Shown here piece by piece: positions 1 to 64,000 of a stretch of 64,000 bases of DNA (positions within the stretch are counted from its first letter, which is position 1; each line of letters opens with the position of its first letter). Origin of the DNA: Candidatus Fimenecus sp. (GTDB lineage Bacteria; Bacillota; Clostridia; Oscillospirales; Acutalibacteraceae); NCBI GenBank assembly GCA_045594645.1, contig JAZNYY010000043.1, forward strand, positions 3,562 to 67,561. The letters are read 5' to 3'. The position numbers and the translations under genes are program-made. The notes below the pieces were generated by a model. The model did not search any database. It was not told where the DNA came from and saw nothing but the letters and a program-made list of their open reading frames with translations.

Positions 1-12
1 GGAAGAAAAATA

Positions 13-324
13 ATGGAAGATATTATTACTGTATTCCGAGTTCTTCTTCTCATTTCACTTATAATCTGTGCAATTGCTACTGCTCTTTCAAAAAGAGTTA
101 TGACTGCGGTTATTGTTTTCACATCTTACAGTATTGTAATGGCAGTTGTTTGGCTTTTGCTTCGTTCACCCGACCTTGCAATTACAGAGGCGGCAGTTGG
201 TGCGGGTGTTAACGGCGTGCTTTTCTTTCTTACACTTCGCAAGCTTCATCTTATCGACAAGGATTTTAAGGACGATGAAGCTGCAAAGAAATCTGCGGAG
301 GTGAATGAAAATGAAGAAAACTAA
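13..324 (+). CDS. Mrp/Mbh-type antiporter small membrane subunit (DUF4040, MbhD / MrpA-C-terminal-like)
   Basis: 103 aa with about 3 TM helices. The motif PDLAITEAAVGAGVNG is the DUF4040 signature. The ATG at 13-15 overlaps a TAA at 11-13 in another frame, so the gene is probably coupled to an upstream gene outside the window. Confidence 0.7.
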   Translation: MEDIITVFRVLLLISLIICAIATALSKRVMTAVIVFTSYSIVMAVVWLLLRSPDLAITEAAVGAGVNGVLFFLTLRKLHLIDKDFKDDEAAKKSAEVNENEEN

Positions 325-1231
325 ATTCACCGAAAATTTCAAGCAGTGGTATGAAGGAAATTTAAGCTTTGACGAAAAGCTTTCACAGGCTATTGAAAAA
401 ATCCCCGTTGAGCACACTCCCGACGAGCCTCATCACATAAGAAAGAAAATCCGCACAGTCCAAAAGCTTGAAAATGAAGAAATTAAGGTTTCAAAAGCAG
501 GCTACAGATTTTTCTCTGTAATTTTCTGCATTGTTATTTTTGCTGTTCTTGTGGGAACAGTTGCGTTTTTGCCCGGCTTTGCTGATGAAAATGCACCTAC
601 TGCAAACGAGGTTTACGAGCATTATGTTGGCGAGGGCAGAGACCAGACGGGCGCAGTAAACACAGTTGCAGGTATGATTCTTGACTACCGTGCATTTGAT
701 ACCCTTGGCGAGTCATTTGTTCTCTTTACCGCTACCTGTGCGGTGCTTCTGCTTCTTGAAAAGGCAAAAAATGCACCAATCAAGAAAAAAGAAACCTTTA
801 CCTTCACAAATGACCCCATAATTTGTCTTGTTGTAAAAATAATTGTACCGATTATCATTGTTTTCGGTATTTATGTACTCTTTAACGGTCACCTCTCCCC
901 CGGCGGCGGTTTCTCGGGCGGTGCAATTCTCGGCACAGGCTTTATTCTTTTTGCAATGGCATTCGGCGAGGATGTTGCGGCAAGAGTGATTTCTGCAAAG
1001 GCAGTTAAGATTATTACAATCTGCGCACTTTCATTCTATTGCCTTTCAAAAAGCTATTCATTCTTTACGGGCAACGAATTCAACGGAATTCATTCGATTA
1101 TAGGTCCCGGCACACCCGGTGACTTTCTTTCGGGCGGGCTTATTCTGCCACTCAATTTAGCTGTTGGTCTTGTTGTTTGTTGTACAATGTACAGCTTCTA
1201 TATGATTTTCAAAAGGGGGCGCCTTGATTGA
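305..1231 (+). CDS. Mrp antiporter subunit B-like (MnhB/MrpB domain) with N-terminal extension
   Basis: GAVNTVAGMILDYRAFDTLGESFVLFTA is the MnhB signature, and the protein is polytopic. GGAGG lies at 297-301; the start is ATG 305 or, more likely, ATG 311. Confidence 0.75.
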   Translation: MKMKKTKFTENFKQWYEGNLSFDEKLSQAIEKIPVEHTPDEPHHIRKKIRTVQKLENEEIKVSKAGYRFFSVIFCIVIFAVLVGTVAFLPGFADENAPTANEVYEHYVGEGRDQTGAVNTVAGMILDYRAFDTLGESFVLFTATCAVLLLLEKAKNAPIKKKETFTFTNDPIICLVVKIIVPIIIVFGIYVLFNGHLSPGGGFSGGAILGTGFILFAMAFGEDVAARVISAKAVKIITICALSFYCLSKSYSFFTGNEFNGIHSIIGPGTPGDFLSGGLILPLNLAVGLVVCCTMYSFYMIFKRGRLD

Positions 1232-1605
1232 ATTTTCTGATTAACTATGAAGAAGTAACTTCAATGGTCCTCTTCGCAATCGGCTTCACAATGCTTGTTT
1301 TCTCAAAAAACATAATGAAGAAAATTCTCGGTCTTAACATTATGGACACGGGCGTTTATCTCTTTTTGGCGTCAATGGGCTACATTGAAAACAAGCTTAC
1401 CCCCATTGTGCCCTCAACGGGTGAAGTCAATGCGCTTGACTATATCAACCCAATCCCTGCCGGTCTTGTTCTTACGGGAATTGTTGTGTCAGTCAGTTTT
1501 TCGGCGCTTATGCTTGCCCTCACCGTGCGTCTTTACAAAAAATACCGCACATTAAATCTTGATGAGATTTACGAAAAGTGCAGTAAGGAGGATGAGGACG
1601 AATAA
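1228..1605 (+). CDS. Mrp antiporter subunit C (NuoK-like)
   Basis: 125 aa with 3 TM helices and the motif LGLNIMDTGVYLFLASMGY. The TTG start overlaps the upstream stop; an alternative ATG is at 1264. Confidence 0.7.
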   Translation: MNFLINYEEVTSMVLFAIGFTMLVFSKNIMKKILGLNIMDTGVYLFLASMGYIENKLTPIVPSTGEVNALDYINPIPAGLVLTGIVVSVSFSALMLALTVRLYKKYRTLNLDEIYEKCSKEDEDE

Positions 1606-3113
1606 TGGAATTTATTAAGAATTTTCCTTTTATTACAATCGTTTTATCCTTATTCTGCGCGGTTATCTGCTATGCTTTTAAAGATAAAAAAGCCCGTTTT
1701 GTTTCATATTTTCTGCTGACCTCATCAGGAGTTATGTCATTAAGCGTTCTTTTCTATAACCTTTTCTCTGAAACTGGTTATTTCGCTTACAGAATGGGGC
1801 ATTACGACGCACCAATCGGCAACGAAATCTCAGCAGGTCTTTTAGAGCCATTCTTCGCCCTTTTGTTTGAGGTTGTTATGTTGCTCTCGATTACAGGCGG
1901 ATACAACAGAATGCAAAAAGATATTGAAGAAACAAAGCAAAGATTTTTCTATATTATGGTGAACCTTACTCACGCGGCTTTGATGTCACTTTGCTATACA
2001 AACGACATTTACACCGCCTATGTTTTCATTGAGATTTGCACAATTGCATCTTGTGCACTTCTTATGTCAAGCAAAAGAGACCGTTCACTTGTTGCGGCTA
2101 CACGCTACACAATCTTCAGTCTTATCGGCTCAAGCCTTGTGCTTATAGGCATTGTGCTTGTTTACTCTGTAACGGGGCACCTTTTGTTTCCGCAGATTTT
2201 TGAAACTATTCAGACACTCTGGGCAACAGGACAGTACACAGCCCCACTTACAATTGCACTTGGTCTTGTAATTTCAGGACTTGCAATTAAAAGCGGTATG
2301 TTCCCGTTCCATTGGTGGATGCCCGACACCTACGGCACCGCAACGCCCTCGGCATCAGGTATTCTTTCGGGTGTTGTTTCAAAGGGATACATCTTCTTGC
2401 TTCTTAAAATGATTTACCGTGTTATCGGCGTTGAGGTTTATATGGAATCGGGAATTAACAACATTCTCTTTGTATTCGGCATATGCGGAATGATTGTAGG
2501 CTCTGTTTCGGCAATCAGAACCTCAAACATCACCTTTATGACCGCCTATTCCTCTGCCGCTCAAATCGGTTACATTTATATGGGAATCGGCCTTGGTACA
2601 AAAGAAGCACTTTTAGCCTCACTTTTCCAGATTGTTGCCCACGCCCTTACAAAGCCAATGCTTTTCCTCGCGGTTGGCGGACTTTCAGACACAGTTGGCG
2701 GTAAACAGGATTTCGACTCGCTTCGTTCCTCTGCCCACTACAACAAGCCCGCAGGCATTGCTTTTGCGGCGGGTGCACTCTCAATGGTTGGTATTCCCAT
2801 ATTTGCAGGCTTTGTGCCAAAGCTTCTTTACTCAATTTCAGCCTTTGGGCACAGCGGGAAAACCTATGTAGTGCTCATAGCACTTGCATTAAGCACAATT
2901 CTTAATGTTATCTATTTCTTGCGTACGCTTATAAACATTTACAGCCCCGCAATTGTAACACTTGAGCGCAAAAGGGTTGAAATTAAAGCAATTAAAGGCT
3001 TCTCGGTTGTTGTAATTGTTATGGCAGTTATAAATATTTTAGCAGGACTTCGTTCACAACCGTTTATTTCTCTTTTTGAAAAAGGAATAGACATTTTTAT
3101 GAACATACACTAA
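1605..3113 (+). CDS. Mrp subunit D-like / NuoN-M-type proton-conducting antiporter subunit (copy 1)
   Basis: 502 aa, polytopic. The core FPFHWWMPDTYGTATPSASGILSGVVSKG belongs to the proton_antipo_M family. The start abuts the previous stop. Confidence 0.8.
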   Translation: MEFIKNFPFITIVLSLFCAVICYAFKDKKARFVSYFLLTSSGVMSLSVLFYNLFSETGYFAYRMGHYDAPIGNEISAGLLEPFFALLFEVVMLLSITGGYNRMQKDIEETKQRFFYIMVNLTHAALMSLCYTNDIYTAYVFIEICTIASCALLMSSKRDRSLVAATRYTIFSLIGSSLVLIGIVLVYSVTGHLLFPQIFETIQTLWATGQYTAPLTIALGLVISGLAIKSGMFPFHWWMPDTYGTATPSASGILSGVVSKGYIFLLLKMIYRVIGVEVYMESGINNILFVFGICGMIVGSVSAIRTSNITFMTAYSSAAQIGYIYMGIGLGTKEALLASLFQIVAHALTKPMLFLAVGGLSDTVGGKQDFDSLRSSAHYNKPAGIAFAAGALSMVGIPIFAGFVPKLLYSISAFGHSGKTYVVLIALALSTILNVIYFLRTLINIYSPAIVTLERKRVEIKAIKGFSVVVIVMAVINILAGLRSQPFISLFEKGIDIFMNIH

Positions 3114-3128
3114 GGGAGGTAAAAGAAT

Positions 3129-4577
3129 ATGTTTTCTATGATTTTTACAATTACATTTCCGTTGATTTGCGGACTTCTTATGCCTCTTTTAAAGAAGCTT
3201 GATAACCGCAAGGTTAAAATGGCAGTTACAATTTCTTTGCAGGCAATCACAACACTTTTTGGTTTGATTACAGTTTTCGGCGATAATGCATCAACAAAAA
3301 GCTTTGTTTTTACCGGTAATCTTACGCTTGGCTTTACCGCTGATTTAGTTGCAAAAACATTTTGTGCAATCGTAACTGTTGCGTGGCTTCTTGTAACAAT
3401 TTACGCCACGGTGTATATGAAGCACGAAAAAAGCGAGGAAAGATTTTTCCTTTTCTCGTTCTTGACAGAGAGTGCAATGCTCGGTGCGTCATTCTCAAAC
3501 AGTCTTGTTTCAATGTATGTATTCTATGAGCTTGTAACATTATTCTCAATGCCCTTGGTGCTTCATTCACTTTCAAGGGAGTCTGTTTCTGCGGCTAAAA
3601 AATACCTTTATTATTCAATCGCGGGTGCATTTATGGCACTTTTCGGCATTTTTGTAATAGGAACAAGTGCGGATACACTCGGTTTTGTAGCAGGCGGTAC
3701 ATTCACAAATGTTACTCCCCTTGTGCTTGTGGCGGTATTCGTAATGTGCTTGGGATTTGGTGCAAAGGCAGGTCTTTTTCCGCTTCACGGTTGGTTGCCA
3801 ACGGCTCACCCCGTTGCCCCCGCGCCAGCGAGTGCTCTGCTTTCAGGTATCATTGCAAAAGCGGGTGTGCTTGCGGTTATCCGCACAGTATTTTTCACAG
3901 TCGGTGCTGACAATATTGCGGGCACTTGGGTGCAAACCTCTTTACTTGTTCTTGCGCTTCTTACAGTTCTTATGGGCTCAATGATGGCTTATCGCGAAAA
4001 GGTATTCAAAAAGCGTCTTGCCTATTCAACGGTCAGTCAGATTTCTTATGTATTCTGCGGTCTTTTTCTCTTTAACGAAGCAGGTGTAGACGGTGCATTA
4101 TGGCAGATTGTGTTCCACGCGGTTGTTAAAGTGGGCTTGTTCCTTTGCGCAGGTGCAGTAATATTCCTTTACGGCAAAACAAAAATTGAAGAGCTTAACG
4201 GTATCGGCAAAAAAATGCCCGTTACCTTTGCGTGCTTTACAATCCTCTCACTTTCACTTATCGGAATTCCTCCAACGGGCGGATTTTTCAGCAAGTGGGA
4301 GCTTGCTACCGCTTCACTTGAAACGGCAGGAATTGGCGCACTCACATGGATTATTCCCGTAATTCTTCTCGTTTCGGCTCTTCTTACTGCAGGATATCTT
4401 CTTGACATCTCAATACGAGCTTTCTTCAAAAATGAAGAAAACGAGGTAAAAGCCGTTAAAGAGCCCAAGCCTATGTGTGCAGTAATCATTGTACTTACAC
4501 TCATTTCTTTGCTCGGCGGTGTGTTCTCGGCACAGACCGAAGCTATTATTTCAACTATTGTTTCTTCACTTTTTTAG
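3129..4577 (+). CDS. Mrp subunit D-like antiporter subunit (copy 2)
   Basis: 482 aa with the core GLFPLHGWLPTAHPVAPAPASALLSGIIAKAG. An RBS (GGGAGG) lies upstream. Confidence 0.8.
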   Translation: MFSMIFTITFPLICGLLMPLLKKLDNRKVKMAVTISLQAITTLFGLITVFGDNASTKSFVFTGNLTLGFTADLVAKTFCAIVTVAWLLVTIYATVYMKHEKSEERFFLFSFLTESAMLGASFSNSLVSMYVFYELVTLFSMPLVLHSLSRESVSAAKKYLYYSIAGAFMALFGIFVIGTSADTLGFVAGGTFTNVTPLVLVAVFVMCLGFGAKAGLFPLHGWLPTAHPVAPAPASALLSGIIAKAGVLAVIRTVFFTVGADNIAGTWVQTSLLVLALLTVLMGSMMAYREKVFKKRLAYSTVSQISYVFCGLFLFNEAGVDGALWQIVFHAVVKVGLFLCAGAVIFLYGKTKIEELNGIGKKMPVTFACFTILSLSLIGIPPTGGFFSKWELATASLETAGIGALTWIIPVILLVSALLTAGYLLDISIRAFFKNEENEVKAVKEPKPMCAVIIVLTLISLLGGVFSAQTEAIISTIVSSLF

Positions 4578-4589
4578 AGGTAGTTTGAT

Positions 4590-6044
4590 ATGAATGAATT
4601 ATTTTTAATTATTCCTGTTTTTCTGCCAATAATTTCAGGAGCAATACTATATTTTATCCCCTTTAAAAATCAAAGGCAGAGAAACACTTATGTTATATCA
4701 ACCTTGCTTGTATCTGCTGTTGCGGTGTGGCTTTCGGCATTTTTGGTGCCCGAGAAGACTTTTACTCTTCTTCACTTTACTGATGACCTCACATTCTCAT
4801 TAAGACTTGACGGTGCGGGTAAAATATTCTCTTGCCTTTCGGCAACACTCTGGCCTATCACCGCAGTTTATGCTTTTGATTATATGAAGCACGAGGAACA
4901 CCACCAAATGTTCTATTGCTTCTTTGTAATGGCATTCGGTACAACAATGGGTATTGCAATGGCTGAAAACATACTCACAATGTATCTTTTCTATGAAATG
5001 CTCACTCTCACCACAATTCCCCTTGTTGCTCACGGTATGACCAAAAAGCATAACAGAGCTGCAAGAAAATATATGACATATTCAATCGGCGGTGCGGCAT
5101 TTGCCTTTGCGGGAGTAATATTTCTTATAATCAACGGTGCAGGCACATTTCGTCTTGGCGGAAATCTTATTACTGTTGAAAATGAAACTCTCGCCCTTGT
5201 GCTTTATCTTTTAGCATTTATGGGCTTTGGTGTTAAAGCTGCCATTTCCCCTTTGCACCGTTGGTTACCCACGGCGTCGGTTGCTCCCACTCCCGTTACC
5301 GCGCTTCTTCACGCGGTTGCAGTTGTTAAGGCAGGTGCATTCGCACTAATTCGTCTTACTTATTACGCTTATGGCACAGAATTTTTAAAGGGCAGTTGGG
5401 TGCAATATGCAGTAATGGCATTGTCAATTTTCACAATCCTTTACGGCTCAGTAAATGCACTTCGACAGAAGCATTTCAAACGCCGACTCGCCTATTCAAC
5501 GGTTTCAAACCTTTCATATATCGTCTTTGCAACCACGCTTATGACACCCGCGGGGCTTATTGCCGCATTCTGTCACTTGATTTTCCATTCTGTAATCAAA
5601 ATCGGGGCTTTCTTCGCGGCGGGCTCGGTGCTTCACAACAGTGAGCGCGAATATGTGCCTCAGCTTGAGGGAATAGGCAAAAAAATGCCTTGGACCTTCG
5701 GTTTTTTCACCGTTTCGGCATTGGCTCTTACGGGCATTCCCCCATTTTGCGGATTTTTCAGTAAATGGTATATTTCAACCGCCGCCCTTGAAACCGCAGG
5801 CGTGCTTGAAATTATCGGCGTTGTGGTATTGCTTATTTCTGCATTGCTCACAGCAATTTATATGCTCTCACCAATCGTCAAGGCATTCTTCCCCCGCGAA
5901 AATGCTGAAATCGAACTTGAAAATGTTCACGAAGCAAAGCCTGCAATGCTTGTTCCGATGGGAATTTGCGTTGTGCTTTGCATTCTGCTGGGAATATTCG
6001 TTAACATTCCCGTTGCACTCATCGGGGAGGTGCTTGGATTATGA
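4590..6044 (+). CDS. Mrp subunit D-like antiporter subunit (copy 3)
   Basis: 484 aa with the core ISPLHRWLPTASVAPTPVTALLHAVAVVKAG. Confidence 0.8.
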   Translation: MNELFLIIPVFLPIISGAILYFIPFKNQRQRNTYVISTLLVSAVAVWLSAFLVPEKTFTLLHFTDDLTFSLRLDGAGKIFSCLSATLWPITAVYAFDYMKHEEHHQMFYCFFVMAFGTTMGIAMAENILTMYLFYEMLTLTTIPLVAHGMTKKHNRAARKYMTYSIGGAAFAFAGVIFLIINGAGTFRLGGNLITVENETLALVLYLLAFMGFGVKAAISPLHRWLPTASVAPTPVTALLHAVAVVKAGAFALIRLTYYAYGTEFLKGSWVQYAVMALSIFTILYGSVNALRQKHFKRRLAYSTVSNLSYIVFATTLMTPAGLIAAFCHLIFHSVIKIGAFFAAGSVLHNSEREYVPQLEGIGKKMPWTFGFFTVSALALTGIPPFCGFFSKWYISTAALETAGVLEIIGVVVLLISALLTAIYMLSPIVKAFFPRENAEIELENVHEAKPAMLVPMGICVVLCILLGIFVNIPVALIGEVLGL

Positions 6045-8086
6045 GTATTTTAACAAGTCTTTGCGTATTCTTCCCCGTGCTTGCCGCAATTGTGGCTTAT
6101 CCGCTGAATAAAAAGAGCAAAAAAATATGTGACGCAGTTGTTATCATTTCAACCCTTGCAGTTCTTGTATCAGCGGGAATTATGGCTTTTATAGGTGACG
6201 AAAATACCGTTTCAATACTCTCAATGAACTTTCAGCAAAGCGGTTTTCAATGTGTTTACGCAGTAGTTACCGCATTTATGTGGTTTTGCGCAGCACTTCT
6301 CTCACCGCAATATTTCAAAGGTCACCACAATATCGGCAGATATTATTTCTTCTTCCTTTTAACTCTCGGTGCGACAATGGGCGTGTTCTTATCTGCCGAC
6401 CTTATTACAACCTTTATCTTCTTTGAGATTATGTCCTTTGCCTCATATATGTGGGTTGTTCATGAGCAGGATAAAGAGGCTATGGCAGCGGGTAAAACCT
6501 ACTTGACCATTGCGGTACTTGGCGGTATGGTCTTACTTATGGGACTTTTTCTCCTATACAGCATTACAGGAACTCTTGTAATTTCAGAGCTTTATGACGC
6601 AGTAGTTAAAGCAGGCAGCAGCACCAAGCTTTATGTCGCGGTATTCTGTATGCTTTTCGGCTTCGGTGCAAAAGCGGGTCTTTTCCCAATGCATATATGG
6701 TTGCCAAAGGCTCACCCCGTAGCCCCCGCCCCTGCAAGCGCACTTCTTTCAGGTGTGCTCACAAAATCGGGTATTTTCGGAATGCTTATTATCACCGCAA
6801 ATATTATGCGTGGTGACAAGCTGTGGGGCTACACAATACTCATACTCGGTGCAATCACAATGGTGCTTGGTGCAGTTATTGCAGTGTTCTCAACTAATCT
6901 TAAAAGGACTCTCGCCTGCTCTTCACTTTCACAGATTGGCTTTATTACAGTAGGTGTGTCAATGCTTTGTCTTTTAGGCGAAGAAAATGCCCTCGCCGCC
7001 AACGGAACTGTACTTTATATGCTCAACCACTCAATTGTGAAATTGACACTTTTCCTTTGCGCAGGCGCAATTTACGCGGGTGCACACACTCTTGACATAA
7101 ACAAGCTCAAGGGATATGGCAGAAACAAGCCTGAGATATTAGTTCCGTTCCTTTTTGGTGCTTGCAGTCTTGCGGGTATTCCGGGCTTTGCAGGTTATCT
7201 TTCAAAAACGCTTGTACACGAGGCAATTGTGGAATATGCTCATCACGGTGGCATAATTATCACTGTAATCGAATGGTTGTTCCTTTTCTCAGGCGGACTT
7301 ACTGTAGCATATGTGCTCAAGCTTTTTGTCACAATCTTTGTTCAGAAGCCCACAGACGAAACTCCCGTTGCTCACGGCAAAACCTCACTATTAAGTGCTT
7401 TGTCACTTGTTCTCTCATCAGTAATGTTACTCGTGGTAGGTGTGCTACCCCACACACTTGCAGAAAAGATTTCGGGTGTTATGCTACCCTTTGTTGACGG
7501 TCACGAGGGTCATCATCAGGTTGAATATTTCTCACTTGTAAATCTTAAGGGAATATTCATTTCACTCGGCATAGGTATTGCAGTTTATCTGCTTGTAATC
7601 TGCAAGGGACTTATGAGAAATGAAAACGGCAAAAAGGTTCATTACAACCCACTTACCGACAAATTCTCACTTGAAAACAATATTTATCTTCCGCTTTCAA
7701 ATACAGTTATTACCGTAACGGGTGCAATCTGCAGTTTCTTTGACAAGCTTCCCGAAGCTCTTATAAATGCGGGAATGGTAGTTCTTACGGTAATACTTCG
7801 TGCTTGCTGTGATATTACTGATATTATTCTTCTTGTTCTTGACAGAACCGTATTTAAAATGGCAAAAGAGCCCACAGAGCCCCACGAAAGAAGATACGCT
7901 TATGCTGTTGGCTCAATTTACGGCAGACTCACAAGGAAGGGCAAAGAGGTGCAGGCAGAACGCTTTGTGAGAGCCTCTGAAACCATTGACAAGACAACAA
8001 CAAGACTTTCAAAGAATTTCTCGTTTGCCTTGTTTATGACCTGCCTCGGTATCACCATAATTCTGTTGTTCCTCATATTAAAATAA
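6041..8086 (+). CDS. NuoL/MrpA-like antiporter subunit with long C-terminal extension
   Basis: 681 aa with the core GLFPMHIWLPKAHPVAPAPASALLSGVLTKSG. A C-terminal extension of about 230 aa ends in a charged helical stretch followed by a final TM helix. The ATGA start/stop overlaps the previous gene. Confidence 0.75.
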   Translation: MSILTSLCVFFPVLAAIVAYPLNKKSKKICDAVVIISTLAVLVSAGIMAFIGDENTVSILSMNFQQSGFQCVYAVVTAFMWFCAALLSPQYFKGHHNIGRYYFFFLLTLGATMGVFLSADLITTFIFFEIMSFASYMWVVHEQDKEAMAAGKTYLTIAVLGGMVLLMGLFLLYSITGTLVISELYDAVVKAGSSTKLYVAVFCMLFGFGAKAGLFPMHIWLPKAHPVAPAPASALLSGVLTKSGIFGMLIITANIMRGDKLWGYTILILGAITMVLGAVIAVFSTNLKRTLACSSLSQIGFITVGVSMLCLLGEENALAANGTVLYMLNHSIVKLTLFLCAGAIYAGAHTLDINKLKGYGRNKPEILVPFLFGACSLAGIPGFAGYLSKTLVHEAIVEYAHHGGIIITVIEWLFLFSGGLTVAYVLKLFVTIFVQKPTDETPVAHGKTSLLSALSLVLSSVMLLVVGVLPHTLAEKISGVMLPFVDGHEGHHQVEYFSLVNLKGIFISLGIGIAVYLLVICKGLMRNENGKKVHYNPLTDKFSLENNIYLPLSNTVITVTGAICSFFDKLPEALINAGMVVLTVILRACCDITDIILLVLDRTVFKMAKEPTEPHERRYAYAVGSIYGRLTRKGKEVQAERFVRASETIDKTTTRLSKNFSFALFMTCLGITIILLFLILK

Positions 8087-8132
8087 GAATAAAAAAGATT
8101 TTAAATCCATATTTTATTACGGGGTGATAAAT

Positions 8133-8606
8133 ATGGATAAAAGCAAGTGGAAAACCTATGGTCTTGCAATTCTGTTGACTGAAATAGTCGGCGGAATTGC
8201 AGGACTTTTTACATCAATGGGAATGGATGAATATAAGTTGGCAGAAAAACCGCCTTTGACTCCGCCCGCAATTGTATTCCCGATTGTGTGGACAATTCTC
8301 TATGCCTTAATGGGCATAGGTGTAGCACGAATTTGGCTTGCGCCCGCAACAAAAGAGCGAAATCACGGGCTTATAATTTATGCCGTGCAATTGTTCTTTA
8401 ATTTCTTTTGGAGTATTATTTTCTTCAATTTACAGGCTTACGGCTTTGCATTTTTCTGGCTTATAGCATTGTGGGCACTTATACTCGGTATGATAATTAT
8501 TTTCAACAAAACCGACCGCCTTGCCGCCATTTTGCAAATACCCTATTTAATATGGGTAACCTTTGCGGGATATTTAAATCTTATGGTGTGGTTGTTGAAC
8601 AGATAA
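8133..8606 (+). CDS. tspO: TspO/MBR family tryptophan-rich sensory protein
   Basis: About 157 aa with 5 TM helices. The Trp-rich motifs PIVWTILYALMGIGVARIW and FFWSIIFFNLQ are present. ATG 8133 is preferred over GTG 8124. Confidence 0.8.
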   Translation: MDKSKWKTYGLAILLTEIVGGIAGLFTSMGMDEYKLAEKPPLTPPAIVFPIVWTILYALMGIGVARIWLAPATKERNHGLIIYAVQLFFNFFWSIIFFNLQAYGFAFFWLIALWALILGMIIIFNKTDRLAAILQIPYLIWVTFAGYLNLMVWLLNR

Positions 8607-8635
8607 CGAATCCCTCCACCGCCTGCAGCGGTCTC

Positions 8636-8662
8636 CCTCCCAATGACCTTGGGAGGTTTTTT
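8636..8662 (+). terminator. Intrinsic terminator after tspO
   Basis: The stem pairs cctccca (8636-8642) with tgggagg (8650-8656) and is followed by TTTTTT. Confidence 0.7.
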
Positions 8663-8720
8663 GTTTGTTGTATTTTTATTTTATCTGTGCTACAATATTT
8701 GGTATAAAGGGGGACGCTTT

Positions 8721-10157
8721 ATGAAAACAAAAACTTTAAGCCCTGAAAAGCTCGAAAAAAAACAGCTTCGCAAGGCAAAAGAGCTTAAGTATTGGGAAAG
8801 GCAAAAAGCAAGGCCAAAAAGCAAGACATATTTCTGGTATCTTGTGCTTATTATTGCACTGATTTATGCCGTTGACGAAATTGCATCCCAAATAAATTCA
8901 CTTATGCAAACTGAAATCGCCAACGAATTTTTCAAAAGCGAAAGTGCAGTTACAATTCTCAATCTTTTGAATGTTGTTGCAATACCATTTCAGATTTTAG
9001 GTATTCTTTACAGACCGCTCGCCGACCGTTTCGGCAGAAAAACCTTTCTTATTATAAACACCTTTGGAATGGCACTTGCATTGTTTGTTATCTTCCTTTC
9101 AGGCAATGTGATAATGTACTTTATCGGGGCTTGTATGATATTGTTTTTCGTGCCCCACGATATGCATGTTGTGTATATTATGGAAACTGCGCCAAGCAAA
9201 AGCCGTGCTATTACATATTCAGTAGTTAAATTCTTTGCTAATATGGCAGTAATGCTTGTACCGCTTCTTCGTAACTGGTTAATGGAAAATGCAGGTCAAT
9301 GGCGCAGAGTATATATGATTCCTGCAATAGTTGGTATTGTTGTCAGCCTTGTGGCACTTCTTTGTGCAAGAGAAACTGACGCGTTTATTGAATCCCGTAT
9401 CCGATACCTCAAAATGACTGAAGAAGAATTACAAGCAGAAGAGGCGAAGAAAAAAGCACAAAATTCACAAGGCGGACTTATTGATGCACTTAAATTCGGT
9501 ATGTCGCACAAACAGCTTCGCTGGGTATTCATTTGTTTTGCTCTTGCAGGTATCGGCGTTATAGGCAGTATGAATTATCAAGCTATTCTTACTCACGGTT
9601 ATGCACAGAGTATTTATGGCGGTAATACAAAAGAATTTTTGGACCTTGTAAGTGTTAATCAAGTCAGCCAAGCACTCACCTTATACCCCATCGGTATGGC
9701 TCTTTCACAGGTGATTATGGGCTTTATATCTGACAAAAAAGGCAGAAAAGCAGCCGCAATTACCGTTGCTGCAAACTGTGTTGTATGCTTTGTTGCATTT
9801 ACACTTGGCGCAAAGATGAACTTTAACCCTTATGTTGTAGGCTTTCTTTGCGGTGCATTTGTAGGCAGTTATTATTCAACAAATGATGTGCTTATTATGA
9901 TGGCAAGCGAATCGGCACCGACAAATCTTCGCTCATCTGCCACATCGGCACAAACGGTTGTGGGCTTTGTAGGATATGCCATAGGCTTTATTATTAACAC
10001 TATTCTCGCGTTAATTTTTGGCGATGGTATAATCGGCACAGTTGCACTTTGTCTTCTCGTACCAAGCTTTGTAATCACACTTGTTGCCCTTGTCAAGAAA
10101 ACTCACGATACAAAAGGCATTGACCTTGACACAGTTACGGGCACGGAGTGGGATTAA
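8721..10157 (+). CDS. MFS transporter
   Basis: About 478 aa arranged as 6+6 TM helices around a charged central loop (EEELQAEEAKKKAQ). The loop motif RPLADRFGRK is MFS-like. ATG 8721 has the RBS AAGGGGGA; the 8643 extension lies over the terminator and is unlikely to be coding. Confidence 0.75.
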   Translation: MKTKTLSPEKLEKKQLRKAKELKYWERQKARPKSKTYFWYLVLIIALIYAVDEIASQINSLMQTEIANEFFKSESAVTILNLLNVVAIPFQILGILYRPLADRFGRKTFLIINTFGMALALFVIFLSGNVIMYFIGACMILFFVPHDMHVVYIMETAPSKSRAITYSVVKFFANMAVMLVPLLRNWLMENAGQWRRVYMIPAIVGIVVSLVALLCARETDAFIESRIRYLKMTEEELQAEEAKKKAQNSQGGLIDALKFGMSHKQLRWVFICFALAGIGVIGSMNYQAILTHGYAQSIYGGNTKEFLDLVSVNQVSQALTLYPIGMALSQVIMGFISDKKGRKAAAITVAANCVVCFVAFTLGAKMNFNPYVVGFLCGAFVGSYYSTNDVLIMMASESAPTNLRSSATSAQTVVGFVGYAIGFIINTILALIFGDGIIGTVALCLLVPSFVITLVALVKKTHDTKGIDLDTVTGTEWD

Positions 10158-10180
10158 TAAACACCAATTGAATTGATAAC

Positions 10181-10216
10181 AAAAAAAGCCTCCCTCTGAC
10201 GAGGGAGGCTTTTTTA
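10181..10216. terminator. Bidirectional intrinsic terminator (MFS / galT convergent)
   Basis: aaaaaaa-gcctccctc-tgac-gagggaggc-tttttt. The stem is flanked by an A-run on one side and a T-run on the other. Confidence 0.8.
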
Positions 10217-11710
10217 TTTTACGCTATTCAAGAATTTTCTAAACTGTGCTCTGCCTTCTTCTGTTCTGTCGAACACACCGCATTGACCGAGAATTGCTGT
10301 AAATACAAGTCCGATTTCGTCGCGGAGGATTTTATCGCAGTTATCTGCATTGATATCGCTATAATTATTCTTAATCATTTCTGCCCATTCAGCGTGCTTT
10401 GCAATTCGCTCGTCTGCCGTAATATCCTTATTCTCGAGAATGGCATCACGAAGAAGTGCCATTTCTGTTTTAAGACGAGCAGGAAGAACTGCAAGTCCCA
10501 TAACCTCAATAAGACCGATATTTTCTTTCTTGATATGGTGATGCTCGGGGTGTGGGTGATAAAAGCCGTCGGGATATTCTTTAGTAGTGATATTGTTACG
10601 AAGCACTAAATCAAGCTCATAGTGACCGTCGGTATAACGGGCAATTGGTGTGATTGTGTTGTGAATTTCGCCGTCGGTTACTGCATAGATAAATGCATCT
10701 TCGTCGGTGTAACCACGCCAAGTTGCAAGGATTTTGCCCGCAAGAGTGCAAATTCTGTCAGTATCCTGCCCCTGAAGTCTGATAACGCTCATTGGCCATT
10801 TTACGATACCCGCTTTGACATCCTCAAATCCCTCAAATGCGAACTCCTCTTCATACTGAGCCTTTGCCATTGCAAATGTGTAATTACCGCCCTGAAAATG
10901 CTCGTGAGTGAGAATTGAACCGCCTGCAATTGGCAAGTCAGAGTTTGAGCCCAAGAAATAATGGGGGAATTTTTTAACAAAGTCGAAAAGTCTTCTGAAT
11001 TTGTGTTCAGAAATCTTCATTGGTGTGTGTGCCTCGTCAAACACGATACAATGCTCGTTGTAATAAACATATGGTGAATACTGAAGATAAGCGTTTACAC
11101 CGTCAAGGCAGATTGGAATTATACGATGGCTCTGGCGTGCAGGATGATTAACGCGACCTGCATAGCCCTCGTTTTCTTTACAGAGCATACAAGTAGGATA
11201 TGAGCTTTGCTCCATTTTTGTTGCCGCCGCAATAGCCTTGGGGTCTTTTTCGGGCTTGGCAAGGTTGATTGTAATGTCAACATCACCAAATTCTGTATGA
11301 GTAATCCACTTAACATCATTCTTAATTCTGTATTCGCGGATATAGTCGCTCTTGAGAGCAAGGTTATAGTAATAATCAGTTGCGTCTTTGGGTGACTTTT
11401 CATATTCTGCGTGGAATTTTTTGATTACCTCTGATGGACGAGGTGTAATGGCACCCATAACCTTTGTATCAAATAAATCTTTATATACAACAGAATCCTC
11501 GCAAAGCCCCTTTTCAACGGCATAATCGAGAATAACTTTGAGCATTGCTTCAAGCTCTGCGGTTTCATTTATTTCTACCTCGGCAGGAATGCTATCCATA
11601 GCGAGAATTTCAAGAATTCTGTTCACAGCCCAGATTTCATCTTCTTTTTCAATTAATTCTTCTCTTATTGCATAAGCCACAAGAGATTTGATTGCCTCAT
11701 AAATATTCAT
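10214..11710 (-). CDS. galT: Galactose-1-phosphate uridylyltransferase, type 2 (Firmicute ~500-aa form)
   Basis: 498 aa. The His-x-His region SILTHEHFQGG and the overall length match family-2 GalT. Confidence 0.85.
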   Translation of the reverse strand: MNIYEAIKSLVAYAIREELIEKEDEIWAVNRILEILAMDSIPAEVEINETAELEAMLKVILDYAVEKGLCEDSVVYKDLFDTKVMGAITPRPSEVIKKFHAEYEKSPKDATDYYYNLALKSDYIREYRIKNDVKWITHTEFGDVDITINLAKPEKDPKAIAAATKMEQSSYPTCMLCKENEGYAGRVNHPARQSHRIIPICLDGVNAYLQYSPYVYYNEHCIVFDEAHTPMKISEHKFRRLFDFVKKFPHYFLGSNSDLPIAGGSILTHEHFQGGNYTFAMAKAQYEEEFAFEGFEDVKAGIVKWPMSVIRLQGQDTDRICTLAGKILATWRGYTDEDAFIYAVTDGEIHNTITPIARYTDGHYELDLVLRNNITTKEYPDGFYHPHPEHHHIKKENIGLIEVMGLAVLPARLKTEMALLRDAILENKDITADERIAKHAEWAEMIKNNYSDINADNCDKILRDEIGLVFTAILGQCGVFDRTEEGRAQFRKFLNSVK

Positions 11711-11805
11711 AGAAAAACCTCCGAAATTGGTCTATTATAATTATATTTATATTCGGCTTTATTTTCAAGATGTTTTGAAGAAAAATTTAATACAATATCA
11801 AAAAT

Positions 11806-11970
11806 AGACTTCCCCCGCCGAGGGGAAGGTGGCACGAGCAACGCGAGTGACGGAAGGGGGGGGATTTAAAACCGCTTTGTCTCTTCGTGACAGCTATCCT
11901 TTTAGGGGAGATGAGTCCCCCCTCAGTCATTTTCTGCGAAAATGACAGCTCCCCCTCAAGGGTGGAGCCC
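11806..11970. repeat. Degenerate copy of the multi-hairpin 'ccttcccc..ggggaagg' intergenic repeat family
   Basis: It shares cttcccc-N-aggggaaggtg, cttcgtgacagct and cctcaagg-gagc blocks with the copies at 38368-38491 and 58534-58665. The 61-aa ORF at 11787-11972 is a translation artefact of this repeat. Confidence 0.6.
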
Positions 11971-12020
11971 AAGAAAAACGGCGGAGACTATGCCCCGCCA
12001 TACCGTTACATTACTTAATT

Positions 12021-13757
12021 TTATTCTTCAATTCTTCTTTTGAAAATTACAAGCATTGATACTGCCAATGCCACAACTGCGACAAATACAAAGGGAATGA
12101 AATAATATGAAGAATTTGTATTTGGTATTTCTTCATTCGGTGCATTCTGCGAGCCGTTGTTTTCTTCGTTATCCTCGTTGTTTGTGTTATTGCCGTCATT
12201 GTTTTCGGTGTCGGTGTTTTCACCATCACCGCCAATTTCTGTACCTTCGTTTTCATCGGGATTTGGAGTTACTGTACCTTCGTCCTCGTTACCCGAATTG
12301 TCCTCTTCGCCACCGTCAAAGGTCATAAGCATTGGAACTTCTGTATCATAATACATAAACTGCGGGTAAGCTTCATTACTCTCAACTGTATACTGCTCGT
12401 CTGCAGTTAAAAGCCACACATAAAAATTGCCCGTGCCGTCATCTGTTCTGTATGAAATGTGACCTAAATTCTTAATAAACCAAGTCTGCATTGGTGCTTG
12501 ACAAGTTGACGCGTCAATTACATTGTCGGGCGAAATCATATTTTTGTCGGTATAATCTGCCTGAACATAATCATCGCCGAGAGTTTCGCCCATTTCAGCA
12601 ACAGTTGCAAATCCGCTTGTGTTGTAGGTTTCAATTACGCCGTCGCTATTCCACTTTGCTGATGGAGTTACGGGCGCAATATATCTGTTATAGTTTGAAA
12701 CATTGAAATAATTTACATCTTCGCTTGCAACCATTTCGTCAACTCTTGCATCTGTTCCGCTTGCAACCACATCATAGTATGAAGAAACAAAATTCTTTAA
12801 ATTGTCCCCCGCATTACCAAGCATATAGTCCATTGCTTCAAGATAATTGTATTCGGGAAGCAAGCACCAGAATGACGGAATATAAGCGAAAATGGGGATA
12901 AGGACTTCTGCATACAGTCTGTCGCCCGCCATAGCAAAAATATCATTTGCCATATGTGCTAACTGTTCAAATATAGGAAGATATGCTAAAAGTGACTCAT
13001 ACTCTGCGTTACCGCGGATACTCTGTGAAATAAGTCGAGCGAGTGCATCGCCGTCGATTTCGGGGTTACCCGTGAACAACTGACCAAGCATTTCGAGTCC
13101 GTTGAATGCAGAGTTTGACATTACAACCGTTTCAACATCGTCATAGCCATAAATTGCGAGATATGTATTGGTAATTGAGCCACCCATACTCTCGGCGCAA
13201 AGAGCAACCTTATCGTGACCCGACTTCTCTTTTACAGTTTGAATGAAATCATTAAGGTCATCGGCAATATCAAAGGGGTTTCCCGTCCAATCGTAAACAA
13301 AAAGATATGAGTGATTTTCACCCAATTCTTCATAAAGCATAAAGGCAAGAGTTTCTTCACTGCCCATATCTTCAAAATCCATATATGCTTCAACGGGCTC
13401 ATTTGAACAATCAACCGTTACCTCGCTGTCGCGGTTCATATCATTATCATAAGCTACGGGTCCGAAAATTGAATTTACCGCATTTGAAACTGCAGCAACA
13501 AAAGCGTCAATATTCTGTGTCAGCAAGAAATCTGCAAGCTTTGGAATTTCGGGCAGAATACCGTTGATAATATTATCAGTTGAGAAAATCACATTGCCGT
13601 TTTCGTCATAAAGAGTTTCACCGATTCCGCGCACCTGAACTACGGGTGTATTACCGCAGTCGCAGGTGTCAACCGCTAAAGCAGGCACAAGCATCGCAAA
13701 AACCAATGAAAGTGAAAGAATTACGCTTAATAATGTTTTTAAAAATCCCTTTTTCAT
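12021..13757 (-). CDS. Secreted alpha/beta-hydrolase (lipase/esterase-like) with acidic low-complexity tail and C-terminal membrane/sorting anchor
   Basis: ATG 13757 follows a GGAGG RBS. The signal peptide is MKKGFLKTLLSVILSLSLVFAMLVPALA. The nucleophile elbow is CAESMGG (A-x-S-x-G). The D/E/N-rich tail is followed by IPNTNS, then a TM helix, then KRRIEE. Confidence 0.6.
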   Translation of the reverse strand: MKKGFLKTLLSVILSLSLVFAMLVPALAVDTCDCGNTPVVQVRGIGETLYDENGNVIFSTDNIINGILPEIPKLADFLLTQNIDAFVAAVSNAVNSIFGPVAYDNDMNRDSEVTVDCSNEPVEAYMDFEDMGSEETLAFMLYEELGENHSYLFVYDWTGNPFDIADDLNDFIQTVKEKSGHDKVALCAESMGGSITNTYLAIYGYDDVETVVMSNSAFNGLEMLGQLFTGNPEIDGDALARLISQSIRGNAEYESLLAYLPIFEQLAHMANDIFAMAGDRLYAEVLIPIFAYIPSFWCLLPEYNYLEAMDYMLGNAGDNLKNFVSSYYDVVASGTDARVDEMVASEDVNYFNVSNYNRYIAPVTPSAKWNSDGVIETYNTSGFATVAEMGETLGDDYVQADYTDKNMISPDNVIDASTCQAPMQTWFIKNLGHISYRTDDGTGNFYVWLLTADEQYTVESNEAYPQFMYYDTEVPMLMTFDGGEEDNSGNEDEGTVTPNPDENEGTEIGGDGENTDTENNDGNNTNNEDNEENNGSQNAPNEEIPNTNSSYYFIPFVFVAVVALAVSMLVIFKRRIEE

Positions 13758-13823
13758 AAAAACATCCTCCAACTTATTAGATATTTTCATTGTATCACAA
13801 GGATTTTTACTTTGCAATGCTTT

Positions 13824-14747
13824 TTAAAATACCGTTTCAATAAGTTTTTCTGAAACATCGGGTGAATACTGCCACCTGTCTATATGGTCATCGGTACAAT
13901 AATACTTTATATTCTGTGGGGGATAATCAGCAGGAAAGCTGTCAACAATTGCAAGCTTGATTTTCATTTTTTCGGGATTTATGCTCTTTATATAGACGCT
14001 TGCGCACTCGCCCTCTTGCACATCGGGGGTAAATTCTGCCAAGCCCGCAAGGTTGGGGGCGAGTTCTATAAAAACGCCGTATTTTTCGATTGAACGGACA
14101 ATTCCGCCCACCGTTTGCCCTGCTTTGAAGTTTTCGGCATTCTCTCGCCAAGTGCCCAAGAGTTCTTTATGAGAAAGCGTAACTCTGCCCATTTCATCAA
14201 TACTTTTCACAACGGCTTTTATCATTGTATTCACCGAAAATCGCACATCGGGGTGCGGAATTCGCGAAACAGAAATGCTGTCGATTGGCAGTAATGCTGA
14301 AATGCCACAACCGATGTCACAGAATGAGCCGAAGCTCTCGTTGTGAGTAACGCGGGTTTCAATCACATCACCCGACTTAAGATTATTTATGTAATCCGCC
14401 ATAAATTCCTCTTGCACAAGTCGACGGCTTAAAATTGCTGTGCGAATGCCCGCATCGTCCATAAAATCAATTATTTTAAAGGTTACGGGCTTATTCACCC
14501 TTGAAATTATGGCAATATCACGCACACTGCCGTCAGCAATTCCCATTGCACATTCCTCGCGGGGAATTATGCCGTGCACATCGCCCAAATCCACATGAAG
14601 ATTATGCTCGCGGTCACAGAGGGTTGCTCTCGCTTCAAGAATTCTGTTCTCAAAAAAGCACTCACGCAATGAGGCTGGGGACTCAATAGATTTTTTGTTC
14701 TGTTTTGTTTCAAATAAAACACCCTCGGGGTAGTATTTTGTCATCAT
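13824..14747 (-). CDS. S1 RNA-binding domain protein (multi-S1)
   Basis: Repeated S1/OB-like segments are present (GDVIETRVTHNESFGSFCDIG, GQTVGGIVRSIEKYGVFIELAPNLAGL). The start at M7 has the RBS AAGGTGA. Confidence 0.65.
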   Translation of the reverse strand: MMTKYYPEGVLFETKQNKKSIESPASLRECFFENRILEARATLCDREHNLHVDLGDVHGIIPREECAMGIADGSVRDIAIISRVNKPVTFKIIDFMDDAGIRTAILSRRLVQEEFMADYINNLKSGDVIETRVTHNESFGSFCDIGCGISALLPIDSISVSRIPHPDVRFSVNTMIKAVVKSIDEMGRVTLSHKELLGTWRENAENFKAGQTVGGIVRSIEKYGVFIELAPNLAGLAEFTPDVQEGECASVYIKSINPEKMKIKLAIVDSFPADYPPQNIKYYCTDDHIDRWQYSPDVSEKLIETVF

Positions 14748-14874
14748 TATCACCTTTATTTTCAAATTAATACAATGATATGTGTGAAAAAGTGAAATAA
14801 GAATTAAAATAAGGTATTTTATTTTTATAATATTTATGGTATTATTTAATGTAATATGTTTTGAGGTAATTTTT

Positions 14875-15072
14875 ATGGATATTAAGGTTAATGATATTCT
14901 TGAAATGAAAAAAGAACACCCCTGCGGTGAAAAGCGTTTTTTAGTGCTTCGCGCGGGTATGGATTTTCGTGTGCGTTGTACAAAATGCGACCGTGAGGTT
15001 ATGGTACCCCGCGTAAAAATCGAAAAGAATATAAAAAAAGTATTTAGAGACGGAGAACAGGTTAATGTTTGA
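14875..15072 (+). CDS. DUF951 family small protein (YyzM-like)
   Basis: 65 aa reading [46 protein letters not shown], with a zinc-ribbon-like pattern. A GAGGT RBS lies at 14863. Confidence 0.7.
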
Positions 15073-16135
15073 TAAATTACTTGGCATTGAAGAAAGATTT
15101 GAAAAGGTCAACGAACAGCTTTGCGACCCCGCAACTGTCAGCGACCAGCAGTTATACACAAAATTAATGAAAGAGTTAAAGCAGTTAGCTCCCGTAGTTG
15201 AGAAATTCCGCGAATACAAGGGCTATAAAGACACCTTCGAGGAGTCAAAAATGTTACTTGACGAGGGCGGTATGGACAAGGATTTCAAAGAAATGGTGCA
15301 GGAGGAATTTGAAACTGCAAAAGAACAGCTTGATGTTACTTGGGAAGAGCTTAAAATTCTTCTTCTGCCCCGCGACCCCAATGATGACAAGAATGTTATT
15401 ATTGAAATTCGTGGCGGTGCAGGCGGTGAAGAGGCCGCCCTCTTTGCAAATTCACTTTTCAGAATGTACACAATGTATGCTGAGGCTCGCGGTTGGAAGA
15501 TGGAAATTCTTTCCGAGAATCCCACAGAATTAGGCGGATATAAAGAAGTTATTTTCAGCGTTGACGGTGACGGCGCATATTCACGCTTTAAGTTTGAAAG
15601 CGGTGTTCACAGAGTTCAGCGTGTGCCCGAAACTGAAAGTCAGGGCAGAATTCAGACTTCAACCGTTACTGTTGCGGTTCTTCCCGAGGCAGAGGATGTT
15701 GACTTTGAATTAAACCCCGCAGAACTTCAAATTGATGTGTTCCGTTCAAGCGGTGCGGGTGGTCAAAAGGTTAATAAGACCTCATCGGCAATCCGCGTTA
15801 CTCACCTGCCAACAGGTATGGTAGTTGAGTGTCAGGACGAAAGAAGTCAGCACAAAAATAAAGATAAAGCACTCAAAGTTCTTCGCTCTCGTCTTTTAGA
15901 AATCGAACAGGCAAAGCACGACGCTGAAATTGCAGGTCAACGCAAGAGTCAGGTCGGCACAGGTGACAGAAGTGAGCGAATTCGCACATACAACTTCCCG
16001 CAAGGTCGAGTAAGCGACCACAGAATCGGTCTTACTCTTTATAAGATTGAGCAGATTATGAACGGCGATATTGACGAAATCATCGACGCACTCATCACGG
16101 CAGATACTGCAGAAAAATTAAAGGCAGAGGAATAA
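15065..16135 (+). CDS. prfA: Peptide chain release factor 1
   Basis: The GGQ motif ([16 protein letters not shown]) is present, and the tripeptide anticodon is P-x-T type ([13 protein letters not shown]), which indicates RF1. Confidence 0.95.
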
Positions 16136-16136
16136 T

Positions 16137-17009
16137 ATGAACTTCAAGCTTAACGGATTTGAGAAATTTATAATAAAACACAATAAGCTAATATGTATCG
16201 TTGCCATTATCGCAGTTATAATATCCGTAACTCTTTCAATTATATTTGAAGATTACAGTCTTTTTACTTCGTTGACCATGTTGATTTATTGGTTGGTTTT
16301 CCTTTTCACCCTCCGCATTCCATTGGATAAGGTAAATCAAATTACAAAACTTTGCAATGAACAATGCGATATGTATGCGTGCCTTGACGCTTGCAATCAA
16401 ATGATAGAGGTATATAACCCCAAAAGCATTACTCAACTTTCAAATCTCTGCATAAATCGTATTGCATGTCTTATTAACATAGGTGATTATGAGCTTGCCG
16501 AAAAAGAGCTTAATCTTTTCTGGCAAAGCTTCAACCTTAAAAAGCTTAATGGGTTAGACCTTGCGAGCACTCATATTCTTATGGCTAACATTGCTCTTGG
16601 AAAAGAAAACCCCACATTATTCAATGAGCAAATGGCAATTGTGAGAGAATATGCCAACAACTCAACAATTGTTGGACCATTAAGACACAGTTATGAGTAT
16701 AATGTTGCGAGCATAAGTCTTATGGCAGAGGCAATGAACGCCAATGAAAACAGTAATGCTTATGATTTTGAAATGAGGGTTCTTTCTCATCTTAACACCA
16801 ACCCTATGACAGGCAAGCCAAGAAAGAAAGTGGCTGAACGCTTATTTTATTTTTCAGCAAATAACAAACTTTTTGAATTTTATAAAAATGCAGGCAATAC
16901 AGAAAAAGCTACATACCACGCTTATCAACTCTTAAATTTAGGTAACGAACAATTTGAAGACTATCGCAAAGCAAAGGAATATCTTGAAAATGCAAACAGA
17001 AGTAATTAA
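16137..17009 (+). CDS. Hypothetical membrane protein with helical-repeat (TPR-like) C-terminal domain
   Basis: 290 aa with 2 N-terminal TM helices followed by a helical domain. No family was recognised. Codon usage is AT-rich relative to the neighbouring genes. Confidence 0.4.
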   Translation: MNFKLNGFEKFIIKHNKLICIVAIIAVIISVTLSIIFEDYSLFTSLTMLIYWLVFLFTLRIPLDKVNQITKLCNEQCDMYACLDACNQMIEVYNPKSITQLSNLCINRIACLINIGDYELAEKELNLFWQSFNLKKLNGLDLASTHILMANIALGKENPTLFNEQMAIVREYANNSTIVGPLRHSYEYNVASISLMAEAMNANENSNAYDFEMRVLSHLNTNPMTGKPRKKVAERLFYFSANNKLFEFYKNAGNTEKATYHAYQLLNLGNEQFEDYRKAKEYLENANRSN

Positions 17010-18009
17010 CATTACAACTGAATATGAAAAAGCGTTAGAGAAATCTGCCGAGTTGCTCAAAAACGGCGAGGTTGTGGGCATTCCCACCGAAACCGTTTAC
17101 GGTCTTGCGGCGAATGCCTTTGACAAAAATGCTGTGCGAAAGATTTTTGAGGCAAAGGGCAGACCCAGTGACAATCCATTAATTGTTCACATTGCAAAAT
17201 TTGAGGATTTAGCACCGTTGGTTGAAGAAATTCCCGAAAAAGTCAAGATTATGGCTGAAAAATTTTGGCCCGCTCCTCTTACTATGATTATGAAAAAGAG
17301 CGAGCGTATTTCAAATGTTGTTTCGGGAAATCTCGACACCGTTGCCGTAAGAATGCCCAAAAGCGAATACGCAAGGGCAATTATTGAGAATTGCAAACTC
17401 CCCCTCGCCGCTCCGTCGGCAAACCTTTCGGGTAGCCCAAGCCCCACAAATGCAAAATATGTTTTTGACGATATGAACGGCAGAATTCCGCTGATTATTG
17501 ACGGCGGTGCTTGTGAAATCGGTGTAGAGTCAACCGTAATTACCTTTGCAGAAGAGCCCCCAAGACTTCTTCGCCCCGGTGGTGTCACTCTTGAAGAAAT
17601 GACGGCGTTAATCGGTGAAATTGTGGTTGACGACGCGGTGCTTAATAAGTTGGAAGAGGGTGCCGTTGCATCTTCACCGGGTATGAAATACAAGCATTAT
17701 GCGCCAAAGGCAGACATAACTCTCATAAAAAGTAATTTTGAAGATTTTAAAGCCCTTTGCGATGGTGAAAATAATATTACCGCGTTGGTATTTGACGGCG
17801 AGGGCGAAAAAATAAGTTGCCCAAGTGTTGAATACGGCAAAGAAAACGACGGGTATAGTCAAAGTGCAAGGTTATTCGACGCATTACGCGAGCTCGACGA
17901 AATGGGTGCTCATAAAGTTTATGCCCGTTGCCCAGATACAAAGGGTATGGGTTTAGCGGTGTATAATAGGCTCATAAGGTCAGCAGGGTTTAAAATAAAG
18001 GTGATATAA
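16990..18009 (+). CDS. tsaC: L-threonylcarbamoyladenylate synthase (Sua5/YwlC type)
   Basis: The YrdC-domain motifs VGIPTETVYGLAANA and KGRPSDNPLIVH are present, together with a C-terminal Sua5 domain. Confidence 0.9.
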   Translation: MQTEVINITTEYEKALEKSAELLKNGEVVGIPTETVYGLAANAFDKNAVRKIFEAKGRPSDNPLIVHIAKFEDLAPLVEEIPEKVKIMAEKFWPAPLTMIMKKSERISNVVSGNLDTVAVRMPKSEYARAIIENCKLPLAAPSANLSGSPSPTNAKYVFDDMNGRIPLIIDGGACEIGVESTVITFAEEPPRLLRPGGVTLEEMTALIGEIVVDDAVLNKLEEGAVASSPGMKYKHYAPKADITLIKSNFEDFKALCDGENNITALVFDGEGEKISCPSVEYGKENDGYSQSARLFDALRELDEMGAHKVYARCPDTKGMGLAVYNRLIRSAGFKIKVI

Positions 18010-18596
18010 TGAAAATTATCGGTATTACGGGGCTTACGGGTGCGGGCAAGGGCACAGTGGCACAAAGACTTGTGGCATACGGTTGCTATCATATTGACGC
18101 AGATAAAGTTGCCCGCAAGGTAATAAACAACAGCGAAACTGTAAAAAAGCAATTGCAAAATCGTTTCGGTGAGGATATAATAGACAAAGACGGCAAAATC
18201 TGTCGTCCTGTTCTCGCTCAAAGGGCGTTTGCTGACAATGACAGCACAAACGCATTAAACGAAATCACTCACCCTGCGGTGACCGAAAAAATCAAAGAAA
18301 TCATCGCCGAAAAAGAAAAAGAGGGTTACAAGGCAGTAATAATTGATGCAATTGCACTTTTTGAAAGTGGCGAAGACAAGCTTTGTGATTTCACGGTGGC
18401 GGTTGTAGCACCTATGGAAATTCGTCTTGAACGAATTATAAATCGCGACAATCTCACTCTTGAAAAGGCAATGGAGCGAATAAATGCACAAAAGAGTGAG
18501 GATTTTTTCACTCGTCAAGCCGATTTTATTCTTTGGAATTATCCGCCCTATGACTTAAATAAAGAAATTCTGCCCATTGTGGCACAAATAAAGTAA
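18009..18596 (+). CDS. coaE: Dephospho-CoA kinase
   Basis: 195 aa with the P-loop GITGLTGAGKGTV and the expected family length. Confidence 0.85.
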   Translation: MKIIGITGLTGAGKGTVAQRLVAYGCYHIDADKVARKVINNSETVKKQLQNRFGEDIIDKDGKICRPVLAQRAFADNDSTNALNEITHPAVTEKIKEIIAEKEKEGYKAVIIDAIALFESGEDKLCDFTVAVVAPMEIRLERIINRDNLTLEKAMERINAQKSEDFFTRQADFILWNYPPYDLNKEILPIVAQIK

Positions 18597-18620
18597 AAAA
18601 TCCCGAAAGGAGTTATATAT

Positions 18621-20012
18621 ATGGAATTAAATGATATTAAAAAGGAACTTTTTTATGAGCCAAAGCACGCTATGGAAATTGTTGACGATGCAGTAGTAAA
18701 GGCAGCTGACGATTTCTGCGAGGGCTATAAAAAGTATCTTGATGAAGCTAAAATTGAGCGTGAAACAGTTGATTTCTTCGTGAAAGAGGCTGAGGCAAAG
18801 GGCTACACAGAGTTTGACCGCACAAAGAAATACAATGCAGGCGACAAGGTTTATTACAACAACCGCGGTAAAGCAATTATTCTTTGCGTATTCGGTAAAA
18901 AGAGTATCAGCGAGGGTGTTAAAATCTCTGCCGCTCACATTGACTCACCCCGCCTTGACTTAAAGCCCAACCCACTTTATGAAGATTCTTCTCTTGCATT
19001 CTTCAAGACACATTACTACGGTGGTATTAAAAAGTATCAGTGGACAGCTATCCCCCTTGCTCTTCACGGCGTAGTTGTGAAAGCAAACGGCGAAAGTGTT
19101 AAGGTTTGCATTGGTGAAGACGACAACGACCCACAGTTTGTTATTACTGACCTTCTCCCCCACCTTGCAGGTGACCAGATGAAGCAGACAATGAACGACG
19201 GCATTAAGGGTGAACAGCTCAATATTCTTATCGGTAGCCGTCCATTCTCAAAGGACGAGGGTGCTGACAAGGTTAAGCTTAACATTATGAAAATTCTCAA
19301 TGAGAAATACGGCATTGTTGAGGGCGATTTCTTGAGTGCAGAGCTTGAGCTTGTACCCGCATTCAAGGCACGCGACATCGGTCTTGACAGAAGTCTTATC
19401 GGCGCTTACGGTCACGACGATAAGGTTTGCGCATACCCCGCTGCTCAGGCAATTTTTGATGTAGTTGACCCCGAATATACCTGCCTTACAGTTCTTGCTG
19501 ACAAGGAAGAAACAGGCTCTGACGGTAACACGGGTCTTCATTCATCATATATGAAATACTTTATTTCTGACCTTGCGGTTATGGAAGGCGTTGAGCCCTG
19601 GAGAGTTATGTCAGCATCAGAATGTCTTTCTGCTGATGTTAACGCGGCTTATGACCCCAACTTCCCCGAAGTAAGTGAGAGAAAGAACTCATCTTTCGTT
19701 AACAACGGCGTTGTTATTACAAAGTACACAGGTGCTCGCGGTAAGGGTGGCACTTCTGACGCGTCTGCAGAATATATGGGTAAAATCCGCAGAATGTTAA
19801 ATGCTAACGATGTTGTATGGCAGATTGGCGAGCTCGGTAAGGTTGACGCAGGCGGCGGCGGAACAGTTGCTATGTATGTTGCTAACCTTGACATTGATAC
19901 AATCGACCTTGGTGTGCCCGTACTTTCAATGCACGCACCCTTGGAAGTTGTTTCAAAGCTTGATGTTTATATGGCATATAAAGCATTTAAGGTTTTCTTT
20001 GAGCAGAAATAA
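18621..20012 (+). CDS. M18-family aminopeptidase
   Basis: 463 aa with AAHIDSPRLDLKPNP and GHDDKVCAY motifs typical of clostridial 'aminopeptidase 1'. Confidence 0.8.
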   Translation: MELNDIKKELFYEPKHAMEIVDDAVVKAADDFCEGYKKYLDEAKIERETVDFFVKEAEAKGYTEFDRTKKYNAGDKVYYNNRGKAIILCVFGKKSISEGVKISAAHIDSPRLDLKPNPLYEDSSLAFFKTHYYGGIKKYQWTAIPLALHGVVVKANGESVKVCIGEDDNDPQFVITDLLPHLAGDQMKQTMNDGIKGEQLNILIGSRPFSKDEGADKVKLNIMKILNEKYGIVEGDFLSAELELVPAFKARDIGLDRSLIGAYGHDDKVCAYPAAQAIFDVVDPEYTCLTVLADKEETGSDGNTGLHSSYMKYFISDLAVMEGVEPWRVMSASECLSADVNAAYDPNFPEVSERKNSSFVNNGVVITKYTGARGKGGTSDASAEYMGKIRRMLNANDVVWQIGELGKVDAGGGGTVAMYVANLDIDTIDLGVPVLSMHAPLEVVSKLDVYMAYKAFKVFFEQK

Positions 20013-20030
20013 AATAAAGTGCAAAGTTAA

Positions 20031-20056
20031 GGCAGTCCTTATGGACTGCCTTTTTT
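20031..20056 (+). terminator. Intrinsic terminator after aminopeptidase
   Basis: ggcagtcc-ttat-ggactgcc followed by TTTTTT. Confidence 0.8.
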
Positions 20057-20090
20057 ATGGGTCGTCGAGGACGCCGACCCCTACAATAAT
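20057..20090. repeat. REP-like short GC hairpin (gggtcg..cgacccctaca)
   Basis: tatgggtcgtcgaggacgccgacccctacaata has the same frame as ttacgggcgattcgtgaatcgcccctacataat at 27606-27640. The dpaB stop codon lies inside the 'ccctac' tail. Confidence 0.55.
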
Positions 20091-20653
20091 ATTGGTTGTG
20101 GTTGCTTATTATTTAAAACCGAATTTACTGTTTCGGGTATCAAATCAAAATTCGCTACGATTGAGTTTGGTTTATTAATGCAGTCATCTTGTGACATCGG
20201 TACAAAGTAAATATTTTTACTATTCATTAAAAGTCCTATGTTTTTTGCGGCGGCACCCAAGGCATCATTGGTAGAAACAGCGATAATTACGGGGCGGGCA
20301 TTGCGAAGATGTGCTTTTGCCGCAAGAGTTACCGAGGTATCGGTAATTCCGTTTGCCATTTTGCCGATTGTGTTGCCCGTACAAGGTGCAATTACAAGGA
20401 TATCGAGAAGCTTTTTAGGGCCTATGGGCTCTGCACCGCTGATTGTATATATTATTCTCTCTTTGCAGATATTCTCAATTTCATCTATAAACTCACGGCT
20501 TTTACCAAATCGGGTGTCCGTTGTGTATGCAGTATGTGACATAATAGGGATTACGCGGTATCCCTCATCTATAAGCTTTTTCATTTGTGGGATTGCTTTT
20601 TTAAAGGTACAAAATGAACCGCAAAGGGCAAATCCCACAGTTTCATTACTCAT
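20081..20653 (-). CDS. dpaB: Dipicolinate synthase subunit B (flavoprotein)
   Basis: 190 aa. The N-terminus GFALCGSFCTF is typical of SpoVFB, and the gene overlaps dpaA. Confidence 0.9.
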   Translation of the reverse strand: MSNETVGFALCGSFCTFKKAIPQMKKLIDEGYRVIPIMSHTAYTTDTRFGKSREFIDEIENICKERIIYTISGAEPIGPKKLLDILVIAPCTGNTIGKMANGITDTSVTLAAKAHLRNARPVIIAVSTNDALGAAAKNIGLLMNSKNIYFVPMSQDDCINKPNSIVANFDLIPETVNSVLNNKQPQPILL

Positions 20654-21503
20654 TACTATCCTCCCTTTGCAAAATTCTTTTTCCTATGATTTCTCCCGCA
20701 GTTTTGGGAGTATATTTTCCGGGTAAGCCAAAGGCTTTAATAACATCAATGCCGAATTTTCGAGCCTCGTCAAAGTCCACACCATAGGGTGCAGATGCAA
20801 GCTCAATAATCTTACCGTCCTTTCTCATTTTTGAAAGTGTATCCGTACCGATAATCTTTGCGGGAACAGTATTTATTATTATATCAAATCGGTCGGCACA
20901 CTCTGAAATCTGTGAAAGTGGCAAGGCTTCACATCCCTTGATTGACGCATCTTCTCTTTGCGACGGATTGCGTGCAAATACAGTAACACCACAAGAAAGT
21001 GAAGTAAGCACCGCGGCGGTTTCTCTTGCTACTCTGCCATAACCGGTTATCGCAAACTTACCCAATGGCAACGCAAAATCAATATGCTCAAGCAAAATTT
21101 TAAGTGTACCAAAGGCGGTAAGCACCGCGTTTTTCTCAATAAACTCGGTATCGTAATAATCCACAAAGGGTATTTCTGTTTCGCGAAGTCGTGAAAGTAA
21201 TTCGCCCTTGATTATACCGCCGAAAACAAGATTTTCTTTACCCAAGAATGAGATAAGCCTCTCAATTGAGGTTTCTTTTTTTGAAAAGGGCATATTTATG
21301 GTTTTGTCATTTCTTGTGGCGGGCAAAGGCAGAACAATTACCGAATTTGGCAAAATTGCAGATTTAAGCCTTTCGGTATCGTCATCCCAATCGAAAAGTC
21401 CGTAGGAATAAACCTCACCGCCCTGCGCCTCAAGATAACTTTTAAGATATTTTTGTCTTTTATCGCCACCGATAATTACTATATTTCTATTTTTCATATA
21501 CAC
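20646..21503 (-). CDS. dpaA: Dipicolinate synthase subunit A
   Basis: 285 aa with Rossmann folds (IIGGDKRQ and ITGYGRVARE). It lies directly upstream of dpaB. Confidence 0.85.
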   Translation of the reverse strand: MYMKNRNIVIIGGDKRQKYLKSYLEAQGGEVYSYGLFDWDDDTERLKSAILPNSVIVLPLPATRNDKTINMPFSKKETSIERLISFLGKENLVFGGIIKGELLSRLRETEIPFVDYYDTEFIEKNAVLTAFGTLKILLEHIDFALPLGKFAITGYGRVARETAAVLTSLSCGVTVFARNPSQREDASIKGCEALPLSQISECADRFDIIINTVPAKIIGTDTLSKMRKDGKIIELASAPYGVDFDEARKFGIDVIKAFGLPGKYTPKTAGEIIGKRILQREDSNE

Positions 21504-21623
21504 TTCACCTTACCCTTACAGTAATAGAATATGTTTTTTGTAAAAAATAGTGATTAGGGGTTTAAATTTTTATAAAAATGAAATATAATGAATGTAGAAT
21601 TTGTTTCCGAAAGGATTTTTAAT

Positions 21624-23009
21624 ATGAGTGAAATTACAAAAGTGCTCGAAACTGCAAAAAGAATACATTTTATAGGCATTGGCGGTAGCGGTATGTGTCC
21701 CCTTGCTGAAATTCTTCATAGTAGAGGTTACTCTTTGCAGGGCTCTGACAACAATGAAAGCTCAATCGTTGACAGAATTCGCAAAATGGGTATTCCCGTT
21801 ATGATGGGTCAGCGTGCAGAGAATATTAAGGGTGCGGATATGATTGTTTATTCCGCTGCCATTTCAAAGGAAAACCCCGAATTAAAAGCGGCATTAGAGA
21901 GTGGTATTCCCACATTTCAGCGTGCAGAGTTATTGGGCGAGATTTCTCGTCAGTTTGAAAACTGCATTGGTATTTGCGGAACTCACGGCAAGACAACCGT
22001 TACATCAATGACAGTTCAGACAATGCTGGGTGCAGGGCTTGACCCCTCGGCAGTAATCGGCGGTAAATTACCTCTTACCGACAGCTACGGCAGGGTTGGT
22101 GAAACTCAGAATGTTGTAATTGAGAGTTGCGAATATCAAGACACATTTTTGCACATAAGCCCCAATGTTGCGGTAATTTTAAATGTTGACGAGGACCATC
22201 TTGAATATTTCAAGACAATGGACAATCTTATTTTAAGCTTTCATAAATTCGCAAGCTCTGCAAAAAGTGCAGTAATTTACAATGGTGACGATGAAAACAC
22301 CCTCAAGGCAATAGACGGCATTGAGGGTAAGGATATGATTTCATTCGGTTTTGATAGCAAAAATGATTATTATGCTGAAAACATCTGCGAGCACAAGGGT
22401 GCATTCACACAGTTTGATATTATTCACAAGGGCAAAAAACTCGGCAGAGTAACACTTTCCGTTCCCGGAATTCATAATGTTCTCAACACTCTTGCAACAG
22501 TTGCAACGGCAATTTATTCGGGTGCAAAATTCCCCGATTGTGTTAAAGGAATTGAAGAATTTCGCGGTGCAGGTCGTCGTTTTGAGGATTTGGGCACATA
22601 TAACGGCATTACATTCGTTGACGATTACGCTCACCACCCCGCCGAGCTCAAGGTTACACTTGACGCGGCTATGAAAATGGGCTACAACACAGTTTGGGCA
22701 GTATTCCAGCCCTTTACCTATTCAAGAACTGCAATGCATTTTGACGAGTTTGTAGATGTGCTTAAAATCCCCGACCGTTGCGTTATGACCGAGATTATGG
22801 GCTCACGAGAAGTAAATACTTATGATATTTACACCTCACAGTTAGCAGAAAAAATCCCGAATTCAGTTTGGTTTAACACTCAACCTGAGGTTTGCGACTA
22901 TGTTCTCGCAAACGCAAAAGAGGGCGATTTGGTGCTGACAATGGGTTGCGGTGACATTTACAAATCTGCATTTATGATGATTGAGAGACTTAAAAATGAT
23001 ACAGTTTAA
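21624..23009 (+). CDS. murC: UDP-N-acetylmuramate--L-alanine ligase
   Basis: The motifs [24 protein letters not shown] and DDYAHHP are present. Confidence 0.95.
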
Positions 23010-23664
23010 TAATTCTTGGGATATTCTCTTAAAAGACGAATTTGAGAAGCCCTATTATCTCAATTTGAGAAAATTTCTTGCACAAGAATACAAAACGCAG
23101 ACTATATACCCTCATATGAACGATATTTTCAATGCGTTAAAATATACGGATTATCAAAATGTTAAGGTTGTAATCTTGGGGCAGGACCCTTATCATCAGC
23201 CCAATCAGGCACACGGGCTTTGCTTTTCGGTGAAAAAAGGAGTTAATCCCCCACCCTCGCTACAGAATATGTATAAGGAAATTCACGCGGAATACGGCTA
23301 TCCCATACCCGACCACGGTGAGCTTACATATTGGGCAGAGCAAGGTGTTTTAATGCTCAACACGGTACTAACCGTTCGTGAAAGTCAGCCAAACAGCCAC
23401 AAGGGAATGGGTTGGGAAATCTTCACTGACGACATAATTAGTCTTTTAAATCAACGCCCCGAGCCAATGGTGTTTTTACTTTGGGGTGCAAACGCAAGGG
23501 CAAAGACAAAGCTTATTACAAACCCTGCGCATTTGGTGCTCACATCGGCACACCCAAGCCCACTTTCAGCATATAACGGATTTTTCGGCAATAATCACTT
23601 CAAAAAAGCCAATGAATTTTTAAAATCAAACGGAATGACAGAAATTGATTGGCAAATAAGATAA
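22996..23664 (+). CDS. ung: Uracil-DNA glycosylase
   Basis: The motifs GQDPYH, LLLNTVLTV-like and HPSPLS are present. The start at MIQFNNSW overlaps the end of murC. Confidence 0.95.
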
Positions 23665-23700
23665 AAAATTAACGGCGAGAAAAATTCTCGCCGTTTTTAT
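23665..23700. terminator. Bidirectional terminator (ung / MFS convergent)
   Basis: acggcgaga-aaaat-tctcgccgt followed by TTTTT, with an A-run upstream. Confidence 0.75.
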
Positions 23701-23708
23701 GTTGTTTT

Positions 23709-25064
23709 TTACTGTGCATTCTTCTTTTCTTTTTTTAAGAGTGCAATCATAGGAATAAACACAAAGAGCGCTACAACGGCTGCGTAAAGGAAGATAGCCT
23801 TTGTAGGAAGCACATCTTCGGCGCCTGTAGTATTCTTTGTTGCAATATTACCGAGTGTAGGACCAACTACCATTGGAATGAGAACCGCAAACACCATTCT
23901 TATACCTTGGAATAAGCCAACCTTGTCTTGCGGTGTGTAGTCGCGTGTTGAAGCACCAAGCTGAATTGTAAGAACAAGATATCCGATAAGTACAGGTGCA
24001 ATGCCAATAATAATTGCCATAATATGCGTTGATGTTGAAAGTATGAAAAGTCCTGCAACAAGAAGTGCCGAGCTTGTTAAGAAAGCAACGGGCTTACTCT
24101 TTTCAGCAACCTTCATAAGAATTACAATACCTGCAATAATTGTTGCAACTGAAATAACTGCGGGGATGATAATTCCTGCTGAAAGGAAGTTTACATCTGC
24201 ATTGGCAGGAAGTATAACTGAGCCAAGATAAATAAACAAATATGGGAAGAACACTTGGAACGCGCAATTGAAAATGCAAAGAGCAGAAAGAACTAAATAA
24301 AGTCCGCTATTCTTTTTAATAACACTTGGACGGAAGCCATAGAAAAGGTCTGCCCAGTAGCTTGTTTTTTCAGCTTTTGGCTCTGCGTTTTTGAACTTGT
24401 CGGGATTATCAATAAGGAACACACCTGCAACACCGACAATGGCAACAACCGCACCCATACCAATAAAGAACACACTATATGGAATTGTACCGCTTTGTGC
24501 CAATGAGCCAACAACCATAATTACACCCATTGCAATAAAGCCCATAAATGTAAACGCAGTTTCAACTTTTGGACGGGATTCGGGAGTTGTAACATCAGTT
24601 ACCCAAGCATTAAACGCAGAGTCGTTACTTGTTGAGCCCATAAATGTCATAACCATGTCCATAATTACTACAATCCAAGCGGTTACAGTAACAATTTGTG
24701 CACTATCAGTAAGGTTAAATATATTTGCAACATTCTCTTTTGTGATAAAGCCAAAAAGTGCTGTTACAATACCCCAAGCGATATAACCGAAAGATATAAA
24801 CGCTTTTCGGTTTTTCATTTTTTCACTGAGAGTACCCATAATAAATGTGGTCACAACCGCAGTGATTGCAGAAAGCGTAACCATAATATTTACGGCATCA
24901 GTAAGTGTGAGTGATGCTCCAAAAGCACCTTCATTATAAACACAGTCGTTCAAGAATGTGTTAAAATACATATTCTCGACATTCCACGCAAGTGAACCCA
25001 TAAACATAAAGAGAAGTATGCCGGTCCACACGCGTTTAGAAAGCTTTCCGTTATTATTACTCAT
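23709..25064 (-). CDS. MFS-type sugar transporter (probable oligosaccharide/glycoside importer)
   Basis: 451 aa with about 12 TM helices. The GH13 stop lies 13 nt upstream of its start, so the two genes probably form an operon. Confidence 0.65.
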   Translation of the reverse strand: MSNNNGKLSKRVWTGILLFMFMGSLAWNVENMYFNTFLNDCVYNEGAFGASLTLTDAVNIMVTLSAITAVVTTFIMGTLSEKMKNRKAFISFGYIAWGIVTALFGFITKENVANIFNLTDSAQIVTVTAWIVVIMDMVMTFMGSTSNDSAFNAWVTDVTTPESRPKVETAFTFMGFIAMGVIMVVGSLAQSGTIPYSVFFIGMGAVVAIVGVAGVFLIDNPDKFKNAEPKAEKTSYWADLFYGFRPSVIKKNSGLYLVLSALCIFNCAFQVFFPYLFIYLGSVILPANADVNFLSAGIIIPAVISVATIIAGIVILMKVAEKSKPVAFLTSSALLVAGLFILSTSTHIMAIIIGIAPVLIGYLVLTIQLGASTRDYTPQDKVGLFQGIRMVFAVLIPMVVGPTLGNIATKNTTGAEDVLPTKAIFLYAAVVALFVFIPMIALLKKEKKNAQ

Positions 25065-25076
25065 TTATCATACCTC

Positions 25077-26750
25077 TTATTTAAAGTAGTAAACCCTGCA
25101 CTCGTAAGGTCTTGTTACGAATGAGTTGTCAGTTACAGGGTTGAGACGGTAATTGTTGAGCACAAGCTCGCCGTCTGCAAGGTTAAAGCCCTCAGGAGCC
25201 TTGAACTGAACACATTTTTCTGTGAATGAGCAAACAACCAAAAGTCTTTCGCCGTCAAGATTTCTCTCGTAAACAAAGAGTTTATCGCTATTCTCATAAT
25301 ACTGTTTGAAATCACCATAGATTGCAACTTCGTGTTCCTTACGGAATTTAAGAAGCTTACGGTAGTAGTTGAGAATTGAGTTTTCATCAGCCTCAGCAGC
25401 GGCAACATTGATTTCTGTGTAGTTGGGGTTGAGGTTAAACCAAGGCTTTGCAGTTGAGAAGCCTGCATATTCGCTGTCATCCCATTGAACAGGAGTTCTT
25501 GAGTTTTCACGAGAGCCCGCATTAGCCATTTTAACAAATTTATCGCCCTTAATACCAAGCTTGTTGAACATAATCTGGTTATTAAAGGTAATCATATCCT
25601 TGAATTCATCAACAGAATGAAGCTCGATATTTGTCATACCGATTTCCTGTCCCTGATAAATAAACGGAGTACCTTTTTGTAAATAACACATTGTTGCAAG
25701 CATTTTACCACTTTCAACTCTGTATTTAAGTGAGCCGTAACGGTCGATAATTCTTGGATGGTCGTGATTTTCAAGATAAAGTGTGTGCCAACCTTTACCG
25801 TTCATAGCATCATACCATTTCTGATAGCACTTCTTCATCTTTTTAAGGCTGAAAGGAGTTTTAATCCAGTCAGTCATAAAGCAGTCTGCTTCAAGGTGGT
25901 CAAAGCTGAACATTGTTTTAAGAACCTGAGTTTCGTCTTCTGTAACAAATCTGAGAACTTTTTCAGGTGTTATAAGCGGACCTTCGCCGACAGTAAAGCA
26001 ATCATACTTTGAAAGCACATCATCGTGGAATTCTTTAAGATATTCATAGAGATGAGGACCGCAGTTGTAATGCTCCATACCGCAAGCAACGGGAATCGGC
26101 ACGCCGTTGGGAAGTCCCTCTTTTTTTGAAATGTATGTAATAACATCTTCGCGGAAGCCGTCAACGCCCATATCGAGCCAGAATTTCATAATATTCTTAA
26201 CTTCTTCACGAACTTTAGGGTTATCCATATTCAAATCGGGCTGACCCTTTGTGAATACATGGAGATAATACTCGTCAACGGACTCAACATACTCCCAAGC
26301 ACCGCCTTCAAATGTTGAAAGCCAGTTGTTAGGTGGTTTTTTACCATTTTTACCTTTACCTTTCCTCCAGATATAATAATCGTGGTAAGGATTGTCAACA
26401 CTCTTGCAAGCCTCTTTAAACCATTTGTGCTCAGTTGAAGTATGATTTACAACCAAATCCATAAACACTTTCATTCCACGCTCATGAGCACCTGCGAGCA
26501 CCTTTTTAAAGGTTTCCATATCGCCGTACTCAGGATTAATGTCCATATAATCGGCAATATCATAACCATAGTCAGCATTTGGTGATGGGAAAAGTGGTGA
26601 GAACCAGATTGCATCTACACCGATGGACTTAACATAGTCAAGCTTTGAGTAAATACCCTCAAGGTCGCCTATACCGTCACCATTTGAGTCTTTAAAGCTT
26701 CTTGGCCAAATCTGATAAACAGCCATTTCCTTATACCAAGTTTTGTTCAT
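25077..26750 (-). CDS. GH13 alpha-glucosidase / oligo-1,6-glucosidase
   Basis: The motifs are WYKEMAVYQIWPRSFKDSNGDGIGD, DLVVNHTS, GVDGFREDV, the acid/base region VGEG, and LENHDHPR. ATG 26750 is preferred over 26819. Confidence 0.9.
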   Translation of the reverse strand: MNKTWYKEMAVYQIWPRSFKDSNGDGIGDLEGIYSKLDYVKSIGVDAIWFSPLFPSPNADYGYDIADYMDINPEYGDMETFKKVLAGAHERGMKVFMDLVVNHTSTEHKWFKEACKSVDNPYHDYYIWRKGKGKNGKKPPNNWLSTFEGGAWEYVESVDEYYLHVFTKGQPDLNMDNPKVREEVKNIMKFWLDMGVDGFREDVITYISKKEGLPNGVPIPVACGMEHYNCGPHLYEYLKEFHDDVLSKYDCFTVGEGPLITPEKVLRFVTEDETQVLKTMFSFDHLEADCFMTDWIKTPFSLKKMKKCYQKWYDAMNGKGWHTLYLENHDHPRIIDRYGSLKYRVESGKMLATMCYLQKGTPFIYQGQEIGMTNIELHSVDEFKDMITFNNQIMFNKLGIKGDKFVKMANAGSRENSRTPVQWDDSEYAGFSTAKPWFNLNPNYTEINVAAAEADENSILNYYRKLLKFRKEHEVAIYGDFKQYYENSDKLFVYERNLDGERLLVVCSFTEKCVQFKAPEGFNLADGELVLNNYRLNPVTDNSFVTRPYECRVYYFK

Positions 26751-26840
26751 AAATAACACCCCTATTGTTATTAAGATTATATACAAAATAAGTATATCAC
26801 ATATTAAATTCAAAAACAATTAAAATATAATAAAAACCAT

Positions 26841-26870
26841 AAAAAATCGGCGGAGTACAAGACTCCGCCG
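26841..26870 (-). terminator. Intrinsic terminator after eda
   Basis: The minus strand reads cggcggagtc-ttgt-actccgccg followed by ATTTTTT. Confidence 0.7.
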
Positions 26871-26918
26871 AACAGTAAACAAATATGAAAATTATAAATA
26901 GATTTTTTTGCAAGACAA

Positions 26919-27575
26919 TTATTTGCCGGCAAGTTCTGCACGGGCAAGTTTGATGTTTTCTACAAATCTCTTACCTGTTTCAGTAATCTTCTTGTAGTCG
27001 CCTGTCTTTGCGCCTGCTGTAAGTGATGAGCCTGCACCAACTGCAACAGCACCTGCTTTAATCCATTCACCAACATTGTCAGCATCAACGCCACCTGTGG
27101 GCATCATCTTTGCATATGGAATAGGTCCTTTGATGTCTTTAATAATCTTAGGTCCGAAAAGGTCTGCGGGGAATACTTTAAGGATATCTGCGCCGTTTTC
27201 CATAGCGAGAAGGCCTTCGCGAACTGTCATAATACCGGGCATCATTGGAACTCTGTAACGGTTGCAAAGCTTGAGAGTTTCAAGGTCAAGCGCGGGGCTT
27301 ACGATATACTCTGCACCTGAAAGCATAGCAATTCTTGCAGTTGCAGCATCAAGAACTGTACCTGCACCGAGAATGATTTCTTCGGGAGTGTATCTCTTTG
27401 CAAGCTCTTCAATAACCTTGTCAGCGTGAGGAACTGTGAATGTAAGCTCGATAGCGGCAACGCCACCCTCGATACAAGCATCAGTAATTCTGATAGCCTG
27501 GTCAACTGTTTCTGCACGAACAACGGCTACAATACCGCAGTCTTGAATTCGGGTAATAATTTTTTCTTTATCCAT
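26919..27575 (-). CDS. eda: 2-dehydro-3-deoxyphosphogluconate (KDPG) aldolase
   Basis: 218 aa. The segments GVAAIELTF, GAGTVLD and the Schiff-base Lys context ILKVFPA are present. Confidence 0.9.
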   Translation of the reverse strand: MDKEKIITRIQDCGIVAVVRAETVDQAIRITDACIEGGVAAIELTFTVPHADKVIEELAKRYTPEEIILGAGTVLDAATARIAMLSGAEYIVSPALDLETLKLCNRYRVPMMPGIMTVREGLLAMENGADILKVFPADLFGPKIIKDIKGPIPYAKMMPTGGVDADNVGEWIKAGAVAVGAGSSLTAGAKTGDYKKITETGKRFVENIKLARAELAGK

Positions 27576-27605
27576 AATTACATCTCCAATAGGAAAATAT
27601 TTTTA

Positions 27606-27758
27606 TTTTACGGGCGATTCGTGAATCGCCCCTACATAATTTTATTTCTTTATGGGAGATAGATTTATTTTTTCGCAAGACAATGTGGCGGAGGCGAAGC
27701 TGTATCAGGTATACCGCGAGCCGAAAGCCACGAAGTATTGCGGGAAAAAAACTATCTC
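27606..27758. repeat. Intra-operon repeat block: REP-like GC hairpin (27606-27640) plus ~100-nt long imperfect hairpin (27656-27758)
   Basis: The REP-like unit is gggcgattcgtgaatcgcccctaca. In the long hairpin, gagatag..ttttttcgcaa..gtggc pairs with gccac..ttgcgggaaaaaa..ctatctc. The 75-aa ORF at 27568-27795 is an artefact. Confidence 0.6.
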
Positions 27759-28849
27759 TGCACTCTGGCACCTGAGCCCTTAACGATATTTTCAACCTCT
27801 TTAAGTGATGCCATTGATGTATCGCCGGGAGTTGTCATTGCAAGTGCACCATGAGCAACACCGTAGTTAACTGCAGTCTGTGCGTCCTCTGTAGTCATAA
27901 GACCATAGATAAGACCTGATGCGAATGAGTCGCCACCGCCTACGCGGTCAAGAATTTCAAGACCGGGAAGCTCAAGGCCCTTATGAACCTTGCCGTCTGC
28001 ATAGCAGATTGCTGACCAATCGTTAACTGTTGCAGTTTTAACTGTGCGAAGAGTTGTTGCAATAACCTTGAAGTTGGGATAAACCTTAACAACCTCTTCG
28101 AGCATCTTATAATAGCCCTCAATGTTGAGCTCTTTAAGATTTTCGTCGTTACCCTCAATTTCAAAGCCAAGACAAGCTGTGAAATCTTCTTCGTTACCAA
28201 TCATAACATCGATATACTTTGCGATTTCTTTGTTAACTTCCTGTGCCTTTGCCTTGCCGCCAATGTCATTCCAAAGAGATGGACGGTAGTTGAGGTCATA
28301 TGACACGATTGTGCCGTATTTTTTAGCCGCTTTAACTGCTTCAATTGCTACCTCTGCAGTTGTTTCTGAAAGAGCAGCAAAAATACCGCCTGTATGTAAC
28401 CAACGAACGCCGAGAGTACCGAAAATATAGTCCCAATCAATGTCGCCGGGTTTAAGCTGTGCAACAGCAGTGTTACCACGGTCAGAAACACCAACTGCGC
28501 CACGGATACCGTATCCGCGCTCTGTGAAGTTCAAGCCGTTACGAACTGTTCTGCCGATACCGTCATATTTTGCCCATTTGATGAGTGATGTATCAACGCC
28601 ACCCTGCATAATGAAGTCTTCAAGAAGTCTGCCTACCTCGTTATCTGCAAAAGCAGTAACTACTGCGGTTTTCATACCGAAGCAACGGCGAAGTCCGCGG
28701 GCAACATTATATTCGCCGCCACCTTCCCATGCTCTGAATGAGCGGGCAGTTTTAATTCTGCCCTCACCCGGGTCAAGGCGAAGCATAATCTCGCCCAATG
28801 AAATCATATCAAATGTACAATCTTCTTTTTTTCTGAGATTTAAATTCAT
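27752..28849 (-). CDS. kdgK: 2-dehydro-3-deoxygluconokinase (PfkB family)
   Basis: 365 aa with the PfkB C-terminal motif DRVGGGDSFASGLIYG. The gene sits between uxuB and eda. Confidence 0.8.
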   Translation of the reverse strand: MNLNLRKKEDCTFDMISLGEIMLRLDPGEGRIKTARSFRAWEGGGEYNVARGLRRCFGMKTAVVTAFADNEVGRLLEDFIMQGGVDTSLIKWAKYDGIGRTVRNGLNFTERGYGIRGAVGVSDRGNTAVAQLKPGDIDWDYIFGTLGVRWLHTGGIFAALSETTAEVAIEAVKAAKKYGTIVSYDLNYRPSLWNDIGGKAKAQEVNKEIAKYIDVMIGNEEDFTACLGFEIEGNDENLKELNIEGYYKMLEEVVKVYPNFKVIATTLRTVKTATVNDWSAICYADGKVHKGLELPGLEILDRVGGGDSFASGLIYGLMTTEDAQTAVNYGVAHGALAMTTPGDTSMASLKEVENIVKGSGARVQR

Positions 28850-28864
28850 ATTTTTATCCTCCGA

Positions 28865-29713
28865 TTAGACACCGCTGTAAGCTGAAAAGCCACCGTCAAC
28901 GCAAATGCTAGTTCCGGTTATGAAGCTTGAATATGCTTCGTCGCAAAGGAAGAGAAGTGCACCTGTGAGCTCTGCTGACTCACCGAAACGCTTCATAGGA
29001 GTTGCGTTGAGAATTTTATTTGTTCTTGCAGTTGGCGTGCCGTCTTCATTCCAAAGAAGTGCTTTATTCTGATTTGTTGAGAAGAAGCCGGGTGCGATTG
29101 CGTTTACGCGGATACCAACATCTGCAAAGTGAACTGCCATAAACTCTGTAAAGTTCTTAACCGCTGCCTTTGCCGCTGAATATGCGGGAATTTTTGTAAG
29201 AGGACGGTATGCATTCATTGATGTAACATTGATAATGCAGGTATTCTCTTTTTCAGCCATATCGCGTGCAAAAACCTGTGTGGGAATAAGTGTGCCAAGG
29301 AAGTTAAGATTGAATACGAATGAAATTCCGTTTGCATCAAGGTCAAAGAATGTCTTGATGTTTTCGTCTTTTTCAATAAGGTCAATCTTTTCAAGAGTTT
29401 CTTTTGTTGTTGTGCCCTTGGGGTTATTTCCGCCTGCGCCGTTGAGAAGAATATCGCAAGTACCGAGCTTTTCAGCAATAATATTGCGAGCATTTTCCAT
29501 ACTCTCTTTTTCAAGAACATTACAACCAACTGCGATAGCAACACCGCCGTCAGCGTTGATTTCATCAGCAACCTTTTGTGCTGCTGCTTCGTTAAGGTCA
29601 AGAATTGCAACCTTAACACCCTGCTTAGCAAGTGACTTTGCGAAATCTGCGCAGAGAACTCCGCCGCCACCTGTTACAACAGCTACTCTGCCCTTTAAGT
29701 TTTCGTGTACCAT
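28865..29713 (-). CDS. uxuB: SDR-family oxidoreductase, probable D-mannonate oxidoreductase
   Basis: The SDR motifs TGGGGVLC (TGxxxGxG) and YSAAKAAV (YxxxK) are present. The start lies 1 nt after the uxuA stop. The functional assignment comes from gene context. Confidence 0.7.
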   Translation of the reverse strand: MVHENLKGRVAVVTGGGGVLCADFAKSLAKQGVKVAILDLNEAAAQKVADEINADGGVAIAVGCNVLEKESMENARNIIAEKLGTCDILLNGAGGNNPKGTTTKETLEKIDLIEKDENIKTFFDLDANGISFVFNLNFLGTLIPTQVFARDMAEKENTCIINVTSMNAYRPLTKIPAYSAAKAAVKNFTEFMAVHFADVGIRVNAIAPGFFSTNQNKALLWNEDGTPTARTNKILNATPMKRFGESAELTGALLFLCDEAYSSFITGTSICVDGGFSAYSGV

Positions 29714-29714
29714 A

Positions 29715-30761
29715 TTATTTGTTTCCTTTCTCAACTGCTTCAAACAAGCCGTTTATATATGTTGCACCAAGTGCTCTGTCGTAAAGACCGTAACCGGGTT
29801 TTCCTGTTTCGCCCCAAATCATTCTGCCGTGGTCAGGACGAACATATCCGTCAAAGCCTGTATCCACAAGCGCCTTAACAACCTCATACATATCAAGACT
29901 ACCGCAATTTGAAATATGGCCGCTTTCTTCAAAGCTTCCGTCTTCCATAATCAAAATATTTCTGATATGCATAAATGCAATTCGATTCATTGCACTGTAT
30001 TTTCTAATCATTTTTACCACATCATTTGATTTTGCACAACCTAATGAGCCGGTACAAAGGCAAAGACAATTTGCCTCACTATCAACAAGCTTTAACATTC
30101 TGTCAATGTTTTCTTCGCAAGTGATAATTCTCGGAATACCAAAAATCGGATATGGCGGGTCGTCAGGATGAATTGCCATTTTAACGCCACACTCTTCAGC
30201 CACAGGAATAACTTTTTTAAGGAATTTTTCAAGATTTTTCCAAAGTCCCTCTTCACCGAGTTCACCGTAAGCTGAAATTAATTCTCTGACTTCTTCTTGG
30301 CTATAGCTTGAATCCCAACCCGGAAGATGAATATCATCCTTAAGCGGGTCAAGGCCCTTCATCTGTTCCCAATACATAACAAGACTTGTTGAGCCATCCT
30401 CTGCCTCTTTATCGAGCTGTGTACGAGTCCAGTCAAAAACAGGCATAAAGTTATATGTTACGCATTTAATACCGTATTTTGCGCAACGACGAATATTTTC
30501 ACAATAAACCTCTAAAAGCTCATCAACATTATCTCTGCCAAGCTTAATGTTTTCGTGCACGGGAATTGATTCAACAACATCAAAAATAAGACCATTGTCT
30601 TCGCATTGTTTTACCATTTTCTCAATTGACGCCTCCGGCCAAACCTCACCCGGTTTTACATCATAAACAGCGCTAACAATGCTTTTCATATTTGGAATCT
30701 GACGAATATATTGCAATGATATCGGGTCGCTTTCGCCATACCAACGGAATGACATTTTCAT
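29715..30761 (-). CDS. uxuA: Mannonate dehydratase
   Basis: 348 aa. The N-terminus MKMSFRWYGESDPISLQYIRQIP is the UxuA hallmark. Confidence 0.9.
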   Translation of the reverse strand: MKMSFRWYGESDPISLQYIRQIPNMKSIVSAVYDVKPGEVWPEASIEKMVKQCEDNGLIFDVVESIPVHENIKLGRDNVDELLEVYCENIRRCAKYGIKCVTYNFMPVFDWTRTQLDKEAEDGSTSLVMYWEQMKGLDPLKDDIHLPGWDSSYSQEEVRELISAYGELGEEGLWKNLEKFLKKVIPVAEECGVKMAIHPDDPPYPIFGIPRIITCEENIDRMLKLVDSEANCLCLCTGSLGCAKSNDVVKMIRKYSAMNRIAFMHIRNILIMEDGSFEESGHISNCGSLDMYEVVKALVDTGFDGYVRPDHGRMIWGETGKPGYGLYDRALGATYINGLFEAVEKGNK

Positions 30762-30851
30762 AAGTTTTACCTCCCTATTTTTTTACATTAATATTCTATC
30801 ATTGAACTTTTTGTCATTCAATGTATTTTTTATAGTTATTTTGGGAATTTT

Positions 30852-31574
30852 TTATTGCTCATCAGTAAAGTTTGAGTCATCTTCCCAATAAGCCACATCA
30901 AAGGGGTCTTTGTCGGGGTCATAAACATCCCATAATTCGTGTTCGAATTCTGCGGGCTGTGTAGGGCACTCTGCGATTGCCTCAACCTTCATTCCTCTTG
31001 ACCAGATTGACGGGTCAATGCGGATTGTATAACCACAGCAAGAGGGCGTTAACCACTCATGCATTGGGGCTTCAGGGAGTGCGTAAGTCTGCATAAGCGA
31101 CATAATTACACCGCCGTGTGTAATAACCGCAGTATTTTTAACGCCTGCCTCAATTACACCGTCAACAATCTTTTCAAAGCAAGCACAAATTCTGTAATTA
31201 AAACGCACTTGACTATCACCAAAGGGTGCGGCTTTGTTGGGGTTTGTGCCTGCAAGCCACTCGGCAAAATCCTCGTCGTCCTGTAATTCTTCGGCAGTTT
31301 TCCCCTCGAATTCACCGAAATCGTATTCACGCAAATCGTCAAGAATTATCGGGTTTTTATCGGGATAAATCGCATTTGCGGTTTCGATACATCTTTTTAA
31401 AGGGCTTGAAAATACCGCGTCGACCTCGGGGTAATCGCCGTAATTTTCCATTATATCGTGAAGCTGCGCCATACCCTCTTCACATACGGGCTCGTCGGTA
31501 TGTCCGATATATCTGCCCTCAAGATTACCCTTTGTAACAGCGTGGCGGATTAAATGAATTTGGTAAGTTTTCAT
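30852..31574 (-). CDS. Histidine phosphatase family protein (phosphoglycerate-mutase-like)
   Basis: The start is at MKTYQIHLIRHAVTKGN (RH-x motif). Later ITHGGVI supplies the second catalytic His. Confidence 0.75.
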   Translation of the reverse strand: MKTYQIHLIRHAVTKGNLEGRYIGHTDEPVCEEGMAQLHDIMENYGDYPEVDAVFSSPLKRCIETANAIYPDKNPIILDDLREYDFGEFEGKTAEELQDDEDFAEWLAGTNPNKAAPFGDSQVRFNYRICACFEKIVDGVIEAGVKNTAVITHGGVIMSLMQTYALPEAPMHEWLTPSCCGYTIRIDPSIWSRGMKVEAIAECPTQPAEFEHELWDVYDPDKDPFDVAYWEDDSNFTDEQ

Positions 31575-31668
31575 ACTTTGACTCCTGAAAATTTGTGAAT
31601 TCGCACAATATACAAATTGTTGAATTCGGTATATAATTTTAATACTATTTGTATAAAAAGGTGATTTT

Positions 31669-32292
31669 ATGAGTACACCCATTTCAACAAGACTTGTAAC
31701 CTTGAGAAAAGATAAAAATTTAAGTCAGAAAGAAGCCGCGGCGGCTCTTGGCGTTTCGCAGGGACTTTTATCGCACTACGAAAAAGGTATTCGCGAATGC
31801 GGACTTGATTTTTTGTGCCGTGCCGCAACCTTTTATGATGTAAGCTCGGACTACCTTTTAGGCCTTTCTGACACAAAAATGATGTCTGACGCGCTTTTTG
31901 CCGAAGATGAAATCCCGCAAGACAGCGAAATGAGAATGAGTACAATTTTCCGTTCATCAGTTTATCTGCTTGACCGTTTGGGCTCATTCGGCAGAAATTA
32001 CGGAAGCAAAATCAGAGCAATTTATATTCTGACCATTTACAAGGTTTATCTTGCGGCACTCTCGCAAGGCGCATTGCCCAATCACGAGCTGGCTAAAAAG
32101 GATTTATCGCCCTACCTTTCAACCATAACCATTGACAATATTATCAACAGTTTAACCTTTGAAGGTGACGCGAAACCAAAAAGAAGCGAGCACCTGCCAA
32201 AGACAATGGACACAATTATTAAAGAAGCCACAAAAATTATTGAAAAAGAAGTTGCAAGAGTTAACAGAATTGTAAACAGACAATCAAAGTAA
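31669..32292 (+). CDS. XRE-family HTH transcriptional regulator with C-terminal helical domain
   Basis: The HTH is LRKDKNLSQKEAAAALGVSQGLLSHYEKG. The gene is divergent from the phosphatase gene. Confidence 0.75.
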   Translation: MSTPISTRLVTLRKDKNLSQKEAAAALGVSQGLLSHYEKGIRECGLDFLCRAATFYDVSSDYLLGLSDTKMMSDALFAEDEIPQDSEMRMSTIFRSSVYLLDRLGSFGRNYGSKIRAIYILTIYKVYLAALSQGALPNHELAKKDLSPYLSTITIDNIINSLTFEGDAKPKRSEHLPKTMDTIIKEATKIIEKEVARVNRIVNRQSK

Positions 32293-33108
32293 CTCTTTAT
32301 AAATCACGCTTTTCTTAAAGCCCGTTTCGGCAGCAATGGTTTTTGACGCCTCGTTTACGCTGACGCCTTTATTTACAAGCTCTTTTGCCAAGCTTACAGC
32401 CTCTTCTAAAGTGAGGGGCTGTTTTTCTTTTTGCTTTTCTGCACCCGCCAAAATCAACACATATTCACCGCGGGGATTTTCAATTTCATAATGTTCAATA
32501 GCTTTTTTAAGGCTTGTCCTAAAAACCGTTTCGTGAATTTTTGTAAGCTCACGCACTAAGGCAATCTGGCGGTCACCAAAATATGCATACATATCGTTAA
32601 GTGTCGCTTTTAACTTATGAGGAGCTTCATAAAAAATCATTGTGCGGGTTTCGTTCTTTAATTCTTCAAGATGCTCTTTTCGGCTTGGCTTATTTGTACT
32701 TAAAAAGCCCTCAAAAGTAAATCGACCGCTTTCCATTCCGCTAACTGCAAGTGCCGTTGCAAATGCGGTAGGACCCGGCACGGACTCAACGGGAATATTA
32801 TTCTCGTGGCACAAATACACCAAATCTTGTCCGGGGTCAGAAATACAGGGCATACCCGCATCGGTAACAATTGCGCAGGTTTCACCCTCAAGAATTCTTT
32901 TTACAATTATTTCGCCTTTTTCACGGCGGTTATGCTCAAAATAGCTGATTAATGGCTTTTTTATATCAAAGTAATTAAGTAATTTTGAAGTAACGCGAGT
33001 ATCCTCGGCAGCGATAAAATCAACACTTTCCAAGGTTTCTTTCGCTCTCGGAGAAAAATCGGACAAGTTGCCGATGGGTGTTCCTACAACATAAAGCTTA
33101 CCACTCAT
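32284..33108 (-). CDS. rsmI: 16S rRNA (cytidine1402-2'-O)-methyltransferase
   Basis: The N-terminus GKLYVVGTPIGNLSDFSPRA and the tetrapyrrole-methylase fold length (274 aa) match. Confidence 0.9.
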   Translation of the reverse strand: MSGKLYVVGTPIGNLSDFSPRAKETLESVDFIAAEDTRVTSKLLNYFDIKKPLISYFEHNRREKGEIIVKRILEGETCAIVTDAGMPCISDPGQDLVYLCHENNIPVESVPGPTAFATALAVSGMESGRFTFEGFLSTNKPSRKEHLEELKNETRTMIFYEAPHKLKATLNDMYAYFGDRQIALVRELTKIHETVFRTSLKKAIEHYEIENPRGEYVLILAGAEKQKEKQPLTLEEAVSLAKELVNKGVSVNEASKTIAAETGFKKSVIYKELL

Positions 33109-33120
33109 TGTTTTTCTCCT

Positions 33121-33864
33121 TTACTTTCTGTATTTTTCGGTGATTTCGAGCATTTCATCGCTCAAAGTTCCGTCTTGATTATATGCAACCAACTGTGCCT
33201 CGACCTTTAAGCCGTTTTTAGCACCGCGTTTACCCTCTATTAGCACAAGCCACGGCTGAGTGTCACCTTTTTTCGACACAAATCGAAGTCTTTTCGGCTC
33301 AATTCCGTTATTGTGCATTGCTGTCATTGCGTCAAAAACTCGTTCAGGGCGGTGACAAATGCAGAACTTACCGCCAAATTTTAACAATCTTGAAGCACTT
33401 TTTGCAATATCTTCCATATTACAAGCAGTTTCGTGACGGGCAAGACAAGCTCCCTCGTCCATATTTTTTATTCCGCCACCCGCAATTTTATATGGTGGGT
33501 TCATCGTTACCAAATCATAAGAGCCGACCTCAAAATCGCTGATGTTTTTCAAATCTATATTATGTACTTTGATTTTATCTGTATTATTCAGAGCAAGTGA
33601 ACGGTACATCTGCTCACAAGCATTAGCCTGAATTTCAACAGCATCAATGCTTTTACATTTGCCGTCGCGAAGCCACAAAAACGGGATAATTCCGCACCCC
33701 GAACCGAAATCACAGGCAATATCATATTTTTTAGGGCTTGCAAAAGAGGCTAAAAGCATAGCATCTGTACCAAAAGTGTGTTGCTTTGAAACGATTAAGC
33801 CGACGCCCTCGCCCAAGTCCTCAATATGCTCGCCGTCGAAAAGCCCGATATTATCAGTCAACAT
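33121..33864 (-). CDS. tRNA (adenine-N6)-methyltransferase, YabB/TrmN6-like
   Basis: A SAM motif (ACDFGSGCGI) and an N6-MTase motif (NPPY, in VTMNPPYKI) are present. ATG 33864 has a better-spaced RBS than 33879. Confidence 0.75.
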   Translation of the reverse strand: MLTDNIGLFDGEHIEDLGEGVGLIVSKQHTFGTDAMLLASFASPKKYDIACDFGSGCGIIPFLWLRDGKCKSIDAVEIQANACEQMYRSLALNNTDKIKVHNIDLKNISDFEVGSYDLVTMNPPYKIAGGGIKNMDEGACLARHETACNMEDIAKSASRLLKFGGKFCICHRPERVFDAMTAMHNNGIEPKRLRFVSKKGDTQPWLVLIEGKRGAKNGLKVEAQLVAYNQDGTLSDEMLEITEKYRK

Positions 33865-34588
33865 AAATATCCTCAACATCCTCCATACTTCTTACGGTAG
33901 TGACCATAAGAGCAAGCGAATCGTCATTTTTAGGGAACACAAGCACCTTAATCACCGAAGTATCCTTACGGCGCTTGAATTTCACATCTTTAGCCTCGGT
34001 GTAAACAACCTCCATTGAGTGAATTGTTCCACCGCATTGCTTGATAGTTTTTGTAATCAAAGGGATTTGAGTTCCCACATCTTTAATCTCAATAAAAAGA
34101 AGCTTACCCGCTGAACCACGCACAATAAATCTTTTAAGGGAATTAAGTGTAAGATAAATTACAACGGTTGCCACAAGTCCGCCCACAATAAAGCCCGAGC
34201 CCACGGCAATACCGATACACGAAACTGCCCAGAGCGATGCGGCGGTAGTAAGTCCCTTAACGGAAAAGCCTTCACGAAGAATTGTACCCGCGCCCAAGAA
34301 ACCGATACCGCTTAAGACCTGCGCACTCATTCGGGTAACATCGGTAGTAAGCCCTTGCTCTTTTGCAATATAAACTGAAGTGAGCATTACAAGTGCAGAG
34401 CCCACGGACACAAGAATATGAGTTCTAAAGCCTGCAGGACGATGTGAATGCTCACGCTCAAAGCCGATAATACCGCTAAGTAGTGCCGCAAGCCCGATTT
34501 TAACGATTGCATCAACTGTATAACGCACCTCGTCAAAAGACCAGCACCACAAAGCCGCATCCTTTAACCATTCCCAAACTTCTGCCAA
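33854..34588 (-). CDS. MgtC/SapB family membrane protein
   Basis: GFEREHSHRPAGFRTHILVSVGSALV is the MgtC signature. The protein has 4-5 TM helices and a soluble ACT-like C-terminal domain. Confidence 0.85.
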   Translation of the reverse strand: MAEVWEWLKDAALWCWSFDEVRYTVDAIVKIGLAALLSGIIGFEREHSHRPAGFRTHILVSVGSALVMLTSVYIAKEQGLTTDVTRMSAQVLSGIGFLGAGTILREGFSVKGLTTAASLWAVSCIGIAVGSGFIVGGLVATVVIYLTLNSLKRFIVRGSAGKLLFIEIKDVGTQIPLITKTIKQCGGTIHSMEVVYTEAKDVKFKRRKDTSVIKVLVFPKNDDSLALMVTTVRSMEDVEDIYVD

Positions 34589-34605
34589 CAGAACTCAACT
34601 CCTAA

Positions 34606-37395
34606 TTAAATCTTTTTGATGAAAGGTAGTATTGACAAAACAACTGTCCATACTAACTGATACACTATAATCTGCCATACACCAATTTGTGCAAGTCCTG
34701 AAAGGAATGCAAGTAAAACTACACCTGCAACACCTAAAAATGCTGCAACGAATTGAATAACTCTTGATACATTAACAAAATTATTTATTTCAAATGAGGC
34801 GTGAAGTGACATTAACATAGTCTTAATTCCACCGCGGTGGATAATCTTTGCATCGGCACGCTCTGCCTCGTTATTTTTAACCTTTGTGAACATCTCGCCT
34901 GCAACGGGGTTAATTATTTTAACCACATTTGACGGAAGCCCGAATTCCTGCTCTAAAAACTGCTCGGTAATATTTGCGTCAGAGGTTCTGAAGAAGATTG
35001 TAAGACCATCTTTTTCAAGCTCACGCATATATTTTGCAGTTTCTTCGTTTGCCTTATACACAACAACAAACATTGCAGAAATTTTACCCTCAATTGCAAG
35101 ATAAATCACATTTCTGCCGTCCTGCTTGAATTTTTCTTCCAAATCCTTATCGGGCACTTCAACATTGTGATGAACAAGCAATTCACGATTACCCACTAAT
35201 ACGCGGTGATTGTGAATCCAGCAAGAGCAACCGAGCTTTTCTTCATAAGAGAGTGACTCAACGGGGAACAAAAGCTGACGCTTGCCGTCAATTACGCCCT
35301 CAAAGATTTCTGCCATTACTCCGCCAGATGCGATAACAACTGATGCAGTATAAAGAATTGCCTCGTCAATACGCATTTTGTGGTAAATCTTCATACCCTC
35401 AATGTTGCAACCGCCCTTTTGGAAGGCATCACAAGCGTCAATTACAACACCGTTGGAGTTAACTGCATCTTCAACTGCGCTATAGCCGTTGATTACTGCA
35501 CCCTCAACATTCAACTTCTTGTTTACTGCACGAAGATTTACTGCCGCTGAAAGACCTGCCGTCATAGGAAGTCCCATAAGCACAACACCCGCGAAGGTGC
35601 TAAAGCCCGCAAAGGCATTTTTTGACACAAAGCCGTAAATTACACCAGCAAGCAACGCCACAATTGCCACCGCGGGAACTGCGATATTAAGAAGGGGCCC
35701 TGTAACCTCTGCCGAGCGGGAAAGCTCAACGAAGCGTGCGGGGAAGCCTATTCTTGCGGAATATTTAATATCGGGGTCACCAAGCATAAGACCGCGTGCG
35801 ATTTCGTTTGCGGTATCCTCATGACCTATGTTTTCAACACTATGTGGCTCATCGTTTTCGGCGAGAACTTCAAAATTCTCGGCATCGGTTTTACAACGCA
35901 CAAGCTCGCTGACCGCCTTTAAAATCATCGGTACAACCGACGCACCCGCAATAAGATGCGCTGTGGACTCAACATTATCAGTAAAAGCAAAACCTGCAAC
36001 ACATTGAATAATGCCCGCAATTGCTGAAACTGCAATTACGGTATCTGCATCAGCAGTTTTATTTTTAAGCCCTGCAATTGCATTTTTAAAGCTTGAGAAG
36101 TTAACTACGCAAGCGCAAAGCAAAAGCAATAACTGAACTGCAACATAAACAAATTCGTTATTACCGTAGATTTCAAAATTACCGTTTTCTGCTCCTGCTA
36201 CGGCGGCTAAAACACACATTGCAAATGCGATAAACGAGAGAACTGCAAGCTTTACAATAATACTCTTTTTCTCGGTTTCAAAAACCTTGCGTACTGCTTT
36301 TTTATCTTTAGGGCCGAAGTATTCGCGGGCTACATTCACCTTTCTTCTTTCGAAGCGACGCTTACGGCGAACCGGCTCTGCCTCTGTTTCAAATTCTTCT
36401 TCGGGCTCATCAACCTCTTGCTTAAAGATAAGCCCACTCTTTACGAATTCGTCAACAACACCCTTTCGTGTTTCGCGAAGCTGTGCCTCTGCCTCTTCTT
36501 CGGACTGTTGCATTACGGGCTCGTCATCAACAAAGCCCTCAAACATAATCTGATTATCTTCTTCTCTTGAAGACGATGAAATCTCTTCTTTTTCGAGCAT
36601 ATCCTCTGCGGGAACAATTGTCGGCAATGGTTCAAAGCCGTCAGTATTTGAAGATGCTGCTCTTTTTACCACAACGCCGGGGGTTTCAATGGTCTTCTGT
36701 GGCAATGAAGCGACAAGTGCGCGGTGTTCCTGAGTTTTCTCAAGATTCTGCACGGGCTTATTCATAAAATGCTTTCTGTATTTTTCTTCGCCGATGGCAG
36801 AGCTTGAAAGTGCTTCGCCGTCACCGGTTGTGGTGCGAACAACCTTATTTCCTAAATTATGAGAGATATTCGGATTATATGCACCGCGAATGTCAACCTC
36901 GTTGAACATTCTTGTTTTTTCAATTGAAATCTGACTGTCAGCAGTTTTGATTTCGGGCTTTTTTTCTTCTGCGGGCAATTCTTCGGGGATTTCTTCTGCC
37001 TCTACGCTGATTAAAGCACCGTCATCGGTAAGCCCAATCTGACCGTCATCTGTAACAGATACAGCCACCTTTGTTTCCTCGGTCTCATCCTTATGAAGCT
37101 CAGGAATATTAATTTCAAATTTCTTCTCTTTCTTTTGCGGTGCGGGAACAACGGGCTTTATTGCCACGGTTTTCTCCTCTGCTTTTTGCACCTTTACAGG
37201 CTCTGACTTTGGCTTTTCAGTAGTCTTGGGCAACGCAACCTTGATAGGTTCTTCATCTTCAGGTTCTTCGCCCATAATATCTGCGAGAAGTGCGTCAATC
37301 CGTGCGAAAGAATATTCCTCTACCGCGTCGTCACCGTTATATTTTTTTGCTGATTCAAGAATATCGTCAATTAACGATTCAGGTATTTTTGCCAT
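34606..37395 (-). CDS. Degenerate (catalytically dead) P1B-type ATPase-like membrane protein with ~370-aa acidic disordered N-terminus
   Basis: The protein is colinear with heavy-metal P-type ATPases, but every catalytic motif is changed. DKTGT becomes DACDAF (35422-35439), CPC becomes LPM, TGDN becomes TSDAN, GDGIND becomes HRGGIK, and no TGES is present. Confidence 0.6.
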   Translation of the reverse strand: MAKIPESLIDDILESAKKYNGDDAVEEYSFARIDALLADIMGEEPEDEEPIKVALPKTTEKPKSEPVKVQKAEEKTVAIKPVVPAPQKKEKKFEINIPELHKDETEETKVAVSVTDDGQIGLTDDGALISVEAEEIPEELPAEEKKPEIKTADSQISIEKTRMFNEVDIRGAYNPNISHNLGNKVVRTTTGDGEALSSSAIGEEKYRKHFMNKPVQNLEKTQEHRALVASLPQKTIETPGVVVKRAASSNTDGFEPLPTIVPAEDMLEKEEISSSSREEDNQIMFEGFVDDEPVMQQSEEEAEAQLRETRKGVVDEFVKSGLIFKQEVDEPEEEFETEAEPVRRKRRFERRKVNVAREYFGPKDKKAVRKVFETEKKSIIVKLAVLSFIAFAMCVLAAVAGAENGNFEIYGNNEFVYVAVQLLLLLCACVVNFSSFKNAIAGLKNKTADADTVIAVSAIAGIIQCVAGFAFTDNVESTAHLIAGASVVPMILKAVSELVRCKTDAENFEVLAENDEPHSVENIGHEDTANEIARGLMLGDPDIKYSARIGFPARFVELSRSAEVTGPLLNIAVPAVAIVALLAGVIYGFVSKNAFAGFSTFAGVVLMGLPMTAGLSAAVNLRAVNKKLNVEGAVINGYSAVEDAVNSNGVVIDACDAFQKGGCNIEGMKIYHKMRIDEAILYTASVVIASGGVMAEIFEGVIDGKRQLLFPVESLSYEEKLGCSCWIHNHRVLVGNRELLVHHNVEVPDKDLEEKFKQDGRNVIYLAIEGKISAMFVVVYKANEETAKYMRELEKDGLTIFFRTSDANITEQFLEQEFGLPSNVVKIINPVAGEMFTKVKNNEAERADAKIIHRGGIKTMLMSLHASFEINNFVNVSRVIQFVAAFLGVAGVVLLAFLSGLAQIGVWQIIVYQLVWTVVLSILPFIKKI

Positions 37396-37436
37396 AATAA
37401 AATTCCCCCGAATTATTTATTATAGTTTAATTCTAA

Positions 37437-38210
37437 TTATTTTCTTCTGTACGAGAACTCATACATTAATATTCCGCCTGCCACGGACGCGTTTAATGAA
37501 TTGATTTGACCTTTCATTTTAAGCGAGATAATAAAATCACACTTTTCGCGGACAATACGGCTCATTCCGTCGCCCTCTGAGCCGATTACGAGCACCGCCG
37601 CACCGTCAAGGTTAACCGAGCGAACATCTTCACCGCCCATATCAGCGCCGTAAACCCACATTCCTTTTTCTTTGAGGTCATCAAGAGTTGCCGAGAGATT
37701 TGAAACGCGGGCAACCTTCATATACTCAAGAGCGCCTGCACTTGTTTTGCCGACAGTGTAGTTAAGCGATGCACTTCTGCGTTTCGGAATGATTATTCCG
37801 TGAACACCCGCTGCCTCGGCAGTACGGATTATCGCACCGAGGTTATGCGGGTCTTCAATTCCGTCACACACAACTATGAACGGTGCTTCGCCTCGCTCTT
37901 CAGCAACGGCTAAAATCTCATCAACAGTTGAATAATCGTGAGCCGCACAAATTGCAGCAACGCCCTGATGATTGGCTTGTCCGCACATAAAATCGAGCTT
38001 CTTGCGGTCAACCTCTTTAACGACCGCACCTTTTTCACGGCATTCGCCGATAATCTTGCCTACAGAACCGCCCTTTTCACCACGAACAACATACAAGGTG
38101 TCAATTTCGCGGCCCGATTTTATAAGCTCGGTCACGGCATTTCTGCCGATTATTAAATCCTTTTGTCTTTCTTCTTGGAATTTATCAAATTTTTCTGTTC
38201 TTTTATCCAT
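37437..38210 (-). CDS. rlmB: 23S rRNA (guanosine-2'-O)-methyltransferase, TrmH/SpoU family
   Basis: A SpoU substrate-binding N-terminal domain is followed by a SpoU MTase domain (DPHNLGAIIRTAEAAG, LVIGSEGDGM, SLNASVAGGI). ATG 38210 has a GGAGG RBS. Confidence 0.85.
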   Translation of the reverse strand: MDKRTEKFDKFQEERQKDLIIGRNAVTELIKSGREIDTLYVVRGEKGGSVGKIIGECREKGAVVKEVDRKKLDFMCGQANHQGVAAICAAHDYSTVDEILAVAEERGEAPFIVVCDGIEDPHNLGAIIRTAEAAGVHGIIIPKRRSASLNYTVGKTSAGALEYMKVARVSNLSATLDDLKEKGMWVYGADMGGEDVRSVNLDGAAVLVIGSEGDGMSRIVREKCDFIISLKMKGQINSLNASVAGGILMYEFSYRRK

Positions 38211-38258
38211 TTGAAGCCTCCGTATAGGCATAATTCTGCATATTATTTTTAATAATTC

Positions 38259-38287
38259 ATTATAACAAAAAATCCCTTGTATTACAA
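38259..38287 (-). promoter_or_regulatory. Putative sigma-A promoter for rlmB (TTGTAA-17-TGtTATAAT)
   Basis: The minus strand has a -35 TTGTAA at 38287-38282 and an extended -10 TGTTATAAT at 38267-38259. The promoter overlaps the upstream terminator hairpin. Confidence 0.4.
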
Positions 38288-38298
38288 GAGATTTTTAA
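38268..38298 (-). terminator. Intrinsic terminator downstream of murT-gatD
   Basis: The minus strand reads aaatctcttg-taata-caagggattt followed by a T-run. Confidence 0.5.
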
Positions 38299-38367
38299 CA
38301 ATATATTGTGTCCTGAGGCTTGTTTTTTCTATAATTTTTGATATATTTTGTATTTTGAAAAGAAAAA

Positions 38368-38491
38368 GCCTTCCCCTTGAGGGGAAGGTGCCGAGGAACG
38401 AGGCGGATGAGGTGTAAAACATTTTAACGGATACTCCGTATCCTACACCTCATCAGTCGCTTCGCGACAGCTTCTCCTCAAGGAGAAGCCC
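38368..38491. repeat. Multi-hairpin intergenic repeat (gene-less copy)
   Basis: gccttccccttgaggggaaggtg..ggatgaggtg..ggatactccgtatcc..cacctcatc..gtcgcttcgcgac..gcttctcctcaaggagaagc. It closely resembles the copy at 58534-58665. Confidence 0.8.
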
Positions 38492-38495
38492 ATTT

Positions 38496-39200
38496 TTATA
38501 ATAATTCTTTTATTCTGCTTTCATATGCCTTTGCTTCATATGTCAAGGGCACATTAACATAATCACTATCTATAAGCTTTATTAAATATTCTGAAAATTT
38601 TGGATTAAGGGGTAAAATTGGTCCTGTGTGATAGGTCGCGAAAAGGTTATTCTTATGCACACCCTCAATATTTGTATCCTTATTCATTCCTGCGCCCTTT
38701 TTCATTTTAAGGAATGGTGCAGGATTTTCACCGTAGGAATGGCTTAAAAGATTTTTAAAGCCCGTGATTTCCATTCCGTCAAACTCGCCCACGCTACAAT
38801 CGTTATAACGAAGTCGCGAAAACTGCTTTGCGTAATATGGAAAAAAATTAAGACATTCGTGCTTTTCACCCTTTGCATCTTCAATATATTCGCCAAAGAT
38901 TTCAAAAGCATTGCCCGTGGCTAAAATTACTCCGCCGTTTTCAATACGATTTTCAATTGCTTCGCGGTATTTTTTAAGGGCTTCAATCTCTATGAGCTGA
39001 TGCTTTTCTTGGCAAGGACCAATAAGAAGAATATCAACCTGACCATTTGCAAAGCGGGGCTCGTCAAAAAGATTAGTTTCAACCAAGTCAACCTCATAGC
39101 CCGCCAAATTCAATTTCTTCGCAAGATATTCAGCGTTTCCGCGATCACCGTAAAGGTTGTTATATTCGGGGTAAAGCACTTCAATTACAAACTTTTTCAT
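38496..39200 (-). CDS. gatD: GatD-like (CobQ-type glutamine amidotransferase partner of MurT), apparently lacking the Cys nucleophile
   Basis: The N-terminus YPEYNNLYGDRGN and the overall sequence are colinear with GatD, and the gene lies 2 nt downstream of murT. The position of the ..CGGYQ.. nucleophile reads ATGNAF (38904-38921). Confidence 0.7.
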   Translation of the reverse strand: MKKFVIEVLYPEYNNLYGDRGNAEYLAKKLNLAGYEVDLVETNLFDEPRFANGQVDILLIGPCQEKHQLIEIEALKKYREAIENRIENGGVILATGNAFEIFGEYIEDAKGEKHECLNFFPYYAKQFSRLRYNDCSVGEFDGMEITGFKNLLSHSYGENPAPFLKMKKGAGMNKDTNIEGVHKNNLFATYHTGPILPLNPKFSEYLIKLIDSDYVNVPLTYEAKAYESRIKELL

Positions 39201-39202
39201 AA

Positions 39203-40579
39203 TCAGTTCTCCCCCTTTGATTTTAAAGCATTTTTGATTTTCGCAACAACACTTGTGGCATAAAGTTCAAAATAAATTACGATATTTCGGCTCTTGTCTG
39301 CATTTTTGCTGACCGCATTTGCCAACTCGTCATAATTCTCAAATAAAATGAATTTTGATGTGTCGAGCCCCTTGATTTCAAGACACTGTGCCAAGTCATA
39401 GCAACGGGAGCCGCCAATATAGATACTCTTGATTTTTTCACTCTCAAGAGGTGCAAAATCGGTATCGTAAAGCCAAGAAATATCCTCGTGACCGTGCACC
39501 TTATCGTTGCTGTCTGTGATAAGCAAAACCACATCTTTTTCGGTTTCTGTACTGTTAAGATATTTAAGACTTTGCGAGCAGGATATGGGGTTTTGGTTCT
39601 TTGAAAGCATTGAAACTACTTGGGCACCGCCGAATTTATTCTCTTGAAAACGACCTGTTTTTGACGATAAATCCTCAATACTTGAAGCGATTATGTCAAT
39701 GTCAATGCCTAAAAGTCGGCAGATTGCAACTGCTCCCGTAATGTTGAAAACATTAAAGAAATTGCCCTTTTGGAATGGTAAAACAAGGCTTTCGCCCTTG
39801 TCACCATTGAATACAAATGTGCCGTTTTCAAAATCAACATCGGACGCGAAATAACGGCTTTCGGGCATAGAAAATCCACAATGAGAGCATTTTGGCACAC
39901 CGATATGATTATAATGGAAAAATTCATAATCAAGAATATGATTGCATTTTGGGCAAGCGATTAAATCACAAACTGTATCCTCACACTTTTCGGTGCTTCT
40001 TTCAGTTCTATTTACAGTGAAAAATACGCGGTTGCATTTTTCTTCACCCAAAAGTCCCGAAATTGCATCATTTCCGTTGAGAACAAGAGTTGTTTTATCA
40101 CTTAAATAATCATTAATTTTATCAAAAATAAACCCACTGTGACCGTTGCGCATAATGGAGTCGCGGAACAAGTTTGTGCAAAGAATATAGTCAGGTACGA
40201 ACTTTGTATAAATAAACTGTGATGAACGCTCGTCCACCTCTAAAACGGCAACATCAGCAGTAACCTTACCGCCAAGAGTACATTGAGTAACAAGCGCCGA
40301 GGCAAGACCGGGCGCCATATTTGAGCCCTTTGAGTTATTCACAACAGTTTTACCGCTGTTGCGGATAATATGAGTAAGTAAATTTGATGTACCCGTTTTA
40401 CCGTTTGTACCCGTTACGCACACTGTAGTTTCGGGCATAACAAAACGAGCCAATGCATCGGGGCAAATTTTAAGCATAATTATACCCGGTGTGTTTGTAC
40501 CGCGTTTAAATATTTTATCAAGCAAAAATGCTGAAAGCTTACCCACTATAACGGCAATTAAAAATCTGATTTTTCCCAT
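39203..40579 (-). CDS. murT: Lipid II isoglutaminyl synthase, Mur-ligase subunit MurT
   Basis: The Mur-ligase P-loop VTGTNGKTGTS, the Cys4 ribbon CPKCN..CSHCG, and a DUF1727-like C-terminus (DISWLYDTDF) are present. The ATG at 40579 lies 1 nt after the upstream stop. Confidence 0.85.
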   Translation of the reverse strand: MGKIRFLIAVIVGKLSAFLLDKIFKRGTNTPGIIMLKICPDALARFVMPETTVCVTGTNGKTGTSNLLTHIIRNSGKTVVNNSKGSNMAPGLASALVTQCTLGGKVTADVAVLEVDERSSQFIYTKFVPDYILCTNLFRDSIMRNGHSGFIFDKINDYLSDKTTLVLNGNDAISGLLGEEKCNRVFFTVNRTERSTEKCEDTVCDLIACPKCNHILDYEFFHYNHIGVPKCSHCGFSMPESRYFASDVDFENGTFVFNGDKGESLVLPFQKGNFFNVFNITGAVAICRLLGIDIDIIASSIEDLSSKTGRFQENKFGGAQVVSMLSKNQNPISCSQSLKYLNSTETEKDVVLLITDSNDKVHGHEDISWLYDTDFAPLESEKIKSIYIGGSRCYDLAQCLEIKGLDTSKFILFENYDELANAVSKNADKSRNIVIYFELYATSVVAKIKNALKSKGEN

Positions 40580-40580
40580 T

Positions 40581-41117
40581 TTATTCTTCCTTTTCTTCTT
40601 GCTTTTTAACAAGCCTTGAAAGATAATATATATTTTTCTGCGAGTTATTTATAAGCTCAGCAAAACCTTTTATTGCGAGCGATAAGGCAACTCCCAATCC
40701 CGCAATTGCTAATCCGCCGACTACACCAACAATATCCCTGCCCATAGGGAACATCATATAAACAGCAAAAGCAATACCACCTGCAACACCTGAAGCCAAC
40801 AGTATAACTGACGCTAAAAGTATCGTATTAGCAACCGGTGATGAGGGCATCTCATTATTATTTATTTCAGTTGTTTCTTCATCATCAACGGTGTTATTTT
40901 TATCTTTTAAATCTTGTTCTTCAATCTGCTGATTTTGTGCTTCAAGCTCTTTCTGTGCCTGCACCATTTCATAAATGGGATTATATTTTCTGCATGTCAC
41001 GCAGTTTTCAGTATCTTCCCAACATTCTTTATGATAGATTTCCCAGCAATGAGGGCACTCAACCAAATCGGCTTCATTTATTTTTTCATTACATTTAGCG
41101 CATATAAGATTATCCAT
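40581..41117 (-). CDS. Membrane-anchored zinc-finger protein (four CxxC/HxxC knuckles, RING/PHD-like)
   Basis: The N-terminus is CAKC-x13-CPHC-x5-HKEC-x7-CVTC. It is followed by a coiled/acidic linker, 2-3 TM helices, and a KKQEEKEE tail. Confidence 0.5.
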   Translation of the reverse strand: MDNLICAKCNEKINEADLVECPHCWEIYHKECWEDTENCVTCRKYNPIYEMVQAQKELEAQNQQIEEQDLKDKNNTVDDEETTEINNNEMPSSPVANTILLASVILLASGVAGGIAFAVYMMFPMGRDIVGVVGGLAIAGLGVALSLAIKGFAELINNSQKNIYYLSRLVKKQEEKEE

Positions 41118-41189
41118 ATTATCGCCCCTTTATATGAATAATTATAAAATTTGCAGAGTTTAAAGTCAATATGAAAATAAAAAAGAAAA

Positions 41190-41257
41190 GTCATTCTGAG
41201 AAACGAAGTGACGAAGAATCTCAAAAGCACGAAATTCTTCGCTTCGCTCAGAATGAC
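41190..41257 (-). terminator. Palindromic 'gtcattctgag...ctcagaatgac' repeat acting as hppA terminator
   Basis: This is a 68-nt imperfect hairpin. On the minus strand it is followed by a TTTTCTTTTTT run, immediately downstream of the hppA stop. Confidence 0.6.
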
Positions 41258-41272
41258 AAAACAATACTTTAA

Positions 41273-43357
41273 TTAAAGAATACTGAAATTCACAACAAGT
41301 GCCGCGAATACGATTGAAACCATTGAAAGAAGCTTGATGAGGATATTGATTGCGGGGCCCGATGTATCTTTGAACGGGTCGCCTACTGTATCGCCCACAA
41401 CCGCTGCCTTATGCTGTTCACTACCCTTACCGCCGTGAACACCTGATTCAATATATTTCTTTGCATTATCCCAAGCACCGCCTGAGTTTGACATATAAAC
41501 CGCCATTAAGAAGCCTGTAACGGTTGCGCCTGCAAGCATACCCACAACGCCCTTATAGCCAAGCACAATACCTACAACAATCGGAACTGCGATTGCAATA
41601 ACTGTTGGGAGCACCATTTCACGAAGGCTTGCCCTTGTGCAAAGGTCAACGCAAGAAGCGTAGTCGGGCTCTGCTTCACCCTCCATAAGACCTGTGATTT
41701 CTTTAAACTGACGGCGAACCTCTTTAACAACGCTCTGTGCCGCTTTGCCCACAGAATCCATTGTAAGTGCCGCAAACACAAAGGGAAGGCACGCACCCAC
41801 GAAAAGTCCGATAAGAACTACGGGATTGATAATATCAAAGCTTAAATCTGCATTGGGATTAATTGACTTAACCTTGTCAACATAAGATGCAATAAGAGCT
41901 AAAGCTGTGAGAGCCGCTGAACCGATTGCAAATCCCTTGCCCGTTGCGGCAGTTGTATTGCCGAGAGCGTCAAGAGCGTCTGTGCGTTCTCTTACCTCAG
42001 GCTCAAGCCCTGCCATTTCGGCAATACCGCCCGCGTTATCAGCAACGGGGCCGTAAGCATCTGTAGCCAAAGTAATGCCGAGAGTTGAAAGCATACCAAC
42101 CGCAGAAAGTGCAATACCGTAAAGTCCCATTGAAGCACTCTCGCCACCGCCCGATACAAAGTAAGAAACAAGAACACTGACTGCAACAATCACGATTGGC
42201 ATTGCAGTTGATTTCATACCGAGACCAAGTCCGCCAATAATGATTGTGGCTGAGCCTGTTTCAGAAGTTGAAGCCAATTTTTTTGTGGGCTTGTAGCTGT
42301 CAGATGTATAGTATTCAGTCGATTTACCGATAAGCACGCCCGCTAAAAGTCCCGAAACAATAGCAACATAAAGACCAAGATTTTCTTTTCCGAGTACAAG
42401 CCATACAACAGGCAGAGCAATAATTGCAATTGCAATTGCACTCAAATTCGTACCACGGCTGAGTGCTTTAAGAAGCTGTTTCTGGTCAATGCTTTCGCCT
42501 GTACGCACAAAGAATGTACCCACAATTGACATTACAATACCGAGCGCCGCCAAAAGCATTGGCACTGCCATTGCATTAAAGCTACCGTGGAATGCAGAAA
42601 CACCAAGGGCTGCCGCTGAAATTACCGAGCTTACATACGATTCATAAAGGTCTGCACCCATACCTGCAACATCGCCAACATTGTCGCCAACATTATCGGC
42701 AATAACGGCGGGGTTACGGGGGTCATCCTCGGGAATTCCTGCCTCAACCTTACCAACAAGGTCCGCACCTACATCTGCCGCCTTGGTGAAGATACCGCCA
42801 CCTACACGAGCAAAAAGCGCCATTGAAGACGCACCCATACCGAATGTGAGCATTGTGCTTGTGATTGTTGCGGGGTCATTAATACCGAAAACAAATCTTA
42901 AAAGCAAGAACCAGATTGAAATATCAAGAAGTCCGAGTCCTACAACGGTAAAGCCCATAACGGAGCCTGCAGAGAATGCCACACGCAAGCCTCTGTTCAA
43001 GCCCTCGCGACAAGCGTTTGCTGTTCTCGCATTTGAGAACGTTGCAATTTTCATACCTACAAAGCCTGAAAGTCCTGAAAAAAATCCGCCCGTGATAAAG
43101 GCAAAGGGCACATACCAAGTGAGAAGCCCCGCCAATGCCATACCGCAGAGAATTAGGAACATTCCGCCAAATAATATTGAAACCACCGTATACTGACGCT
43201 TTAAATACGCATTTGCACCTTTACGGATTGACTGCGAGATTTTTTGCATTTTTTCTGTACCCTCTGAAAATTTTAGCACCTTTTTTGCAGTGAACAACGC
43301 AAATAAAAGTGCCAATACCGAGCCTACGAATGTGAGCAAAACAAGATATTTTTCCAC
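41273..43357 (-). CDS. hppA: Membrane-bound cation-translocating pyrophosphatase (K+-dependent type)
   Basis: 694 aa with about 16 TM helices. The motifs GGGIFTKAADVGADLVGK, DNVGDNVGD and GNTTAATGKGFAIGSA are present; Ala rather than Lys in GNTTAA marks the K+-dependent clade. Confidence 0.95.
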   Translation of the reverse strand: MEKYLVLLTFVGSVLALLFALFTAKKVLKFSEGTEKMQKISQSIRKGANAYLKRQYTVVSILFGGMFLILCGMALAGLLTWYVPFAFITGGFFSGLSGFVGMKIATFSNARTANACREGLNRGLRVAFSAGSVMGFTVVGLGLLDISIWFLLLRFVFGINDPATITSTMLTFGMGASSMALFARVGGGIFTKAADVGADLVGKVEAGIPEDDPRNPAVIADNVGDNVGDVAGMGADLYESYVSSVISAAALGVSAFHGSFNAMAVPMLLAALGIVMSIVGTFFVRTGESIDQKQLLKALSRGTNLSAIAIAIIALPVVWLVLGKENLGLYVAIVSGLLAGVLIGKSTEYYTSDSYKPTKKLASTSETGSATIIIGGLGLGMKSTAMPIVIVAVSVLVSYFVSGGGESASMGLYGIALSAVGMLSTLGITLATDAYGPVADNAGGIAEMAGLEPEVRERTDALDALGNTTAATGKGFAIGSAALTALALIASYVDKVKSINPNADLSFDIINPVVLIGLFVGACLPFVFAALTMDSVGKAAQSVVKEVRRQFKEITGLMEGEAEPDYASCVDLCTRASLREMVLPTVIAIAVPIVVGIVLGYKGVVGMLAGATVTGFLMAVYMSNSGGAWDNAKKYIESGVHGGKGSEQHKAAVVGDTVGDPFKDTSGPAINILIKLLSMVSIVFAALVVNFSIL

Positions 43358-43553
43358 ACTACTATCTCCTTTAATTAAAATGTATAGGTATAATTATATA
43401 CTTTGCCGAAAGATTGTCAACCATTTAACAATTATTTTACGCAAGTTTGTGAAATTTAAACAAATAAAAATTGCACTACTCCCCTAATAATGTGTCAAAT
43501 TTTAGCGAAAAATGAAGTTTTGTCATGTGTTTCCTGCATTTTATATAAAAACA

Positions 43554-43590
43554 GTTAGTGTGCCTCATTTGTTTAAAGAGGCACACTAAC
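43554..43590 (-). terminator. Intrinsic terminator after the repeat-protein gene
   Basis: A 13-bp stem pairs gttagtgtgcctc with gaggcacactaac. On the minus strand it is followed by TGTTTTTA. Confidence 0.7.
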
Positions 43591-43613
43591 TATACATCGC
43601 AAATAGTAACACC

Positions 43614-44003
43614 CTATTTTGTTTTCTGTAACTTCTTCTTTCTATAATATTCTTTATAGTATTGCTTTCGTTTTTCGTGAATATCAGGGTTTTCTTCATA
43701 ATATCTTTTCTGATATTCTGCCAGTTTTTCTTTGTTTTCAGCTTGATATACCTTTTGATACTCTGCAAGCTCCGCTTTGTGCTCACTGCGGTATTTTTTC
43801 TGATATTCTCTCACCTTTTGAGGTGCTTCGCTATTTTCTGCAAGGTATTTTTTACCTCTCTTTGCGTATTCCTCTTTATGCTCGGCATAATACTTTTGCT
43901 TGTACTTTTTCACTTGCTCACGATGCTCTGAATACCATTTTCTTTGATACTCCCGCCGTTTTTCTTTAAGCTGCAATTCGGTTCCTGCAATTTTCTGTGG
44001 CAC
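43614..44003 (-). CDS. Highly basic tandem-repeat protein (about seven ~15-aa Y-x3-Y-x-E-[HN]-K-E repeats)
   Basis: A GTG start at 44003 lies 8 nt after the RBS GGTGGAG. The ORF-track N-terminal extension (44004-44105) covers the promoter and operators. Repeats include YQRKWYSEHREQ, YKQKYYAEHKEE, YQKKYRSEHKAE, YQKVYQAENKEK and YQKRYYEENPD. Confidence 0.6.
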   Translation of the reverse strand: MPQKIAGTELQLKEKRREYQRKWYSEHREQVKKYKQKYYAEHKEEYAKRGKKYLAENSEAPQKVREYQKKYRSEHKAELAEYQKVYQAENKEKLAEYQKRYYEENPDIHEKRKQYYKEYYRKKKLQKTK

Positions 44004-44037
44004 AATTACCACTCCACCTATAGATACATACAAATTG

Positions 44038-44114
44038 GTAAACAAATTGTTTACTTTGATAATTATAGTAAACAGATTGTTTATTGTCAAGTAGAAAGTA
44101 AACATTTTGTTGTA
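44038..44114. promoter_or_regulatory. Three 17-bp operator repeats with exact 30-bp phasing
   Basis: O1 at 44038-44054 is gtaaacaaattgtttac, a perfect palindrome. O2 at 44068-44084 is gtaaacagattgtttat. O3 at 44098-44114 is gtaaacattttgttgta. Confidence 0.75.
44062..44090 (-). promoter_or_regulatory. Consensus sigma-A promoter for the repeat-protein gene (TTGACA-17-TATAAT)
   Basis: On the minus strand the -35 is at 44090-44085 and the -10 at 44067-44062. The 17-nt spacer is exactly operator O2, and O1 covers the expected +1 region. Confidence 0.7.
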
Positions 44115-44139
44115 TGATTGAAACAGAGGAGGGAGCGTT

Positions 44140-44355
44140 ATGGATTACACAAAAAGACTTTATGATTTAAGAACTGACAACGATTACCGGCAAGAAGACA
44201 TTGCCGAATATCTGCAGATAACCAAGCAAGCATATGGAATGTATGAAAACGGCAAAAGAAATCTTTCAATTGATTATCTTATAAAACTGAGCAAATTTTA
44301 CGGTGTTTCTACTGATTTCATCTTGTGCCTCACTGACAATCCTGAAATAAAATAA
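44140..44355 (+). CDS. Small XRE-family (Cro/CI-type) HTH repressor
   Basis: 71 aa reading LRTDNDYRQEDIAEYLQITKQAYGMYENGKR, with no peptidase or dimerisation extension. The RBS GAGGAGGGAG lies upstream. Confidence 0.85.
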   Translation: MDYTKRLYDLRTDNDYRQEDIAEYLQITKQAYGMYENGKRNLSIDYLIKLSKFYGVSTDFILCLTDNPEIK

Positions 44356-44394
44356 AAAACTGACCTGTGAACACACGCAGGTCAGTTCTCTTTT
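44354..44394. terminator. Bidirectional terminator (XRE / holin convergent)
   Basis: aaaaaa-ctgacctg-N10-caggtcag-ttctctttt. Confidence 0.75.
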
Positions 44395-44402
44395 ATATTG
44401 TA

Positions 44403-44648
44403 TTATTCACTTTTTTTAATCTGCTTAACCACCTGATTACCGTAAACCGCCGTACCTGTTACAAGTACACCCTGCACAACACTTTCAGGTGAAAATCCCA
44501 TAATGGCAACAGCCCCAATTATTCCAAAGCCTAAAAGTATAAGCGGAATATATTTATGGGGAATCTTCTCGGTATTTTTAATTATCATACCAATCACATT
44601 AAGCACGGGAATAAGCAAAAGTGCATTTTCTGTTATATATTCAAGCAT
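44403..44648 (-). CDS. Phage holin (2-TM, Hol118/phage_holin_5-like)
   Basis: 81 aa from MLEYITENALLLIPVLNVIGMIIKNTEKIPHKYIPLILLGFGIIGAV.. to a charged C-terminus KQIKKSE. The RBS is GGAGGAA. Confidence 0.75.
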   Translation of the reverse strand: MLEYITENALLLIPVLNVIGMIIKNTEKIPHKYIPLILLGFGIIGAVAIMGFSPESVVQGVLVTGTAVYGNQVVKQIKKSE

Positions 44649-44662
44649 TTTGTTCCTCCAAA

Positions 44663-44920
44663 TTATGACACGAGAGAACTCACAAGCACACCGCAAAGAG
44701 CCGCTATAAGTGCCACAACAGCCTTATCCCAAAGCCAGCCCGGACGCTTTTTCAAAGTCTCAATGCTCTCTTTGAGTTCCCCCAAGGTAACAAGCATACT
44801 GTCAAGCTTGGTAGTGCTTGTAACCTGTTCAAGTGTCACATCATTCACTTTTTTATAAAGAATTTTCACATCGGCTTCAATGGCATCAACGCGATGATTA
44901 AGAATTTCGTTTTCAGTCAT
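44663..44920 (-). CDS. xhlA: XhlA-family phage lysis accessory protein
   Basis: 85 aa with an N-terminal coiled coil (HRVDAIEADVKILYKKVNDV), RPGWLWDK, and a single C-terminal TM helix, matching the PBSX XhlA architecture. It overlaps the lysin stop by 8 nt. Confidence 0.75.
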   Translation of the reverse strand: MTENEILNHRVDAIEADVKILYKKVNDVTLEQVTSTTKLDSMLVTLGELKESIETLKKRPGWLWDKAVVALIAALCGVLVSSLVS

Positions 44921-45794
44921 TAACTACACCCTTTTTAATATCATCACGATGAACAAACCCCGTTACATATTTGCCGATGGGCTTGCGCTCAACATTTTTG
45001 AGAGAATTTGTAACTCTGTATCTTGCCTCAAAATAAATTCCGTCATAAATATAATAAGTACCGCTGATATAGTTTGAGACCTTGTCGGTATAAGCACTTG
45101 AATAAAGTCTTGCATTTTTAAGCACGACCTTCTGCCCTGCCGCAAAGCCTCTCTTGGGCGGTGTTGCCTCAATCTCAGCACCATAGCCGTTAAGACCGTT
45201 ATATTTCATAATTGCAGGGTAATTTTTGTATGACTCATCAAGGTCAACGCGACCTTCAATGCCGTCCACATTACCCTTTGAGGATTTCTGCCATATTCCG
45301 TAAGGCTTTTGGAATGTTGGTTTATCGCTCCACTGAGCAAGCCAGATATCGTATTTTTCAAAAATCTCGTCGGTGAAATAATTTTCAAGCCAATGCTTGT
45401 TAGCATAAATGCACACGTAGTAGCCATAAGACTCCATTTTTTCACAAAATGCCTTTGCTATTGCCGAAATCTTCTCCTTACCCAGCTCAGCAATTTTGCT
45501 ATATTCCATATCATAAGCAATTGGGTATTCAAACTTTTTACCCTTAAGCTTTGAGTGACAATGCTCTGCCTCTGCAACAGCCTCTTCGGGTGTTAAAGCA
45601 TATGCAAAATGATAGGCACCAACGGCGATACCCACCTTGCGAGCCGCAGGATAATTCGTTCTGAAATACAAATCAAACCCCTTTGTACCATAAGTTGCAC
45701 GAAGCATTGCAAACTGAATTCCCGCATTGCGTACAAGCGACCAGTTAATATCGCCCTGCCAGCGAGATACATCTATTCCTTTATATACAGCCAT
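44913..45794 (-). CDS. GH25 muramidase endolysin with C-terminal SH3b-like wall-binding domain
   Basis: It starts MAVYKGIDVSRWQGDINW, has the D-x-E region IAYDMEYS, and carries a C-terminal SH3b-like segment (GQKVVLKNARLYSSAY..YYIYDG). There is no signal peptide. Confidence 0.9.
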   Translation of the reverse strand: MAVYKGIDVSRWQGDINWSLVRNAGIQFAMLRATYGTKGFDLYFRTNYPAARKVGIAVGAYHFAYALTPEEAVAEAEHCHSKLKGKKFEYPIAYDMEYSKIAELGKEKISAIAKAFCEKMESYGYYVCIYANKHWLENYFTDEIFEKYDIWLAQWSDKPTFQKPYGIWQKSSKGNVDGIEGRVDLDESYKNYPAIMKYNGLNGYGAEIEATPPKRGFAAGQKVVLKNARLYSSAYTDKVSNYISGTYYIYDGIYFEARYRVTNSLKNVERKPIGKYVTGFVHRDDIKKGVVND

Positions 45795-45816
45795 AATATC
45801 AACTCCTTTATTTTTA

Positions 45817-47517
45817 TCAATTCTGTCCATACAATGCAGTGACAATTGTATCCTTGATAACAGTCATTCCGGCTTTATTTGGGTGCGAGCCACTTTGCTC
45901 AACATCATTAGCTTCTAAATAACGAATTGGAATATACAGCAACCCATAATGTTCACAAATGGTTGATATCATATTTTTTATATTGTTGTAACAATTATAT
46001 GCCGACACGCAAACAATTTGAGCATGTGGGTTATATGTCAATAAATAATCAATAAGATAACAATATGCCGGCGCAAACGATTGCAAATCTTCTTCTGTCC
46101 ACTCAGAATATTTAGGCTCACCAATATCAACTGAGGCATTATAATCATTGACTCCGCCGAATATAAAAATCAAATCGGGCTTTATTCCAACGGCATTACC
46201 TTCTCCAAGATGTACTTTTGCACGATTTACAAACGATGTCGCGTCACCCCTCGGTGCATTTGGGCTATTGCAAACACAAGAGCCACTATAGCTCTCATTG
46301 CAAAGCAGTGAAAGTTGCTTTTCTTTGGAAAATTGCCACCACCATGTATCTTTTACGGACTCTACATCATTTGATTTACTTTGAGTTTCACTGTTCCCAT
46401 ACCAAGTCGCATTGTTTTCAGGCAACCAGCCCTCATAAGTTGAAAATGAGTCACCGATTACGGCAAAAGAAGAAATAACCTTTCTGCTTTTTATCTCGGA
46501 TATATTCTCTTTTATCTCGGTGATTTCTTTGTCTTGCAAGTCTGCACGGGGAGTTCTGACTGTGAATTCTCCACCGTAAGAGTTACCCCAATCAAAACCT
46601 GTGAATGTCGCTTCCATTCCCGCACCGGAATTGGCGATTATCTGTCTTAAATATCTCGCTTTTACAACTGCGTTGTCATACTTACATTGCATAACACGAT
46701 TTGTTGTGTCCGTAGTATAGAAAACCAAGCCTACTGTATTGCTCAATTCTCTATTAATTGGAATAGGCTCACCACAATTAAGTGTGCCGTCTTTCAAATA
46801 TGTTATTGTTGGAAATACACCCTCTGCAACTGCTGTATCAAGAGAAATTATCGCATAATAGAATGTGTCATCCTCGATTTGAAATTTTGGTGTAAATGTT
46901 CCAATATAGGTTGGCTCATCAAAAAACAATGCTGTTTTCGCATAAGCCAAGTCATACCGATATTCTTCATTAGACTTATTCTCAAACATAAAAGTTGCAT
47001 CGTAAAACTCGGCAGGCATCTCACCCTTTTCTCCTTGTATTCCTTGCTCTCCTTTATCTCCCTTGTCACCTTTATCCCCCTTGAATGTGCCAAGTCGGAT
47101 TGCTTCAAGCAAGGCATTGATTGAAAAATCATTGACTTTACAAAGTGTATTGTCAGTGTCGGGTGAGTAATCAAAAGTAAGACAAAACTTTCGGGGTTTG
47201 ATTATCTGAATAGTGTTGCCGTCTGCATCAATTGCTACAATATTAAAATAACATTCAGTTCCTTTAAGAGAACTCATTGAAACAGGAATTGCGTATGTGA
47301 TAGTATTATCTGCCGTATTCAGTTCAAGATATTCTGTTCGCACCTTATTGCCCATAAGTGAACGGTATTCAATATAATAACGATAATCGCCCAGATAAGC
47401 CTCGTCAATTTTAAATTTCAACACTGTTGCGTTGTGTTCCCACATTACCCCCGCGTTTTCAACATATTCCGTATTGTTATCGGGGGTTATATCAATAGAA
47501 ATAATTTTATTCTCCAT
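45817..47517 (-). CDS. Phage tail-fibre/baseplate-like protein: N-terminal beta domain + collagen triplets + C-terminal SGNH/GDSL esterase
   Basis: GDKGDKGDKGEQGIQGEKGE supplies the Gly-X-Y repeats. SGNH blocks are present: I AVIGDSFSTYEGW, III FIFGGVNDYN, V GSHPNKAGM. The N-terminus has no hydrophobic leader. The BppU-like assignment of the N-terminal domain is tentative. Confidence 0.7.
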   Translation of the reverse strand: MENKIISIDITPDNNTEYVENAGVMWEHNATVLKFKIDEAYLGDYRYYIEYRSLMGNKVRTEYLELNTADNTITYAIPVSMSSLKGTECYFNIVAIDADGNTIQIIKPRKFCLTFDYSPDTDNTLCKVNDFSINALLEAIRLGTFKGDKGDKGDKGEQGIQGEKGEMPAEFYDATFMFENKSNEEYRYDLAYAKTALFFDEPTYIGTFTPKFQIEDDTFYYAIISLDTAVAEGVFPTITYLKDGTLNCGEPIPINRELSNTVGLVFYTTDTTNRVMQCKYDNAVVKARYLRQIIANSGAGMEATFTGFDWGNSYGGEFTVRTPRADLQDKEITEIKENISEIKSRKVISSFAVIGDSFSTYEGWLPENNATWYGNSETQSKSNDVESVKDTWWWQFSKEKQLSLLCNESYSGSCVCNSPNAPRGDATSFVNRAKVHLGEGNAVGIKPDLIFIFGGVNDYNASVDIGEPKYSEWTEEDLQSFAPAYCYLIDYLLTYNPHAQIVCVSAYNCYNNIKNMISTICEHYGLLYIPIRYLEANDVEQSGSHPNKAGMTVIKDTIVTALYGQN

Positions 47518-47761
47518 ACTTTTCTCCTTTATAATAGGTTTTTAAAAGCGATGCGGTTTGTTTAAGCTCCCGTTTGATTTCGTAGAACTTACGAAGCTCC
47601 CCTTCAAGCTTGATAACCGCATCTGTGTCCCCCGAGTTTTTAGCCTTTTTGATTGAATTTTTGCAGTTGTTGATAAACAAATCCTGCAATTCAGCGTGAG
47701 ACTCATATTCTTTTCCCAAATCAAAAAGAGACATATTTTTAGTTTTTGAATTTTCTGACAT
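47507..47761 (-). CDS. Hypothetical small helical protein (phage-island)
   Basis: 84 aa, predicted all-helical and charged. It overlaps both neighbouring genes, which suggests coupling. No family was recognised. Confidence 0.45.
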   Translation of the reverse strand: MSENSKTKNMSLFDLGKEYESHAELQDLFINNCKNSIKKAKNSGDTDAVIKLEGELRKFYEIKRELKQTASLLKTYYKGEKYGE

Positions 47762-48128
47762 ATTCCAGTAATTCCTCCGTTGATTGTGGAAGCAAAATTT
47801 TATCGTACATCAAAACATATTTCAGTGCCATTTCGAGTTTCTTGCGAATATTTTCAAGATTTCTGTAAATGCTTATGTGCGACACATCATATTTTTTTGC
47901 CAGCTCCCTTAACGGAACTTCATTGTACCAATGTGCCGTTGCAAGATTGCGTTCATATTCCGTGAGTTCATTCTGCATCACACTTTTGACGATTTCAATC
48001 AGTTTTTTCTGTCTGTTGTAAATAAGATATTTTGTTCCGTCTTTGACTTGCCCGCCCGACAAGTCAACATAGTCAGTAAGAAAATCAAATTCCTCAACTG
48101 AAAATTCAGATACCTGAACATTCTGCAT
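47739..48128 (-). CDS. Sigma-70 region-4-like / ArpU-Xpf-type phage late-gene transcription factor
   Basis: 129 aa. LTEYERNLATAHWYNEVPLRELAKKYDVSHISIYRNLENIRKKL resembles a sigma region 4.2 HTH. Confidence 0.6.
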   Translation of the reverse strand: MQNVQVSEFSVEEFDFLTDYVDLSGGQVKDGTKYLIYNRQKKLIEIVKSVMQNELTEYERNLATAHWYNEVPLRELAKKYDVSHISIYRNLENIRKKLEMALKYVLMYDKILLPQSTEELLEYVRKFKN

Positions 48129-48172
48129 AGTATAAATCCGCCCCTTTCAAAAATCTTGTTCATCAAAAAAAT

Positions 48173-48200
48173 AAAACGCAGATGAAAAATCGTGCGTTTT
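48173..48200 (-). promoter_or_regulatory. Leader hairpin + U-tract (possible attenuator) between promoter and sigma-like gene
   Basis: The minus strand reads aaaacgca-cgatttttcatc-tgcgtttt followed by ATTTTTTTG. Confidence 0.45.
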
Positions 48201-48212
48201 CAAATTATTTAT

Positions 48213-48226
48213 CGAACATTTGTTCG
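48213..48226. promoter_or_regulatory. LexA operator (Cheo box) CGAAC-N4-GTTCG
   Basis: The sequence cgaacatttgttcg has perfect arms. It lies 13 nt downstream of the -10 hexamer. Confidence 0.7.
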
Positions 48227-48239
48227 CCTCGCATTTATT

Positions 48240-48268
48240 ATTGTAGCAACATATTTTAATGTTGTCAA
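48240..48268 (-). promoter_or_regulatory. Consensus-like sigma-A promoter of the island operon (TTGACA-17-TACAAT)
   Basis: On the minus strand the -35 is at 48268-48263 and the -10 at 48245-48240. Confidence 0.7.
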
Positions 48269-48342
48269 GAAAAAAGTAAAATTATCTATATACTAAAAGA
48301 AAAAATAATTACTGATAAGATTGTAAAATCGCAGTCAGTATA

Positions 48343-48373
48343 TAAAAAAACGGAAGCCCTTTCGGACTTCCGT
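48343..48373 (-). terminator. Intrinsic terminator after the surface-protein gene
   Basis: The minus strand reads acggaagtcc-gaaag-ggcttccgt followed by TTTTTTT. Confidence 0.7.
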
Positions 48374-48405
48374 CAAAATATCAATTATGAAATTATGTAA
48401 AAGAA

Positions 48406-49206
48406 TTATTCAGCGTCTTCGCTCTTTTTTCTTGTCATAACAAGTGCTGCACCTGCTGCAAGAGCTACTGCTGCAACTGCAAATACTGTTGTATCGCCTG
48501 TGTCGGGAATTGTTGAACCTTCACCGTCAGTGCCCCATGGGTCTTCTTCGTCCCAAAGGTTATCTTCCTCTCCGGGGTCTGTGGGGTCACTTGGAGTAGG
48601 GTCATCACTTGGGAAAAGGCTACCGATAATACCGCCAAGGATACCGAGAATTGTATCAAGCAATCCGCCGATATCAAAGCCACCGCCTGCATTACCCTCG
48701 TCTTCTTCGGGAAGCTGACCGTCTTCAATGCTGCCGTCGGGCTTACCAACATAACCGTCAGAGTTAAGGTCTGTTGAAAGAAGCTCTTCAACGCCCCAAA
48801 CAATCTGGTTAACAACATCGCCGCCAACTGTCTTTGCAGCCTCTGGGAATGCTGATGTAAATGTATCCATATCAATTTCATTGTTTGTTACATTACCTGC
48901 AATTTCAGGCACAACAGTAATAACTGCTGTGGGGTTTGTTGCAGCTTCACCGAGAATAACTACATAATATGCAGTCCAACCCTCAACATCTGTGGGGTCA
49001 GCAGGCTTTGAACCATCGGGCTCACTGCTTTCGTCTTCATTAACATCGTCGCCCTCAACAACATCACCTTCGGTAATATCGCCACCAGCTAAAGTATCAT
49101 CAATTACTGTATCGCCACTTCCAACTGTTTCGTCTGCTGCGAAGCCGACAACTGTCATGCTGAGAATCATTGCAAGAGAAAGAACAACTGCAAGAATCTT
49201 TTTCAT
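48406..49206 (-). CDS. Acidic secreted protein with LPXTG-like (IPDTG) cell-wall sorting signal
   Basis: The signal peptide is MKKILAVVLSLAMILSMTVVGFA. The protein is D/E/G-rich. Its C-terminus is IPDTGD, a hydrophobic helix, then RKKSEDAE. Confidence 0.65.
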   Translation of the reverse strand: MKKILAVVLSLAMILSMTVVGFAADETVGSGDTVIDDTLAGGDITEGDVVEGDDVNEDESSEPDGSKPADPTDVEGWTAYYVVILGEAATNPTAVITVVPEIAGNVTNNEIDMDTFTSAFPEAAKTVGGDVVNQIVWGVEELLSTDLNSDGYVGKPDGSIEDGQLPEEDEGNAGGGFDIGGLLDTILGILGGIIGSLFPSDDPTPSDPTDPGEEDNLWDEEDPWGTDGEGSTIPDTGDTTVFAVAAVALAAGAALVMTRKKSEDAE

Positions 49207-49353
49207 AATAATCATTTCCTTTCGTTATAAGTAGAAAAAATTAGAATATTCCACTTCTATTCTCGCCCATTATACAACAATAGCCAAAAAAAGTCAACTG
49301 CGTTTTAAAATTTTTTTGTGTATATTGCAGATAATATACATGGAGGTGAATTT

Positions 49354-49542
49354 ATGTTTTTTAAAAAGAGAAATTCCGAAGAAAAAGCCGCCCGCACAAG
49401 ACGAAAGCTACGCAAAATGAACGAAGAAATCAGCGAAATCTGGAACGGTGAAGAAAACGCAAAGCAATTTGATGCAAACGGTTGGTACACGGGCAATCCA
49501 AAGGGGTTTGAAGTGCCCGAGCAAGACCCTGATGACCTATAA
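49354..49542 (+). CDS. Hypothetical small protein
   Basis: 62 aa starting at the ATG after the RBS GGAGGTG. It is charged and has no recognised family. Confidence 0.35.
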   Translation: MFFKKRNSEEKAARTRRKLRKMNEEISEIWNGEENAKQFDANGWYTGNPKGFEVPEQDPDDL

Positions 49543-49606
49543 AGTGCAAAATTATAAACAAAAGACGCTTTTTTATATATTATTGTATATAATTTTAAGA
49601 AAATAC

Positions 49607-49635
49607 TTGATTTTATATTAATTGTATGCTATTAT
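49607..49635 (+). promoter_or_regulatory. Putative sigma-A promoter of the rimP-nusA-infB operon (TTGATT-17-TATTAT)
   Basis: The -35 is at 49607-49612 and the -10 at 49630-49635. It lies about 110 nt upstream of rimP. Confidence 0.5.
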
Positions 49636-49743
49636 TCTTTATGGTAAGAATATTCGTTTTGTCAAGAGAGTGGGGCGACCCGCTCTCTTGAGTTTATAAG
49701 GACATTTTTATTATTACAATTTAATATTTTACAGGAGGTTTTT

Positions 49744-50223
49744 ATGAAGAAAAACACCGCCGCAGTTGTGTGGGATATCGCAAAGCCCATTGCAGACGAA
49801 TTAGGTCTTATTCTTTGGGATGTTAAGTTCTTAAAAGAGGGCACACGCTGGTATCTTCGCATTACTATTGACAAAGAAGATGGCGTCGGCATTGACGATT
49901 GTGTAGCAATGCACCACGCTATTGACAAGCCCTTGGACGAAGCGGACCCCATTGAGCAGGCATACAACCTGCAGGTTCAGTCACCGGGTATCGAAAGAGA
50001 ATTATGCCGTGATTTTCATTATGAGGCATATCTCGGCGAAAAAATTCAAATCAGACTTATCAAAGCATTCGAGGGTCAGCGTGAATACAAGGGTATTCTC
50101 ACAGACTACGACAAAGAAGGCGTAACTATCGCTCTGAATGATGAAACAGAGCTTAATGTTAAATATAAAGAAGCGTCTTGGATAAAGGCGGACGATTTTG
50201 GAGGTTTTACGGAAAATGAATAA
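49744..50223 (+). CDS. rimP: Ribosome maturation factor RimP
   Basis: 159 aa. Its position directly upstream of nusA and the core LRITIDKEDGVGIDDC / QVQSPGIEREL match RimP. Confidence 0.9.
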   Translation: MKKNTAAVVWDIAKPIADELGLILWDVKFLKEGTRWYLRITIDKEDGVGIDDCVAMHHAIDKPLDEADPIEQAYNLQVQSPGIERELCRDFHYEAYLGEKIQIRLIKAFEGQREYKGILTDYDKEGVTIALNDETELNVKYKEASWIKADDFGGFTENE

Positions 50224-51265
50224 AGAATTTTTTGAAGCAGTTGCGCTGATGGAAAAAGAAAAAGGTATTCAAGCTGAATATCTTTATGACAAAATCAGCG
50301 AAGCAATTATTAAGGCAGTAAGAAAAGACTATAATAATAAGGATGTTGTTGCCTGCGAAATCAACGCAGAAAAACAGACAATGCGTGTTTATCTTCACCT
50401 TAATATTGTTGATGAGATTACAGACTGGGATGAGGACATTCTTCTCATCGACGCACAGGAATACCGCCCCGACGCAAAGGTTGGCGAAACACTTGAAATC
50501 GACCTTGACACAATGAAGTTTGGCAGAATTGCCGCACAGACAGCAAAGCATGTTATCCGTCAGGGCATTAAAGATGCAGAGCGTGGTCAGGTAATTCGCG
50601 ACTTCCAGTCAAAGACACAGGACTTAGTTACTGCAAAGGTTAGCAGAATTGACCCCATCAATGGTAATGTTACTCTTGAAATCGGCAAGGGCACTGCAGT
50701 TCTTCCCAAAGGTGAGCAGGTTCCCGGCGAAACATTCACAGAGGGCGAGCTTACAAAGGTTTACATCAGCGATGTTAAAGAAACCGAAAAAGGCCCCCGC
50801 ATTATGATTTCAAGAACTCATTCAGGTCTTGTTAAGAGACTTTTCGAGCAGGAAGTTCCCGAAATTTATGACGGTATTGTTTCAATTCATTCAGTATCCC
50901 GCGAGGCAGGTATCCGCACAAAGATGGCTGTAAGCTCAAAGGATGCAGATGTTGACCCAATCGGTGCTTGTATCGGTCAGCGCGGTGCTCGTGTTAACAA
51001 CATTGTTGAGACTCTCGGCGGTGAAAAAATTGACATTGTTAAATACAGCGAAGACCCCGCAGAGTTCATTGCCGCATCACTCGCTCCCGCAAATGTATTA
51101 GAAGTTGAAATTATAGATGCAGACGCAAAGTCTTGTCAGGTTACAGTTCCCGACCATCAGCTTTCTCTTGCAATCGGCAACAAGGGCTTAAACGCAAAGC
51201 TTGCCGCAAAGCTTACAGGCTGGAAAATCGACATCAAGCCCGAAAGTGGCTTCTATGAGGGCTAA
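50216..51265 (+). CDS. nusA: Transcription termination/antitermination factor NusA
   Basis: The N-terminus is MNKEFFEAVALMEKEKGI. An S1 domain and two KH domains (ACIGQRGARV, LAIGNKGLNAKLA) are present. Confidence 0.95.
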   Translation: MNKEFFEAVALMEKEKGIQAEYLYDKISEAIIKAVRKDYNNKDVVACEINAEKQTMRVYLHLNIVDEITDWDEDILLIDAQEYRPDAKVGETLEIDLDTMKFGRIAAQTAKHVIRQGIKDAERGQVIRDFQSKTQDLVTAKVSRIDPINGNVTLEIGKGTAVLPKGEQVPGETFTEGELTKVYISDVKETEKGPRIMISRTHSGLVKRLFEQEVPEIYDGIVSIHSVSREAGIRTKMAVSSKDADVDPIGACIGQRGARVNNIVETLGGEKIDIVKYSEDPAEFIAASLAPANVLEVEIIDADAKSCQVTVPDHQLSLAIGNKGLNAKLAAKLTGWKIDIKPESGFYEG

Positions 51266-51292
51266 TTCAAAAATACTTAGAGGTGAAAAGGT

Positions 51293-51556
51293 TTGAAACA
51301 GAAGAAAATTCCTATGCGACGCTGTTGCGGTTGCAACGAACAAAAGCCGAAAAAAGAGCTGATAAGAGTTGTCCGCAGTGCTGAGGGCGAAATAAGCCTT
51401 GACCTTACAGGAAAAGCTTCGGGCAGGGGCGCATATATCTGTAACAGCCTTGAGTGTCTCAAAAAAGCCAGAAAATCCAAGAGAATCGACCGCACCTTTG
51501 AAGTAACGATTCCCGACGGGATTTACGACAAAATGGAGGAAGAAATCAGTAAATGA
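51293..51556 (+). CDS. ylxR: YlxR/RnpM family (DUF448) RNA-binding protein
   Basis: The motifs RRCCGCNEQKPKKELIRVV and GRGAYIC are present. A TTG start follows the RBS GAGGTGA; an alternative ATG is at 51314. Confidence 0.85.
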   Translation: MKQKKIPMRRCCGCNEQKPKKELIRVVRSAEGEISLDLTGKASGRGAYICNSLECLKKARKSKRIDRTFEVTIPDGIYDKMEEEISK

Positions 51557-51870
51557 TGACAGATAATTTAAAAGGCATTTTAGGTCTTTGTCGTAGGGCA
51601 GGTAAAATGTCAATCGGCCACGACGCCGTAGTTTCTTCCATAAAAAAACGCAAAGCATTTTTAAGTATCACCTGTTGTGACTCGTCAAAGAGGCTCAAAA
51701 AAGAAATCGCAGACGAATGTGAATTTGATAATCGCAAAATTCCTTATGTTAACGCAGATTTCAATATGAAGGAATTATCTCTCTGCATAGGCACAAAGGC
51801 AGGCGTTATTTCAATAGATGACCGCGGATTTGCAAATAAGCTTATTACGATTTTAAGTCAAGAGAACTGA
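51553..51870 (+). CDS. ylxQ: L7Ae-family RNA-binding protein YlxQ
   Basis: 105 aa with [17 protein letters not shown]. The gene occupies the conserved position between ylxR and infB. Confidence 0.8.
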
Positions 51871-51886
51871 AACGGAGGTTATGAAT

Positions 51887-54226
51887 ATGGCGAAAAAATA
51901 TAAAATTCACGAGCTGGCAAAGGATTTTAACATTTCCAGCAAAATCATTATAGAAAAACTTACAGGCAAGTTTGAGGGCGAAAAGAAATCACAAACTACA
52001 CTTGAAGACCGTGAGCTTGATTTCATTTTTGATGTAATCACAAGCGAGAATTCTGTTAAGAGCTTTGATGACTATTTCAATGCAGCTCCCAAAGAAAAGC
52101 CCAAGGCAGAGCCTAAAAAAGAGGCAAAGAAAGAGCAAAAAGGTGCTGACAACAAGAAACAGCAGAACACTCCTGCTCCACAGAAAAATGATAATCAACC
52201 CAAAAAGAAAGAGAAAGACCAGAACAAGCCCATGCAGGCTCGTACAAAGGGCGAAATGCGTCACATTGACACAAGAGCAAACTCTTTCGATGCTGAAAAA
52301 TACAATGAAAAATATGAAAACATTGCTCCTGCAAACTCACACCAGAGCGATAATATGGTTAAGAAGCAGAAGCTTAAGCAGAAGAGCCAGCAGTATCGCA
52401 AGCAGGGTATGAGAAGCGGTAAGAAAGAGACAGAGGCAGAACGCTTAAAGAGAATTGCCGCCGAAAGAGCAAAGAAGCCCCCTGTAATCACAGTTGGTGA
52501 CGAAATCACAGTCGGTGAACTCGCATCTCGTCTTAAGATGACAGCGGCTGAGGTTATCAAAAAGCTTTTCGCACTTGGTATGATGGCAACTGTTAACGAG
52601 GTTATCGACTACGATACCGCTGAAATCGTTGCAACAGAACTCGGTGCAAAGGTTAACCGCGAGGTAGTTGTTACTATTGAAGAAAGAATTATCGACGACC
52701 ACGAGGATGACGAGGCAGACCTTATCACTCGCGACCCCGTTGTAGTTGTTATGGGTCATGTTGACCACGGTAAGACTTCACTTCTTGACGCAATCAAGAA
52801 TACAAATGTTACTGCAACAGAGGCAGGCGGTATTACTCAGCACATCGGTGCTTACAGAGTAAACCTTAACGGTCAGTACATCACATTCCTTGACACACCC
52901 GGTCACGCGGCATTCACTTCAATGCGTGCTCGCGGTGCTCAGGCTACTGATGTTGCAATTCTTGTTGTTGCCGCTGACGACGGTATTATGCCACAGACTA
53001 TTGAGGCTATTAACCACGCAAAAGCCGCCGAGGTTGACATTATTGTTGCAATCAACAAAATGGATAAGCCCGGCACAACAGTTGATAAAATTATGCAGCA
53101 GCTCACAGAGCACGGTCTTGTTCCTGAAGAATGGGGCGGTGACATTATCTGTGTTCCTGTTTCTGCAAAGACACATATGAATATTGACAAGCTTCTTGAA
53201 AATGTACTTCTCACCGCTGAAATGCGTGAGCTTAAGGCTAACCCCAACCGTGCGGCAAAGGGTATCGTTATTGAAGCTCGTCTTGACAAGGGCAAGGGTC
53301 CCGTTGCAACTCTTCTTGTTCAAAACGGTACACTCCACGCAGGCGACATCGTTGTTGCAGGTACTGCAGTTGGTAGAGTTCGTGTTATGCTTGACGACAA
53401 GGGCCGCAAGCTTAAGGAGGCAGGTCCTTCAGTTCCCGTTGAGATTATGGGTCTTGACGAAGTTCCGCAGTCAGGCGATGTGTTCAACGCAGTTTCTGAC
53501 GAAAAGCTTGCTCGTGAGCTTGTTGAACAGAGAAAGCAAGAGCAGAAGGAAGAACAGTTCAAGCAGTTCCAGAAGGTTACTCTTGACAACCTGTTCTCAT
53601 CAATCAACGCAGGTAAGATTAAAACACTCAACATCATCGTTAAGGCTGATGTTCAGGGCTCAGTTGAAGCAGTTAAGCAGAACCTTGAGAAGCTTTCAAA
53701 CGAAGAGGTTGCAGTTAAGGTTATTCACGGCGGTGTTGGTGCAGTTAGCGAATCAGATATTATGCTTGCAAACGCATCAAACGCAATTATTGTAGGCTTC
53801 AATGTTCGTCCCGACCCAGTTGCTACTGAAATGGCAGAGCGTGACGGCGTTGATATGAGAATGTACCGCATTATCTATGACTGTATCGAAGAAATTGAAG
53901 ATGCTATGAAGGGTATGCTCGCACCTAAATTCCGTGAGGTTATGCTCGGTCGTATTGAAGTTCGTAATGTATTCAAGCTTTCTTCTGCAGGCACAATTGC
54001 TGGTAGCTATGTGCAGAACGGTAAGGTTACAAGAAATGCACAAATCCGCGTTGTTCGTGACGGTATTGTTATTGCTGAGGATTCAATTTCATCACTTAAG
54101 AGATTTAAGGATGATGTCAAAGAAGTTGCTTCAGGCTATGAATGTGGTATTGGTCTTAATAAATTCAACGATGTTAAAGAGGGCGATATTTTTGAAGCCT
54201 TCATTATGGAGGAATACAGAGACTAA
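51887..54226 (+). CDS. infB: Translation initiation factor IF-2
   Basis: The G-domain motifs [19 protein letters not shown] and NKMD are present, with a basic low-complexity N-terminus. ATG 51887 is better spaced from the GGAGG than 51881. Confidence 0.95.
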
Positions 54227-54594
54227 TGGCAGGATACAGAACAGGCAGAGTTTCAGAGGATATCAAGCGTGAAATTGTGGCTATTATCCGCGAATTAAAG
54301 GACCCCAGAGTAAGAGACAAAATTCTTACTGTTGTGCGTGTTGAGGTAAGCTCTGATTTATCTTATGCAAAGGTTTATGTAAGCTCAATGAGTGGCATTG
54401 ACGATGCAAAAGAGGCAGTTAAGGGACTCACCTCTGCAACGGGACTTATCCGCAGAGAAGTAGGAAACAAGCTTCATCTTCGCAAAACTCCCGAACTTAA
54501 ATTTATTGCTGACGATTCAGTTGAGCACGGTATGGAAATCTTTAAAAAGATTGAAAGCACCGTAATCACTGACGAAGAGGACGAAAATGAATAA
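54226..54594 (+). CDS. rbfA: Ribosome-binding factor A
   Basis: 122 aa with RVSEDIKREIVAIIRELKDPRV and LRKTPELKF. Confidence 0.9.
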   Translation: MAGYRTGRVSEDIKREIVAIIRELKDPRVRDKILTVVRVEVSSDLSYAKVYVSSMSGIDDAKEAVKGLTSATGLIRREVGNKLHLRKTPELKFIADDSVEHGMEIFKKIESTVITDEEDENE

Positions 54595-55537
54595 AATTGG
54601 TGTTAAAGAGTGTGCTTCACTCTTAAAAGAATTTGATAATTATCTTATTCTTTCACATCGCAACCCCGACGGCGACACACTCGGCAGTGCTTTTGCACTT
54701 AAGCGTGCGCTTGCCCTCTTGGGTAAAAAATCAATGGTACGCTGTATTGACGAAATCCACCCTAAATTTTCATATTTGTGGGCAAACCTCGACAATACAG
54801 ACATTGAATTCGACAAAATAATAGCAGTTGATGTTGCCGATAATAAGCTTTTGGGCGAAGAATTCCAAAAGCTTTACGGCGACCGCGTATGGCTTTGCAT
54901 TGACCACCATATGTCAAACCGCGAATACGCAGAAAATCTTCTTTTAGAGGACAGAGCTGCGGCGGCTGTTGTAATTTATGAGGTTATTTGTGAATTGGGC
55001 GTTGAAATCACACCCGAAATTGCAAATTGCGTTTACACAGGTCTTGCAACTGACACAGGCTGTTTTATGTTTTCAAACACCACCCCCACAGTTCACAGAA
55101 TTGCGGCTGAAATGATGGAAAAAGGCGCAGATTACACTTTGGTCAACCGTCTTATGTTTGAAACAAAAACTCTCTCATATTTAAAATTAGAGCAGTTGGC
55201 AGTAGCTTCAATTGAAAGCTATTTTGATGGTAAATGTGCAGTTATGACAATCACCCGCAAAATGTTTGAGGAAAGTGGCTCAAGCTCGTCAGAATGTGAC
55301 GGAATTGCCTCTCTCCCCCGCAAAATCGAGGGTGTTCAGGTTGGCGTTACAATCCGTGAGCGTCACGACGGCACTTACAAGGTGTCACTTCGCACAGTTG
55401 AGCCTATCGACGCGTCAAAAATCTGCGGTAAACTCGGCGGTGGCGGTCATAACCGTGCCGCAGGCTGTGAATTCGACTGTTCTTTAGAAGAAGCAAAACA
55501 GACTTTACTTGAAATTATAGAGGCGGAGCTTAAATGA
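54587..55537 (+). CDS. nrnA: DHH/DHHA1 phosphoesterase (NrnA-type oligoribonuclease/pAp phosphatase)
   Basis: The motifs SHRNPDGDTLGS, CIDHH and GGGGHNRAAG are present. Confidence 0.85.
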   Translation: MNKIGVKECASLLKEFDNYLILSHRNPDGDTLGSAFALKRALALLGKKSMVRCIDEIHPKFSYLWANLDNTDIEFDKIIAVDVADNKLLGEEFQKLYGDRVWLCIDHHMSNREYAENLLLEDRAAAAVVIYEVICELGVEITPEIANCVYTGLATDTGCFMFSNTTPTVHRIAAEMMEKGADYTLVNRLMFETKTLSYLKLEQLAVASIESYFDGKCAVMTITRKMFEESGSSSSECDGIASLPRKIEGVQVGVTIRERHDGTYKVSLRTVEPIDASKICGKLGGGGHNRAAGCEFDCSLEEAKQTLLEIIEAELK

Positions 55538-56424
55538 CAGGCATAATTTGTCTTGACAAACCGCGTGATATGTCATCATTTATGGCAGTAAAGCGTGCAT
55601 CGCGAATTCTCGGCGTAAAAAAGGCGGGGCATACGGGAACTCTCGACCCAATGGCTACGGGAGTGCTCGTAATTATGCTCGGTCACTGCACACGCTTTAT
55701 TGAGCTTTTGCCTGAGCATCGCAAATCTTACACCGCAAGGGTAAAACTAGGTATTACAACCGATACTCTTGACATTACGGGTGAGGTTTTATCGACAAAT
55801 GATGTTAATGTGACAAAAGAGCAGTTGTTATTTGCCGGTGCACAGTTCAAGGGTGAGATTTTGCAGACTCCCCCAATGTATTCGGCGCTGAAAAAAGACG
55901 GTGAACGCCTTTATGATTTGGCGCGAAAGGGAATTGAAGTCGCCCGAGAGCAGAGAAAAATCACAATAGAAAAATTAGAAATCTATGATTTTGACGGCGT
56001 TGAATTTTCAATGGATGTTACCTGCTCGGCGGGTACATATATCCGTTCACTTTGTGACGACATCGGTAAAGTGCTCGGTTGCGGTGCTATTATGACAGAG
56101 CTTCGCAGAACAGAGGCAAACGGGTTTTCAATTGATAATTCCGTTACTTTGGAAAAGCTTGAAAAGCTTGTCAGTGAAAACAAGACTGAAGGTATAATCA
56201 CATCAGTTGAAAAAGCACTTATGAGCTACCCCGAAATCATGGTAACAAAGCCTCAGGCAAACCGTTTTCACAACGGCGGTGCGTTAGATTATGAGCGCTT
56301 GCACGGTGACTACCCCACTGGAATTTACCGTGTTTATTCCCCCGAAAAAGTTCTTTTGGGACTTGGCGAAATCAACACAGACAAAGGCAACCTTGAAGTC
56401 AGGAGGGTGCTTATAAATGAATAA
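55534..56424 (+). CDS. truB: tRNA pseudouridine(55) synthase
   Basis: KKAGHTGTLDPMATGVL contains the catalytic Asp. A PUA-like C-terminus is present. Confidence 0.95.
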   Translation: MTGIICLDKPRDMSSFMAVKRASRILGVKKAGHTGTLDPMATGVLVIMLGHCTRFIELLPEHRKSYTARVKLGITTDTLDITGEVLSTNDVNVTKEQLLFAGAQFKGEILQTPPMYSALKKDGERLYDLARKGIEVAREQRKITIEKLEIYDFDGVEFSMDVTCSAGTYIRSLCDDIGKVLGCGAIMTELRRTEANGFSIDNSVTLEKLEKLVSENKTEGIITSVEKALMSYPEIMVTKPQANRFHNGGALDYERLHGDYPTGIYRVYSPEKVLLGLGEINTDKGNLEVRRVLINE

Positions 56425-57304
56425 ACTCGCATTGGCACTTGGCACCTTTGACGGCTTACATAAAGGTCATTTGCAGGTGCTTGAGGTCACACAAAAATTC
56501 GCATTGCAAGGACTTGTGCCCGCAATATTGATGTTCGATTGTCATCCATTAAAAGCAGTCAAGGGTATTTCTCCCCCGCTACTTATAACGCAAGAGGACA
56601 AAGAGGACTTTGTTAAGAAAATGGGACTTTTACCCGTGCCCGTAAGCTTTAATGAAATCCGTCAGCTTTCTCCCGAAGAATTCGTGACAGAAATTCTCAT
56701 TAAAAGATTTAACGCAGGGGCAGTTATAAGCGGAGAGAATTTTCATTTTGGAAAATGCGGTGCAGGTAACAGTAAAATACTCGCTGAGCTTTGCGATAAG
56801 TATGATATAATATACAAGCAGGCTGAAAATATTTATTACGATGACGAGCTTGTAAGCTCAACGCGTATCCGCCAAGCACTCGAAAACGGTGAAATCGAAA
56901 AGGCTAATGAAATGCTCGGTCGCAATTTTTCATACGATTTTCTTGTGGTTGAGGGTAACAAAATCGGCAAAAAATATTTCGGATTTCCAACAATCAATCA
57001 GCATTTCCCCGCTGATTTTGTAGAGCTTAAGCACGGCGTTTACGCATCACAAACCAAGGTTGACGGCGAAATTTATCCGTCAGTTACAAACTTTGGTTGC
57101 CACCCCACAATCGGCGGTGATAAAGTCTTAAGTGAAACCTGTATTTTAGGCTTTGACGGTAATCTTTACAACCGAAGAATTAAGGTTGAGCTTCTTAAAT
57201 TTTTAAGAGGCGAAAAAAAGTTTAATTCTAAAGAAGAATTAAAAGAGCAAATTGATAAAGACAGTAAATTAGCTATCAAGATTTTTGATAGTAAAAATAA
57301 ATAA
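56417..57304 (+). CDS. ribF: Bifunctional riboflavin kinase / FMN adenylyltransferase
   Basis: ALGTFDGLHKGH marks the FAD-synthetase domain and PTINQ / GVYA / ETCILGFDGNLY mark the kinase domain. Confidence 0.9.
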   Translation: MNKLALALGTFDGLHKGHLQVLEVTQKFALQGLVPAILMFDCHPLKAVKGISPPLLITQEDKEDFVKKMGLLPVPVSFNEIRQLSPEEFVTEILIKRFNAGAVISGENFHFGKCGAGNSKILAELCDKYDIIYKQAENIYYDDELVSSTRIRQALENGEIEKANEMLGRNFSYDFLVVEGNKIGKKYFGFPTINQHFPADFVELKHGVYASQTKVDGEIYPSVTNFGCHPTIGGDKVLSETCILGFDGNLYNRRIKVELLKFLRGEKKFNSKEELKEQIDKDSKLAIKIFDSKNK

Positions 57305-57320
57305 TGAAAGGGAAATTTTT

Positions 57321-58529
57321 ATGACACAATTTTACAAGGCATATTGCAGAGTATTCCAGAAAGTAATGTTTGTTATGGAGTGCTTCTTACCCTGGGGCGA
57401 GCCATTTATGCTCACAGGACCCGGAAGTATCCGCAAGCTCCCAAATCTTATTAAAGAAAAGGGACTCAAGAAAGTGCTTATCGTAACAGATAAGGGACTT
57501 ACTTCTCTTGGACTTTTGAACTCTCTCTATGAAGAGATGGACAACGCAGGCGTTGAGTATGTTGTTTATGACGGCACTCAGCCCAACCCCACAATTGAAA
57601 ACATTGAAGAAGCAAAGGATATGTATCTTCAGAACAATTGTCAGGGTATTATCGCATTCGGTGGCGGCTCACCAATGGACTGTGCAAAGATTGCAGCAGC
57701 AAGAGTTGTTAAACCCCGTCAGCCCGTTGAGAAAATGCGCGGACTTATGAAAATTCTTCATCCGCTGCCCCCATTCTTCGCAGTTCCCACAACTGCAGGT
57801 ACAGGTTCAGAATGCACACTTGCAGCGGTTGTTTCAAACTCAAAAACACACGAAAAGAATGCTTGTAATGACCCATTCCTTCGTCCCCGTTATGCAGTAT
57901 TTGACCCTGAGCTTACAGTGGGGCTTCCTCCTCATATCACATCAACAACAGGTATGGACGCTCTTACTCATGCGGTTGAAGCATACATAGGCAAGAGCAA
58001 TGTGAAATCAACTGCAAACTATGCTGAAAAGGCAACAAAGATGATTTTTGAAAATCTTGAAGTTGCATACACAGACGGCAAGAACATTGAAGCAAGAAAT
58101 CAAATGCTCCTCGCTTCTTTCTATGCAGGTATGGCATTTACTCGCGCTTATGTTGGTTATGTTCACGCAATTGCTCATAACCTTGGTGGTCAGTACGGAA
58201 TCCCCCACGGTCTTGCAAATGCAGTTATTCTCCCCGTAGTTCTCGAAAGCTATGGCGAGGCAGTTTATGACAGACTTGCTCGTCTTGCTGACATCGTTGG
58301 TCTTGAGGGTAATTCAAACGAAGAAAAAGCAAAGAAATTCATTGCTGAAATCTACGCAATGAATGAGAGAATGGGAATTCCCAAGGGCTTTGCACAGATT
58401 CAGGAAAAGGATATTCCGATTATCGTTGAGCGCGCGCTTAAAGAGGGCAACCCACTCTACCCCGTTCCCGTAATCTACGGCGAAGAAGAAATGACAGCAA
58501 TTGTTAAATCATTGATGATTAAGGAATAA
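57321..58529 (+). CDS. Iron-containing (group III) alcohol dehydrogenase
   Basis: The motifs GGGSPMDCAK, AVPTTAGTGSE and HAIAHNLGGQYGIPHG (metal-binding His residues) are present. Confidence 0.85.
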   Translation: MTQFYKAYCRVFQKVMFVMECFLPWGEPFMLTGPGSIRKLPNLIKEKGLKKVLIVTDKGLTSLGLLNSLYEEMDNAGVEYVVYDGTQPNPTIENIEEAKDMYLQNNCQGIIAFGGGSPMDCAKIAAARVVKPRQPVEKMRGLMKILHPLPPFFAVPTTAGTGSECTLAAVVSNSKTHEKNACNDPFLRPRYAVFDPELTVGLPPHITSTTGMDALTHAVEAYIGKSNVKSTANYAEKATKMIFENLEVAYTDGKNIEARNQMLLASFYAGMAFTRAYVGYVHAIAHNLGGQYGIPHGLANAVILPVVLESYGEAVYDRLARLADIVGLEGNSNEEKAKKFIAEIYAMNERMGIPKGFAQIQEKDIPIIVERALKEGNPLYPVPVIYGEEEMTAIVKSLMIKE

Positions 58530-58533
58530 AAAA

Positions 58534-58665
58534 GCCTTCCCCTTGAGGGGAAGGTGGATTTGCCACAAGGCAAAGACGGATGAGGTGGAAAAGCAATTAT
58601 AACGGATACTTCGTATCCTACACCTCATCAGTCACTTCGTGACAGCTTCTCCTCAAGGAGAAGCC
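58534..58665. repeat. Multi-hairpin intergenic repeat (complete copy; 3' hairpin + T-run terminates the ADH gene)
   Basis: Five stems are present: ccttcccc/ggggaagg, tttgcc/ggcaaa, gatgaggtg/cacctcatc enclosing ggatac/gtatcc, gtcac/gtgac, and gcttctcc/ggagaagc followed by TTTTTT. Confidence 0.8.
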
Positions 58666-58669
58666 TTTT

Positions 58670-59023
58670 TTATTGCAAATTAAGATGTCTCATTATATCA
58701 GTACACACACCGTAGAAATTTGTATTCACATCATAATTTGAATATCTTAAAACTGTTAATCCTAACGACTTTAAGAATTCATCTCGTTTAGCATCATTTT
58801 TTTTGCCTTGTTCTTCAAAATGTTGCGAACCGTCAAGTTCAATTATGATTTTTGCTTCTGCACAATAAAAATCTACAATATAATTACCTATCACTTTCTG
58901 TCTGTTGATTGTGATAGGTAATTCTTTTAAGAAGTTATACCAAAGATGCCTTTCCTCTTTAGTCATATTCTTTCGTAATTCCTGTGCATTAGCGGTTAAT
59001 TTTGGATTGTTGGTTTTATTCAC
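58670..59023 (-). CDS. DUF559 (Vsr-like / PD-(D/E)xK fold) endonuclease-domain protein
   Basis: 117 aa. The DUF559 pattern is TKEERHLWYNFLK..RQKVIGNYIVDFYCAEAKIIIELDGSQH...D..RDEFLKSLGLTVLRY. The GTG start lies 5 nt after GAGGTG, which belongs to the repeat arm. Confidence 0.8.
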   Translation of the reverse strand: MNKTNNPKLTANAQELRKNMTKEERHLWYNFLKELPITINRQKVIGNYIVDFYCAEAKIIIELDGSQHFEEQGKKNDAKRDEFLKSLGLTVLRYSNYDVNTNFYGVCTDIMRHLNLQ

Positions 59024-59028
59024 AATAA

Positions 59029-59075
59029 CACCTCATCCGTCACCTACGGTGACACCTTCCCCTCAAGGGGAAGGC
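59029..59075. repeat. Inverted half-copy (L-arm) of the multi-hairpin repeat
   Basis: The reverse complement reads gccttccccttgaggggaaggtg-tcaccgtaggtga-cggatgaggtg. This matches 58534-58590 except for the small variable hairpin. Confidence 0.8.
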
Positions 59076-59090
59076 ATTTCCGCATTGATT

Positions 59091-61793
59091 TTACTTACTA
59101 CTTATCTTACTAATACTCTCTTCAAGCATTGCAAGTTTTTCGTTGTATTTTGCCAGCTTTTCGCGTTGCTCGTTAACAACTGCTTCGGGGGCTTTTGCTA
59201 CGAAGCCTGCATTGTTGAGCTTACCTGAAACGAACGCGATTTCTTTCTCAACTGCTTTCTTTTCTTTCTGAAGTCTTTCGAGCTCTGCCTTGAAGTCAAC
59301 AAGCTCATCCATTGGGATAAAGAGTCTTGCGTCTTCTGTGATAATCGCAACAGCCTCATCATTTTCATAGCCCTTAACGATTTCAACTTCAGAAGCAGAA
59401 GCGAGTCTTACAAAGAAGTTTGCACCTTCACTGAAGGTCTTTTCGTAGGCAGTTTCAATGAAAATCTTTGCTTTCTTTGATGGCGGAACATTCATTTCTG
59501 CACGGCGATTACGAACTGCCTTAATTGCGGTCATAACTCTTTCCATTTCATTTTCTTCAGCCTTGAATGAGAGTTCATCGCTGAATACGGGCCACTGAGA
59601 AATCATAATTGAGTCGCCATCGTGAGGTAATGTCTGCCAAATTTCTTCTGTGATAAATGGCATAAATGGGTGAAGAAGCTTGAGCGTATTTGACATTACA
59701 TAAACAAGAACTGCTTTAACAGTTGCCTTTGCAGTTGCGCATTCACCATTAAGACGGATTTTTGCAATTTCGATATACCAATCGCAGAATACATCCCAAA
59801 TAAAGTCATAAAGCTTCTGTACAGCAAGACCGAGTTCAAACTTTTCAAGTGAGTCTGTAACATCTTTTACAAGGTCATTATATTTTGACAAAATCCACTT
59901 ATCTTCAATAGCAAGATTCTTTGGCACATAAGGTGCATATTCGTTTTCATCAAGGTTCATAAGGATGAAACGAGCAGCATTCCAAATCTTGTTAGCAAAG
60001 TTTCTACTTGCCTCAACCTTTTCGTCAGAGAAACGCATATCGTTTCCGGGGCTGTTACCTGTTGCAAGAGTAAAGCGGAGTGCGTCAGCACCGTACTGGT
60101 CGATAATCTCAAGTGGGTCAATACCGTTACCGAGAGATTTTGACATCTTTCTACCTTGAGCATCACGAACAAGACCGTGAATAAGAACAGTGACAAAAGG
60201 AACTTTTCCTGTGTACTCAAGAGCAGAGAAAATCATACGAGATACCCAGAAGCCGATAATATCATAGCCTGTTACAAGGGTATTTGTTGGGTAATAATGC
60301 TTCAAATCCTCTGTCTGCTCAGGCCAACCAAGTGTTGAGAATGGCCAGAGTGCTGATGAGAACCAAGTATCAAGTGTGTCTTCATCTTGACGGATATTCG
60401 CACTGTTACATTTTGGACAAGCTGTCAAATGCTCTTTTGTAACAATTGTTTCACCACAATCATCACAATACCAAGCGGGAATTCTGTGTCCCCACCAAAG
60501 CTGACGAGAAATACACCAGTCGCGAGTACCGTTCATCCAGTTAAGGTAATTCTTTGTAAATCTTTCGGGAATAAACTTTGTTTCGCCTTTTTCAACGGCT
60601 TCAATAGCGGGCTTTGCAAGGGGAACCATACGAACAAACCACTGCTTTGAAACCATTGGCTCAATTGTGTTATGACAACGATAGCAAGTGCCAACCTCGT
60701 GCTTGCGGGGCTCAACCTCTTTAAGATATCCGCCTGCTTTAAGGTCTTCGAGGATTGCTTTTCTTGCCTCTTTTGTGGTCATACCTGCATATTTACCGCA
60801 GTCAAGAACCTCGGGCTCATTTTCTGTTGCACGACCGCTTGCGATAAGCTCGTCGGCAATTCTCTTATCCTCTGCACCTGTGAGGTGACCATCATAAGTG
60901 AATGTACGAACAATGCGAAGATTATTTCTTTGACCAACCTCAAAGTCATTGGGGTCATGAGCAGGAGTGATTTTAACAACACCCGTACCCTTTGTCATAT
61001 CTGCGTGCTCGTCACATACAATCGGGATTTCTTTATTGAGAAGTGGCAAAATTACATGGCAACCGTGAAGATGCTTATATCTTTCATCCTCTGCATTGAT
61101 TGCAACTGCAGTATCACCGAGCATTGTTTCGGGACGAGTAGTAGCAAGCTCAAGCTTTTCGCCCGTTTCTTTAACTGTATAAAGAAGATGCCAGAAGCTA
61201 CCGTCCTGCTCTTCATATTCAACCTCTGCATCAGAAATTGATGTGTTACAGCAAGGGCACCAGTTAACCATACGGTTACCGCGATAAATCAAATCCTTTT
61301 CATAAAGACGGCAGAAAACCTCGTTAACAGCCTTACTGCAGCCCTCATCAAGAGTGAAACGCTCTCTGTCCCAGTCACAAGATGAACCTAATTTCTTTAA
61401 CTGTTCAATAATTCTGCCACCGTACTGCTTTTTCCAGTCCCAAGCGCGCTCTAAGAAGCCGTCACGGCCTAAATCCTCTTTGCTGATGCCTTCTTTTCTC
61501 ATAGCCTCAACGATTTTTGCCTCAGTTGCAATTGAAGCGTGGTCAGTACCTGGAAGCCAAAGTGTGTCATACCCCGCCATTCTGTGATAACGGATAAGAA
61601 TATCCTGCAATGTGTTATCAAGAGCATGGCCCATATGAAGCTGGCCTGTGATGTTTGGGGGCGGAATTACGATTGTGTAAGTCTTTTTGCCCTCTTCACG
61701 CTTTGCGTGAAAATATTTGTTGTCGAGCCAGTCTTTATATATTCTGTCTTCAACATTTTTCGGATTATACTGTTTTTCAAGTTCCTTGGACAT
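59091..61793 (-). CDS. valS: Valine--tRNA ligase
   Basis: HIGH (LHMGHAL), KMSKS (KMSKSLGN), an editing domain, and a C-terminal coiled coil are present. ATG 61793 (MSKELEKQYNP) is preferred over 61877, which lies in the leader. Confidence 0.95.
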   Translation of the reverse strand: MSKELEKQYNPKNVEDRIYKDWLDNKYFHAKREEGKKTYTIVIPPPNITGQLHMGHALDNTLQDILIRYHRMAGYDTLWLPGTDHASIATEAKIVEAMRKEGISKEDLGRDGFLERAWDWKKQYGGRIIEQLKKLGSSCDWDRERFTLDEGCSKAVNEVFCRLYEKDLIYRGNRMVNWCPCCNTSISDAEVEYEEQDGSFWHLLYTVKETGEKLELATTRPETMLGDTAVAINAEDERYKHLHGCHVILPLLNKEIPIVCDEHADMTKGTGVVKITPAHDPNDFEVGQRNNLRIVRTFTYDGHLTGAEDKRIADELIASGRATENEPEVLDCGKYAGMTTKEARKAILEDLKAGGYLKEVEPRKHEVGTCYRCHNTIEPMVSKQWFVRMVPLAKPAIEAVEKGETKFIPERFTKNYLNWMNGTRDWCISRQLWWGHRIPAWYCDDCGETIVTKEHLTACPKCNSANIRQDEDTLDTWFSSALWPFSTLGWPEQTEDLKHYYPTNTLVTGYDIIGFWVSRMIFSALEYTGKVPFVTVLIHGLVRDAQGRKMSKSLGNGIDPLEIIDQYGADALRFTLATGNSPGNDMRFSDEKVEASRNFANKIWNAARFILMNLDENEYAPYVPKNLAIEDKWILSKYNDLVKDVTDSLEKFELGLAVQKLYDFIWDVFCDWYIEIAKIRLNGECATAKATVKAVLVYVMSNTLKLLHPFMPFITEEIWQTLPHDGDSIMISQWPVFSDELSFKAEENEMERVMTAIKAVRNRRAEMNVPPSKKAKIFIETAYEKTFSEGANFFVRLASASEVEIVKGYENDEAVAIITEDARLFIPMDELVDFKAELERLQKEKKAVEKEIAFVSGKLNNAGFVAKAPEAVVNEQREKLAKYNEKLAMLEESISKISSK

Positions 61794-61821
61794 ATATATC
61801 ATTCCTTTCGGTTTGTTTATT

Positions 61822-62050
61822 AAAATAAAACGCCCCATACATAAAAGTATGAGGCGAAATAAATTCCGTGGTACCACTCAAATTGCTAATGTTATACAAA
61901 AGCCACTTAAAATTCTTAACGGGAATTACGCGTTTTTACTTAACGGCAATTATTTGCTTTAGGCAAAACCACTCGAAAGCTACATATCAATTTAAAGGCT
62001 GTATTGTCTTGCACCAAACGACAACTCTCTGAAAGCGAGCTCAATAAATC
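61822..62050 (-). promoter_or_regulatory. T-box riboswitch leader of valS
   Basis: The minus strand shows an AGAGAG box, a GGTGCAAG distal-loop motif, the T-box sequence AATTTGAGTGGTACCACGG (61884-61866), and the terminator cgcctcatac-ttttat-gtatggggcg followed by TTTTATTTT. The candidate specifier is GUA (61983-61981). Confidence 0.8.
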
Positions 62051-62103
62051 TTACTCTTTGTCATAGTGTTTGTTTTATTCAATTCCAAGATATTTTATCA
62101 ATA

Positions 62104-63027
62104 TTAGTCCTTGTTGTCAAGGTCTAACGGGTCTTTTGTTTCAACTGACGCAGGCTTAACCGGTGTATAAGGTGCGTAAGTGTTATTCTGCGGATTATAC
62201 GCATTATACTGATTATTATTCATCGGTGGCTGCTGACCATAAGGATTATACTGCATATTGGGATTGTAGCCGTAAGGATTATACTGCTGTGCAGCTCTCT
62301 GTGCCTTTTTCTTCTTTGAAGATTTTACAACAGCAACAATAATCACAATTACAACAATAGCAATAATTACAAACACGCCGATAATTACAGCACCGATAAT
62401 TGCAAAAACCTTTGCACTCTCTGCTTGATTTGCAAGAATTGCCTCTTCATTGTATGAAATTGAGCCCATAAATGTTTCGACTGTTTTATTTCTATAAGCC
62501 ACAAGGTCCTCAGCGTCAACAACATCTATGTACATATCAATTACACAATTGTTGGTAATGATATAAACCTCTGAATAAAGACATTCATCAGTTACTCTCA
62601 AATTACTTTCATAATCTTCATAAGTATAATACATTTCATAAATAAGGGCATCATATCCGCCGATTTTTTCATATTTAATCTCGGCAGAGTTCTTTGTACC
62701 GCTGATAAACCATTCTAACTGGTCCAAATACTCTTCGCCAAAATCGTAATCTTCAAGAACTTCGTCTTCAAGGGCAACATTTATATACAAATCCACATTG
62801 TTGCCTGTGTAGTATTCATTACCGTCTTCTGAAGTATACCATTCGTCATACCAAAGGTTTACATAAAAATCGTCGCTTTCACTTTCGCTGAGGTCCTCAA
62901 CATCATAGTTTTCAGGACATTCAACAGTTACATAATCATTTGAAAACGCAAATGCACTTACTGTGAAAATAGATACAAGCATTAAAATTGCAAGTGCCAA
63001 TGATAATAATTTACCTAATCTCTTCAT
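62104..63027 (-). CDS. Hypothetical single-pass membrane protein: acidic ectodomain, Ile/Val TM, Q/N/Y/P-rich cytoplasmic tail
   Basis: The signal peptide is MKRLGKLLSLALAILMLVSIFTVSAFA and the TM helix is FAIIGAVIIGVFVIIAIVVIVIIVAVV. The tail reads QQYNPYGYNPNMQYNPYGQQPPMNNNQYNAYNPQNNTYAPYTP. Confidence 0.5.
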   Translation of the reverse strand: MKRLGKLLSLALAILMLVSIFTVSAFAFSNDYVTVECPENYDVEDLSESESDDFYVNLWYDEWYTSEDGNEYYTGNNVDLYINVALEDEVLEDYDFGEEYLDQLEWFISGTKNSAEIKYEKIGGYDALIYEMYYTYEDYESNLRVTDECLYSEVYIITNNCVIDMYIDVVDAEDLVAYRNKTVETFMGSISYNEEAILANQAESAKVFAIIGAVIIGVFVIIAIVVIVIIVAVVKSSKKKKAQRAAQQYNPYGYNPNMQYNPYGQQPPMNNNQYNAYNPQNNTYAPYTPVKPASVETKDPLDLDNKD

Positions 63028-63055
63028 ATTATATCCCCTTATATTCACCCCGAAT

Positions 63056-63610
63056 TTATACCGATAATGATGTGATTATCGTTGAATAAACTTTAACGGG
63101 GTCGTTTATGAAATTCTGCTTAACCTGTTCAAGCTGTAAGCTGTCGCTTACATAAACAGACAATTTCATAAGCTCTGTATCGCGGTCGAAAAGAGTAAAT
63201 GTAATGGTGTAACCGCCGTTTTCCTCTTTTTTAACCTCAATTTTATTCTCACGCTCAATTTTAGCCCTTGTTGTAAGTCTTATCGCAGAATTTACTGCCT
63301 TTTCACGCACTGTACGAGGAAGGCTTGTCTGCAAAAGCTCTGCTGCCTCTCTGCCTTTAGCAGTGACAGAAATCACTTCGTCCTCGTCAAGAATATCGGC
63401 AGTAATGTTGCCTGTTTTAAGAAGCTCCTCAATTGCTTGACCAACCTCAAAATAATTGGCAAGTCCGTCCTCCTGCATTGCTTCGTTGAGCATCTGTCTT
63501 GTCATTGGTGCGTCAACGCTTTTAAGAAGATAGCAAACGAGAAGTCGAATATCATCACGGTTGCGAAGACCGCCCATTTCAATTCCTGCGTCAAATGCGT
63601 CAAAATCCAT
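63056..63610 (-). CDS. DUF4364-like winged-helix protein
   Basis: 184 aa with a wHTH-like N-terminus (IRLLVCYLLKSVDAPMTRQMLNEAM). The family assignment is from memory only. Confidence 0.45.
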   Translation of the reverse strand: MDFDAFDAGIEMGGLRNRDDIRLLVCYLLKSVDAPMTRQMLNEAMQEDGLANYFEVGQAIEELLKTGNITADILDEDEVISVTAKGREAAELLQTSLPRTVREKAVNSAIRLTTRAKIERENKIEVKKEENGGYTITFTLFDRDTELMKLSVYVSDSLQLEQVKQNFINDPVKVYSTIITSLSV

Positions 63611-63613
63611 AAT

Positions 63614-64000
63614 TTATTCCTGCAATTCTTTTAAAATCTCTTTAATATCTTGTCGAACATAAGTCGGCTTAATTTCACTGTTTTCAATATCCTCAAGTGT
63701 GCTTTCACCGCTTAATACGCAGATTGTATCAACCCCTGCGTTAACACCCGAAGCAATATCGGTATAAAGTCTGTCACCGATAACAACAGTTTCTTCCTTT
63801 GTAAACGGTGAACGCTCAACAGAAAAATCAATCATAAAGCCGTCGGGCTTGCCGATATAAAGCGGTCTGCGGTTTGTGGCGTAATTTATCGCCTCGCACA
63901 TTGCAAAGCAATCGGGCACAAGACCGAATTCCGTTGGGCAACCTCTGTCGGGATTTGTTGCGATGTACGGGATATCCCTTTTAGTCTGCAACAAATATGA
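63614..64000 (-). CDS. HAD-IIA family hydrolase (NagD-like), 5'-truncated by window edge
   Basis: The motifs IGKPDGFMIDF and VIGDRLYTDIASGVNAGVDTICVLSGEST are present. The ORF runs off the end of the window. Confidence 0.75.
   Translation of the reverse strand, partial: SYLLQTKRDIPYIATNPDRGCPTEFGLVPDCFAMCEAINYATNRRPLYIGKPDGFMIDFSVERSPFTKEETVVIGDRLYTDIASGVNAGVDTICVLSGESTLEDIENSEIKPTYVRQDIKEILKELQE

What the first reader, a model, noticed from the sequence alone, without database searches (positions are those of the whole stretch)
48173..48268. Perfect Cheo (LexA) box directly over the +1 region of the island promoter, followed by a leader terminator-like hairpin
The minus strand reads TTGACA (48268-48263), a 17-nt spacer, then TACAAT (48245-48240). 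Thirteen nt further on is CGAACAAATGTTCG (48226-48213). This is the Firmicute LexA operator CGAAC-N4-GTTCG with both arms perfect.

The lysis operon therefore appears to be repressed directly by host LexA, not through a cleavable CI. The adjacent XRE protein is only 71 aa and has no peptidase domain.

Downstream, an 8-bp hairpin (48200-48193 / 48180-48173) followed by AUUUUUUUG lies between the promoter and the RBS of the sigma-like gene. This suggests a second gate by attenuation or antitermination before a lethal operon is expressed.
Basis: partly seen in the sequence, partly recalled or inferred. Interest (0 to 1): 0.7.

Follow-up and report, generated by a model that had tools for sequence, protein, structure and literature searches.

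The report
LexA-controlled domesticated phage lysis cassette
A near-perfect promoter, a textbook Gram-positive LexA (DNA-damage) operator and a small leader terminator sit in front of a six-gene, phage-derived cell-lysis cassette fixed in the chromosome of uncultured gut-type Clostridia, so these bacteria probably burst a fraction of their cells on DNA damage, a known kind of circuit in a new setting.

Summary
It is the only perfect Cheo box in the window (0.05 expected by chance). The box equals the published S. aureus LexA consensus.

About 25 related loci were fetched. Promoter and GAACAAATGTTCG are invariant in all, even where the first gene's protein is only 37% identical and DNA 5' of the -35 is about 35% identical. 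The hairpin plus U-run is kept in 17 lineages with four different stem sequences. One lineage has an RBS-sequestering hairpin instead.

The operon encodes a sigma-region-4-like HTH protein, an 84-aa coiled-coil protein, a BppU/collagen fibre with a variable C-terminus, a GH25 endolysin, an XhlA-like protein and a holin. It sits beside rimP-nusA in every longer locus, under purifying selection (dN/dS 0.02-0.17), with no other phage genes.

Direct LexA repression is well supported by comparison, though LexA binding was not tested. The 71-aa XRE gene lies 3.9 kb away in a 765-bp indel absent from the closest relative. The hairpin is most likely a leak-damping attenuator. This is a new variant of a known kind, comparable to colicin operons, GIL01 and LexA-repressed endolysins.

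The parts
48349..48374 (-). Intrinsic terminator of the upstream anchored-protein gene. It insulates the cassette promoter from read-through.
   Evidence: Terminator scan: 11-bp stem, 6 GC pairs, T-run. An equivalent hairpin precedes the promoter in related loci.
48263..48268 (-). -35 hexamer TTGACA
   Evidence: TTGACAA is invariant in 10 aligned loci. Segment identity is 0.95, against 0.33-0.40 just upstream.
48240..48248 (-). Extended -10, TGcTACAAT
   Evidence: GCTACAAT is invariant in all aligned loci. Segment identity is 0.98-1.00.
48227..48239 (-). Conserved start-site region AATAAATGCGAGG (GCAAGG in relatives). The predicted +1 is near 48233.
   Evidence: Segment identity 0.85-0.87; GC.AGG is invariant. 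The position of the start site is inferred from spacing only.
48213..48226 (-). LexA (Cheo/SOS) box CGAACAAATGTTCG, at about +7 to +20
   Evidence: Unique in the window, 0.05 expected. GAACAAATGTTCG is invariant in all related loci. It is identical to the S. aureus LexA consensus (PMC11442139) and matches the B. subtilis consensus at 13 of 14 positions (PMC8270828).
48164..48200 (-). Leader hairpin (48200-48193 / 48180-48173) plus U-run (48171-48165). It has the form of an intrinsic terminator or attenuator.
   Evidence: -9.6 kcal/mol, z = -3.7. Three pairs show compensatory changes within the clade. Seventeen lineages in four stem sequence classes all fold at -7.7 to -16.3 kcal/mol with a U-rich tail.
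48141..48148 (-). Ribosome-binding site GAAAGGGG of the first gene
   Evidence: GAAAGGGG conserved.
47739..48128 (-). First gene, 129 aa: sigma-70 region 4 / YlxM-like HTH protein with no region 2
   Evidence: Weak hits to TIGR02937, YlxM and PF04297. In the AF2 model residues 40-105 are confident, and Foldseek matches sigma-4 domains at rmsd 1-2.5 A with E of 0.02 or higher. Only 8 homologue clusters exist in 5.8 billion proteins. dN/dS is 0.04-0.17.
47507..47761 (-). 84-aa Lys/Glu-rich, probably coiled-coil protein of unknown function. It overlaps both neighbouring genes.
   Evidence: No family hit. Present in every related locus. dN/dS is 0.13-0.35. Sequence.
45817..47517 (-). 566-aa fibre-like protein: BppU N-terminal (baseplate) fold (residues 1-146), a collagen Gly-X-Y run, then a variable C-terminus that is a GDSL/SGNH hydrolase in this window
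   Evidence: PF16255 at residues 350-558. Tail-fibre PHROGs. The N-domain is conserved and the C-terminus swapped among relatives. Foldseek matches NF5, 80alpha and TP901-1 BppU (E = 3e-8 to 4e-5) and BFVD 'BppU domain' proteins. N-domain dN/dS is 0.04-0.12.
44913..45845 (-). GH25 muramidase (endolysin). The true start is probably about 50 nt downstream of the listed TTG, because relatives are 291-300 aa.
   Evidence: PF01183 E = 5e-37. phrog_291 endolysin E = 4e-50. 94-99% amino-acid identity to relatives with dN/dS 0.02-0.05.
44663..44920 (-). 85-aa XhlA-like lysis accessory protein
   Evidence: phrog_937 'hemolysin' (XhlA type) E = 5.5e-6. dN/dS is 0.04-0.09.
44403..44648 (-). Holin (81 aa as in relatives; the ORF extends to 44696)
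   Evidence: PF16079 Phage_holin_5_2 E = 9e-20. phrog_1129. dN/dS is 0.08-0.12.
44358..44387 (.). 12-bp inverted repeat at the 3' end of the operon. It is the probable operon terminator and also ends the convergent XRE gene.
   Evidence: Terminator scan. It lies inside the segment shared with L009.

Best explanation
The site is a host LexA operator placed just downstream of the start site of a strong housekeeping-type (sigma-A) promoter.

In undamaged cells a LexA dimer on CGAACAAATGTTCG (about +7 to +20) blocks RNA polymerase. The few transcripts that escape are mostly stopped about 60 nt later by a leader intrinsic terminator. After DNA damage, RecA-stimulated LexA self-cleavage frees the promoter. 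High initiation then lets enough polymerase read through the terminator to express one tightly overlapping operon. That operon encodes a sigma-4-like HTH protein, an 84-aa coiled-coil protein, a signal-peptide-less BppU/collagen fibre protein with a swappable C-terminal domain, a GH25 endolysin, an XhlA-like protein and a holin. The result is lysis of the expressing cell and release of its contents, including the fibre protein.

The cassette is the domesticated tail end of a siphophage late operon, fixed next to rimP-nusA in a clade of uncultured spore-forming Clostridia.

**Shown:**
- the sequence elements
- their conservation and covariation
- the gene content
- the fixed position beside rimP-nusA
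- purifying selection

**Inferred:**
- LexA binding
- damage induction
- termination efficiency
- lysis
For: - **Box quality.** It is perfect and unique in the window. It is identical to a published LexA consensus and matches the B. subtilis consensus at 13 of 14 positions. The Clostridial LexA motif is GAAC-N4-GTT[CT] (PMC4234289).
- **Footprint.** Promoter and box are invariant across all loci in the alignments and in the further metagenome loci. DNA 5' of the -35 is 33-40% identical, synonymous sites are near saturation (dS 0.65 to over 2), and the first protein falls to 37% identity. Only the low-information first base of the box varies (C, T or A).
- **Specificity.** It is the only GAAC-N4-GTTC in the intergenic DNA of the first 15 related loci fetched, L001-L015.
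- **Position.** An operator downstream of +1 has precedent: SPbeta yolD has a LexA operator at +14.
- **No rival repressor.** No CI-like repressor is conserved, and XRE lies in an indel.
- **Hairpin.** Conserved structure with a U-run across four stem sequence classes. There is no room for another promoter before the RBS. The genes overlap, so they form a single operon.
- **Lysis genes.** Annotated by Pfam and PHROGs.
- **Precedents for direct LexA control of lysis.** Colicin E2, which also has an internal terminator (PMC4353708); ExPEC endolysins (PMC9621596); GIL01 (PMC4551915).
Against: - No lexA, recA or uvr promoter from this clade could be reached. No SOS gene lies in the window or in any fetched locus, so this clade's own LexA motif is assumed from other Firmicutes.
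- There is only one box, whereas colicin promoters usually carry two.
- The palindrome would also form a 5' RNA hairpin.
- One lineage (L016-L018) lacks the terminator, and in L025 it is degenerate. The window's own upper stem carries a mismatch. The terminator is therefore not indispensable.
- There are no expression data.
- What the sigma-4-like and 84-aa proteins do in a one-promoter operon is unexplained.
Confidence: 0.75

Rival explanations
1. The palindrome is the operator of some regulator other than LexA. Candidates are the cassette's own sigma-4-like HTH protein (autoregulation), the 84-aa protein, or an unidentified host dimeric HTH protein. Under this reading SOS control is indirect or absent.
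For: LexA binding was not tested and no SOS gene of the clade is available for comparison. The operon's first gene is a DNA-binding protein with no assigned target. The 13 nt upstream of the box are also conserved, which could point to a larger composite site.
Against: The sequence is exactly a published LexA consensus. The site is 100% invariant while the cassette's HTH protein diverges to 37% identity, which fits a slowly evolving host factor better. Sigma-4 domains recognise asymmetric -35-type elements as part of RNA polymerase, not 14-bp palindromes (established knowledge).
Confidence: 0.1
2. The leader hairpin is a conditional gate rather than a constant damper. A protein, either the sigma-4-like/84-aa pair acting in positive feedback or a host NusG/LoaP- or Q-type factor, makes polymerase terminator-resistant. 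This would give an all-or-none switch like lambda pR'-tR'.
For: The layout, a strong promoter, a leader of about 60 nt, a terminator and then lysis genes, mirrors lambda pR'-tR' (established knowledge). Two conserved small regulators of unknown role head the operon. The terminator structure is conserved through complete stem turnover. The region between the -10 and the box is conserved beyond what a promoter needs.
Against: No conserved alternative RNA fold and no Rfam family were found. The candidate factors are encoded downstream of the terminator, so they cannot start the process. One lineage does without the terminator and instead has an RBS-sequestering hairpin, which suggests general damping rather than a specific antitermination site.
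Confidence: 0.2
3. The promoter, box and terminator mainly make a short SOS-induced RNA of about 60 nt (5' hairpin, A/U-rich linker, terminator). Expression of the operon is a by-product of read-through.
For: The unit has the anatomy of a small RNA, and its 5' 25 nt are invariant.
Against: The invariant part coincides exactly with the DNA operator. The linker and hairpin sequences are not conserved, only the fold is. The lineage without the terminator keeps the promoter and box. The six downstream genes have no other promoter and are under strong purifying selection.
Confidence: 0.05
4. The match is a chance palindrome or a decaying prophage remnant with no present function.
For: A perfect box arises by chance in about 5% of shuffled windows. 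Only part of a phage remains.
Against: The box is invariant in every related locus fetched (about 25), against a diverged background. All six ORFs are intact with dN/dS of 0.02-0.17 (0.35 for the 84-aa gene in the closest pair, where dS is only 0.09), at dS comparable with or above the flanking H+-PPase and RimP genes.
Confidence: 0.01

Closest known systems
Colicin operons of E. coli (e.g. ColE2 cea-cei-cel)
   Same: LexA operator immediately downstream of the -10 of a strong promoter. A cargo gene and a lethal lysis function share one SOS-controlled operon. An intrinsic terminator limits how much of the lethal part is made (PMC4353708).
   Different: - The colicin operons are plasmid-borne, Gram-negative and use the CTGT-N8-ACAG motif, usually as two overlapping boxes.
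- Their terminator sits before the lysis gene, not in the leader.
- Their lysis protein is a small lipoprotein, not a holin/endolysin pair.
- They carry an immunity gene; none was identified here.
Bacillus tectivirus GIL01, and LexA-repressed prophage endolysins of ExPEC
   Same: Host LexA itself, rather than a phage CI, represses phage-derived lytic genes by binding SOS boxes at the promoter (PMC4551915; PMC9621596).
   Different: GIL01 is a replicating phage that needs the co-repressor gp7 and a LexA-like activator. The ExPEC endolysins lie inside prophages. Here the unit is a six-gene chromosomal cassette with no other phage gene within about 5 kb on either side, inherited vertically.
PBSX-type lysis module of Bacillus subtilis (xhlA-xhlB-xlyA) and siphophage baseplate/late-operon ends
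   Same: An XhlA-like protein, a holin and an endolysin follow a BppU-type baseplate/fibre gene, as at the end of many siphophage late operons.
   Different: No capsid, tail, terminase or integrase genes are present. The gene order is endolysin-xhlA-holin. Control is by LexA instead of the Xre/Xpf pair. The sigma-like protein has region 4 only.
Clostridial TcdR/UviA-type loci (C. difficile PaLoc; C. perfringens uviAB-bcn) and type 10 secretion systems
   Same: A phage-derived holin, with or without an endolysin, has been co-opted to release a large protein that has no signal peptide. A small dedicated sigma-type regulator is encoded first, and there are links to DNA damage (PMC10467148; PMC6200909 and PMC10847048).
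   Different: TcdR and UviA are full group-5 sigma factors of about 180-190 aa (length recalled from general knowledge, not checked here). The protein here has 129 aa and only a region 4-like domain. The cargo here is a BppU/collagen fibre, not a toxin. Whether release is lytic or non-lytic is unknown.
Lambda late promoter unit pR'-tR' (Q antitermination)
   Same: A strong promoter, a short leader and an intrinsic terminator lie directly in front of lysis genes.
   Different: No Q-like gene lies upstream, no qut-like element was identified, and the promoter is gated by LexA.

Membership tests
Firmicute LexA operator (Cheo / SOS box) | Sequence fits CGAAC-N4-GTTCG (core GAAC-N4-GTTC) | tested here: met
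   CGAACAAATGTTCG at 48226-48213. It equals the S. aureus consensus and matches the B. subtilis consensus at 13 of 14 positions.
Firmicute LexA operator (Cheo / SOS box) | Lies within or next to a promoter so that bound LexA hinders RNA polymerase | tested here: met
   It starts 13 nt after the -10 of an 11/12 promoter with TG extension, at about +7 to +20. A B. subtilis SPbeta operator lies at +14.
Firmicute LexA operator (Cheo / SOS box) | Conserved at orthologous promoters (phylogenetic footprint) | tested here: met
   Invariant in all loci fetched. Box identity is 0.97-0.98, against 0.33-0.40 upstream.
Firmicute LexA operator (Cheo / SOS box) | Same motif upstream of the organism's own lexA, recA and uvr genes | not testable with these tools
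   No SOS gene lies in the window or in any fetched locus.
Firmicute LexA operator (Cheo / SOS box) | LexA binding and DNA-damage inducibility | not testable with these tools
   Needs EMSA or SPR and a reporter or transcriptome experiment.
Intrinsic (Rho-independent) terminator acting as a leader attenuator | Stable stem-loop directly followed by a U-tract, between promoter and first ORF | tested here: met
   -9.6 kcal/mol in the window and -7.7 to -16.3 in relatives, with 5-8 U in the tail in all but one lineage.
Intrinsic (Rho-independent) terminator acting as a leader attenuator | Structure conserved through compensatory change | tested here: met
   Three covarying pairs within the clade. 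Four unrelated upper-stem sequence classes are all paired.
Intrinsic (Rho-independent) terminator acting as a leader attenuator | Mutually exclusive antiterminator fold, or membership of a known riboswitch or leader family | tested here: not met
   No Rfam match to the leader itself; four weak hits lie upstream around the 48349-48374 terminator, all far below their gathering scores. The whole-leader fold has z = 0.06. No conserved leader peptide is visible in the leader sequences (my reading).
Intrinsic (Rho-independent) terminator acting as a leader attenuator | Transcripts end at the U-run in vivo or in vitro | not testable with these tools
   Needs Term-seq or in-vitro transcription.
TcdR/UviA-type (group 5) sigma factor locus | Regulator has both sigma region 2 and region 4 | tested here: not met
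   The protein has 129 aa. Only residues about 40-105 match sigma-4 or YlxM.
Prophage or defective prophage (PBSX-like) | Integrase, capsid, tail or terminase genes adjoining the lysis module | tested here: not met
   The flanks are H+-PPase, MurT/GatD and rimP-nusA-infB. The rimP-nusA flank is the same in every locus long enough to show it. No relative was found in IMG/VR.
Colicin-type SOS release operon | Cargo plus lysis function under one LexA-controlled promoter, with an immunity gene | tested here: inconclusive
   Cargo-like fibre and lysis genes share one operon. No immunity candidate was identified, and toxicity of the fibre protein is unknown.

The most novel reading that the evidence does not exclude
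The cassette is a domesticated, SOS-triggered 'altruistic release' system of Clostridia. It would be a colicin- or T10SS-like device in which LexA loss makes a subpopulation lyse to liberate a trimeric BppU/collagen fibre protein. That protein's swappable C-terminal domain (an SGNH esterase here) would act on competitors or on surfaces. The leader terminator, together with the sigma-4-like and 84-aa pair, would form a feedback switch that makes the decision all-or-none.
Probability: 0.2. Interest if true: 0.75.

Novelty: new variant of a known kind. Interest (0 to 1): 0.5.

Why it matters
- Direct wiring of LexA to lysis functions is known from colicins, GIL01 and some E. coli prophage endolysins. 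Here it is found as a minimal phage-derived cassette in a fixed chromosomal position, kept under purifying selection across a clade of uncultured gut or rumen Clostridia.
- It predicts that DNA-damaging drugs or oxidative stress cause programmed lysis in these organisms. That lysis would release DNA, vesicles, cytoplasmic enzymes and a polymorphic fibre protein.
- The cassette is a compact natural example of layered safety on a lethal operon: operator, leader terminator, and RBS sequestration in one lineage.
- The regulatory region is so strongly conserved that it can serve as a sequence tag for finding the cassette in metagenomes.

Tried and rejected
**Searches that led nowhere**
- I looked for SOS genes to test the clade's own LexA motif. 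None is in the window or in 10 kb beyond its right end.
- The protein near the left end of the window is not on record.
- A phage origin in IMG/VR was not found. No relative of the sigma-4-like protein is there, and two exact 19-mer matches are high-GC coding DNA, so they are chance.
- The Rfam search of the leader gave nothing near threshold.
- The covariance-model alignment of the hairpin pulled in antisense and spurious hits. I replaced it with per-lineage folding.

**Readings rejected**
- A leader peptide starting at the ATG inside the box: its length and frame are not conserved (my reading).
- A second promoter between terminator and RBS: only about 35 nt are available.
- An antiterminator pairing between the box and the upper stem: at most 4 bp, and not conserved.
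- XRE as the cassette repressor: it lies in an indel.
- A full sigma factor: the protein is too short and has only region 4.
Full report
**1. Observation**

- TTGACA at 48268-48263, then a 17-nt spacer.
- TACAAT at 48245-48240, preceded by TG at 48248-48247, so this is an extended -10. The promoter scan scores it 11/12 with TG.
- After 13 nt, CGAACAAATGTTCG at 48226-48213.
- Hairpin arms AAAACGCA (48200-48193) and TGCGTTTT (48180-48173), then AUUUUUUUG.
- RBS GAAAGGGG at 48148-48141 and ATG at 48128.

The perfect CGAAC-N4-GTTCG is the only one in 64 kb. The expected number is 0.05, and 5 of 100 shuffles had one. Allowing one mismatch adds no further site. The window hairpin folds at -9.6 kcal/mol with z = -3.7. 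If transcription starts about 7 nt after the -10, the box covers roughly +7 to +20. That is just downstream of +1 rather than over it.

**2. What the promoter drives**

Six tightly packed, mostly overlapping ORFs follow on the minus strand.

| Coordinates | Size | Identity | Evidence |
|---|---|---|---|
| 47739-48128 | 129 aa | Weak sigma-70 region 4 / YlxM HTH similarity | |
| 47507-47761 | 84 aa | Lys/Glu-rich, no family hit | |
| 45817-47517 | 566 aa | Fibre-like, GDSL/SGNH domain at 350-558 | |
| 44913-45845 | 310 aa | GH25 endolysin | |
| 44663-44920 | 85 aa | XhlA-like | |
| 44403-44648 | 81 aa | Holin | |

- **129-aa protein.** An AF2 model is confident only for residues about 40-105. 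Foldseek matches there are sigma-4 domains (rmsd 1-2.5 A) but weak (E of 0.02 or higher). It is a region 4-like HTH protein, not a complete sigma factor.
- **Fibre-like protein.** The N-terminal 146 residues adopt the BppU N-terminal fold of siphophage baseplates. Matches are NF5, 80alpha and TP901-1 ORF48 at E = 3e-8 to 4e-5, and many BFVD 'BppU domain' proteins. A collagen Gly-X-Y run follows, then a C-terminal part that differs completely among relatives. Only this window carries the SGNH domain.
- **Flanks.** These are core genes: H+-PPase, a Prok-RING protein and MurT/GatD on one side, and an anchored surface protein followed by rimP-nusA-infB-rbfA-truB-ribF on the other. No integrase, capsid, tail or terminase genes are present.
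- **Insulation.** The upstream gene has its own strong terminator at 48374-48349.

**3. Related loci**

The 129-aa protein has only eight homologue clusters among 5.8 billion proteins. It has two relatives in GTDB species genomes, both 'uncultured Eubacteriales' MAGs, and none in IMG/VR.

Every locus recovered shows the same gene order, and every locus long enough to show it lies beside rimP-nusA. A search with the fibre N-domain found a sister clade of 'Clostridia bacterium' MAGs. These have the same cassette next to rimP but different genes on the other side. Their first gene encodes a protein only 37% identical to the window's.

An exact-pattern scan of metagenomes for the -10/box module gave eight further loci. 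The two longest again show the same gene order.

Against relatives, the six genes have dN/dS of 0.02-0.17, apart from 0.35 for the 84-aa gene in the closest pair, where dS is only 0.09. dS runs from 0.65 to saturation, comparable with or above the flanking H+-PPase and RimP genes. The endolysin is as conserved as the H+-PPase (94-96% identity). The cassette is therefore phage-derived but fixed, inherited vertically and selected. It is neither a recent island nor a decaying remnant.

**4. Is the box functional?**

In alignments of the regulatory region, TTGACAA, GCTACAAT, GC.AGG and GAACAAATGTTCG are invariant, including the N4 spacer.

| Segment | Mean pairwise identity |
|---|---|
| 5' of the -35 | 0.33-0.40 |
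| Spacer | 0.56-0.63 |
| -35 | 0.95-0.97 |
| Extended -10 | 0.98-1.00 |
| Box | 0.97-0.98 |

- Only the first base of the box varies (C, T or A). That is the low-information position of the Firmicute motif.
- The box is the only intergenic GAAC-N4-GTTC in the first 15 related loci fetched, L001-L015.
- The sequence equals the published S. aureus LexA consensus (PMC11442139). It differs at one central base from the B. subtilis consensus CGAACATATGTTCG (PMC8270828).
- Clostridial LexA uses GAAC-N4-GTT[CT], with Cheo boxes shown at C. perfringens recA and in C. acetobutylicum (PMC4234289).
- A LexA operator at +14 is documented for SPbeta yolD.
- A site that stays 100% identical while the cassette's own HTH protein drops to 37% identity fits a conserved host factor better than a cassette-encoded one.

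I could not test whether this clade's own lexA, recA or uvr promoters carry the motif. No such gene lies in the window or in any fetched locus.

**5. The XRE argument**

The 71-aa HTH_3 protein (44140-44355, plus strand) does lack a peptidase domain. However, it is 3.9 kb from the promoter, convergent with the operon's 3' end, and sits in a 765-bp insertion (43568-44332) relative to the closest relative, L009. It is absent from all other loci. It is not part of the conserved regulatory design. That strengthens the conclusion that no CI-type repressor is involved.

**6. The leader hairpin**

Within the window's clade the lower stem is invariant. The upper stem covaries (CGAAA/UUUCG, CGGA/UCCG, CAGA/UCUG), giving three pairs with double changes.

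Across all lineages there are four unrelated stem classes:
- AAAACGCAcGAAA.../...UUUCGuaUGCGUUUU
- AAAACGUGUAUAU/AUAUAUGCGUUUU
- AGAACGUGCGA/UCGUGCGUUCU
- AAAUGCgCAUA/UAUAuGCAUUU

Each folds at -7.7 to -16.3 kcal/mol and is followed by a U-rich tail. This is strong evidence for a selected structure with intrinsic-terminator geometry.

There are exceptions:
- The window's own copy is among the weaker ones, with a C·A mismatch in the upper stem.
- L025 is degenerate (-2.3 kcal/mol).
- L016-L018 have no terminator. Their leader instead folds into a hairpin that sequesters the Shine-Dalgarno sequence (-7.5 kcal/mol, z = -4.2).

I found no conserved alternative (antiterminator) fold, no Rfam family and no conserved leader peptide. 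There is also no room for a second promoter between the U-run and the RBS.

The simplest reading is a constitutive damper. It removes most leak transcripts from a lethal operon and is overcome by flux once LexA is gone. A factor-dependent, Q-like or feedback antitermination remains possible (about 0.2).

**7. Mechanism proposed**

- LexA on the box blocks the sigma-A promoter.
- DNA damage leads to RecA-stimulated LexA cleavage.
- Transcription then partly reads through the leader terminator.
- The operon is expressed, and the holin/XhlA/GH25 set lyses the cell and releases its contents. These include the BppU/collagen fibre protein, whose N-terminus shows no obvious signal peptide on inspection.

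Shown: the sequence elements, conservation, covariation, gene content, the fixed position beside rimP-nusA, and purifying selection. Inferred: LexA binding, inducibility, termination and lysis.

Unexplained: the roles of the sigma-4-like and 84-aa proteins in a single-promoter operon, and why a baseplate-attachment domain is kept without a baseplate. One speculation is that the SGNH domain de-O-acetylates peptidoglycan for the GH25 muramidase. This applies only to the window's variant.

**8. Comparison with known systems**

- **Colicin operons.** The logic is closest to these: a LexA box just after the -10, cargo plus lysis in one operon, and a terminator limiting the lethal part (PMC4353708).
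- **Direct LexA control of phage-derived lytic genes.** Examples are GIL01 (PMC4551915) and the ExPEC endolysins (PMC9621596).
- **Gene content.** It resembles the end of a siphophage late operon and the PBSX xhlA/holin/lysin set.
- **Co-option.** The idea of a co-opted holin/endolysin with a small dedicated regulator recalls the C. difficile PaLoc, C. perfringens uviAB-bcn and T10SS.

It is not a member of those families. The regulator lacks sigma region 2, no immunity gene or toxin was identified, the unit is chromosomal, and no other phage genes are present.

**9. Verdict**

- Novelty: a new variant of a known kind.
- Interest is moderate (0.5). The regulatory principle is textbook. A minimal LexA-wired lysis/fibre cassette, conserved by descent in uncultured Clostridia and carrying layered safety devices, is not described in the literature I could search. 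I found no paper describing such a cassette.

Noticed in passing
window 43568-44332: A 765-bp insertion relative to the closest relative (L009). It carries the 71-aa XRE gene (44140-44355, +) and a divergent 163-aa ORF (43614-44105, -) with no Pfam hit. A perfect 12/12 sigma-70-type promoter (44090-44062, -) lies inside that ORF's 5' end. Other relatives have a Cu/Zn superoxide dismutase gene, or nothing, at this spot.
   Followed up: partly
window 45817-47517; L001, L004, L005, L006, L009, L012, L016-L018: The fibre-like protein keeps a BppU N-domain and a collagen run, but its C-terminal half is swapped between lineages and total length ranges from 246 to 582 aa. Only the window's copy has a GDSL/SGNH hydrolase domain. 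This is the pattern seen in receptor-binding proteins, yet no baseplate genes are present.
   Followed up: partly
L016-L018, positions about 7325-7360: In the lineage that lacks the leader terminator, the leader folds into a hairpin that sequesters the Shine-Dalgarno sequence (AAAAUCUC...GAGGGAUUUU, -7.5 kcal/mol, z = -4.2). This may be a translational substitute for the transcriptional damper.
   Followed up: partly
L002, L003, L006, L007 (contig starts): Four independent metagenome contigs begin within 0-23 nt of the box, and L006 starts exactly at GAAC. Assemblies seem to break at the boundary between the invariant regulatory block and the variable upstream DNA, which suggests strain heterogeneity there.
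   Followed up: no
window 48406-49215 (-) and 49305-49496 (-): Upstream of the cassette lies a 269-aa protein with a weak LPXTG/NPXTG-type anchor, its own promoter (49297-49269) and its own terminator. Next to it is a conserved 62/63-aa ORF. In the sister clade a 66-aa secreted peptide replaces the anchored protein. This neighbour is variable, and any link to the cassette is unknown.
   Followed up: no
window 34606-37395 (-): A 929-aa ORF has no Pfam family at E of 0.001 or better. It lies between a SpoU methylase gene and an MgtC-family gene.
   Followed up: no
window 40581-41117 (-): A 178-aa protein with a prokaryotic RING finger (PF14446) lies directly upstream of MurT/GatD. This arrangement is conserved in several relatives (e.g. 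L001, L002, L009).
   Followed up: no
L014 5430-6527; window 25077-26819, 20646-21503: Hints to the organism: a cohesin-domain protein just beyond the window's right end, an alpha-amylase, and dipicolinate synthase DpaA (a sporulation gene), at about 41% GC. This fits a spore-forming, amylosome- or cellulosome-type member of the Oscillospirales (Ruminococcus-like). GTDB relatives are labelled only 'uncultured Eubacteriales'.
   Followed up: no
window 305-8086 (+): A multi-subunit Mrp/Mbh-type cation:proton antiporter-like operon, with four Proton_antipo_M proteins and MnhB/MbhE, occupies the left end of the window.
   Followed up: no

Follow-up and report, generated by a model that had tools for sequence, protein, structure and literature searches.

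The locus at positions 58534-59075 raises the question of why a single DUF559 gene should be enclosed by inverted copies of one structured repeat, and whether the gene and the repeat belong together. The stretch of DNA analysed here (the window) comprises 64,000 nucleotides of Candidatus Fimenecus sp. In an earlier note, made from the sequence alone, the locus had been described as a two-arm unit around one DUF559 gene. The inverted arms at 58534-58587 and 59029-59075 were confirmed, with 27 nt being 96% complementary (58530-58556 with 59053-59079) and 13 nt being 100% complementary (58575-58587 with 59029-59041). However, a third arm (arm B, 58621-58664) had been missed, and the sequence 58200-59500 contains three copies of one structured repeat around the single ORF, not two. 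With arm B included, the segment 58534-58664 is a complete gene-less A/B inverted pair, built on the same plan as the pair at 38368-38489, and the order of the locus on the minus strand is [A> DUF559 B> spacer <A]. The features of the locus and the other repeat copies in the window are as follows:

58534-58587, plus strand: arm A1, triplex motif GCCTTCCCC-TTGA-GGGGAAGG, TG, a small hairpin, then C-GGATGAGG-TG
58535-58542: pyrimidine strand CCTTCCCC of arm A1, followed by the loop TTGA
58547-58554: purine strand GGGGAAGG of arm A1
58559-58574: mini-hairpin TTTGCC-ACAA-GGCAAA in loop 2 of arm A1
58578-58585: mirror third strand GGATGAGG of arm A1, followed by TG
58588-58620: spacer (33 nt) of the gene-less pair, holding the hairpin GGATAC-TTC-GTATCC at 58604-58618
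58621-58664, minus strand: arm B, a variant, GCTTCTCC-TTGA-GGAGAAGC, TG, mini-hairpin GTCAC-GAA-GTGAC, then C-TGATGAGG-TG with third strand TGATGAGG
58670-59023, minus strand: DUF559 gene (YcjD-type, Vsr-like PD-(D/E)xK), 117 aa, GTG start
59029-59075, minus strand: arm A2, GCCTTCCCC-TTGA-GGGGAAGG, TG, mini-hairpin GTCACC-GTA-GGTGAC, third strand GGATGAGG, TG
38368-38489: inverted pair of an A and a B arm from the same family, with no gene, arm A at 38368-38414 (plus strand) and arm B at 38446-38489 (minus strand)
11809-11967: inverted A/B pair belonging to a second family of triplex motifs, alike in architecture, mini-hairpin at 11927-11945
11809-11859, plus strand: left arm of the second family, GGGGAAGG with GGAAGGGG, a perfect 8/8 mirror
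11918-11967, minus strand: right arm of the second family, GGGGGAGC with TGAGGGGG

The box GGATGAGGTG was indeed found 5 nt before the GTG of the 117-aa DUF559 gene, as had been claimed; this start position is ATG in orthologues. Since only 5 nt (TTATT) separate the third strand of arm A2 (GGATGAGG) from the start codon, that strand could double as the Shine-Dalgarno sequence. A gene-less copy of the repeat had also been noticed near 38368, and the pair found there directly follows the stop codon of a GatD-like gene (38496-39200, minus strand). On the other hand, the segment 11806-11970, previously taken for a degenerate copy, proved to be the A/B pair of the second family. The spacer hairpin at 58604-58618 has an almost identical counterpart in the other gene-less pair (38431-38445). 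The window contains one DUF559 gene only. The repeat is far more frequent in the window than expected: the box CGGATGAGGTG, with at most 1 mismatch, occurred 5 times (0.46 expected), the arm hairpin occurred 3 times (0.01 expected), and a strict scan for the whole arm architecture identified 5 arms in the window and none in each of 20 shuffles.

Each arm is organized as a pyrimidine strand, a loop, a purine strand, a mini-hairpin in loop 2 and a mirror-image purine strand. The box before the gene is not an independent motif but the mirror of the first hairpin's purine strand under the rules of purine-motif triplexes (G*G, A*A, T*A). In the window, GGGGAAGG pairs with GGATGAGG at 7/8 positions; the mirror third strand reached 7/8 in all five arms of the strict scan and 8/8 in many relatives. 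An upstream pyrimidine/purine hairpin was present in 57 of 79 Clostridial DUF559 loci, and 81% of these 57 had a mirror tract of at least 7/8, compared with 25% when hairpins and tracts of different families were cross-paired. The two elements co-vary, as more than 30 lineage-specific arm variants keep the mirror rule, including GGAGAAGG with GGATGAGG, AGGGGAGG with GGAGGGGT, AAGGGAGG with GGAGGGAT, AAGGGGAG with GAGGGGAT and AGGAGAGG with GGAGTGGT. We also considered the box as a protein half-site, that is, a direct repeat, and rejected it: AGGGGAGG matches GGAGGGGT at 8/8 positions as a mirror and at 4/8 as a direct repeat. A hammerhead ribozyme, suggested by CTGATGAG in arm B, was rejected too, because stem II is not followed by GAAA and the box merely pairs with its own inverted copy. 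Rfam searches at gathering and permissive thresholds returned chance-level hairpin matches only (for example, miRNA precursors) and no RNA family.

Loop 2 of the window arms is 13-23 nt long and folds into a mini-hairpin. Among 249 Clostridial arms, 179 distinct loop-2 sequences were found, and 91% folded with at least 4 pairs, compared with 47% after shuffling; GNA triloops of the GCGAAGC type predominate. The oligonucleotide d(GCGAAGC) is an unusually stable DNA mini-hairpin. Because of these mini-hairpins, and because purine-motif triplexes do not form in RNA (PMC4666352), single-stranded DNA is favoured as the form of the arms that would matter. Folded as single-stranded DNA, the pairs had predicted z-scores of -6.5 to -7.4.

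Such a plan is familiar from other bacteria. In E. coli, repeats of the BoxC/PIT/TMECO type were already recognized in the 1990s, and they mark unstable loci. BoxC/PIT repeats were reportedly treated by Bachellier in 1999 and by Hoyne & Maher in 2000. The TMECO study (Holder et al., 2015; PMC4666352) defined the element as CCCTCNCCC N3-6 GGGNGAGGG N3 GGGNGAGGG and listed 23 elements in E. coli K-12, with five inverted pairs that each consist of a type A and a type B element. TMECO oligonucleotides formed stable intrastrand triplexes in vitro, as judged by CD and NMR; in vivo footprinting in E. coli detected no stable triplex, and no mobility-related gene was found near the motifs (PMC4666352). 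The window arms have the same succession of pyrimidine strand, 3-6-nt loop, purine strand, second loop and mirror purine third strand; they are likewise intergenic and multi-copy, with A and B types paired in inverted orientation and with loci that vary between relatives. Judged by their sequence, the arms are potential intrastrand DNA triplexes of this known kind. Several differences should be noted. The window stems have 8 nt with A/T positions (CCTTCCCC/GGGGAAGG/GGATGAGG) instead of the 9-nt CCCTCNCCC-type stem, and their second loop, with its compensated mini-hairpin, replaces the 3-nt loop (TTA or CCG) of E. coli. Outside Clostridia, loop 2 was mostly 2-4 nt, as in E. coli; thus, the long-looped window arms are a variant rather than the E. 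coli consensus. The host is a Clostridium-class gut bacterium and not E. coli. Finally, the BoxC/PIT/TMECO papers describe no associated gene, whereas a DUF559 gene lies among the arms both here and at E. coli ycjD.

To what extent the gene and the repeat occur together was examined from both sides. A scan for the A-type hairpin, using one genome per species, yielded at least 120 loci, from many Clostridia as well as from Selenomonadaceae, Dialister and Bifidobacterium. Arms were dispersed in intergenic DNA as single arms and as inverted A/B pairs; among the hairpin loci listed, a full DUF559 gene lay directly beside an arm in 10, and a 24-codon DUF559 remnant lay between two arms in one (L044). 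The latter was the sole remnant found, and the idea that gene-less pairs are internal-deletion derivatives was rejected, as the start region was retained in none of the 59 pair spacers. A protein-seeded search identified at least 578 relatives, of which the best 80, from 80 different assemblies, were analysed. Among these, the flanks were mutually inverted repeats in 50 of the 78 assessable loci, using a threshold of 19 (control maxima were mostly 11-18). With a generic motif scan, the triplex motif adjoined 67 of 76 Clostridial DUF559 genes but was found in none of 134 control windows taken 1 kb or more away. The commonest layout in these 76 loci was [arm> gene <arm] (23 loci), and the layout of the window, [arm> gene arm> spacer <arm], was found in 6; a direct downstream arm was present in 25. 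In 40 of 57 loci, no more than 10 nt lay between the end of the third strand and the start codon, a distance suited to a Shine-Dalgarno sequence.

A second search, which started from an alignment headed by E. coli YcjD, extended the analysis to Enterobacter, alpha-, beta-, gamma- and delta-proteobacteria, Nitrospirota, Planctomycetota, Chloroflexota, Patescibacteria, Bacteroidota and others. In this phylum-wide set, the triplex motif flanked 58 of 67 assessable genes and 1 of 66 far-flank controls, and it was found in 0 of 67 in each of ten shuffles. The purine strand took 34 different forms, and each was accompanied by a mirror strand of its own. The arms also differed in sequence from one protein lineage to the next. 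Thus, in the test that the earlier note had proposed, DUF559 genes were flanked by arms much more often than expected by chance, both in Clostridia and across phyla.

The association could be followed further in E. coli, where TMECO-9 lies 168 nt downstream of the DUF559 gene ycjD on the same strand. The 3' end of ycjD runs into a degenerate hairpin of the TMECO-like kind, and its GTG start lies in a AATGAGGTG box inside a perfect 17-bp hairpin. One copy of ycjD was found in 3378 of 5426 complete E. coli genomes, and TMECO-like places ranged from 1 to 31 per genome (median 17). When 60 genomes were sampled at even spacing, 10-27 other TMECO places (median 18) were counted in the 37 ycjD-positive genomes, compared with 1-14 (median 3) in the 23 ycjD-negative genomes (Mann-Whitney p=1.7e-10; the counts are phylogroup-linked, with ~3 independent contrasts). 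Two ycjD-positive genomes with a divergent allele resembled their ycjD-negative relatives, with no more than 10 and 13 other TMECOs. Because the correlation follows phylogroups and these two genomes are low, it is suggestive of a link but not decisive. In addition, ycjD and eefRABCD are alternative occupants of the sapF-fabI site, with ycjD replacing the eef operon in several lineages (for phylogroup and sapF-fabI background, see PMC12817139). At hrpB-mrcB, K-12 has a segment of 117 nt, made up of a pair and 14 extra nt, where a ycjD-negative strain has 15 nt, and no target-site duplication was seen between the filled and empty sites. Carriage by phages or plasmids was considered and rejected: the DUF559 family was rare in viral contigs (16 loci in IMG/VR), and in E. 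coli the shares on plasmids were 5 of 3381 ycjD places and 39 of 85360 TMECO places.

Gene and gene-less pair differed in stability among the relatives of the window. Look-ups by exact sequence gave no record for the window's DUF559 and GatD-like proteins, and a 97%-identical relative and orthologues were compared instead. The order ValS / DUF559 / Fe-ADH and the three arms were kept in a 97%-identical relative (L201), and the same arrangement with arms was found in a sister species represented in many metagenomes (L202-L205) and in two more Candidatus Fimenecus species; DUF559 was present at the ValS/ADH site in every Candidatus Fimenecus examined. Between species, dN/dS of DUF559 was 0.07-0.13 at dS 0.6-1.1, and the arm stems were unchanged. 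These sequence comparisons indicate that the gene is under purifying selection and vertically kept. In contrast, the pair of 38368-38489 was absent from the same intergenic site in the closest relatives (L213, with 93% aa identity, L215, L217, L222, L223, L226 and L227) and had a different position in L241, and the intergenic region of the GatD-like gene carried pairs of another family in L219, L228 and L233. Thus, the gene is stable and at least one gene-less pair is not. The comparison of filled and empty sites, which the earlier note had proposed, therefore holds for the pair (at one site) but not for the gene, which is always at the ValS/Fe-ADH site; its search for target-site duplications revealed none around 38368-38489 in filled and empty sites of relatives, as at hrpB-mrcB.

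On balance, and with moderate confidence, we favour the reading that a dispersed triplex-type repeat and a single-copy DUF559 nuclease gene form a two-part system, of which this locus holds the resident 'master' copy. With similar confidence, we would expect the nuclease to bind or cut the arms and thereby to spread or maintain them. Such a system may be what BoxC/PIT/TMECO repeats and ycjD of E. coli correspond to in Clostridia.

The properties of the protein bear on this reading. DUF559 (PF04480) is a very large family, whose E. coli member is ycjD. The window protein matched PF04480 (E=1.7e-32) as its sole Pfam match, and Pfam revealed no transposase domain in it. The only solved relative by sequence was 3HRL, a DUF559 protein from structural genomics (E=2.8e-14). 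The AlphaFold2 model (pLDDT 84) was closest to 3HRL and to the catalytic domain of the homing endonuclease I-Bth0305I (target-normalized TM-score ~0.75), whereas matches to Vsr and TnsA were weaker. D51, E62, D64, Q67, H68, D77, R80, R93 and N96 are invariant from E. coli to Clostridia, and so is an N-terminal LR..MT..ER.LW motif. D51, E62, D64 and H68, invariant across phyla, are probably the catalytic residues. In the model, the protein shares with I-Bth0305I (EDxHD family) and Vsr the same nuclease fold and a conserved acidic/His catalytic constellation. Unlike I-Bth0305I, it is a stand-alone protein of 117 aa, lies outside any intron or intein and has no separate DNA-binding domain. In Caulobacter, the DUF559 protein VsrA causes SOS induction once a cytosine methyltransferase is deleted (PMC12907096), indicating that members of the family can act as nucleases tied to methylation.

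The Vsr-like fold and the behaviour of VsrA are also what would be expected if DUF559 were a caretaker, that is, a host Vsr-like enzyme that either acts on mismatched DNA or stalled structures where repeats are prone to form triplexes, or carries out very-short-patch repair on behalf of a cytosine methyltransferase. In that case the arms would be regulatory (for example, controlling translation through the third strand that bears the Shine-Dalgarno sequence), and the repeats would have spread by other means. Vertical inheritance under purifying selection agrees with this, and so does the position of the Shine-Dalgarno sequence within an arm, or within the perfect hairpin in the case of ycjD. 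However, unlike Vsr, the window gene has no adjacent dcm-type methyltransferase gene, and no methyltransferase was found beside it among the ORFs of the window. The caretaker explanation, moreover, leaves unexplained the inverted arms on both sides of the gene across phyla as well as the tracking of protein lineage by arm sequence, and ycjD-negative E. coli in the sample have fewer repeats, not more. We therefore regard it as unlikely.

The structural similarity to I-Bth0305I points to a different possibility, in which DUF559 is a selfish, homing-type gene: a free-standing endonuclease gene that targets repeat pairs and inserts into them, with the independent repeats serving as landing pads only. 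The layout of the window, where the gene and one arm stand next to a complete pair, resembles such an insertion, and a similar trace could be seen in the direct downstream arms mentioned above (25/76 loci). The GC content of the gene (30%, vs 41% for the window) and the replacement of the eef operon by ycjD at sapF-fabI in several E. coli lineages (PMC12817139) would also be compatible with insertion. A homing gene, however, would not be expected to remain single-copy in genomes that offer tens of candidate landing pads, nor to occupy the same site through a genus at dS ~1 under strong purifying selection, and its rarity in viral contigs and plasmids speaks against it as well; this explanation seems to us improbable. 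That the arms are only intrinsic terminators or RNA-stabilizing hairpins, with DUF559 adjacent incidentally, is hardly credible: T-runs do follow the outer hairpins of the pair 58534-58664 on both strands, this pair sits between convergent genes and predicted folding is strong (z about -7), but an association at ~87% of loci across phyla against ~0-1% of controls contradicts it, the mirror third strand and the upstream arm have no terminator role, and PIT elements in E. coli are described, in a statement cited within PMC4666352, as having no terminator or promoter activity.

For the master-copy reading, a close known parallel is REP/REPIN and RAYT. In both cases, inverted copies of a short, structured repeat stand on either side of a single-copy, vertically inherited gene, and the repeat is otherwise scattered as singlets and inverted doublets; the repeat type matches the gene lineage, and there is no target-site duplication. 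Unlike RAYT (TnpA-REP), which is an HUH Y1 transposase, the window protein is a Vsr-like PD-(D/E)xK nuclease, and unlike REP, the window arms have no conserved 5' GTAG and carry a triplex-type mirror strand; the chemistry of any repeat spread must therefore differ from that of REP/RAYT. Separate GTAG-type hairpins were present in relatives. The locus also resembles IS elements and MITEs in its terminal inverted repeats around one ORF and in the short gene-less versions elsewhere; it differs from them in that no transposase fold or target-site duplication is present and the gene-carrying copy was immobile on the timescale examined. Accordingly, of the two mobility analogies drawn in the earlier note, the REP/RAYT-like pattern was retained, whereas a mobile gene unit of the IS/MITE type was not supported for a gene that is syntenic within the genus at dS up to ~1 and dN/dS ~0.1. 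A REP/RAYT-like partnership, in which both the fold of the enzyme and the structure of the DNA element differ from the original, is thus supported and fits the data.

In the mechanism that we propose for the master-copy reading, the nuclease would recognize the arms of its own lineage when they are folded in single-stranded DNA and would nick beside them, and host replication or repair would then copy or maintain the arms at new sites. Also in this reading, the DUF559 gene takes its ribosome-binding site from the third strand of the arm that precedes it. Some observations argue against the master-copy view. A lone PD-(D/E)xK nuclease has no strand-transfer chemistry, so that any spread would need host functions. 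In addition, ycjD-negative E. coli keep up to 14 TMECOs, ~12% of DUF559 genes are without the motif, and no spacer retains a remnant of the start region (0/59).

Both the kind of repeat and the protein family were known before, and their link appears to be new: in the literature searched, no partner protein or function was reported for BoxC/PIT/TMECO, and no paper was found that connects DUF559, ycjD, COG2852 or PF04480 with triplexes, BoxC, PIT or repeat elements. The partner that the 'BoxC' repeats have long lacked may thus be a nuclease of the DUF559 family. A broader proposal, which we offer tentatively and with less confidence than the reading of this locus, is that YcjD/DUF559 proteins are bacteria-wide nucleases that recognize an intrastrand DNA triplex, each being tuned in its lineage to BoxC/PIT-type repeats and seeding, spreading or maintaining them. 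If this were true, a second and mechanistically unrelated counterpart of REP/RAYT would exist, and a natural substrate of a triplex-specific enzyme would have been identified. The co-varying association across phyla provides both the DUF559 family and the repeats with a concrete, testable partner. If the link is functional, the biology of gene-associated genomic repeats would gain both an enzyme class and a DNA structure that are new to it, and one source of instability between genes, and of breaks in the assembly of gut-bacterial genomes, would be explained.

The coding sequence of the DUF559 gene (window positions 58670-59023) had a GC content of 30%, as against 41% for the whole window, and its flanking arm reached 62%. 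When the AlphaFold2 model of the encoded protein (m941777471216) was compared with known structures, it matched nucleases as well as mitoribosomal RAP-domain proteins from apicomplexans and ciliates (9i05, 9g6k and 6z1p); on the basis of the latter matches, structured-RNA binding is a further use of this fold. The neighboring valS gene is preceded by a T-box leader:

61847-62073, minus strand, T-box leader (RF00230, 106 bits), preceding valS
59091-61877, minus strand, valS gene, with the T-box leader upstream

In one sister-species contig (L206: 1843-2433), a gene for a Prok-RING_1 protein followed DUF559 in place of the Fe-ADH gene, and this gene order is a rearrangement with its breakpoint at the repeat pair. 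Tandem duplications of approximately 400-456 bp, each with a repeat pair and with identical upstream flanks, were found in L012 (1428-1900) and L032 (4497-4974). Many metagenomic contigs ended within or adjoining arms (L205, L207, L213, L214, L219, L224, L233 and L241); short-read assemblies are broken by the arm repeat. In E. coli, comparison of K-12 (L212: 5041-5828) with L344 revealed that the sapF-fabI interval alternatively contains the DUF559 gene ycjD plus the triplex repeat TMECO-9, or a 7.5-kb eefRABCD/MFS efflux cluster, and that homology to K-12 resumes approximately 40 nt past TMECO-9. The stretch separating ycjD from TMECO-9 holds a second, partial copy of the ycjD 3' end.

Other small repeats were also observed. 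Relatives (L214-L216, L218, L220, L221, L228, L238 and L241) carried hairpins of the classical REP-like kind, with GTAG as their first bases (TAGTAGGGCGGGGGCTTGCTCCCGCC is one such hairpin), immediately downstream of the GatD-like gene, the intergenic position held by the triplex-motif pair in the window; they constitute a family separate from the triplex-motif arms. In L122 (~3300-3365), the first hairpin of arm B was interrupted by a sequence of approximately 62 nt (GTGCGGGTGTCCAGTGGACACCTCTGCAAAGCAGAAGCACTG...), a near-identical copy of which occurred in L233 downstream of the GatD-like gene. It resembles a third small repeat, one that inserts into or next to the arms.

Finally, the matches listed for the exact 22-nt A-type hairpin plus box included loci of Bifidobacterium (L024, L029 and L075), Dialister (L026) and Selenomonadales (L036, L043, L055 and L058), with no DUF559 gene within the retrieved stretches of these loci. 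Such exact sharing with distant phyla and classes suggests that the A-type arm family has spread horizontally.
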